Shown here piece by piece: positions 1-32,000 of a stretch of 32,000 bases of DNA. The notes below the pieces were generated by a model that ran no database searches, was not told the origin of the DNA, and was given only the letters and a program-made list of their open reading frames with translations. This DNA is from Breznakia sp. PF5-3. Its GTDB lineage: Bacteria; Bacillota_I; Bacilli_A; Erysipelotrichales; Erysipelotrichaceae. The translations under genes and the position numbers were made by a program. Location of the stretch: positions 1 to 32,000 of the forward strand of contig NZ_JAQFIQ010000020.1 of the NCBI RefSeq assembly GCF_029504745.1, in the 5' to 3' direction. How positions within the stretch are numbered: the stretch's first letter is position 1; every line of letters starts with the position of its first letter.

Positions 1-94
1 TGAAGATTATGAGGATATACTGAAAGCATTCAATTTAAAAGAATTAGAGCCTGATGAAGTAACATTATCATCACTGCTATTTAAGAAGAAATAA
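1..94 (+). CDS. 3' end of an unidentified CDS entering from upstream of the window (...EDYEDILKAFNLKELEPDEVTLSSLLFKKK*)
   Basis: Frame 2 is open from the window edge to TAA at 92-94. Too short for a family assignment. Confidence 0.3.
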   Translation, partial: EDYEDILKAFNLKELEPDEVTLSSLLFKKK

Positions 95-275
95 ACGCTT
101 TTAAAAGCAAATCACATAAAGAAGAAACACTTTGTAAAGAAGCAATTACAAACAAACCAAATATAGAAGTAACTTAAAGAAATTTTTGATTATGAATAAA
201 TATTTGGGTTTTCATCATGTAACCTATTTATGTACACAATAGATTTGTCACTAATAAATCTTATTCTACAACAAA

Positions 276-314
276 AAACTTCCTGTACTAGTCGTCATAC
301 TGGAAGTTTCTTTC
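276..314 (+). terminator. Possible intrinsic terminator hairpin
   Basis: AAACTTCCTGTA (276-287) pairs with TACTGGAAGTTT (298-309), with one T-T mismatch and a 10-nt loop. A T-rich tail follows, then a second small hairpin plus T7 run (315-333). Confidence 0.35.
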
Positions 315-389
315 AGAATCATTCTGTTTTTTTAAAACTGGAATTTACTTTTTCAATTTACGATATACAATAATATATCATGTAAGGTA

Positions 390-398
390 TGGTATAAT
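390..398 (+). promoter_or_regulatory. Extended -10 promoter element (TGgTATAAT) upstream of the YciI-like gene
   Basis: TGn + TATAAT at 390-398, about 44 nt upstream of the ATG at 442. No good -35 seen. Confidence 0.3.
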
Positions 399-441
399 CT
401 TAATAAAGAAATCTATATTATGATTAGAAAGGTGTAAAGTT

Positions 442-741
442 ATGGATGCATGGTTATATGTAGTATTTATTGAAAAAGGAAAAGAATATAATAAACTTAC
501 TAAAGCAATTGTCGAAAGACATGTTGAGAACTTAAGAACTTTAGATGAGGATGGAAAATTAGAGTTTTGTGGTGTATTTAAAGGCTATCCAGGAGTAGCA
601 GGAATGTATATCTTAAAAGCTCAAAGCTATGAAGAAGCAGAAGCACTTTGCAAGTTAGAACCACTTGTAACAGAAGGGTTTGCAAAGTGTAAAATCAAAG
701 CTATTCAGGTAGCAAACAAAGAAAATAATTATCTATTATAA
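442..741 (+). CDS. YciI-like (YCII-related) small protein
   Basis: 99-aa ORF with SD AAAGGTG 7 nt upstream. Size and pattern (ERHVENLRTL..DGKL...G......GMYILKA.S.EEAEAL...EPLV..G) resemble the YciI family. Confidence 0.6.
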   Translation: MDAWLYVVFIEKGKEYNKLTKAIVERHVENLRTLDEDGKLEFCGVFKGYPGVAGMYILKAQSYEEAEALCKLEPLVTEGFAKCKIKAIQVANKENNYLL

Positions 742-757
742 AAAATTAAAAAAATAT

Positions 758-1420
758 ATGGAGGGATTTATGTTTGCTGTTAATACATTAGAAAAGATTG
801 AAGAAAATGAAAAAGCATTAAACAAAGAACATGTGATTGCTTTGTTATTGGTGAGACCAAGTTTAAATGGAGCACAAGAAATTATTAATGAGTTTAATTA
901 TATTCATTTTAATTCTAAAGAATATTGCTCTGTTTATGCTGTTGGATACTCAAATGATTTAAGTTGTCGTAATCAAAAACAATGGAAGAAAGTCAGTAAA
1001 GTGGATGGAATGGATTGGTACTACAGCGATGAAGAGTTTGTTAATTTAAAAAACAACTTGGAAAAACGTGTAAACTGGAAATATAGTGGAGAAATTGAAA
1101 TATTGCTTCTTCAAAGCAATCCCAAGGGAGAAAAGATTTTAAATTTTATGAATTATTTGGTAATTGATATTGATTATGGAATTAGAAAAGGATATATTGA
1201 TTCTTTTCCTAGGTTCATGGAATCTTTGGTTCGTTATTCGAAAAAAGAAGTAGAAGTTGTAGCGGTGAGTAGCAATTTAAAGAAATCTAGAATTAGTGTT
1301 AAAAACATTGTTGTAGATGTGATTGAAGATTGTAAAAAGATTCCAACAGGGATAAGAAAGATTATTAAAGATCGATTGTTTTATCGAACAAGTCGATCGT
1401 ATCCTAAAGATAAGTATTAA
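758..1420 (+). CDS. Hypothetical protein, no recognisable family
   Basis: 220-aa ORF lying 16 nt after the YciI-like gene. GGAGGG sits inside the first codons, so the true start may be the ATG at 770. No motif recognised. Confidence 0.55.
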   Translation: MEGFMFAVNTLEKIEENEKALNKEHVIALLLVRPSLNGAQEIINEFNYIHFNSKEYCSVYAVGYSNDLSCRNQKQWKKVSKVDGMDWYYSDEEFVNLKNNLEKRVNWKYSGEIEILLLQSNPKGEKILNFMNYLVIDIDYGIRKGYIDSFPRFMESLVRYSKKEVEVVAVSSNLKKSRISVKNIVVDVIEDCKKIPTGIRKIIKDRLFYRTSRSYPKDKY

Positions 1421-1589
1421 ATTAATAAAAGTAGGTATAACAATATATCTATTTTTTATTTTTAATGAACGAAATTACAATGAAAGTATACTAAATATAT
1501 ATAGGTAAAAAAATAATAATATAAGCTTATATTTAAGCAAACATTTAATTATTGAATGAGGTTTGTTTTTTTTATACAAGGAGGGCAAA

Positions 1590-2759
1590 ATGAAAAAAAC
1601 ATGGAAAGTAATAAGTGTTGTATTTACGTTGATAGTAGTATCTATGATAGGTAGTATGGTTGGTAATACAACAACGAAAGCAGCAGTTGGAGACATGGCA
1701 TTATCAGTAGGGGGAGGCTTTATATCAGATCCAAATGGCGAAATAGTGTTACATGGGTATGTATATCGTGAAGATGGGACATCAACACAAGATGCAATTG
1801 TGAACAATCCGATGGAGGGAGCAACGGTTGAAATATATGCAGGTTATTTATATTTAGATGATTATGATAATCAAACACCAATTTTGACAACCCAAACCAA
1901 TGCAGAAGGGTTATTTGTTGCAAAGTTAGTAGCAAATGAAAATGATCGAACAGCTTTTTCGTTTAAGATAAGTAAAGATGGAGAGAAAACAGTTTATTCG
2001 GGTGCTGCTTCAGGTGCATTTGCTTGGTGGTGGCCAAATATTAAACTTGAGACCAAAGGAGCAACCATCAATAAAAATGATGCTCTTAATTTGAATGACC
2101 TAATTGTAGGAACACCAACCTTTACATATGACACAAAAGAATTTGATAAAGATGTTGATCTTGGTGGAAATCGCAAACTGAAGTTTGTTCAGGAAATTGA
2201 TAGTAGTAAACTGAAAACAGATGTTGCAGGCGTATACCAAGTGACCATTACTTATAAAGTCAAGCATTTTAATAGTGTAGGGATATCGTTTCCAATTGGA
2301 GAATATATTGATACAAAAATTGAAACCCAAGTAGTTTATGTGACAGTTTTAGAAACTGAATCCACATCAGAAGTGTGGTATGTTGATGGAAACGGGAAAG
2401 AAATTGCGTCTAAAGAAAGTTATACGGGATTGATTGGATCAAAATTTGATTTTCCGATTAAAGAAATTAAAGGATACAAATATAAGGAAGTTCTTTATCC
2501 TTCATCAAGTTCAGAAGCGAAATTTGAGACTACAAATCAAGTAATCAAGGTTGTCTATACGAAGGTGAATGAACCGATTAGTAAACCAGATGTAGCAACG
2601 AAACAAGATAGTGATGCTAGCACATCATCCTCTATCAACAATAAAGATGTAAAAACTGGAGATGAGAGTAATTTAAATCATTTGTATGGTATGTTTACAA
2701 TGTCATTTGTTAGTTTGATGATACTAATATGGAATAGAAAAAGAAGTAAAAGTAAATAA
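1590..2759 (+). CDS. Cell-wall-anchored surface protein with MucBP-like domain and a variant sortase sorting signal
   Basis: The ATG at 1590 is preceded by AAGGAGGG; the track start at 1563 is a TTG extension. N-terminal signal peptide MKKTWKVISVVFTLIVVSMIG. MucBP-like segment EVWYVDGNGKEIASKESYTGLIGSKFDFPIKEIKGYKYKE...VIKVVYTK. C-terminus has DVKTGD, a hydrophobic stretch, then RKRSKSK. Confidence 0.75.
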   Translation: MKKTWKVISVVFTLIVVSMIGSMVGNTTTKAAVGDMALSVGGGFISDPNGEIVLHGYVYREDGTSTQDAIVNNPMEGATVEIYAGYLYLDDYDNQTPILTTQTNAEGLFVAKLVANENDRTAFSFKISKDGEKTVYSGAASGAFAWWWPNIKLETKGATINKNDALNLNDLIVGTPTFTYDTKEFDKDVDLGGNRKLKFVQEIDSSKLKTDVAGVYQVTITYKVKHFNSVGISFPIGEYIDTKIETQVVYVTVLETESTSEVWYVDGNGKEIASKESYTGLIGSKFDFPIKEIKGYKYKEVLYPSSSSEAKFETTNQVIKVVYTKVNEPISKPDVATKQDSDASTSSSINNKDVKTGDESNLNHLYGMFTMSFVSLMILIWNRKRSKSK

Positions 2760-2770
2760 GATATAAAAAT

Positions 2771-2797
2771 AAAAGTTCTACTCTTTGTAGAACTTTT
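2771..2797. terminator. Bidirectional intrinsic terminator between convergent genes
   Basis: Perfect 11-bp stem AAAAGTTCTAC / GTAGAACTTTT with loop TCTTT. A/T runs on both sides. Overlaps the stop codon of the minus-strand SIS gene. Confidence 0.7.
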
Positions 2798-3896
2798 ATT
2801 CATCTTCTTCTTTATGTGTTTTGCGATATTCTTTTGTGCGAAAATCAATTACTTTATTCATTTCGTAATAAAGTGGATGAGATTTTGTAGAGTTTAAATC
2901 TTTTGACATTTTTGCTGCAATCAATTCAAAGAATGGCAAATAATATAAACAACTAAAAGGTTCTTCACAAGTGTTTTCAACAGTTACAACACGTTTATTT
3001 GAAATACTTGAAGGTGTAATCATAAACACATTGTCACTCACCTTACAAAGTCCTTTATATACTTGTTGTGCATGATGACTTGTATGGTCATTATTATCGA
3101 CTACAAATGCTGTATATTTTGGCGATAATTGAAGTGCTGGACCGTGTAGGAATTCATCTTGTTCATAACCAACAGCTAAAACTTTCACAGCTTCTCCTAT
3201 TTTGAGAGCTCCCTCAAGGGCACTCCCATAGTTACTTCCACATCCCATTACATACACGCGATCCATTGTCATTAAACGTTTATAGTTTTTTTCAATGAAA
3301 ACTTCTGTTTTATCACATACTTCTTTGTGAATTTTCATCGCTTTTTTTATTTGTTGAAGACAGTGATCAACTTGATTTGAACGTTGTAATCGTTTTGCAC
3401 TATATGCAGCAAATAATTGTAAATATACAATAAGTGTTACAACTCCTAAGGTTACAAAGCCAACCGTTTCAATACCACAACCCCAATCAAATACTTTTGT
3501 AGCATATTTTTTTGCGTCACTGTTGATATCACTAGTTAAGACATAAGCATTCATATTTTTGTCTTTGAGAGCTTGTAATGCATCAATACAATTTGTGCTT
3601 GCACCACTTTGTGAGATAACTAAGACAAAATCATCCTCCTTTACACTGTGAATATCGTAGTTTGTGAAAGTATAAGGGTTTATTACACTTGTTGGTATTT
3701 GCAATGTTTCTTTTAAATAGGTACGTGCACAGTGGGCAGCAGTATAACTTGATCCAGAAGCAACTAGCATAATTTGTTTGTATTCTTTTTCACAAAATGC
3801 ATCAACGATATCTTTCACTAATGCGTTTGGGTCTTTTAGATTTTCTAAAACTACTTTTGGTGTTCCATAAATATAATTTTCCATTGTTAGTGTCAT
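2796..3896 (-). CDS. SIS-domain sugar-phosphate isomerase/deglycase paralog (two-SIS, GlmS-isomerase-like)
   Basis: SIS motifs VASGSSY and VISQSGASTN. Paralogous to the ORF at 5619-6749. AGGAGG (3909-3904) lies 7 nt from the ATG at 3896 but only 1 nt from the track start at 3902, so 3896 is preferred. Confidence 0.8.
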   Translation of the reverse strand: MTLTMENYIYGTPKVVLENLKDPNALVKDIVDAFCEKEYKQIMLVASGSSYTAAHCARTYLKETLQIPTSVINPYTFTNYDIHSVKEDDFVLVISQSGASTNCIDALQALKDKNMNAYVLTSDINSDAKKYATKVFDWGCGIETVGFVTLGVVTLIVYLQLFAAYSAKRLQRSNQVDHCLQQIKKAMKIHKEVCDKTEVFIEKNYKRLMTMDRVYVMGCGSNYGSALEGALKIGEAVKVLAVGYEQDEFLHGPALQLSPKYTAFVVDNNDHTSHHAQQVYKGLCKVSDNVFMITPSSISNKRVVTVENTCEEPFSCLYYLPFFELIAAKMSKDLNSTKSHPLYYEMNKVIDFRTKEYRKTHKEEDE

Positions 3897-3909
3897 TTGC
3901 ATACCTCCT

Positions 3910-4965
3910 CTATATAGTTACTGTATGTTTTGATACGCCAATAGGGGTATCAGGATTATATCCTCTAGCAAGGGCTAATAAGCATGAGAACATCTGTGCT
4001 ACAACAGCGCTAGCGAAAACTGCTTGAATACCATCGTATATATTTGGAATCATGATTTTATAGTCCCCAAGTTTACTGATTTCTTCATCATTTGTAACAA
4101 TCAACGATAAGATGTTTTTTTCCTTTTTTAAACGGTCATGCAACTGCACAATCGAATCATTTGTTTTCTTGTCAGCGATAAAGAAAATGGTTGGAATAAA
4201 TGATGTGGCTGTTGCGATTGGACCATGTTGATAATCACTGCTTGCATAACATCTAGCATCTAAATAGCTAGTCTCTTGAATTTTTAATTCTGCTTCTTCA
4301 CATAAGCCATATAACAAACCTCTACCAAACAGTAATAAACGTTCACTGTTTCTAAAGATTGGGATGATGGCTTTTACCTGATTTTCTAAAGTGTATGCAT
4401 CTTTTACGACATTCGCTAATGTATCAAGCGAATCGATTAAGCCTTGGTCTTTTGACAGGTATGCTGCTAATGCAGTGACTAAGGTAAGTTGTGTAATGTA
4501 AGATTTCGCTGCAGTAATACTTTCTTCAACACCGCATTCATTATTTAAGCGATAATCTCCAATAGTAGACATTAAAGAATCTCTTTCATTGGTGATGGAA
4601 ACACAAATACCACCATCTTTTACACACTTTTCCATAACCATATAGCAATCTTTTGCTGCTCCAGATTGAGAAATTCCAACAACGAGTGCATTTTGGTAGT
4701 TGGTTTTTCCATTGTAACAAGTAACAACAGAAGGGGTAGCGGTGCTAGCAATCATATCAGAATATATTTCGATTAAGTATTTACCAACTTTTGCAGCATG
4801 ATCACTACTTCCTCTAGCGGCGAATACCACTGTTTTTATTCCGCGCTTATGAACTTCATCAGCAATTTTTTTAATATGTGGAAGATTGATTTGTAAACAA
4901 TTTTTAATACATACATCTTGTTCGTGAATCTCTTTCCAAAGTTTTGATGTTTCTAAACGAATCAT
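3910..4965 (-). CDS. SIS-domain protein, AgaS/GlmS-C-terminal-like (aminosugar-6-P deaminase/isomerase type)
   Basis: Motifs AARGSSDHAA and GISQSGAAKD. C-terminal DTPIGVSKHTVTI resembles the GlmS/AgaS tail. The start overlaps the upstream HAD stop (ATGA), and AAGGAG lies 8 nt upstream. Confidence 0.8.
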   Translation of the reverse strand: MIRLETSKLWKEIHEQDVCIKNCLQINLPHIKKIADEVHKRGIKTVVFAARGSSDHAAKVGKYLIEIYSDMIASTATPSVVTCYNGKTNYQNALVVGISQSGAAKDCYMVMEKCVKDGGICVSITNERDSLMSTIGDYRLNNECGVEESITAAKSYITQLTLVTALAAYLSKDQGLIDSLDTLANVVKDAYTLENQVKAIIPIFRNSERLLLFGRGLLYGLCEEAELKIQETSYLDARCYASSDYQHGPIATATSFIPTIFFIADKKTNDSIVQLHDRLKKEKNILSLIVTNDEEISKLGDYKIMIPNIYDGIQAVFASAVVAQMFSCLLALARGYNPDTPIGVSKHTVTI

Positions 4966-5618
4966 GTATTTATCTCCTTTATAATGTCAATTATTTCTAT
5001 TAAATTTATAACTTTATAATCTGCTTTTTCTTGATTATAAGAAAAACGATTATCATATTTTGCAATGCAAGTTAAACCAGCTCGCTTTGCTGCTTCAATC
5101 CCATATTCACTATCTTCAATAGCAATGCATTCATAATCTTTAAGGTTTAGATGTTGTACACAAGTTATATATATTTCAGGGTTTGGCTTGGATTCCTTAA
5201 ACATATTACCACTCATGATGTCATCAAAATAGGGGGTTAGATTGCATGTTCGCAACACTTCATTGATATTTTCAACACTAGAACTTGATGCAATCATCGT
5301 TTTAAACCCTTTTGCTTTTATCCATTTCAATACATCTTTAACCTCGGGATCAAGAAGTTTTGTATAATCTATAGGATTTTGTTTATAAAAGGTATTTAAC
5401 TTTGTTTCAAAGGTTTCATAAGGTATTCCATTTGCATTCATGATGGGGGTTAAAACAGCTTTTTGTTGGACGTGATTCCCACCAGCTAATGGATAGAGTT
5501 GTTCTTTGTTAAGTGAAATTTGAAATTCTTTTTCTGCCATATCTATGATTTGCTGCATATAAAAGATTTCACTGTCAATGATAACTCCATCCAAGTCAAA
5601 GATAATGGCTCTAATCAT
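4962..5618 (-). CDS. HAD-superfamily sugar phosphatase (beta-phosphoglucomutase-like subfamily)
   Basis: HAD motifs FDLDGVIIDSE, ASSSS, KPNPEIY and IEDSEYG. The start abuts the stop of the upstream SIS gene (TAAATG). Confidence 0.85.
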   Translation of the reverse strand: MIRAIIFDLDGVIIDSEIFYMQQIIDMAEKEFQISLNKEQLYPLAGGNHVQQKAVLTPIMNANGIPYETFETKLNTFYKQNPIDYTKLLDPEVKDVLKWIKAKGFKTMIASSSSVENINEVLRTCNLTPYFDDIMSGNMFKESKPNPEIYITCVQHLNLKDYECIAIEDSEYGIEAAKRAGLTCIAKYDNRFSYNQEKADYKVINLIEIIDIIKEINT

Positions 5619-6749
5619 TTAAACTACCTTTTTTGCGCTGTTTGATTCAGGCATAATATCTTTAATGGTATCGGTTTTTAATGAAATGTGTTCATTAAAA
5701 TCGTTGTATAGAGGGTGTTTTTCCCATCGGTTTAACTCTTCTGTGATATAGTATGCGAATAATTGGAAACAAGGGAGTACATAAAGAGGGGATAATAATG
5801 GTTCTTTCACTTCAAAAGGAATGTGTAATGTATGGTCATCTTCTTTTCTTGTTGAAACAAGGAAGGCTCTATCACTTACATATCTAGTGGCTTTATAAAT
5901 TTCTAATAAACGATCACTTCCTTGATCAAGGTCATCAATTAACAAAATGGTATAATTTGGTGTTAACTGCAAGTTAGGACCATGGATGTATTCTTCAGCT
6001 TCATATACAAAACTTGGGATTTGAACGGTTTCTCCAATTTTAAGAGCACTTTCGTTAGCAATTCCTAGACCTTGCGAGAACCCAACACTATAACATACAC
6101 TCATAGCAGTTAGAGCTTTTCTATGTAGTTTGTAGAACGCATTTGTTTGCTCTTGCATTTGCTTGTGATAAACAGGTGTTTTTTTCATTTCTTCAAGCAC
6201 AGAGTCATATACGTTGGTTTCAATTTTTTTAGTTGCTAAAGCAGCTTCTAAAGCGAATAGCATTAAGAACTCTGCTAAGGTAGTTACACCTTTTGTAACG
6301 TAACCAACCGATTCTACTCCAACTCCATAATCAATCATTGGGTCTGCATAATCTTTGAAATCAGAATTGGCATTACCAGTGATTCCAATTGGATTATATC
6401 CCATAGTTTTTAATTTTTTTAACGCATCAATCGAATTGGTTGAACAACCGCTTTGAGAGATGACCATCGCAAAATCATTTTCTTTCAACTTATCTTCACC
6501 AAAGTTAAATGTACTTGGGGTTACGATTTTCACATCACAGTTCAAATACTTCATCATAAATGGCTTTGCACAACTACTACCATTAGAACTAGAGCCAGAA
6601 GCAATGATCCAGATAGTATCATATTCTTTAGCAGTATACAGATCCACCATTGTTTTTGTAAGAGCTTTACGATTCTGAATGTTCTTTTCGATCTGTTCAG
6701 GTGTCTCTTTAATATAAGTAAGCATCGTAGGTTTGTTGTTTGTTTTCAT
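5619..6749 (-). CDS. SIS-domain sugar-phosphate isomerase/deglycase paralog; first gene of the minus-strand operon
   Basis: Motifs ASGSSSNG and VISQSGCSTN, plus a second SIS half. AGGAGG lies 5 nt upstream of the ATG. Confidence 0.8.
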   Translation of the reverse strand: MKTNNKPTMLTYIKETPEQIEKNIQNRKALTKTMVDLYTAKEYDTIWIIASGSSSNGSSCAKPFMMKYLNCDVKIVTPSTFNFGEDKLKENDFAMVISQSGCSTNSIDALKKLKTMGYNPIGITGNANSDFKDYADPMIDYGVGVESVGYVTKGVTTLAEFLMLFALEAALATKKIETNVYDSVLEEMKKTPVYHKQMQEQTNAFYKLHRKALTAMSVCYSVGFSQGLGIANESALKIGETVQIPSFVYEAEEYIHGPNLQLTPNYTILLIDDLDQGSDRLLEIYKATRYVSDRAFLVSTRKEDDHTLHIPFEVKEPLLSPLYVLPCFQLFAYYITEELNRWEKHPLYNDFNEHISLKTDTIKDIMPESNSAKKVV

Positions 6750-6804
6750 ATAGTCCTCCTTATTACAATGTCAACAAAAATTATAATAACAATATTACAA
6801 ATAT

Positions 6805-6813
6805 ATTATATCA
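6805..6813 (-). promoter_or_regulatory. Candidate extended -10 (TGATATAAT on minus strand) for the SIS/HAD operon
   Basis: The reverse complement of 6805-6813 reads TGATATAAT. It lies about 55 nt upstream of the start at 6749. No convincing -35. Confidence 0.3.
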
Positions 6814-6979
6814 AACTAATTACAAAAGGGAAGATATGAATTTAAAAAAATCGAACAAATAATCTAGATATTGTAAATAAACCTTTAAAATAAAGGTTAT
6901 AGTCATATTTTAATAAAGTCAAAACAGAAAATATGTTATATTCAAAATTAAAAATAATTAATAAATTTGTAATAACATA

Positions 6980-7008
6980 TTGACAAATTGTCATGACAAA
7001 GTTATTCT
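6980..7008 (+). promoter_or_regulatory. Sigma-A-type promoter of the PTS/FrlB-like/fusion operon
   Basis: TTGACA (6980-6985), 17-nt spacer, TATTCT (7003-7008). Lies about 45 nt upstream of the EIIB start. Confidence 0.5.
6981..6999. promoter_or_regulatory. Overlapping palindromes TGACAA-A-TTGTCA-TGACAA; putative GntR/HutC operator inside the promoter spacer
   Basis: 6981-6993 is a perfect 6-1-6 inverted repeat. 6988-6999 is a perfect 12-bp palindrome TTGTCATGACAA. A further TGTCA lies at 7011-7015. Confidence 0.45.
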
Positions 7009-7052
7009 AATGTCATAAGGTACCTTTAAACAACTGAGAGAGGTGATAATGT

Positions 7053-7526
7053 ATGACAGAACCAAATATTGTGTTTGCACGAATTGACAATCGTTTGGTG
7101 CATGGACAAGTTGGTAACTCTTGGGTTGGAGCTGTAAATTGTAATTTGATTGTAGTTGCAGATGATCAATGTGCGGAAGATAAAATTCAACAATCATTAA
7201 TGAAGATGACAGCCGATTCGGCAGGAGTAGGAATTCGTTTTTTCACATTACAAAAAACAATTGATGTAATTCATAAAGCGAATGCGAATCAACATATTTT
7301 TATTGTGTGTCAAAATCCTGATTCAATGCGTAAATTGATTGAAGGTGGCGTACCAATTAAAGCAGTAAACGTTGGTAATATGCACGTGAAGCCAGGTAAA
7401 AAAGTTTATCATGAAGCACATGTATATGTAGACGATAAGGATTTAGAAGATTTTGAAGCTATGAAGAGTAAAGGGGCAGAAGTATATATTCAAATTGCTC
7501 CAGGAGACAAAAAATATAAAATTTAG
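7053..7526 (+). CDS. PTS mannose/fructose/sorbose-family EIIB component
   Basis: N-terminal ARIDNRLVHGQV, the phospho-His motif of Man-family EIIB. About 157 aa. SD AGGTGA. Confidence 0.9.
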   Translation: MTEPNIVFARIDNRLVHGQVGNSWVGAVNCNLIVVADDQCAEDKIQQSLMKMTADSAGVGIRFFTLQKTIDVIHKANANQHIFIVCQNPDSMRKLIEGGVPIKAVNVGNMHVKPGKKVYHEAHVYVDDKDLEDFEAMKSKGAEVYIQIAPGDKKYKI

Positions 7527-7541
7527 ATAGGGGGAATTACT

Positions 7542-8336
7542 ATGGAAATAACACTATTTCAAGGTTTAATGTTAACCGTTGTTGGGTTTATATGTGGTTT
7601 AGATCAGTGTTGGGAAGCATTCTTTTGGTTTCGACCAATGGTTGTTTCTTTCTTAGCAGGTATTGTCTTAGGTGATGTGCAGCTAGGAGTGGCATGTGGA
7701 GCAGTAGCAGAATTATCATACTTAGGACTATTGAGTGTAGGAGGTACCGTACCTCCAGATCCATTAATGGCTGGTATGATGACAGTGGTCATTGCATACA
7801 CGACTGGTCAATCCGCAGAAACGGCAATCGGACTTTCACTACCATTTGCTTTATTAGCACAATGGATGGGAATTTTCTTCAACACTGTATATGTGGGGAT
7901 TGCTCATAGATGTGATAAATTGGCAGCTGAAGGGGATGCTAATGGATTTAAAAGAATTGTATATGCAGGGATATTAATTAAAACATCAGCGATTGCATTG
8001 CTTGTATTCTTATGTACATATGCATTGCAAGCTCCGATTCAATCTTTTGTAAATACATTCCCAGAAGAATTGATTCACGGGTTTGAAATTGCTGGAGGAT
8101 TATTACCTGCAATTGGTTTAGGTTTACTTTTGATGGTTACTTTGAAGAAAGAAAATGCACCATATTTATTCTTAGGATTTATTATGGCAACATTCTTAGT
8201 AATGCCAAATGTAATGCCAATTGCGATTGTCGGTGTTTGTTTAGCATTTATTAATTACATGTATGAAAAGAAAATTGATAATGCATCTGCAACGGTAACA
8301 GTAAATGATATTGGAGGTGAAGAAAATGGCATCTAG
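7542..8336 (+). CDS. PTS mannose-family EIIC component
   Basis: 264-aa polytopic membrane protein in the Man-family IIC position. Glycine-rich segments resemble the second-locus IIC. Confidence 0.9.
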   Translation: MEITLFQGLMLTVVGFICGLDQCWEAFFWFRPMVVSFLAGIVLGDVQLGVACGAVAELSYLGLLSVGGTVPPDPLMAGMMTVVIAYTTGQSAETAIGLSLPFALLAQWMGIFFNTVYVGIAHRCDKLAAEGDANGFKRIVYAGILIKTSAIALLVFLCTYALQAPIQSFVNTFPEELIHGFEIAGGLLPAIGLGLLLMVTLKKENAPYLFLGFIMATFLVMPNVMPIAIVGVCLAFINYMYEKKIDNASATVTVNDIGGEENGI

Positions 8337-9129
8337 TCAAAAGCGAGGAAAACTTACAAAAAAAGATATTACTCGGATGGGATTATATTCTATCATTGAA
8401 CAATCAGCATTTAGTTTTGAACGTATGCAAGCGCCAGGATTCACATTATCTATGTTACCTGCATTTAAAAAAATATATGGAGACTCAAAAGAAGATTTAG
8501 CAGAATTCATGACGTACAATATGGAGTTTATGAATACAGAGCCTCATATGGCAACATTCTTAATGGGATTAATTCTTTCAATGGAAGAAAATGGGGAAGA
8601 TCGCAAATTGATTGAAGGGATTCGTAATGGTTTGTTTGGACCATTTGCAGGATTAGGAGATGCTATCTTCTGGTTTACATTATTACCAATTTCGGCAGCA
8701 ATCTGTTGTTCATTGGCACAAGATGGTTCCGTATTAGGACCAATCTTATATATTGTAATTTGGTTTATTGCAGCGATATCTAGAGTATTCTTTGCGAGAT
8801 TTGGATATAACCTAGGAGTTAAAGCGGTATCAAGAATTTCGGAAAGTACAAAATATTTAACGAAAGCTGCAGGAATTTTAGGTGTTATGGTAGTTGGTGG
8901 TTTAATTCCATCATATATTAATGTAGCGTTTAGTGAAAACTTAAAATTTGGTCTAGGGGAAGGAACTACTGTACAAAGTGTATTTGATAATATTTTACCT
9001 AACATTCTTCCGTTAGCGTTTGTATTCTTAATTTATTGGTTATTTAAGAAAAAGAATGGAAATGTACTTATTATTATTTTAGGAATCATTGCTTTCAGTA
9101 TTGCAATGTCATTCTTAGGTTGGATGTAA
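8326..9129 (+). CDS. PTS mannose-family EIID component
   Basis: N-terminal KLTKKDITRM...ERMQAPGF and GDAIFW motifs typical of IID. The ATG at 8326 has GGAGGTG 8 nt upstream, and the CDS overlaps the IIC end. The track start at 8305 was rejected. Confidence 0.9.
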   Translation: MASSQKRGKLTKKDITRMGLYSIIEQSAFSFERMQAPGFTLSMLPAFKKIYGDSKEDLAEFMTYNMEFMNTEPHMATFLMGLILSMEENGEDRKLIEGIRNGLFGPFAGLGDAIFWFTLLPISAAICCSLAQDGSVLGPILYIVIWFIAAISRVFFARFGYNLGVKAVSRISESTKYLTKAAGILGVMVVGGLIPSYINVAFSENLKFGLGEGTTVQSVFDNILPNILPLAFVFLIYWLFKKKNGNVLIIILGIIAFSIAMSFLGWM

Positions 9130-9139
9130 AATGCAAAAC

Positions 9140-9170
9140 ATAGCTCCATGTAATGTGGGGCTATCTTTAT
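9140..9170 (+). terminator. Intra-operon hairpin between EIID and the FrlB-like gene (possible partial terminator or processing site)
   Basis: ATAGCTCCA (9140-9148) pairs with TGGGGCTAT (9156-9164), with one G-U and a 7-nt loop. Followed by CTTTAT. Confidence 0.35.
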
Positions 9171-9190
9171 CGAAAAAATAGGAGGATATA

Positions 9191-10189
9191 ATGAATAATT
9201 TTAATGAAATAAAGATGTTAGAAGATGGTGCATTTATTTATAATCGTAGAAGTGAAATTGAGCAAATAGCAGATGCTGTATGTGAAAAGGGCTTTTGTAA
9301 TATTTTGTTTTCGTCAGTGGGTGGAAGTCAGGCGATGATGGATCCATTCCAAATTTTTATCGATGAAATGAGTGATATTCAATCATTCTCAGAATTATCA
9401 AGCACACTTATTTTTGGTGAAAACAATCAAATTAGTAAAGATACTTTAGTGTTTATGTCTAGTAAATCAGGGGATTCTAAGGAAACGGTGGCAGCGGCTG
9501 AGTATTTGAAAAAGATTGGTTGTACGATTGTTTCAGTTGTAGGGATGCCAGATTCAAAGATGGAGAAATTGAGTGATTATTGCTTTGTTTATAAAGATGG
9601 AAGACCACAAGAATTAGTAATGTATTTGTTGATTGGAAAGATTTTATATAATAAAGGCTTTTTTAAAGATTATATGAAGTTTGCAAAAGAGTTAGAGCAA
9701 TTACCTGCTGTATTAGTTGCAGTACGTAAGCAAGCGGATGCACAAGCGCTTGCTTATTGCGAAAAATATTATGCAGAACCATACAATATCTGGATTGCTT
9801 CAGGTAGTTTGTGGCCTGTTTGTTATGCTTATGCAATGTGTGTATTGGAAGAAAGTCAATGGATTCGCACCAAATCTGTATCGAGTCCAGAGTTTTTCCA
9901 TGGAACCTTGGAATTGGTGGAAAAGGACGTATGTTGTACATTGTTAATTGGCGAAGGGAAAACACGAAGTATTGATTTGCGAGTAAAGAAATTTATTGAA
10001 ACATATAGTGATAAAGCAAACGTTTTTGATTGTGCAGATTATGCTTATCCAGGAATATCAGATGAATTCAGATCTTTATTATCTCCCGTTGTAATGAATG
10101 CAATTCTACAAAGGATTTCAAAGAATATGGAAGTTGTTACTGGACATTCTTTGGATATCCGAAGATATTATCGTAAAGTAGAATATTAA
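9191..10189 (+). CDS. FrlB-like ketosamine-6-phosphate deglycase (SIS family)
   Basis: SIS motifs SSVGGS and MSSKSGDSKET. EFFHGTLELVE and the C-terminal RRYYRKVEY match the E. coli FrlB pattern (EFRHGPLEIVE ... RRYYGGLVEY). AGGAGG SD. Confidence 0.85.
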   Translation: MNNFNEIKMLEDGAFIYNRRSEIEQIADAVCEKGFCNILFSSVGGSQAMMDPFQIFIDEMSDIQSFSELSSTLIFGENNQISKDTLVFMSSKSGDSKETVAAAEYLKKIGCTIVSVVGMPDSKMEKLSDYCFVYKDGRPQELVMYLLIGKILYNKGFFKDYMKFAKELEQLPAVLVAVRKQADAQALAYCEKYYAEPYNIWIASGSLWPVCYAYAMCVLEESQWIRTKSVSSPEFFHGTLELVEKDVCCTLLIGEGKTRSIDLRVKKFIETYSDKANVFDCADYAYPGISDEFRSLLSPVVMNAILQRISKNMEVVTGHSLDIRRYYRKVEY

Positions 10190-12321
10190 TGAAAGTATTA
10201 GGATTAGGAGATAATGTAGTAGATGTATATCGGAATTTAGAAAAGAGTTATCCTGGTGGGAATGCATTAAACAATGCAGTAAATGCAGCTAAATTAAATT
10301 ATCAAAGTGCTTATTTAGGGAATTTTGCAGATGATATGTATGGAGAATACATGCAATTTATTTTAAAGTCCATGGGGATTGATATTTCAAAGTGTGTTTG
10401 TATTCATGATAGCACTACTAAAAAGTGTATTGTTGATGTATTTGAAGGGGAACGAAACTTTGTAGGTGTTGATTTGGGTGAGCATTATGCAGGATGTATT
10501 AATATTACAGCTCAACAACAATCATATATTGAAGATTTTGATATTATCTTTACTAGTTGTAATGCTAAGATTGAAGAACAGTTATATAAATTGGCAAAGG
10601 TGAAAGGAATCGTTAGTTATGATTTTGGTGAAAAAGAAAAATATCGTACAACCACATATCTTTCTAAAGTACTTCCTTACATTGATTTTGCACAGTTCTC
10701 AATCAATGGTATTTCTGCAGAGGAAGCATTAGCGCTTGTTAATCAACTGCAAATTGATAAGCCAACCTTGATTACGCGAGGTGGGGAATCACCTATTTTT
10801 ATATATCAAGGGACTTATTATTTAGGAAAAATGCATAAAATAAAAGCCAAAGATACTATGGGGGCAGGAGATGCGTTTATTACCAAGTTTATAACGCAAT
10901 TATATACTACAACTAAGGGTGACAAATTAGCGGAAGAACAGATTGGAAAAGCACTTCATGATGCAGGATTATATGCTTCAGAAGTTTGTAAGATAGATGG
11001 AGGATTTGGGTTTCCATACTTGAAATATAATCTTCAAGGTGTCTTATTTGATATGGATGGTGTACTTGTTGATAGTGAACAATATTGGGTGGAAATAGCA
11101 GAAAAAATTCTTTATCAACACGGATATCACTTTAATGAAATTGACAAAGAACGATATTATGGTTGTTCTTTAAAGCAAGAGGTTGAATTAATTAATCAAT
11201 ATATAGAAATTTCAGAAAAGAATTTTCTTGATCAAAAACAAACGATGGTAGAACGATATCCATGCGACTATCAACAGATGTTGATGCCATATGCGAAAGA
11301 TTTGATTATATGGTTAAAAAGCAAGGGTGTAAAATTGGGTATTGTTTCATCAAGTACTAGAAAAGAAATAAATGAAATGCTTATACAATGTCAGTTACAA
11401 GATGTTTTTACTGTGATTGTTTCTGGAGATATGGTAAAACATTCCAAGCCGAATCCTGAAATTTATCAATATGCTATGAAAGAAATGAAAATAACAAATG
11501 ATAAAGTAATTGTAATAGAAGATTCTGGTTATGGAATAAAGGCAGCACAAGAAGCGGGATTGAATGTAATTGCAATGAAGAATCAAGCAAATAATCAAGC
11601 ATTAAAAGAAATGAATGTGTATTTTGCTTCTCATGATGATATAAAAACGTATTTAACGTTCATAAGTAAAGATAAAAAACTATTATGTCCTAGCATGATG
11701 TGCGCAGATTATGGCTCGTTAAAAGAGGAAGTTTTAAACTTAGATGCAGCTGGTGTAGATATTTTTCACTGTGATGTAATGGATGGTAGTTTTGTACCAA
11801 ATATGACGATGGGCATAATGGATATAAAGACGATTCGAAAGTATACAAAGAAGATGATTGATGTACATTTAATGGTTGAAAATCCTTTGGCAAAGATGGA
11901 TTTATTTATTGATGCTGGAGCTGATATCATTTATATTCATCCTGAGGCGGAACGCTATGTAATTAAAGCGATTATGTATATTAAATCAAAAGGAAAACTT
12001 GCAGGGATTGCAATTAATCCAGATACGAGTGTGGAAACGATTAAAGAGATGTTGAAGCTAGTTGATTATGTCATGATAATGAGTGTAAATCCAGGATTTA
12101 CAGGACAAGATTTTATAGAATTTACAATTGATAAAATTAAGCAATTAGCAGAAATAAAAAAACAAAGACCGTTTAAGTTGATTGTTGATGGTGCGATAAC
12201 GATAGAGAAAATGAAGCGTTTAAATGTGCTTGGTGTTGATGGCTATGTGCTTGGAACGAGTTCTTTGTTTAAAGAAAATGTGAATTATAAAGAACAAATG
12301 AAAAAATTAAGAAATTTATAG
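10189..12321 (+). CDS. Tri-domain fusion: FrlD-like PfkB ketosamine kinase (aa 1-277) + HAD phosphatase (aa 284-493) + ribulose-phosphate/allulose-6-P 3-epimerase-family domain (aa 497-710)
   Basis: Uninterrupted 710-codon ORF. Kinase motifs GDNVVDVY..GGNALNNA and DTMGAGDAF. HAD motifs FDMDGVLVDSE, VSSS, KPNPEIY and IEDSGYG. RPE motifs HCDVMDGSFVPN, DVHLMV, MSVNPGFTGQ and VDGA. The start overlaps the upstream stop (TAATG). Confidence 0.85.
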   Translation: MKVLGLGDNVVDVYRNLEKSYPGGNALNNAVNAAKLNYQSAYLGNFADDMYGEYMQFILKSMGIDISKCVCIHDSTTKKCIVDVFEGERNFVGVDLGEHYAGCINITAQQQSYIEDFDIIFTSCNAKIEEQLYKLAKVKGIVSYDFGEKEKYRTTTYLSKVLPYIDFAQFSINGISAEEALALVNQLQIDKPTLITRGGESPIFIYQGTYYLGKMHKIKAKDTMGAGDAFITKFITQLYTTTKGDKLAEEQIGKALHDAGLYASEVCKIDGGFGFPYLKYNLQGVLFDMDGVLVDSEQYWVEIAEKILYQHGYHFNEIDKERYYGCSLKQEVELINQYIEISEKNFLDQKQTMVERYPCDYQQMLMPYAKDLIIWLKSKGVKLGIVSSSTRKEINEMLIQCQLQDVFTVIVSGDMVKHSKPNPEIYQYAMKEMKITNDKVIVIEDSGYGIKAAQEAGLNVIAMKNQANNQALKEMNVYFASHDDIKTYLTFISKDKKLLCPSMMCADYGSLKEEVLNLDAAGVDIFHCDVMDGSFVPNMTMGIMDIKTIRKYTKKMIDVHLMVENPLAKMDLFIDAGADIIYIHPEAERYVIKAIMYIKSKGKLAGIAINPDTSVETIKEMLKLVDYVMIMSVNPGFTGQDFIEFTIDKIKQLAEIKKQRPFKLIVDGAITIEKMKRLNVLGVDGYVLGTSSLFKENVNYKEQMKKLRNL

Positions 12322-12330
12322 GAGGTATAT

Positions 12331-12762
12331 ATGATCGGATTAGTATTAACAGGGCATGGGGAGTATGCTTCAGGATTAACATCATCATTAAAGTTAATCG
12401 CAGGAGATCAGCTTGAACAGTATGAGTATATAGATTTTAAAAAAGAAGATGACGTGGATACTTTAGAAAGGAACATAAAAACCGCTTTTGATCGCTTGGA
12501 AAATTGTGATGGAATTCTTGTATGTTGTGATTTAATTGGTGGTAGTCCATTTAAAAGTGCAGTTACATTGGGAATGGAAAAAGAAAATGTGAAAGTAGTA
12601 GCAGGAACAAATTTGCCAATGCTTTTAGAAGTGAATACAATGCGCTTTGCGCATGATGATGTAGCAACACTGGCTCATCAAATTGCAGAAGTTGGAAAAC
12701 AGATGATAATGGTATATGAGTACGAAGAGGTATCGGATACGGAAGGAAGTGATGGTATCTAA
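12331..12762 (+). CDS. PTS mannose-family EIIA component (displaced from EIIBCD)
   Basis: N-terminal IGLVLTGHGEYASG (phospho-His) and GGSPFK motifs. AGGAGG SD. Confidence 0.85.
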   Translation: MIGLVLTGHGEYASGLTSSLKLIAGDQLEQYEYIDFKKEDDVDTLERNIKTAFDRLENCDGILVCCDLIGGSPFKSAVTLGMEKENVKVVAGTNLPMLLEVNTMRFAHDDVATLAHQIAEVGKQMIMVYEYEEVSDTEGSDGI

Positions 12763-12763
12763 A

Positions 12764-13585
12764 ATGAAAAAGGGATATTTGTATTTGTTTATCACTGCTT
12801 TTTGTTGGAGTACAGCAGGTACATTTATTCGCTTTAATTCACAATCAGGCTTATTGATTGCTTGTATTGGCTCAGTAGTAGCATTATTTTTTAATCTATG
12901 TTTTTATCGTAAACAATGGAAGTTCAATTCCACTATCTTAGCAGTAGCAATTTTTCAGGTAATCTGTGGTATTACGTTTATCTATGCAAATCAATTAACG
13001 AGTGTTGGAAATGCAATTGTTTTACAGTATACATCGATGATTTTTGTACTAATCTTTGAAAGCGTTGATAAACGCAGATTACCAATGTTAAGGCAATTGG
13101 TTATCATTGCAATTGTAATATTTGGAATGGTATTGTTCTTTTTAGATAGCATCAGTGTGAAGGGGATGATTGGGAATGCTTTAGCAATCATCTCTGGTGC
13201 TTTTTTTGGATTGCAATTTTATATCAATACCAAACCATTAGCAGATGCATATAGTTCAACCAATATCAGTTACTGTCTAACGATGCTTTTTTTGGTTTTT
13301 ATTTTTCATGATCTTTTTAAAGTTCGTTCATTAGAATGGGGAGCTATGCTTGCCAGTGGCGTTTTTCAAACGGCACTTGGAGGGATTTTCTTTGCGAAAG
13401 GGATTAAAGAAGTATCTGCATTTACAGCAAATGTAATTTGTATGTCAGAAATCATTTTGGCACCTTTATGGACATTTATACTGTTTCATGAAACCATTAG
13501 CATCGTTTCACTTTTTGGTGCATTTATTATTGTGTTGGGTATTTTGGCGAATATTTATATTGAATTTCACCAGAGCACAGACTAG
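12764..13585 (+). CDS. EamA/DMT-superfamily permease
   Basis: About 10 predicted TM segments with two EamA-like halves. Start chosen at ATG 12764 just after the EIIA stop; 12752 and 12716 are in-frame alternatives that overlap EIIA. Confidence 0.75.
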   Translation: MKKGYLYLFITAFCWSTAGTFIRFNSQSGLLIACIGSVVALFFNLCFYRKQWKFNSTILAVAIFQVICGITFIYANQLTSVGNAIVLQYTSMIFVLIFESVDKRRLPMLRQLVIIAIVIFGMVLFFLDSISVKGMIGNALAIISGAFFGLQFYINTKPLADAYSSTNISYCLTMLFLVFIFHDLFKVRSLEWGAMLASGVFQTALGGIFFAKGIKEVSAFTANVICMSEIILAPLWTFILFHETISIVSLFGAFIIVLGILANIYIEFHQSTD

Positions 13586-13915
13586 TCTTACAAGAATCTG
13601 CTTGTTATCAACTAGGCTGCTTATGAGAAATGTGTTATAATTTTAATACATATTAGTTTATACTATCAGAATATTTATAATATAACAGAAACATATAAAT
13701 GGTTGTATAGATTTTAAGCTTTGAATGTGAAGACAAACTTGTTCATATGGTTTTTTTATATATAAAGGTATTAGAATTATAAGGGAAAACATGAAAAAAA
13801 CGAGTGATATTTATTAGTGAGGGAAATATCATTGTTTAGTAAGCATTTTAGATTTATGAAATAAGAAAAATTATATATTTCTTCGAAAGGATGAAATAGT
13901 AAAGGAGAAGGCTAC

Positions 13916-14692
13916 ATGGGTGATTATGTAACGGACAAAAGATATAAACATTTAAATAGAAATTCGGCATTGCCTTTATATTATCAATTGAAAGAACATA
14001 TCAAAGAAGCGATTGTAAAAGGGCAATATAAGGCAAATGATAAATTGCCAACGGAAGAAGAACTATGTAAGGAATTTTCTATATCTCGTCCAGTTGTTCG
14101 TCAAGCATATGATGAATTAATCAAAGAAGGATTGGTAGGAAGACACAAGGGAAGAGGAACATTTGTAAAGAAAACGGCAGATAAACACTCTTTATTTAAA
14201 GACTTTATTGGCTTTTCATTTGAAGAAAATGTGAGGGATTTAGAAAAAGAATCTAAAATAGTAAAAGTAGAAAAAATTACTGATCCGTTGATTGCTATGC
14301 GGATGGAAATTCCTAAAGATAGTGAACTTTTGCATATTATTCGTATTGTTCATGATCTTGAATATCCAGTATCGATGATTGAATCGTATTTGCCAGTTGA
14401 TTATTTTATTAATATCGAAAAATATATGTTGATTTCAATAGATAAAACAATTATTGAATTAATTGAAAGCTTGTATGGAATTCATATTGATAAAGCAATT
14501 AGATCGCTTACAGCAATGAAGATTTCAAAAGAGAGAGCAGACTTTCTTCATGGAAATATCGATGATTTGGTATATGAAATAGAAACCCAATATGTTGATG
14601 TATTTGAACGTAATGTGATTTTGGAATATGTTACTTATTTAGTGAGTAAAATGAATATTAATATTGAAGTAAATCGAAAGCAGTCATTATAA
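13916..14692 (+). CDS. GntR-family (HutC/UTRA subfamily) transcriptional regulator
   Basis: Winged-HTH signature LPTEEELCKEFSISRPVVRQAYDELIKEGLVGRHKGRGTFV plus a ~150-aa UTRA-like C-terminal part. AAAGGAG SD. Confidence 0.9.
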   Translation: MGDYVTDKRYKHLNRNSALPLYYQLKEHIKEAIVKGQYKANDKLPTEEELCKEFSISRPVVRQAYDELIKEGLVGRHKGRGTFVKKTADKHSLFKDFIGFSFEENVRDLEKESKIVKVEKITDPLIAMRMEIPKDSELLHIIRIVHDLEYPVSMIESYLPVDYFINIEKYMLISIDKTIIELIESLYGIHIDKAIRSLTAMKISKERADFLHGNIDDLVYEIETQYVDVFERNVILEYVTYLVSKMNINIEVNRKQSL

Positions 14693-14710
14693 AACATGAA
14701 TTGAAATTTT

Positions 14711-14739
14711 AGCTATACCACAAGGTATGGCTTTTTTTG
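14711..14739 (+). terminator. Intrinsic terminator after the GntR gene
   Basis: 9-bp stem AGCTATACC / GGTATGGCT (one G-U), loop ACAA, then T7. Confidence 0.75.
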
Positions 14740-14941
14740 TTATAATAGAAAGAGATAGATATAGGTATATATTAAAAATATTTTTTAAATGTTGTATATT
14801 TCACAAATTATTAACATTATTGAGATATTTCATTTTAGTAAAATTTAATTGTTATGAAATAAAAGATGGATTATATAGAACAGGGAAGGGTTTCATTTTG
14901 TATATCATCCAATTGTGATTATTCCAAGAAAGGAATTATAT

Positions 14942-17900
14942 ATGTTAAAACTTACTAATATTCGCAAATCATATAAAACTTATAATTTTACTCAAGTTGC
15001 ATTGAATGATGTTTCAATTTTGTTTCGAGATAATGAGTTTGCAGCAATACTGGGTTCTTCAGGGTCTGGGAAAACGACAATGTTAAATATTATTGGAGGA
15101 CTTGATCGTTATGATTCTGGTGATCTTGAAATTGATGGAATATCAACCAAAAAGTATACATCATCTGATTGGGATGCTTATCGTAATAATCGAATTGGAT
15201 TTGTATTTCAAAGTTACAATTTAATTCCTCATCAAACAATATTGTCAAATGTTGAATTAGCGCTTACGTTAAGTGGCGTATCAAAAGCAGAGCGTAGAAA
15301 AAAAGCAAAAGCTGCACTGGAAGAAGTAGGACTTTTGGATCATATAAGAAAACTGCCAAGCCAGCTTTCTGGAGGGCAAATGCAGCGTGTTGCGATAGCA
15401 CGTGCATTAATTAATGATCCAGAGATATTGCTTGCAGATGAGCCTACTGGAGCATTGGATACCAAAACAAGTGAACAGGTAATGGAACTGTTAACAAGAA
15501 TTGCCAAGAACCGTTTAGTTATTATGGTTACACATAATCCTGCATTGGCTGATAAGTATGCTAATCGAATTATTCAATTGAAAGATGGAGAAATCATAGA
15601 CGATACAAATCCATTGTCTTTGCATGAAGAAATGGCTGTAACAAAGAAGGCACCACGTAAAGTTAGTATGTCTTTTCTTACTGCCATTTCATTATCACTT
15701 AGTAATATGATGACCAAAAAGGGAAGAACGTTCATTACGTCTTTAGCTGGATCGATTGGGATTATCGGAATTGCTGCAATTTTGGCTTTGGCTAGTGGAA
15801 TAAATGCATATATTGCCAATATCGAAGAAGAGACGATGAGTGTCTACCCGCTTACCATTCAAGCTTCTGGTATTGATATAACGAGTATGCTGGGAGATCC
15901 TGAAAATATGACTACCAAAGGTAGTAGTAAAAATGAGGATAGTGATGTAGGGGTACGTAATATTTTTGAAACGATGTTTAGTTATCAAAATCAAAACGAT
16001 TTAACTTCTTTAAAAGCCTATATTGAGAAAAACAATGATAAAATTGATCCGTATGTTAAAAATATTCAGTATAAATATGATATTATTCCGCAAATATACT
16101 TAACAGATACTAGCAAGGGAATTTATCAAGTGAGTCCAGACGCTATATTGAAGAGTTATGGTATAGGTTCTAGTACAGGGATGAGTGCAATTATGGGGAA
16201 CAGTTCTATGATGGGAATGAATAATTTTCATGAATTACCTGGAGATAGCACAATGTTTGAGAATCAATATGATATCAAGGCAGGACGATGGCCCAAAAAG
16301 TATGATGAAACAGTATTGGTTTTAACATCAAACGGGAATGTATCAGATTATGTACTATATTCTTTGGGGTTGAAAGATCGAGATGAGCTAAAAAAGATGT
16401 TAGATACTTTTGTAAATGAACCAGGAAAAAGCGTCAATATAAAAGCAGATGATAATAATATTACCTTTAACAAATTAATGAATTCTAAGCTTACGGTGAT
16501 TCATCCATCTGATAAATATGTGTATGATGAAAAATATAAGGTATGGATAGATAAATCAGATAATGATACACATATGAAGCAAACGATTGAACAAGGGGTA
16601 GATTTAAAGATTGTAGGTGTTGTACAAGCGGATCCAGATGCTACTGCTACCTCATTGGCTTCAGGTATCAACTATACACCAGAGTTAACACAATATTTAA
16701 TTACAACATCTGCTGATACGAAAATTGTAAAAGAGCAATTAAACAAACCAACGATGAACATTTTCACAGGAAAATCATTTGTTGAAGAAAAGAATGAAAG
16801 CAACTCACAATTTGACTTTAAAGAGTTATTCACAATTGATGAGGATGCAATACGTAATGCTTTTCATATTGATACATCACAATTGAATGTGGATATGTCT
16901 TCTTTTGATATCAATATGAATGATATAACTCTTCCTGAAATGAATTTAGGAAATTTAAACCAAGAGATTGCGGGTCAAATCAATATCCCTGCAGATAAGT
17001 TAAATGCAATCATGGAAAATGTATTAAGAGACTTTGTTCAAGAACAAATACGAGATGGAGTAAGTGATCCAGAAGTAGTTATTCAAAATCTAATTGCATA
17101 TTTAAATAGAGATGATGTACAAGCAAACATCAATAGACAGCTTGCGGAAGCAATTGATACTAGTCAACTTAGTGATCAACTCAGTAAAGTAATTCAAGAG
17201 TATATGACAAATGCAATGCAGACATATGTTACACAAATGATGACTACTTTACAAAATCAGATTCAAAATCAAATTCAAAGTGCTCTTGAACAGTTTCCTC
17301 AACAGATGCAAAATGCAATGTCGATTGATCAAGAAGCCTTTGCAGCAGCATTTAAATTGAATATTAGTGAAGATGATATCCTGGATTTGATGACGACGAT
17401 GTTAAGCCCGAATGAAACAACGTTAGAGAGCAATTTATCAACGTTAGGATATGCGGATATAAAAACACCAAATCAAATTAATATATATCCTAAAGATTTT
17501 ACATCAAAAGAAAATGTAATTCATTTCTTACAAGATTATAATCATAAAATGGAAAAAGCTGGAAATGATGATAAAGTTGTTCGCTATAGTGATATTGTAG
17601 GGACAATGATGTCTTCTGTAACAGATATTGTGGATACGATTAGCTATACATTGGTTGCTTTTGTAGCGATTTCTTTAATTGTATCTTCCATTATGATTGG
17701 AGTAATTACTTATATATCTGTACTGGAAAGAAAAAAAGAAATTGGGATTCTTCGAGCGATTGGAGCCAGCAAACGAGATATTCGTTGGGTATTTAATGCA
17801 GAGACACTAATTATTGGTTTTATTGCTGGAATGATTGGTATCGTAGTAACATATTTATTAAGTATCGTTGCTAATATTATCGTTTATAATGAATTGGGAA

Positions 17901-18040
17901 TTGCAAATATTGCACAATTGCCACCAACTGCAGCAGCGATATTAGTCTTAATTAGTATGGCATTAGCTTTTATTTCTGGATTATTCCCATCTTCAGCAGC
18001 AGCACGCAAAGACCCTGTAGAAGCACTTAGAAGTGAATAG
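14942..18040 (+). CDS. Fused MacB-type ABC transporter: N-terminal ATPase + FtsX-family permease with a ~600-aa extracytoplasmic domain
   Basis: Walker [10 protein letters not shown], signature [15 protein letters not shown], Walker [11 protein letters not shown]1 at about aa 270-300. C-terminal FtsX block ([19 protein letters not shown] ... [11 protein letters not shown]). The ATG at 14942 has AAAGGA 7 nt upstream; the track start at 14915 is a GTG. Confidence 0.85.
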
Positions 18041-18045
18041 AAATT

Positions 18046-18080
18046 AAAAAGCTATACATTTTAATGATGTGTAGCTTTTT
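18046..18080 (+). terminator. Intrinsic terminator after the ABC/FtsX gene
   Basis: AGCTATACA (18050-18058) pairs with TGTGTAGCT (18068-18076), then TTTT. An A-run precedes it. Confidence 0.7.
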
Positions 18081-18230
18081 GAGTTAAGCCTTCAATGGTA
18101 AAAGTTCTTTACTTTTAAAGGATATATGATAAGTTGTAATTATAAATATTTTTCTTATATTCAGTATGATGATTGTAATTGATTATATGAAATGTTTTAA
18201 AAGATTATAATAATAAGTAAAGGGAGTAAG

Positions 18231-18623
18231 TTGAAAGTGATGAGTAATTATACAAATTCGGATTTTTCTGAGGCATTATTAGAAGTACTTTCGATTATAA
18301 ATAAATGTGAAAAGATGCATGGTAAATTTGAAGTTGGATCTTCCCAATATACATTGCTTACGAATAGAATAAAAGCAATGTATATTGCGAAAATGCTGTT
18401 AACTCACAAATTAGATGATGATTTAAATCTGGGAAAAGATATTAACGAATATAGTAAAAAAGAGTTAAGTGCATCATTGGAACCAATATCTTCAATTCTT
18501 AGAAAATGTGAAAAGGCACAGCGAAAATATGAAGAGGGTACAACAAATTATAATCGGTTTGTAAAGCAGATAAAAACTATGTACATTGTAAAGATGCTTG
18601 TTGAAGAAGCGTTGGAGAAATAA
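18231..18623 (+). CDS. Small protein made of two ~45-aa internal repeats (KCEK...G..Y....IK.MYI.KML); function unknown
   Basis: 130-aa ORF. GGGAG at 18222-18226. Possible starts are TTG 18231, GTG 18237 and ATG 18240. Repeat 1 spans about aa 13-58 and repeat 2 about aa 79-126. Confidence 0.6.
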   Translation: MKVMSNYTNSDFSEALLEVLSIINKCEKMHGKFEVGSSQYTLLTNRIKAMYIAKMLLTHKLDDDLNLGKDINEYSKKELSASLEPISSILRKCEKAQRKYEEGTTNYNRFVKQIKTMYIVKMLVEEALEK

Positions 18624-18638
18624 AAAGGAGGAATATAT

Positions 18639-18992
18639 ATGACACCAAAAGAGATATTATTAAAATGGGTAGAGGCATTTAATGCCAAAGATTATGAGGG
18701 GATTTCAAACCTATATGCAGAAAATGCAACAAACCATCAAGTAGCCAATGAACCAGTAATAGGAAAAGAAGCGATTAAAGAGATGTTTAAAAGTGAATTT
18801 ACTATTGAAGAGATGGTTTGTATTGTTGAAAATATATTTGAAGATAGAGAATGGGCAATTTTAGAATGGAAAGATCCATTGGGCTTAAGAGGTTGTGGTT
18901 TTTTTCATATTGTAAATGATAAGATTATTTTTCAAAGAGGATATTGGGATAAGTTATCATTTTTAAAACAACATAACTTACCAATTGAATAA
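18639..18992 (+). CDS. SnoaL/NTF2-like fold protein
   Basis: 117 aa. N-terminal pattern ILLKWVEAFNAKDYEGISNLYAENA is typical of SnoaL-like/NTF2 family proteins. AGGAGG SD. Confidence 0.65.
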   Translation: MTPKEILLKWVEAFNAKDYEGISNLYAENATNHQVANEPVIGKEAIKEMFKSEFTIEEMVCIVENIFEDREWAILEWKDPLGLRGCGFFHIVNDKIIFQRGYWDKLSFLKQHNLPIE

Positions 18993-19021
18993 TAGAAACA
19001 GAAAGGGTAGATGGAGAAAGC

Positions 19022-20509
19022 ATGGGAAAATATATATTATCTTTGGATTTAGGGACTACTTCCATTCGGGCGGTATTATTTGATAAACATAGTAATATCT
19101 GTGCTATGGAACAAAAGGAATTTACGCAATATTTTGAACATCCAGGATGGGTAGAACAAGATGCCGAAGAAATATGGCAGACTTTGCAAATCCTTCTTGC
19201 AGGCTTGCTTGTAAATCAAAAAATTGATTTTGATGAAGTTGAAGCAATAGGGATTACGAATCAAAGAGAAACAACAATTATCTGGGATAAACAAACAGGA
19301 CTACCAATCTATCGGGCAATTGTATGGCAGTCAACGCAGACAAATGAAATCTGTGAAGCTTTAATTGAACAAGGGCATACGGAATTTATAAAGCATAAAA
19401 CAGGATTACCAATTAACTCTTATTTTTCGGCAACTAAAATTCGGTGGATATTAGATCGTGTTCCAGAAGCCCAAAAACGTGCTGAGGCTGGTGATTTGTT
19501 GTTTGGTACAGTGGATAGTTGGATTTTGTGGAAGTTGAGTAATGGCGTTCATGCAACAGATTATTCTAATGCTTCACGAACGATGCTATATAATATATTT
19601 TCATTAGAATGGGATGGTGAAATATTATCGCTCTTGAATATTCCAAGAAAACTATTACCAGAAGTAAAAGATTCATCTGGTTATTTTGCAACAACATCAA
19701 AAACACAATTTTTTAATTATGAAATTCCAATTATGGCTATAGCTGGAGACCAACAAGCTTCTTTGTTTGGCCATGGATGCTATGAACCTGGAATTGTTAA
19801 AAATACCTATGGAACAGGTTGTTTCATGTTAATGAATACATTGGATAAGCCAATTATTTCTAAAAATGGACTTTTAACAACAATTGCTTGGGGAATTGAT
19901 GGTTCTATTGAGTATGCGATTGAAGGTTCGATTTTTGTTGCAGGTAGTGCAGTACAGTGGCTTAGAGATAGCTTGAAATTAATTGATACTGCTGCAGAAA
20001 GCGAGCAGCAAGCTTTATCACTTAATGATAATCAAGGAGTATATCTAGTTCCAGCATTTGTGGGGTTAGGTTCACCATATTGGGATAGTGAAGCGAAAGG
20101 TTCTATTTTTGGACTTACAAGAGGGAGTGGAAGGGAAGCGATTGTTCGTGCAACTTTGGAATCCATCTGCTATCAAACTAAAGATGTTTTAGATGTCATG
20201 GTCGAAGAATGCAATTGTGATTTGAAGATGCTGAGAGTTGATGGTGGTGCGGTTGAGAATGCATTTTTAATGCAATTTCAAGCAGATATTTTAGGCGTTG
20301 AAATTGATGTAGCACATGTAAGTGAAACAACCGCTTTAGGAGTTGCTTATCTTGCAGGACTGAGTTCAGGATTCTGGACGACAAAAACGGAAATTCTTCA
20401 ATACCGTCAAATAAAGAAGCATTATAGTGCGAAGATGAGCAAAGAAAAACAAAATCAATACTATGAAAAATGGAAAAAAGCAGTGGCAGCAACAAAAATG
20501 TTTAAATAA
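19022..20509 (+). CDS. glpK: Glycerol kinase (FGGY family)
   Basis: Strong GlpK signatures: LDLGTTSIRAVLFD, GWVEQDAEEIW, ITNQRETTIIWDK.TG.PIY.AIVWQS.QT, IAGDQQASLFG, RVDGGA. Confidence 0.9.
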   Translation: MGKYILSLDLGTTSIRAVLFDKHSNICAMEQKEFTQYFEHPGWVEQDAEEIWQTLQILLAGLLVNQKIDFDEVEAIGITNQRETTIIWDKQTGLPIYRAIVWQSTQTNEICEALIEQGHTEFIKHKTGLPINSYFSATKIRWILDRVPEAQKRAEAGDLLFGTVDSWILWKLSNGVHATDYSNASRTMLYNIFSLEWDGEILSLLNIPRKLLPEVKDSSGYFATTSKTQFFNYEIPIMAIAGDQQASLFGHGCYEPGIVKNTYGTGCFMLMNTLDKPIISKNGLLTTIAWGIDGSIEYAIEGSIFVAGSAVQWLRDSLKLIDTAAESEQQALSLNDNQGVYLVPAFVGLGSPYWDSEAKGSIFGLTRGSGREAIVRATLESICYQTKDVLDVMVEECNCDLKMLRVDGGAVENAFLMQFQADILGVEIDVAHVSETTALGVAYLAGLSSGFWTTKTEILQYRQIKKHYSAKMSKEKQNQYYEKWKKAVAATKMFK

Positions 20510-20558
20510 ATAGAGAATGTAGGTATTTTGATTTCGTAAAAGATATTTGTAGAATATA

Positions 20559-20597
20559 ACAAGTTGTGATAAACTTGTATTATAACAATACAAGTTT
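20559..20597 (+). promoter_or_regulatory. Two mutually exclusive hairpins sharing a middle arm (glpK terminator and/or regulatory element upstream of the second GntR gene)
   Basis: ACAAGTT (20559-20565) pairs with AACTTGT (20572-20578). AAACTTGTATT (20571-20581) pairs perfectly with AATACAAGTTT (20587-20597). A T-rich run follows from about 20602. Confidence 0.4.
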
Positions 20598-20637
20598 GAT
20601 GTTATTTTAATACAGGTGATATTTACTAGGAGGAATT

Positions 20638-21366
20638 ATGAGTCAAAAACCAACTACTACACCTTTATATTTACAAGTATATAAAGAGTTGTTGAAAAGA
20701 ATTGAAAATGGTATTTATGAAGTGAATGATATGCTTCCTTCAGAAGCGGAGCTTCAAAAAGAATTTAGCGTCAGCAGAATTACGATTCGAAGATCCTTGC
20801 AGGATTTAGAACTTGCTGGTTATATAAAGATATCGAGAGGAAAAGGAGCTCATGTATTGCCACATCGTCAATATACAAATCTTGTTGGAGCATCTAGTTT
20901 CTCACAAGAAGCAGTAAAATCAGGTGAGCGACCTTCATCCATTATTTTGGATTTCCATGAGATGAAAGCAAGTGGTATTATATGTGAGTACTTGCAAGTG
21001 AATGAAGGTGATGATATCTATTATTTGAAGCGTTTACGGCTGAAAAATGGACGTATTATTGGAATGAATGAAACATACATATCAAAGAAATTTGGACTTA
21101 TAATCAGCGATCAGGATTTGGATGAGAAGACATCTATATATGCACTATATGAAAAGCATGGAGAATCAATTGAACGTGCCGTTGAAACCATTGAAGCACA
21201 AATGCCATCTTCAAGTATGCGCAATGAATTGTATATGAGCGAGGGTGAACCAGTCTTTCGAAGAGAGCGGATAACGTATGGAAGTAATAATCTAGCTTTA
21301 GAGTTTTCAATCAATACGTATAAAGCAAATGAATATAAATATGTAATACAATTAAAAAAAGGGTAA
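20638..21366 (+). CDS. GntR-family (HutC/UTRA subfamily) transcriptional regulator of the second PTS island
   Basis: LPSEAELQKEFSVSRITIRRSLQDLELAGYIKISRGKGAHV plus a UTRA-like C-terminus. AGGAGG SD. Confidence 0.9.
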   Translation: MSQKPTTTPLYLQVYKELLKRIENGIYEVNDMLPSEAELQKEFSVSRITIRRSLQDLELAGYIKISRGKGAHVLPHRQYTNLVGASSFSQEAVKSGERPSSIILDFHEMKASGIICEYLQVNEGDDIYYLKRLRLKNGRIIGMNETYISKKFGLIISDQDLDEKTSIYALYEKHGESIERAVETIEAQMPSSSMRNELYMSEGEPVFRRERITYGSNNLALEFSINTYKANEYKYVIQLKKG

Positions 21367-21387
21367 CAGGAAAACTGTTACTCTTTT
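21362..21387 (+). terminator. Intrinsic terminator after the GntR gene
   Basis: GGTAACAG / CTGTTACT stem with loop GAAAA, followed by CTTTT. Overlaps the TAA stop. Confidence 0.6.
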
Positions 21388-21389
21388 AG

Positions 21390-21418
21390 TTGACATACAT
21401 ATTATAATAAGTTAAGAT
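21390..21418 (+). promoter_or_regulatory. Sigma-A-type promoter of the second PTS operon
   Basis: TTGACA (21390-21395), 17-nt spacer, TAAGAT (21413-21418). Confidence 0.45.
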
Positions 21419-21423
21419 ATGAA

Positions 21424-21437
21424 TATAACATGTTATA
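21424..21437. promoter_or_regulatory. Perfect 14-bp palindrome TATAACATGTTATA just downstream of the -10; putative GntR/HutC operator
   Basis: TATAACA / TGTTATA is a perfect inverted repeat. An overlapping third TATAACA lies at 21434-21440. The same heptamer recurs upstream of the regulator gene. Confidence 0.5.
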
Positions 21438-21461
21438 ACAAGATAGAGTAGGAGGTATCGA

Positions 21462-22199
21462 ATGAAGATATATGATATTCATTCCCATTTGGGAAAAACA
21501 AGTTCTGGAGATGAAAATACGCCAACGCAATTGGTGGAGGATCTGGCAAAGTTTGGTGTAAGTAAAGTAGGAATCAGTTGTCTTTCTGGAATATCTACAA
21601 AGGAACAAAACAACTTGATTGCTCGAGCAATGAAAGCATATCCAGAGCAGATTGTAGGTTATGGTTTTATTAATCCAAAAGCCCCAGATGCATTACATGA
21701 AGTAGATGTATGTTTAAGTGAATATAAGATGAGTGCAATTAAATTTCACTCGTGGAAACATGGATATTATCCTGATAATACACCCGCTCTAGATGCTATA
21801 TTAGATAAAATTGAGAGTTATGGAGTACATGTCCAAACGCATGTGGGAACGGCGCCAATTAGCAATCCATATGTATGGGCAGAATATGCAAAAAAACATC
21901 CTAATTTACGCTTTGTTTTCACCCATATTGGATATTACGAATTTGGGCATTCAACACTGATGGCAATTAAGGATTGTCCAAATGTTTGGGTAGAAACATC
22001 CGGACAAATGGATGCACAGGTACTTAAAGATGCAATTAATATATTAGGATCAAAACGAATTTGCTTTGGTACGGATTGGCCATATAAACCAATTAATATT
22101 GAAATTAGTAAATTTGAGGAACTGGAATTGAATGAGGAGCAAAAAGCAGATATCTTTTATCGAAATGCTGAAAAGCTCTGGGAGAGAAAGAATGATTAA
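21462..22199 (+). CDS. Amidohydrolase-2 (PF04909-like TIM-barrel metal-dependent hydrolase/lactonase/decarboxylase family), paralog A1
   Basis: N-terminal YDIHSHLG (HxH), QTHVG, FTHIG and FGTDWP (strand-8 Asp). AGGAGG SD. Confidence 0.8.
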   Translation: MKIYDIHSHLGKTSSGDENTPTQLVEDLAKFGVSKVGISCLSGISTKEQNNLIARAMKAYPEQIVGYGFINPKAPDALHEVDVCLSEYKMSAIKFHSWKHGYYPDNTPALDAILDKIESYGVHVQTHVGTAPISNPYVWAEYAKKHPNLRFVFTHIGYYEFGHSTLMAIKDCPNVWVETSGQMDAQVLKDAINILGSKRICFGTDWPYKPINIEISKFEELELNEEQKADIFYRNAEKLWERKND

Positions 22200-22581
22200 C
22201 ATATTGATAACAACACATGGAGAGCTGGCAAAAGGAATTGTAAATTCAGCGAAAATGATTATTGGGAAATTTGAGAATGTGGAATATCTTGTCTTTGATG
22301 AAACAATGGGTATTTCAATATATGAAGAGAAACTTGCTCAAATTCTAATGAATGTAGATGAAGAGAGACAATGGTTGATTTTTACGGATATTCTTGGGGG
22401 AACCCCATTTAATACAGTGAGTAAATTTTCCTTTAACAATGATAATATTGCTGTTTTTTATGGAATAAATTTACCTTTATTAATGGAAGCAATTCTAACA
22501 AAAGAAGGAAAAAAAGTTCAAGAAATGGCACAGTCACTTATTAAAACACTACCTGATACAGCGGGTTTAAGTACTATTTAG
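22192..22581 (+). CDS. PTS mannose-family EIIA component
   Basis: MINILITTHGELAKG (phospho-His) and GGTPFN. The ATG at 22192 overlaps the upstream stop by 8 nt and follows GGGAGAG. The track start at 22132 lies inside the upstream gene. Confidence 0.85.
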   Translation: MINILITTHGELAKGIVNSAKMIIGKFENVEYLVFDETMGISIYEEKLAQILMNVDEERQWLIFTDILGGTPFNTVSKFSFNNDNIAVFYGINLPLLMEAILTKEGKKVQEMAQSLIKTLPDTAGLSTI

Positions 22582-22593
22582 GAGGTATAAAAA

Positions 22594-23061
22594 ATGAATA
22601 TTAAAGTATTTAGAATTGATGATCGATTGATTCACGGACAAATTGTTACTGCGTGGATTGCACAAGCAGAAGCAAAGCAGATTGTAGTAATTGATGATCT
22701 TGCAGCAAAAGATACGCTTCAACAATCACTATTACAAATGGCGACGCCTAAAAATATTAATTTAAAAATTTTGAATGTTGCAGATGGAATTGCTTTTTTG
22801 AAGAGTGATGAAGGAAATGATAATACCTTACTATTAGTACGTGGACCTAAACAAGCACTTATGATTATTGATGAGTGTACAGGTGTAGAAAGTATTAATG
22901 TAGGAAATATCAATATGAAAAAAGGTAAGAAAAAAATCTTAGACAATGTTTGGGTCGATGAAGATGAAGTAAAAGATTTAAAAGAATTGGGTACAAAAGT
23001 AGAAGTGGAAGTACGTGCTGTACCTAATGATCATAAGCAAAATTTAATTGATTTATTATAA
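22594..23061 (+). CDS. PTS mannose-family EIIB component
   Basis: FRIDDRLIHGQIV phospho-His motif. AGGAGG SD. Confidence 0.9.
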   Translation: MNIKVFRIDDRLIHGQIVTAWIAQAEAKQIVVIDDLAAKDTLQQSLLQMATPKNINLKILNVADGIAFLKSDEGNDNTLLLVRGPKQALMIIDECTGVESINVGNINMKKGKKKILDNVWVDEDEVKDLKELGTKVEVEVRAVPNDHKQNLIDLL

Positions 23062-23076
23062 AAAAAGGAGACTAAT

Positions 23077-23826
23077 ATGAGTTTATTTATTCAAGCACTA
23101 CTTGTGGCTGCAGTAGTTACAATTGCTTTTATTGATGCACACACATTTCAAACACATATATTTAGACCAATCGTAATTGGACCTGTTGTTGGGGCAATTA
23201 TGGGAGATTTTGACACTGGATGTCAGGTTGGGGTGACGGTGGAATTAATGTTCTTAGCTGTTATTTTCGTAGGAACAGCAGTACCTCCTAATCCAACGAT
23301 TAGTACAGCGATTGCAACAGCTGTAGCGATTTTGGGAGGCGGAGGAACAGATTTAGCTGTTGCTACTGCTTTGCCGGTATCATTTATTGGACAGATTGCA
23401 GAGACGGTACAAAATTCGGTTATTAATGTTTGGTTTATGCATCGTGCAGAACATGCAATAGAGAAGTTAAATACAAAGGGATTAGTTTTAAATAATACAA
23501 TTTTACCAATGGCAATGAATGCACTACTTTATGGAGTACCAACATTCTTAGCTGTATATTATGGAGCAGATTTTGTTGCTTCGATAATTAGCGCAATACC
23601 TGATGAAATTATTACTGGATTATCAGTAGGTGGTAATATGGTTGGAGCTGTTGGATTTGCATTATTACTTAGTTCAATTAAAAGTAGAACGATGTGGCCA
23701 TTCTTATTTCTAGGATTTTTCTTTGCATCGTATTTAGCAATTAATATGATTGGAATAGCATTGTTAGCAGTCGTATTCTCTGCCTTGTATTATTACTTTA
23801 AATTAGCAGATGAAGGTAAGGAGTAA
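23077..23826 (+). CDS. PTS mannose-family EIIC component
   Basis: 249-aa polytopic membrane protein in the IIC position, similar in layout to 7542-8336. Confidence 0.9.
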   Translation: MSLFIQALLVAAVVTIAFIDAHTFQTHIFRPIVIGPVVGAIMGDFDTGCQVGVTVELMFLAVIFVGTAVPPNPTISTAIATAVAILGGGGTDLAVATALPVSFIGQIAETVQNSVINVWFMHRAEHAIEKLNTKGLVLNNTILPMAMNALLYGVPTFLAVYYGADFVASIISAIPDEIITGLSVGGNMVGAVGFALLLSSIKSRTMWPFLFLGFFFASYLAINMIGIALLAVVFSALYYYFKLADEGKE

Positions 23827-23832
23827 TTAGAG

Positions 23833-24648
23833 ATGGAAGCAAAAAAATTAACAAAAAAAGATTTATGGCGTGTTTTTTGGAATCAGATGGCAATCCGAGG
23901 AACAAATAATTATGAACGTCAACAAAATGGTGGATTTACACAAGCAATGATGCCAGTGATTGAAAGGGTTTATGACAATGATGACGATAAGCGTGCAGCT
24001 TATGAGCGTCATATGGAATATTTCCTTACACAAGATATGGTATCTGCAATTCCAGTAGGAATAGCAGCTGCAATGGAAGAAATGCATGCAAATGATCCAG
24101 AGATGGATCCTAGTTCAATCAACGCAGTGAAAACAGCATTGATGGGACCACTTGCTGGATTAGGTGATTCTTTGTTGAATGGAACGGCAAGACCAATTTT
24201 AGCTAGTTTAGCAATTTCATTAGTACAAGCAGGCCTAGGTTGGGCTGGTCCAATTCTCTTTGTTGTTGGAATGAGTATTGTATCGATTGGAATACGTTAT
24301 CTTGGTGTTTTTCAAGGATATAAGCAAGGAGTTAAATTAGTAGAAAAAATTAATTCAAGTGGACTTATTACAAAAATAACAGATATCGCAGCAATCGCTG
24401 CCTATACGATTGTTGGTGGATTTATTCCAGCTCTTGTATTTATTAATATTCCAATTGAAATTGCTTCAGGGGATACAGTAATCAATATTCAAGAAACACT
24501 TGATGGACTTATGCCAGGAGTACTTGGGTTATCATATACCTTTTTGATGTATTGGTTAGTTACAAAGAAAAAAATATCAGCAGTTAAGTTGATTTTCTTA
24601 ACAATGGTAGTAGCAATTGCTGGTGTATATTTAGGCATTTTAGGATAG
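23833..24648 (+). CDS. PTS mannose-family EIID component
   Basis: KLTKKDLWRVFW...ERQQNGGF and GLGDSL motifs typical of IID, with C-terminal TM segments. Confidence 0.9.
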   Translation: MEAKKLTKKDLWRVFWNQMAIRGTNNYERQQNGGFTQAMMPVIERVYDNDDDKRAAYERHMEYFLTQDMVSAIPVGIAAAMEEMHANDPEMDPSSINAVKTALMGPLAGLGDSLLNGTARPILASLAISLVQAGLGWAGPILFVVGMSIVSIGIRYLGVFQGYKQGVKLVEKINSSGLITKITDIAAIAAYTIVGGFIPALVFINIPIEIASGDTVINIQETLDGLMPGVLGLSYTFLMYWLVTKKKISAVKLIFLTMVVAIAGVYLGILG

Positions 24649-24667
24649 TATTACGGAGGTGAAGATA

Positions 24668-25387
24668 ATGAAATTTGATATTCATGCACACATTGTTAAA
24701 GATAAAAATGAGTATGCAATTGATGAATTATTAGCTGATATGACAAAGAATGACATTGAAAAAAGAGTCATCTCAACGTTTGATGGAGATACAATCAAGC
24801 AAGGAAATGAAGATGTAGCAGCTTTGGTAAGACAATATCCTGATAAATTGATTGGATGTGCATTACTAAATCCAGCGTTGCATTCGATTGAAGATGATAT
24901 TGAACATGCATTATCTTTGCCTGAAATTAAAATGATTGAATTAAATTCATTTATACATGGTTATTTTCCAGATCATTGTGAAGGTGTAGAAATTTTATTT
25001 CAATACCTTGCAAAGCATTCAATGCCCATAAAAATATTTTCTGGACTTGGTGCACATGCTTTGCCACATCAGTGGGAGAGGTATGTTAAAAAGTATCCAA
25101 TGATACCTTTTGTTTTTCTACATTTGGGTTGCTTTGATTATGGATATGGTTGTGTTGATATTATAAAACGAAATGCTAACGCTTATGCAGAAACGTCAAA
25201 TCAATATGAGCTTCAAATTTTAAAGAAGGCGTTTTCAGAAATTGATATCAATAAAATTGTATTTGGATCTAGTTATCCTGAACGATTTACAAGGAATGGT
25301 TATGAAATCTATGATTTATTCCCTTTGTCAAAAGAAGATAGAGAGCAAATCGAAAAAGAAAATATGAAGATACTGTTAAAGGTATAA
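24668..25387 (+). CDS. Amidohydrolase-2 family paralog A2 with divergent active-site positions
   Basis: Collinear with A1 (FDIHAH, HGYFPDH, FVFLHLG). It reads IFSGLG where A1 has QTHVG, and FGSSYP where A1 has FGTDWP. The ATG at 24668 lies 8 nt after GGAGG; the track start is GTG 24659. Confidence 0.75.
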   Translation: MKFDIHAHIVKDKNEYAIDELLADMTKNDIEKRVISTFDGDTIKQGNEDVAALVRQYPDKLIGCALLNPALHSIEDDIEHALSLPEIKMIELNSFIHGYFPDHCEGVEILFQYLAKHSMPIKIFSGLGAHALPHQWERYVKKYPMIPFVFLHLGCFDYGYGCVDIIKRNANAYAETSNQYELQILKKAFSEIDINKIVFGSSYPERFTRNGYEIYDLFPLSKEDREQIEKENMKILLKV

Positions 25388-25414
25388 CTATGTATATAAG
25401 AGTAAGGAGTTTTT

Positions 25415-26407
25415 ATGGAAAGAAAAATAAATGCCGATGAGGTAAGAAAAATTCTTCCATCAACGGTTATTAAAGATTTTGATGATATTGTATTTCAAAA
25501 GGTTTTAGGAGCTAGTAAGCATATTAAAATGATTGGCAATATGATAGAAGCAATTTGTATTGAAGACTGTAAAGCAAATGTAAGTGCAGTAGAGTTTCAT
25601 AAGCATATTCATTTGTTAGGTGATTTCTTCATTCAAACTAGGGGAGAAGCATCACAAGCGGTTACGAATGCAATTTATCTGATGTTAGATGGAATGAAAG
25701 AAAAAGTAGAAAATAGTAATATTGGTGAAATAACGAATCAAGTAATTAAACAAAAAAATTGTTATTTTATAAATGCAGAAAAGAATATGCAGCAAGTTGT
25801 AAAGTATGGGGTGGAAATTGCAGAAGCTTGTGAAAATATCATGATTTATGATTATTCGAGTACAGTAGAAGCCATTTTATGCAGTGTAGAACATCCTAAA
25901 ACAATATATATTGCAGAAAGTAGAGCTATCAATGGAGGGTATCCATTTGTTCAACCTTGCTTAGATAAAGGACATAAAATAAAATTTTTTCCTGATGCAA
26001 GTGTTATGTATTATATAAAGGATTGTGACCTTGCATTTATGGGTGCTGAAACATTTTATCCTGATGGAACTGGTTTCAATACGATTGGATCGGACATGGT
26101 TGCTTTAGCGTGTCAATATTACAAAGTTCCATTATATATGGTAACACCATTCATAAAACTTGATGTTCGTCCTGTATATGGAAAAAAGAAAGAATTGGTA
26201 ATCAATGATCTTCAAGAGAAATTAGGGAAGATTGCTACACCTAAAAGAAATGTGGCAGCAATTGATTATCGTACACCCGAATTGATTGGTGTATGTCCTG
26301 AACATATTTATGCTTTTATCACAGAAAAGGGAATAATTCCAAGTACCCAAATGTATGATATAAGTATGAAATATATAACAGAGTTGAGAGGCAAAAATTA
26401 TGTTTAA
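25415..26407 (+). CDS. eIF-2B alpha/beta/delta-like family protein (MtnA / ribose-1,5-bisphosphate isomerase superfamily)
   Basis: Family pattern: LGASKHI, TRGEASQAVTNA, IYIAESRAINGG, FMGAETFYPDGTGFNTIGS, ITEKGIIPS. AAGGAG SD. Confidence 0.7.
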   Translation: MERKINADEVRKILPSTVIKDFDDIVFQKVLGASKHIKMIGNMIEAICIEDCKANVSAVEFHKHIHLLGDFFIQTRGEASQAVTNAIYLMLDGMKEKVENSNIGEITNQVIKQKNCYFINAEKNMQQVVKYGVEIAEACENIMIYDYSSTVEAILCSVEHPKTIYIAESRAINGGYPFVQPCLDKGHKIKFFPDASVMYYIKDCDLAFMGAETFYPDGTGFNTIGSDMVALACQYYKVPLYMVTPFIKLDVRPVYGKKKELVINDLQEKLGKIATPKRNVAAIDYRTPELIGVCPEHIYAFITEKGIIPSTQMYDISMKYITELRGKNYV

Positions 26408-27200
26408 ACCAGATTGTACAGTATTTGCGATGATTCAACCAAGCCCCCTTCCTGGAAGTTATCGACATGATTCAAAAACAATTGATGAGATTGTTGAAGA
26501 AGTATTGAAAGAAACCCAGATGGTTGTGGATAATGGTTTTGATGGGGTCATCTTACAAAATATGAACGATATGCCAATTAAGCAAATTGCATCACCTGAA
26601 GCAATCGCATATATGAGTAGGATTGGCTATGAGATAAAACAAAAATATCCATCTTTAACACTTGGTGTGTTATTGAACTGGGATGGTGTTGCTAGCTTAG
26701 CAGTTGCTGATGCAATTGGTGCAGATTTTGTTCGTGTTGAACATTTGTTTACGGGAGCTAGTGTAACAAGTGCTGGTATTTTACAAGCACAGTGTGTAGA
26801 GATAGCCAATATTAGAAAACGTACCAAATCTAAAATACCTGTATATGTTGATATACAAGAAGTTCATGGAGTGGCTTTAGGTGCCAAACCAATGGAGGAC
26901 GCAGCTTGGGAAGCGGTTCATGAGGCTTTTGCAGATGGATTGTTTATTTCTGGAAAGAATGTTGAAGAAAGTATCCAGATGGCCAAAGCAGTACGAACGA
27001 AACTTCCTAATACACCGATGATTTTAGGAGGTGGTGCAACAGGCGACAATATTTATGAGTTGTTGCATTATTATGATGGAGTCTCAGTAGCTACATGGAT
27101 TAAGAATGGAGATATGAAAAATAACATAGACCCACAAAGAGCTGAAATATTTAATGCCGAAGCACAACGTGCGAAAGAAGACAAAAAACACCGATCATAA
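26400..27200 (+). CDS. BtpA/SgcQ-family TIM-barrel protein (function unknown)
   Basis: The N-terminal pattern VFAMIQPSPLPGSY....I.EIVEEVLKE...V.NGFDGVILQN.ND.P is typical of BtpA/SgcQ. The start overlaps the upstream stop by 8 nt. Confidence 0.65.
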   Translation: MFKPDCTVFAMIQPSPLPGSYRHDSKTIDEIVEEVLKETQMVVDNGFDGVILQNMNDMPIKQIASPEAIAYMSRIGYEIKQKYPSLTLGVLLNWDGVASLAVADAIGADFVRVEHLFTGASVTSAGILQAQCVEIANIRKRTKSKIPVYVDIQEVHGVALGAKPMEDAAWEAVHEAFADGLFISGKNVEESIQMAKAVRTKLPNTPMILGGGATGDNIYELLHYYDGVSVATWIKNGDMKNNIDPQRAEIFNAEAQRAKEDKKHRS

Positions 27201-27217
27201 ATGATTAGGTGTTTTTT
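27188..27217. terminator. Bidirectional terminator between convergent BtpA-like and UvrA-like genes
   Basis: ACACC..ATCAT / ATGAT..GGTGT interrupted stem. An A-run lies upstream and T6 downstream. Spans both stop codons. Confidence 0.55.
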
Positions 27218-29454
27218 ACTGCTTTACGTAAACTATTAGCTGTATGTGTTTTACTATATTGAAGCATATCAAGTGGAGTTCCTTGAAAAACAACTTCTCC
27301 ACCATTTTTTCCACCATTAGGACCAATATCAATAATCCAATCTGCCTGTTTGATTACATCAAGATTGTGTTCAATGATAATTAATGTATTTCCTTTATCA
27401 GCCAGATGATTGAATAGCTTTAATAATTTTTTTATATCTGATATATGCAATCCTGTTGTAGGTTCATCAAAGACATATACTTTGCCTTTTTTATTTAGAT
27501 GTTTAGCTAGTTTTATTCGTTGTAATTCTCCACCAGATAAAGTCGAAAGAGGTTGTCCTAAGGACATATATGCAAGTCCTACATCTTTCATTGCTTGAAG
27601 TTTCGTGTTTATCTTCTTATGGTCGAAGAACATCAATGCTTCTTCAATGCTCATATTCAATACATCAACAATGTTTTTATGCTTATACGTATAAGAAAGT
27701 GCTAATTGATTATAGCGATTACCCCCACAATGTTCACAAGTGTTGATAATAGGATCCATGAATATAAGTTCAGTAATTAAAACACCCTTTCCTTGACATT
27801 TTTCACAGGCTCCAGTTGAATTGAAACTAAAATGGTCCTTTCCAACGTTACAATGGTTGGCAAACAATGTACGGATATCACTTAAAATATCTAAATAGGT
27901 AGCAGGTGTAGATTTTGTTGAAGTGGTAATTTGCGATTGATCTACGTGAATAATATCATTAGGATAAGTATTCGTAAAAACTTTGGATATTAAGGTACTT
28001 TTTCCAGATCCAGCTACACCACTAATCACATTTATAATGTGTTTAGGAATATTTACATGAACATGCTTTAAGTTGTGTTGGTTTGCGTCTTTGATAGAAA
28101 AAGATGTATTCCATTTTCGAGGGGTATGATTAATATCTGTTTCTTCAAGTAACGCTCTAGCAGTAAGTGTATCTGTAAGTAGTAGCTCTTTATAGTCTCC
28201 TTGAAAAACAATATTGCCTCCGTGTGTTCCTGCGTATTTTCCTATGTCGATAATTTCATCAGCTATGGCGATGATATCACGGTCATGTTCAACAACAATG
28301 ACCGTATTTCCTTTATCACGTAAATCTTGAAGTAATAATATCATTCTTTCGACATCATGAGGATGCATGCCAACACTAGGTTCATCAAAAATATAAATCA
28401 TATCTGTTAAACTACTCCCCATATAACGGACAAGTTTTAGACGTTGTGCTTCACCACCTGACAAAGATGAGGATTCTCGATTTAAATGAAGATAGGGAAG
28501 ACCAATATCAATCAATCGTTTGATACCTGACTTCAAAGTGTCTAAAACAGATTGGACAGAAGCATCATGAATGGTTTCTAATACATGAATTAAATCACTT
28601 AATTCCATTTCACACATATCATTAATTGTATAGTTCATAATTTTACAATTCAAAGCAGCAGAGTTTAACCTTTTTCCCTGGCAATCAGGACAAAGATTTT
28701 GACTAATAAAAGAGTTTCCTTTATCTTTTATGGGGGTTATTAATTTACTTAAATCTCTTGTTAGATATTTCTGTGTTATTTTGTGATAGACTCCTGTGAT
28801 TTTTTCGTTAACAAGTTTTTTATCATGATTTCGTCTACCATAGAGAAGCAATGATAATTCTTCATCTGAATATTGAGCAATTGGTTTATCCATGTCAAAA
28901 AGTTTTGATTCTTTATATTGTTTCCAATACCAAGTATTTGGAGCAAAAGTAGATTCTTTTATACAACCTTGGTTAAGTGATTTATCAAAATCAACGAGTT
29001 TATTGATATCAACAGTCTTGGTTATTCCTATTCCTGAGCAGGTAGGGCACATACCGTTTGGATCATTGAAAGAAAAGTGTGATGCGCTACCAACAAAAGG
29101 TTTTCCAATTCTTGAATAGAGTAATCGTAAGCTGGTATACAAATCACTAATAGTTCCTACAGTGGAACGAATATTACCTCCTAGTGGTGTTTGATCAATG
29201 ATGATGGAAGCACTTAAGTTTTCAATTTTATCAACATCTGGTCTTGGATATTTTGGCATTCTACCACGGATGAATGCAGGATAAGTATCTTTCATTTGTC
29301 GTTGTGATTCAGCTGCAATGGTATCAAAAACAATACTGGATTTACCAGAACCTGAAACACCTGTAAAGACAATTAATTTGTGTTTGGGTATCTGCAATGA
29401 TACGTTTTTTAAATTATTTTGTTTTAATCCTTGAATGATAATGTTATTGTTCAT
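27205..29454 (-). CDS. Short UvrA paralog (class-II-like, lacking most of the UvrB-binding region); ABC-ATPase with zinc modules
   Basis: Two Walker A motifs (GVSGSGKSS, GVAGSGKST), two signatures (LSGGEAQRLKL, LSGGELQRIKLA), and CxxC pairs (CPTCSG, CPDCQG, CEKCQG, CEHCGG). About 749 aa versus about 940 for canonical UvrA. The ATG at 29454 lies 6 nt after GGAGGAG; the track start is 29469. Confidence 0.85.
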   Translation of the reverse strand: MNNNIIIQGLKQNNLKNVSLQIPKHKLIVFTGVSGSGKSSIVFDTIAAESQRQMKDTYPAFIRGRMPKYPRPDVDKIENLSASIIIDQTPLGGNIRSTVGTISDLYTSLRLLYSRIGKPFVGSASHFSFNDPNGMCPTCSGIGITKTVDINKLVDFDKSLNQGCIKESTFAPNTWYWKQYKESKLFDMDKPIAQYSDEELSLLLYGRRNHDKKLVNEKITGVYHKITQKYLTRDLSKLITPIKDKGNSFISQNLCPDCQGKRLNSAALNCKIMNYTINDMCEMELSDLIHVLETIHDASVQSVLDTLKSGIKRLIDIGLPYLHLNRESSSLSGGEAQRLKLVRYMGSSLTDMIYIFDEPSVGMHPHDVERMILLLQDLRDKGNTVIVVEHDRDIIAIADEIIDIGKYAGTHGGNIVFQGDYKELLLTDTLTARALLEETDINHTPRKWNTSFSIKDANQHNLKHVHVNIPKHIINVISGVAGSGKSTLISKVFTNTYPNDIIHVDQSQITTSTKSTPATYLDILSDIRTLFANHCNVGKDHFSFNSTGACEKCQGKGVLITELIFMDPIINTCEHCGGNRYNQLALSYTYKHKNIVDVLNMSIEEALMFFDHKKINTKLQAMKDVGLAYMSLGQPLSTLSGGELQRIKLAKHLNKKGKVYVFDEPTTGLHISDIKKLLKLFNHLADKGNTLIIIEHNLDVIKQADWIIDIGPNGGKNGGEVVFQGTPLDMLQYSKTHTANSLRKAVKNT

Positions 29455-29546
29455 ATTACACTCCTCCATACCGTTTATTCTATAGGAAGGTAGATAGAAA
29501 TTCTTGATATTTTTTGCTATACTTTAGCCAGATATATGGAGAATGT

Positions 29547-30422
29547 ATGAACTATTTGCAAGCATTAGAGATTGCTATAAATTATATAGAAGATAATATG
29601 GAAAAGAATATTACAGTTTTTGATATTGCAAGGACTACAGGTTATTCATATTATCATTTTTCACGTGTTTTCCAAGCTATAATTGGAGAATCGATTGGTT
29701 CGTATTTGAAGAGCAGACGTTTGAGTGAAGCAGCAGATGATTTGTTAAATAGTAATACAAATATATTGGAGATTGCTTTAAAGTATGGTTTTACAACGCA
29801 TGAAGCTTTCACAAGAACGTTTAAGAAGCGATACCATAAGTCTCCATCATCATATCGAAAGCACGGGGTTAGCTATTTTATAGAGAAAAAGAAAGTTATC
29901 GATTTTTCGATGTTAGAATATCTTGAAAAAAATCATAAGATTCAAAAACCAAAAATCATGAGAGTAGAGACTTTTACAACGATTGGAAAAAACTATCAAA
30001 CAAGTCTTTTAAATAATGAAATAGTAAATGCATGGAAAGATTTTATTTCTTATATTAAAAAAAATATAACGTCTATTCCCATTAGAAGTTATGCCTTATG
30101 CAATACAGATACTCCATATTATGATGAAAAAGGAGATGTTTTATTTTCGCATCAATTATCAATTGATTATAGTAGTACTTATAAGAATATTCCTGATACT
30201 ATGGAAAAACGTATTGTATTGGGGGGAAGATACGCAGTGTTTTTGCACCAGGGCAAAGTAAGAGATTTAGTAAAAACTTATGAATATATCTGGGGGATTT
30301 GGTTGTTAAATAATGAAGAGGAATTTGATGAATCAAGAGTGGATTTTGAAGTTTACGATGAACGCTTTTTAGGAACTGAACACTTGGAAAGTATCGTTGA
30401 AATTTTTATTCCTTTAAAATGA
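29547..30422 (+). CDS. AraC-family regulator with C-terminal GyrI-like small-molecule-binding domain
   Basis: AraC HTH region (ITVFDIARTTGYSYYHFSRVFQAIIGESIGSYLKSRRL ... GFTTHEAFTRTFKKRY) plus a ~150-aa GyrI-like tail (...DFEVYDERF...VEIFIPLK). The ATG at 29547 lies 5 nt after GGAG; the track start is TTG 29514. Confidence 0.85.
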   Translation: MNYLQALEIAINYIEDNMEKNITVFDIARTTGYSYYHFSRVFQAIIGESIGSYLKSRRLSEAADDLLNSNTNILEIALKYGFTTHEAFTRTFKKRYHKSPSSYRKHGVSYFIEKKKVIDFSMLEYLEKNHKIQKPKIMRVETFTTIGKNYQTSLLNNEIVNAWKDFISYIKKNITSIPIRSYALCNTDTPYYDEKGDVLFSHQLSIDYSSTYKNIPDTMEKRIVLGGRYAVFLHQGKVRDLVKTYEYIWGIWLLNNEEEFDESRVDFEVYDERFLGTEHLESIVEIFIPLK

Positions 30423-30444
30423 AACACTTTTAGAAGTGTTTTTT
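30422..30444 (+). terminator. Intrinsic terminator after the AraC-family gene
   Basis: AAACACTT / AAGTGTTT 8-bp stem with loop TTAG, followed by T-run. Begins in the stop codon. Confidence 0.75.
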
Positions 30445-30544
30445 ATTAAGGGAAAAGTAAATCCTACCTTTTTAGTTCTTTATGTTAGGGACTATAGGAA
30501 TAATTTGAATACTTTATGTTTATATTTGTTGCTATACTTTTAGA

Positions 30545-30748
30545 GTAGGTTTTAGGTTTTCTTTTCGATCCTTTCCTGTCCGGAAAGAAAACTTACCTAC
30601 AACAGAGTCAATTTCCAACAATCTAATTTATGATTATGGCGCCCTTCATCCGTATTTTAAGTTTTTGTTTGGAAATTGAATCATGCAAAAAAGAGTTGTA
30701 ATTTGATAGTTGATATAATAATAACTATTCAGTTACAACTCCTTTTTT
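30545..30748 (+). ncRNA. Candidate ~200-nt structured small RNA (three consecutive stem-loops ending in an intrinsic terminator); no known family recognised
   Basis: An extended -10 TGCTATACT (30530-30538) would place the transcription start near 30545. Stem-loop 1 spans 30545-30600 (GTAGG/CCTAC plus GTTTTCTTTTC/GGAAAGAAAAC). Stem-loop 2 spans 30608-30679 (TCAATTTCCAACAA/TTGTTTGGAAATTGA). Stem-loop 3 plus T6 spans 30693-30748. Confidence 0.3.
30693..30748. terminator. Strong bidirectional intrinsic terminator
   Basis: About 17-bp imperfect stem GAGTTGTAATTTGATAGTT / AACTATTCAGTTACAACTC, flanked by A6 upstream and T6 downstream. Confidence 0.7.
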
Positions 30749-30885
30749 ATGTTTGGGGTGTTTTATCAGCAATTCGTATACAGCAAGTGGAGCAGGAGAA
30801 GAATAGAAAGAAAGCGTAAGTGAGGAGGAAGAAATGGATCTTCAAATAACATCACCAAATGTGAGGATTTCTATTTATAGATGTA

Positions 30886-32000
30886 TTATTCAATAGCTGC
30901 AATGATTTGATTAATTGTATCAGTTTCTAAAAAATCATCAATTAGTAAGATTTTTTGTCCGCTTGCATTTGCTGGTAGGGGAATGGTTGATAAAATGATA
31001 TCAAAGGATTGAAAGAAGGCCCGTGAACTAGTAATTACTTGTTCATAGCGGAGCTTTGTGATATCAACTTTTTGAACATTACCAATATTAATTGAATTTT
31101 CAATTTTTGATGCCAAATAGGTAGCATGTTGATGACTGAAATCACTAATTACTAAAATCATTTTCATTTTTGGCAAATGAATATACTTTGATGTATACAC
31201 ATTAAAATAATAAATAAACACATCAAATAAGACACAAAGGTTTAAACCAACTTTTTTAGATAATTTTTCAAGATGTACATAAGTGATTTTTGCTTTGTCT
31301 GGCTTTGTCTGTTGATATTTTTTTGCGAACCATTGCATTCGGCTATAAAATAGATAGGAAGGATATGGGAATATTTTACAATCTAGATAGATTCGATATA
31401 GTATGAAATATACAAAGTCTTCAACTTCGCCAATATGACCGATAGGAGAATGTTTTAAGATTGCTTTTGCTGTGTTTCTAAGTTCTTTAGTAACGCTTTC
31501 TCTTTCCTGAGAAGTTTCAAAAAAATCATAGGATATAATAATTAAGGAAAAAGATCGTTCTAACCCCGCAGGTGTTAGGTTAGGAAAAGAAAACTTATAA
31601 CCATCATAAATACTTTTTTTAATATTTAAATTCACTTGATACTTTTTATCCAAAGGAAACCCTTGATTTTCTCTAACTAAAGATATAGCTAATAACATGG
31701 AATAATATAATGATTCTACACCATTGAAACTATCGACTGCAAATCGCTCTTGAATGATATTTTCTACATTTTTTTTACTAAAACTCAAATCAAAGGAAAA
31801 AGGTAATTCAAATCCATGAGATTCAATAAATGCAAAGGTAAAAAATTTACGGATATAAGCTTCATTATCTCCAGCAATAAAATATTTACCTCGTTGAACT
31901 TCGATTTTTATTTTATATTTTATAAGTTCGTTATTAATTTTTGAAATTAGTCTTTTTAAGGTGGAATTGCTTACATAGAGTTTTTCACTATAAAAATTGA
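30886..32000 (-). CDS. Mga/PRD-like HTH transcriptional regulator, 5'-truncated by the window edge
   Basis: The track start at 31788 is an internal TTG. The frame stays open to position 32000 (...NFYSEKLYVSNSTLKRLISKINNELIKYKIKIEVQRGKYFIAGDNEAYIRKFF...), giving an HTH segment. The C-terminal part (MKMILVISDFSH...ILLIDDFLE) resembles the EIIB-like tail of Mga/AtxA-type regulators. Confidence 0.6.
   Translation of the reverse strand, partial: NFYSEKLYVSNSTLKRLISKINNELIKYKIKIEVQRGKYFIAGDNEAYIRKFFTFAFIESHGFELPFSFDLSFSKKNVENIIQERFAVDSFNGVESLYYSMLLAISLVRENQGFPLDKKYQVNLNIKKSIYDGYKFSFPNLTPAGLERSFSLIIISYDFFETSQERESVTKELRNTAKAILKHSPIGHIGEVEDFVYFILYRIYLDCKIFPYPSYLFYSRMQWFAKKYQQTKPDKAKITYVHLEKLSKKVGLNLCVLFDVFIYYFNVYTSKYIHLPKMKMILVISDFSHQHATYLASKIENSINIGNVQKVDITKLRYEQVITSSRAFFQSFDIILSTIPLPANASGQKILLIDDFLETDTINQIIAAIE

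Follow-up and report, generated by a model that had tools for sequence, protein, structure and literature searches.

Genes of the locus

The window, a 32,000-nucleotide stretch of DNA from Breznakia sp. PF5-3, contains two divergent operons proposed to serve the use of glycated amino acids. The host is an insect-gut bacterium of the Erysipelotrichaceae. The + strand encodes, in order, PTS subunits IIB, IIC and IID, an FrlB-type SIS protein, a three-domain fusion, IIA, an EamA permease and a GntR regulator; three SIS-domain enzymes and a HAD phosphatase are on the - strand.

2796..3902, - strand: 368-aa SIS enzyme of the GlmS-isomerase/deglycase type, which ends the divergent operon
3910..4965, - strand: 351-aa SIS enzyme resembling NagB-II and GlmS isomerase (2-amino-sugar-6-P deaminase type)
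4962..5618, - strand: stand-alone HAD-IA phosphatase, 218 aa (Pfam HAD_2, 2.1e-31)
5619..6749, - strand: SIS-domain enzyme, 376 aa, GfrE-like (PDB 2aml, 3.1e-39; dyad Glu240-x15-His256)
6750..7052, no strand: intergenic control region from which the two operons diverge, with a promoter-like match
7053..7526, + strand: mannose-family PTS IIB (Pfam PTSIIB_sorb, 2e-47)
7542..8336, + strand: mannose-family PTS IIC (Pfam EII-Sor, 1.3e-63)
8326..9129, + strand: mannose-family PTS IID (Pfam EIID-AGA, 1.1e-88)
9191..10189, + strand: GfrF / Salmonella-FrlB-type fructoselysine-6-phosphate deglycase, 332 aa, by PDB matches
10189..11016, + strand: fusion domain 1, FrlD-like PfkB kinase of a PTS-linked subfamily (residues 1-276)
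11038..11664, + strand: fusion domain 2, predicted HAD-IA sugar-phosphate phosphatase (residues 284-492)
11680..12321, + strand: fusion domain 3, predicted RPE-family, AlsE-like 3-epimerase (residues 498-710 and the stop codon)
12331..12762, + strand: mannose-family PTS IIA (Pfam EIIA-man, 3.3e-24)
12752..13585, + strand: EamA/DMT permease (gene call; Pfam EamA, 1.2e-23)
13916..14692, + strand: GntR/UTRA regulator, FrlR-like (Pfam GntR and UTRA)

The IID start at 8326 is that of the gene caller (in L093), and the longest open reading frame begins at 8305. The control region contains TTGACA-17-TATTCT (6980-7008, + strand), which is promoter-like by consensus match only. Terminator-like hairpins follow the GntR/UTRA gene (14711-14732) and lie at the end of the 368-aa SIS gene (2767-2801, bidirectional).

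All four SIS proteins of the locus have a Glu-x15-His pair, the catalytic dyad described for deglycases (PMC10285752). [quoted passage not shown] These matches bear out an original prediction that the setting is frl-like, with neighboring deglycases. The 368-aa protein (dyad Glu237-x15-His253) matches the NCBIfam model for the C-terminal half of GlmS (1e-29) and, best in the PDB, 2aml (3.4e-27). The 351-aa protein (dyad Glu231-x15-His247) matches NCBIfam NagB_SO3506 at 9e-50, below the cut-off, and the GlcN-6-P deaminase structure 8eol at 1.2e-30. The 376-aa enzyme, a putative GfrE, is found in all related loci, and its family is named glucoselysine-6-phosphate deglycase by the automatic annotation of both NCBI and JGI. 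The stand-alone HAD is a paralogue of the HAD in the fusion (38% identical by BLAST), and both belong to a bPGM/YqaB-like subfamily.

Uptake by a non-PTS route had been proposed for this locus. This is contradicted by the presence of IIB, IIC and IID directly upstream of the fusion and its deglycase neighbor and IIA directly downstream, all in one operon, with the phospho-histidines of IIB (motif RLVHGQV) and IIA (in TGHG) kept. IIB scores 232 bits against the NCBIfam galactosamine IIB model (cut-off 180), and IIA scores 129.9 bits against AgaF (cut-off 130). The EamA permease, which is likewise encoded in relative loci L004, L006, L008 and L009, could export the released amino acid or a dephosphorylated sugar-amine, or could yet be a second importer beside the PTS. 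The top NCBIfam model for the regulator is NF008491 (PRK11402), at 116.9 bits and below its cut-off.

A three-domain fusion protein

The fusion gene and the FrlB-type gene are translationally coupled, the stop codon of the latter overlapping the start of the former (TAATG, 10187-10191). From 10189 to 12321 on the + strand there is one open reading frame, uninterrupted from ATG to TAA over 710 codons. As originally predicted, it joins a PfkB kinase (residues 1-276), a HAD-IA phosphatase (284-492) and an RPE-family epimerase (498-710), and Pfam assigns all three (PfkB, 19-264, 1.4e-21; HAD_2, 285-462, 1.6e-38; Ribul_P_3_epim, 499-690, 4.8e-57). The linkers (277-283 and 493-497) are short, about 5-7 residues each, in agreement with the earlier reading. 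At the junctions no Shine-Dalgarno sequence lies at a working distance from any in-frame start, in line with the earlier reading that internal starts are lacking there. Codons 503-504 are an in-frame ATG ATG, and a start at this point would remove the first barrel strand of the epimerase. The AlphaFold2 model has a mean pLDDT of 85.4 and a pTM of 0.76, and Foldseek returns the expected fold for each part (target TM 0.87 for RPE, 0.65-0.72 for PfkB kinases and 0.81 for HAD).

The single three-domain chain is genuine. Gene calling yields the same 710-residue protein, 100% identical, on six different contigs of 20-50 kb, so the fusion is not an artefact. A search of 1.84 billion representative proteins for the architecture, which had been suggested as a check, found one other triple fusion; it has 709 residues, is 44% identical, comes from an unrelated assembly and has the same continuous three-domain frame. 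That only two such proteins occur among so many representatives might suggest that a sequencing or assembly error joined three genes, or that at least one domain is an inactive relic. This explanation is very improbable and already largely refuted, given the six separately assembled copies, the second fusion in the same frame, the retention of every catalytic residue of all three domains in both proteins, the G+C content that is uniform over both junctions, and the three confidently predicted folds. The component enzymes are ordinary; their three-way combination is almost unique.

Family motifs are intact in all three domains, as had been reported. The kinase has GDNVVD (7-12), the GG switch GGN (23-25) and the catalytic DTMGAGD (222-228), and the latter two are invariant across 22 relatives. 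Its top NCBIfam model is fructoselysine 6-kinase (FrlD, NF007321), at 114.8 bits and under the cut-off of 247. The kinase is 26% identical to E. coli FrlD, with which it has GDNxVD, GGNAxN and DTMGAGD in common, and it differs by a 3-residue basic insertion, with the extra segment KxKYR. The corresponding sequence, DFGEKEKYR (145-153), fits the motif DF[GS]xKxKY[RHW], which occurs in 26 of the 28 kinases from PTS-containing loci, against 6 of the 57 from loci without a PTS. Alignment to the fructokinase 5ey7 places the extra Lys/Lys/Arg in the segment that lines the PfkB sugar pocket. The PTS-linked kinases are a distinct FrlD-like subfamily whose substrate may differ from that of FrlD. The kinase gene adjoins the FrlB-type deglycase gene both here and in related loci.

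The HAD domain has the four HAD motifs (D288xD290, S388, K420 and E444-D445), and D288, D290, S388, K420 and D445 are invariant among 22 family members. It passes the NCBIfam HAD-IA model TIGR01509 (67.8 against a cut-off of 29.4), and falls below the cut-offs of the beta-phosphoglucomutase equivalog TIGR01990 (95.8 bits against 189.4) and of the bPGM/YqaB subfamily model (111.8 against 153.35).

In the epimerase, alignment with 2fli and E. coli Rpe identifies H527, D529, H560 and D667 as the metal and acid-base residues. The domain is 37% identical to E. coli Rpe and 34% identical to E. coli AlsE. It scores 219.1 bits against the rpe model TIGR01163, barely over the cut-off of 212.6, where housekeeping Rpe scores 318 and cluster relatives score 199-218; against the AlsE model NF007266 it reaches 177.7 bits, below the cut-off of 271. 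The motifs PSMMCAD, PGFTGQ and GTSSLF are closer to AlsE than to Rpe. PSxMCxD, PGF[A/T]GQ and a GTSxLF one residue longer are common to this domain and E. coli AlsE, and the canonical Rpe loops PGFGGQ and G-S(A/Y)xF are absent. In the RPE family, loops of the PGFGGQ and GTSxLF types bind the substrate phosphate and set substrate length. Judged by sequence, the domain represents a third, cluster-associated subfamily beside Rpe and AlsE, here fused.

Recurrence in related loci

The joining of kinase and phosphatase in one protein had been regarded as an oddity of this gene. The pairing is instead that of a recurrent family, either fused or as two genes of one operon. Two-domain kinase-HAD proteins form about 30 clusters in Erysipelotrichaceae and Coriobacteriia, always in a gfr-type operon, and the operon skeleton around them is alike in loci L001-L009. 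Kinase and HAD are separate genes of one operon in Faecalibacterium, Gemmiger, Solobacterium and L013. The HAD is missing from many loci with PTS and kinase, including those of the Collinsella type, where none is nearby, and it is present in a few non-PTS frlBD-like loci (L055, L082, L085).

In L006 and L007 a stand-alone RPE gene directly follows the counterpart of the stand-alone HAD gene, between the HAD and SIS genes; this slot is vacant in the Breznakia window and in L001. No RPE gene was found within 9 kb of the kinase-HAD gene in L002, L005 and L009. RPE-HAD two-domain proteins occur elsewhere (P0215, P0317). The conserved kinase-HAD pair, together with an epimerase gene in the clusters of relatives, means that the fusion ties the three activities to one pathway (a "Rosetta stone"). 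Many related clusters also include a bona fide deoC gene, to which our best explanation gives no role.

Comparison with known systems

The locus resembles the Gfr system of Salmonella and Enterococcus (GfrABCDEF) in its four-subunit mannose-family PTS, its FrlB/GfrF-type deglycase and a further SIS enzyme that carries a GfrE-like annotation; Gfr itself has one SIS deglycase each for fructoselysine and glucoselysine. Gfr has no kinase, HAD, epimerase or EamA gene and is controlled by a sigma-54 activator (GfrR), whereas the Breznakia locus has a GntR/UTRA regulator, two SIS enzymes beyond these, two HADs and an obligatorily linked kinase. The gfr operons of Salmonella and Enterococcus faecalis function without a 6-kinase.

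Similarities to E. coli FrlABCDR are an FrlD-type kinase beside an FrlB-type deglycase, an FrlR-like GntR regulator and a 3-epimerase in the gene set. The E. coli system uses the APC permease FrlA, in place of the PTS found here, and lacks a HAD. FrlC, a xylose-isomerase-fold enzyme unrelated to RPE, epimerizes the unphosphorylated ketosamine and has its own gene in the frl operon, whereas in Breznakia an RPE-type domain is part of the fusion. E. coli AlsE (D-allulose-6-phosphate 3-epimerase) and Rpe have the barrel and the H, D, H, D residues in common with this domain. A HAD-IA domain is likewise joined to, or encoded beside, a sugar-phosphate enzyme in Acinetobacter MtlD (mannitol-1-P dehydrogenase/phosphatase) and in rpe-gph pairs. 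Unlike the Breznakia fusion, these are biosynthetic or repair modules that have no kinase and lie outside PTS operons.

Predicted function

We tentatively favor, at somewhat less than even chances for the explanation as a whole, a gfr/frl-type locus for glycated amino acid catabolism, in which the fusion is a trifunctional enzyme and Amadori/Heyns products such as fructoselysine and glucoselysine are imported and split. The FrlD-like domain would use ATP to phosphorylate, at O6, unphosphorylated ketosamine in the cytoplasm, which might come from leakage through the PTS permease, entry via EamA, glycated peptides or the phosphatase itself. The AlsE-like domain would interconvert C3 epimers of ketosamine-6-P or hexulose-6-P, from the psicose type to the fructose type. 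The product would suit the neighboring SIS deglycases/deaminases, which would release glucose-6-P or fructose-6-P and the amino acid. The AlsE-like motifs and the lack of an FrlC-type gene in the cluster are consistent with an RPE-type domain that would take the place of FrlC but work on phosphorylated substrate. The most economical reading of the HAD domain is that it clears dead-end sugar phosphates: it would hydrolyze ketosamine-6-phosphates that accumulate or resist cleavage, and the products could leave the cell, perhaps via EamA. Such a relief valve may protect against the known toxicity of phosphorylated Amadori intermediates. In a Salmonella fraB mutant, growth arrest is attributed to accumulation of 6-phospho-fructose-aspartate (PMC4941530). 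The fusion need not mean channeling and may merely set stoichiometry and co-expression.

Several observations weigh against this trifunctional catabolic role. A 6-kinase is formally superfluous beside a PTS whose phospho-histidines are intact, and ATP would be wasted if kinase and phosphatase, on one chain, shared a substrate. The epimerase passes the RPE equivalog cut-off and fails that of AlsE, the sugar pocket of the PTS-linked kinases carries inserted basic residues, and the Collinsella-type loci combine PTS and kinase without a HAD. The three-way fusion points to unstudied steps in the glycated-amino-acid pathway.

The domains might instead form an ATP-driven epimerization machine that turns a free ketose or ketosamine irreversibly into its C3 epimer, through phosphorylation by the kinase, inversion at C3 of the 6-phosphate by the RPE domain and loss of the phosphate through the HAD. 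It would be the natural equivalent of cascades that have been engineered for D-allulose production. The fusion holds exactly the three activities required, the stand-alone HAD and RPE genes of L006 and L007 are adjacent and overlapping, RPE-HAD proteins are known, and the pTM suggests a defined domain arrangement. We nevertheless consider this quite improbable: the clusters that lack RPE within 9 kb argue that the kinase-HAD pair has a job independent of the epimerase, the order of the domains (kinase, HAD, RPE) is not that of the reactions, and removing phosphate would be wasteful in catabolism because the neighboring deglycases require 6-phosphates. Another proposal with a rather small chance of being right is that phosphate is repositioned. 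The PTS would supply a phosphate of no use to the deglycase, which the HAD removes before the kinase adds one at O6, or it would supply just the first phosphate, the kinase adding a second and the HAD trimming the bisphosphate. Heptose synthesis, with its HldE kinase and GmhB phosphatase, follows the same logic as the latter variant. Repositioning would account for the tight link between PTS and kinase; the kinase motif and the extra Lys/Lys/Arg in the sugar-pocket segment fit it, and fusions of consecutive enzymes are common. These basic residues might just as well bind the carboxylate of the amino acid, however, and the adjacent deglycase closely resembles Salmonella FrlB, which uses PTS-made 6-phosphate without a kinase. 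The distribution of the HAD, absent from many PTS-kinase loci and present in some without a PTS, also speaks against repositioning.

Instead of glycated amino acids, the locus could serve rare ketoses (allulose, tagatose) or free amino sugars of the galactosamine/glucosamine kind. The SIS proteins would then be deaminases or isomerases, the substrate of the kinase would be a ketose or a ketose-6-P, and that of the epimerase a plain hexulose-6-P. For the PTS subunits, the galactosamine set AgaBCD/AgaF supplies the top NCBIfam models, with IIB passing its cut-off, and the 351-aa SIS protein is NagB-II-like. A related Floccifex cluster adjoins NagA-, NagB-, AgaS- and GatZ-like genes, and the nearest relatives of the fused RPE domain lie in a GntR / RPE-mannose-6-P isomerase operon. 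We doubt this substrate range strongly, as the fusion is coupled to an FrlB-type gene (1e-73) that is much nearer to FrlB than to any deaminase, FrlD is the top kinase model and its N-terminal motif is present, the regulator is FrlR-like, and no tagatose-bisphosphate aldolase is present at the locus. It is unlikely that the fusion either epimerizes free ketosamine or ketose at C3 as one machine or has a kinase that acts on phosphorylated ketosamine to give a bisphosphate trimmed by the HAD; either would be a new reaction logic in Amadori-product catabolism.

A kinase-phosphatase-epimerase fusion protein

The gene at 10189-12321 (+) is a single unbroken reading frame of 710 codons, as originally predicted. 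Pfam recovers the three domains that had been assigned to its product:

Residues 19-264: PfkB kinase (Pfam 1.4e-21), with motifs GGN (23-25) and DTMGAGD (222-228)
Residues 285-462: HAD_2 phosphatase (Pfam 1.6e-38), with D288xD290, S388, K420, and E444-D445
Residues 499-690: Ribul_P_3_epim epimerase (Pfam 4.8e-57), with H527, D529, H560, and D667

Motif inspection agrees with the earlier reading that each domain keeps its family motifs and, at the level of sequence, the protein has three intact catalytic domains. The top NCBIfam model for the kinase is fructoselysine 6-kinase (114.8 bits, below the cut-off of 247), the HAD domain passes a generic HAD-IA model, and the epimerase barely reaches the rpe equivalog (219.1 bits versus a cut-off of 212.6). 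Annotation of the HAD domain as a beta-phosphoglucomutase-type mutase is unsupported, as it scores below both curated cut-offs. An AlphaFold2 model of the fusion has a mean pLDDT of 85.4 and a pTM of 0.76. Foldseek recovered each of the three expected folds for this model, and the same structure search found no solved structure that combines kinase, HAD, and RPE.

The original prediction also described short linkers without internal translation starts. We found linkers of ~5-7 residues and saw no usable ribosome-binding site with a start codon at either domain junction. Two-domain relatives stop at residue ~493-497, and the epimerase then begins at once with a normal RPE N-terminus (LLCPSMMCADY).

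The identical 710 amino acid protein is called on six contigs that were assembled separately, G+C is even along the gene, and a second triple fusion (P0002, 709 amino acids) is 44% identical and in the same frame. These observations speak strongly against an assembly or frameshift error; the fusion is therefore confirmed and an artefact very unlikely. We give almost no credence to the protein being either an artefact or a relic.

Genomic context

The textbook routes for fructoselysine use are a kinase with a deglycase (frl) or a PTS with a deglycase (gfr). In Breznakia sp. PF5-3, an Erysipelotrichaceae, the fusion gene lies among the following genes:

From 7053 (+): mannose-family PTS IIB
From 7542 (+): mannose-family PTS IIC
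From 8326 (+): mannose-family PTS IID
From 9191 (+): SIS332, a 332 amino acid SIS-domain protein
From 12331 (+): PTS IIA
From 12752 (+): EamA permease
From 13916 (+): FrlR-like GntR/UTRA regulator
At 14711: terminator-like hairpin that ends the + strand gene set
Opposite strand, divergent across a 300-bp control region: SIS376, a stand-alone HAD (218 amino acids), SIS351, and SIS368 (SIS proteins named by length)

The stop codon of the SIS332 gene and the fusion's start codon share bases (TAATG). SIS332 matches 2A3N and 8GLR over its full length (1e-73). The latter entry is a crystal structure of FrlB from Salmonella, a fructoselysine-6-P deglycase of a PTS-dependent pathway (PMC10285752), and all four SIS proteins of the window have the Glu and His that this study describes as catalytic, with the same 16-residue spacing. 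SIS376 carries the family name glucoselysine-6-P deglycase at NCBI and JGI, by automatic annotation. Given this arrangement of PTS, FrlB-type deglycase, and kinase, the setting thus reads as a gfr-type locus enclosing an frlB-frlD module. The fusion belongs to this fructosamine-type PTS/deglycase locus. The frl-like context noted originally is borne out by that module and the FrlR-like regulator; the proposed uptake by a non-PTS route does not fit a locus with a mannose-family PTS. The phospho-accepting His is kept in IIB (RLVHGQV) and IIA (TGHG), which argues against a PTS that would transport without phosphorylation.

The two closest known systems each account for part of the locus. The PTS and FrlB-type deglycase have counterparts in Salmonella/Enterococcus Gfr, and the kinase, the type of regulator, and the inclusion of a 3-epimerase have theirs in E. 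coli Frl. Unlike both, the locus has an obligatory combination of PTS and kinase, HAD phosphatases, an RPE-family epimerase instead of FrlC, and four SIS enzymes. Our literature search found no published description of a PfkB-HAD fusion or of an RPE-type ketosamine epimerase. A preprint on a Faecalibacterium “gfr” operon describes one gene without a Salmonella counterpart.

Distribution of related proteins

Two scans, one word-indexed over 5.8 billion clusters and one exhaustive with HMMER over 1.84 billion representatives, agree in showing P0002 as the only other triple fusion. Two-domain kinase-HAD proteins (~500 amino acids) form about thirty clusters at 90% identity, or six to seven at 50%. 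Wherever the surroundings were inspected (Floccifex porci, Olegusella, uncultured Erysipelotrichaceae and Coriobacteriaceae, and gut metagenomes), their genes share the skeleton IIB-IIC-IID-SIS332-[kinase-HAD]-IIA with SIS376 nearby, often with EamA, DeoC, and GntR. In Faecalibacterium, Gemmiger formicilis, Solobacterium, and one further MAG, kinase and HAD are two genes of the same operon; the pair therefore predates the fusion. Collinsella, Enterocloster, and Enterococcus asini have the PTS-SIS332-kinase module without a nearby HAD.

The window locus and roughly thirty related protein clusters, from gut Erysipelotrichaceae, Coriobacteriia, Faecalibacterium, and others, unite the frl and gfr routes and supplement them with a phosphatase, an epimerase of the RPE type, and additional SIS enzymes. 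Linkage of kinase and HAD recurs, joined by RPE in the extended clusters. Many related kinase-HAD/PTS clusters (L001, L004-L010, L019, and L020; for example L006:11333-12004) include a bona fide deoxyribose-phosphate aldolase gene (deoC equivalog, 222 bits versus a cut-off of 117), which is absent from the window. Elsewhere, enzymes of this set are fused in other ways (P0215, P0317, P0239, P0328, and P0314): as RPE-HAD (441 and 464 amino acids), FrlD-like kinase-SIS deglycase (633 amino acids), RPE-CBS, and GlpX fragment-RPE proteins.

Across 85 kinases from fetched loci L001-L087, the motif DF[GS]xKxKY[RHW] is present in 26 of 28 from PTS loci versus 6 of 57 from loci without a detected PTS, several of the latter six being on truncated contigs (L012, L023, and L037). 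The window version is DFGEKEKYR (residues 145-153, nt 10621-10647); E. coli FrlD is without the basic insertion. The motif defines the kinases of PTS operons as an FrlD-like subfamily of their own, and suggests a substrate or partner other than that of classical FrlD. Beside an apparently active PTS, the kinase is formally redundant.

Origin of the epimerase domain

Two relatives (L006 and L007) have the order SIS-HAD-RPE-SIS-SIS in the divergent operon, where RPE is an overlapping gene in its own right that encodes 218-222 amino acids. In the window and in L001 this slot is empty and RPE is the C-terminus of the kinase-HAD protein; the kinase, HAD, and RPE activities are therefore parts of a single gene set. 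RPE accompanies the extended module (second HAD, SIS351, and SIS368), not the minimal clusters.

The window RPE domain is 49% identical to that of P0002 and 50-51% to the L006/L007 proteins, versus 72% to P0085, a stand-alone 216 amino acid RPE of the same organism, so direct descent from an L006/L007-type RPE is unsupported. P0085 is encoded in a GntR / RPE-mannose-6-P isomerase operon (L088:2518-4971, another contig) that adjoins cellobiose-type PTS and GH1 genes; this gene arrangement is repeated in L090. NJ bootstraps group the kinase-HAD portions of the two fusion proteins as sisters in 68% of replicates and their RPE portions in <1%, and place the window RPE inside the 216 amino acid clade in 97%. 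By these simple NJ methods, either the fusion would have arisen twice or the RPE module would have been replaced later.

The window RPE and its cluster relatives score 199-219 bits on the rpe model, versus 318 for housekeeping Rpe. In common with E. coli AlsE, the group has the motifs PSxMCxD and PGF[A/T]GQ and a GTSxLF loop that is longer by one residue; the last two would lie in the phosphate-binding loops known from structural work on AlsE. The window domain's 219 bits and AlsE-like motifs rule out a simple copy of housekeeping Rpe. We predict a cluster-associated AlsE-like subfamily, for which a six-carbon ketose-6-phosphate is a more likely substrate than ribulose-5-P.

Predicted function

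It is highly probable that the fusion is a trifunctional enzyme of glycated-amino-acid catabolism. More tentatively, with the odds slightly against this exact division of roles, the kinase may phosphorylate a cytoplasmic ketosamine that carries no phosphate, and the epimerase may supply the deglycases with fructose-type ketosamine- or hexulose-6-P made from the psicose type. This would be an FrlC-like role at the phosphorylated level; E. coli FrlC works on the free compound. The HAD domain may hydrolyze non-cleavable or excess ketosamine-6-P, letting the product exit the cell, perhaps via EamA. Such a relief valve is plausible because phosphorylated Amadori intermediates are toxic in a Salmonella fraB mutant, according to PMC4941530.

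The three activities could instead form an ATP-driven cascade that phosphorylates, epimerizes, and dephosphorylates, which we consider improbable. Repositioning of the phosphate or a bisphosphate route would account for the PTS-linked kinase subfamily, and seems to us similarly unlikely. The Aga-like scores of the PTS suggest a free amino sugar or rare ketose as substrate, an equally doubtful alternative to the glycated amino acid that we favor.

Taken singly, the enzymes are ordinary, and pathways of this type are known; what is almost unique is their combination, which exposes a little-explored branch of Amadori-product use that is widespread among gut bacteria. Heated food brings glycated amino acids into the gut, where they are a contested nutrient, and fructoselysine use shapes colonization resistance against Salmonella. 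The fusion binds the kinase, phosphatase, and epimerase activities to one pathway, and therefore makes directly testable the role of a kinase inside a PTS operon, the proposed epimerization of ketosamine-6-phosphates by an RPE-family enzyme, and the possible existence in bacteria of a built-in relief valve for Amadori intermediates that are toxic when phosphorylated. A one-chain kinase/epimerase/phosphatase may also interest rare-sugar biocatalysis.

Other genes in the window

A second mannose-family PTS cluster (20638-27200, +) encodes GntR, two Amidohydro_2 proteins, IIA/IIB/IIC/IID, an IF-2B/MtnA-like sugar-phosphate isomerase, and a BtpA/SgcQ-family protein. In Olegusella (L005), a similar BtpA, SDR, and PTS set adjoins the kinase-HAD cluster. 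Just past the divergent SIS operon is a gene for a 398 amino acid protein with a MucBP (mucin-binding) domain (1563-2759, +). Two further genes, unrelated to the fusion, encode a 1041 amino acid MacB-like fused ABC ATPase/FtsX permease (14915-18040, +) and a 754 amino acid UvrA-like double-ABC protein (27205-29469, -).
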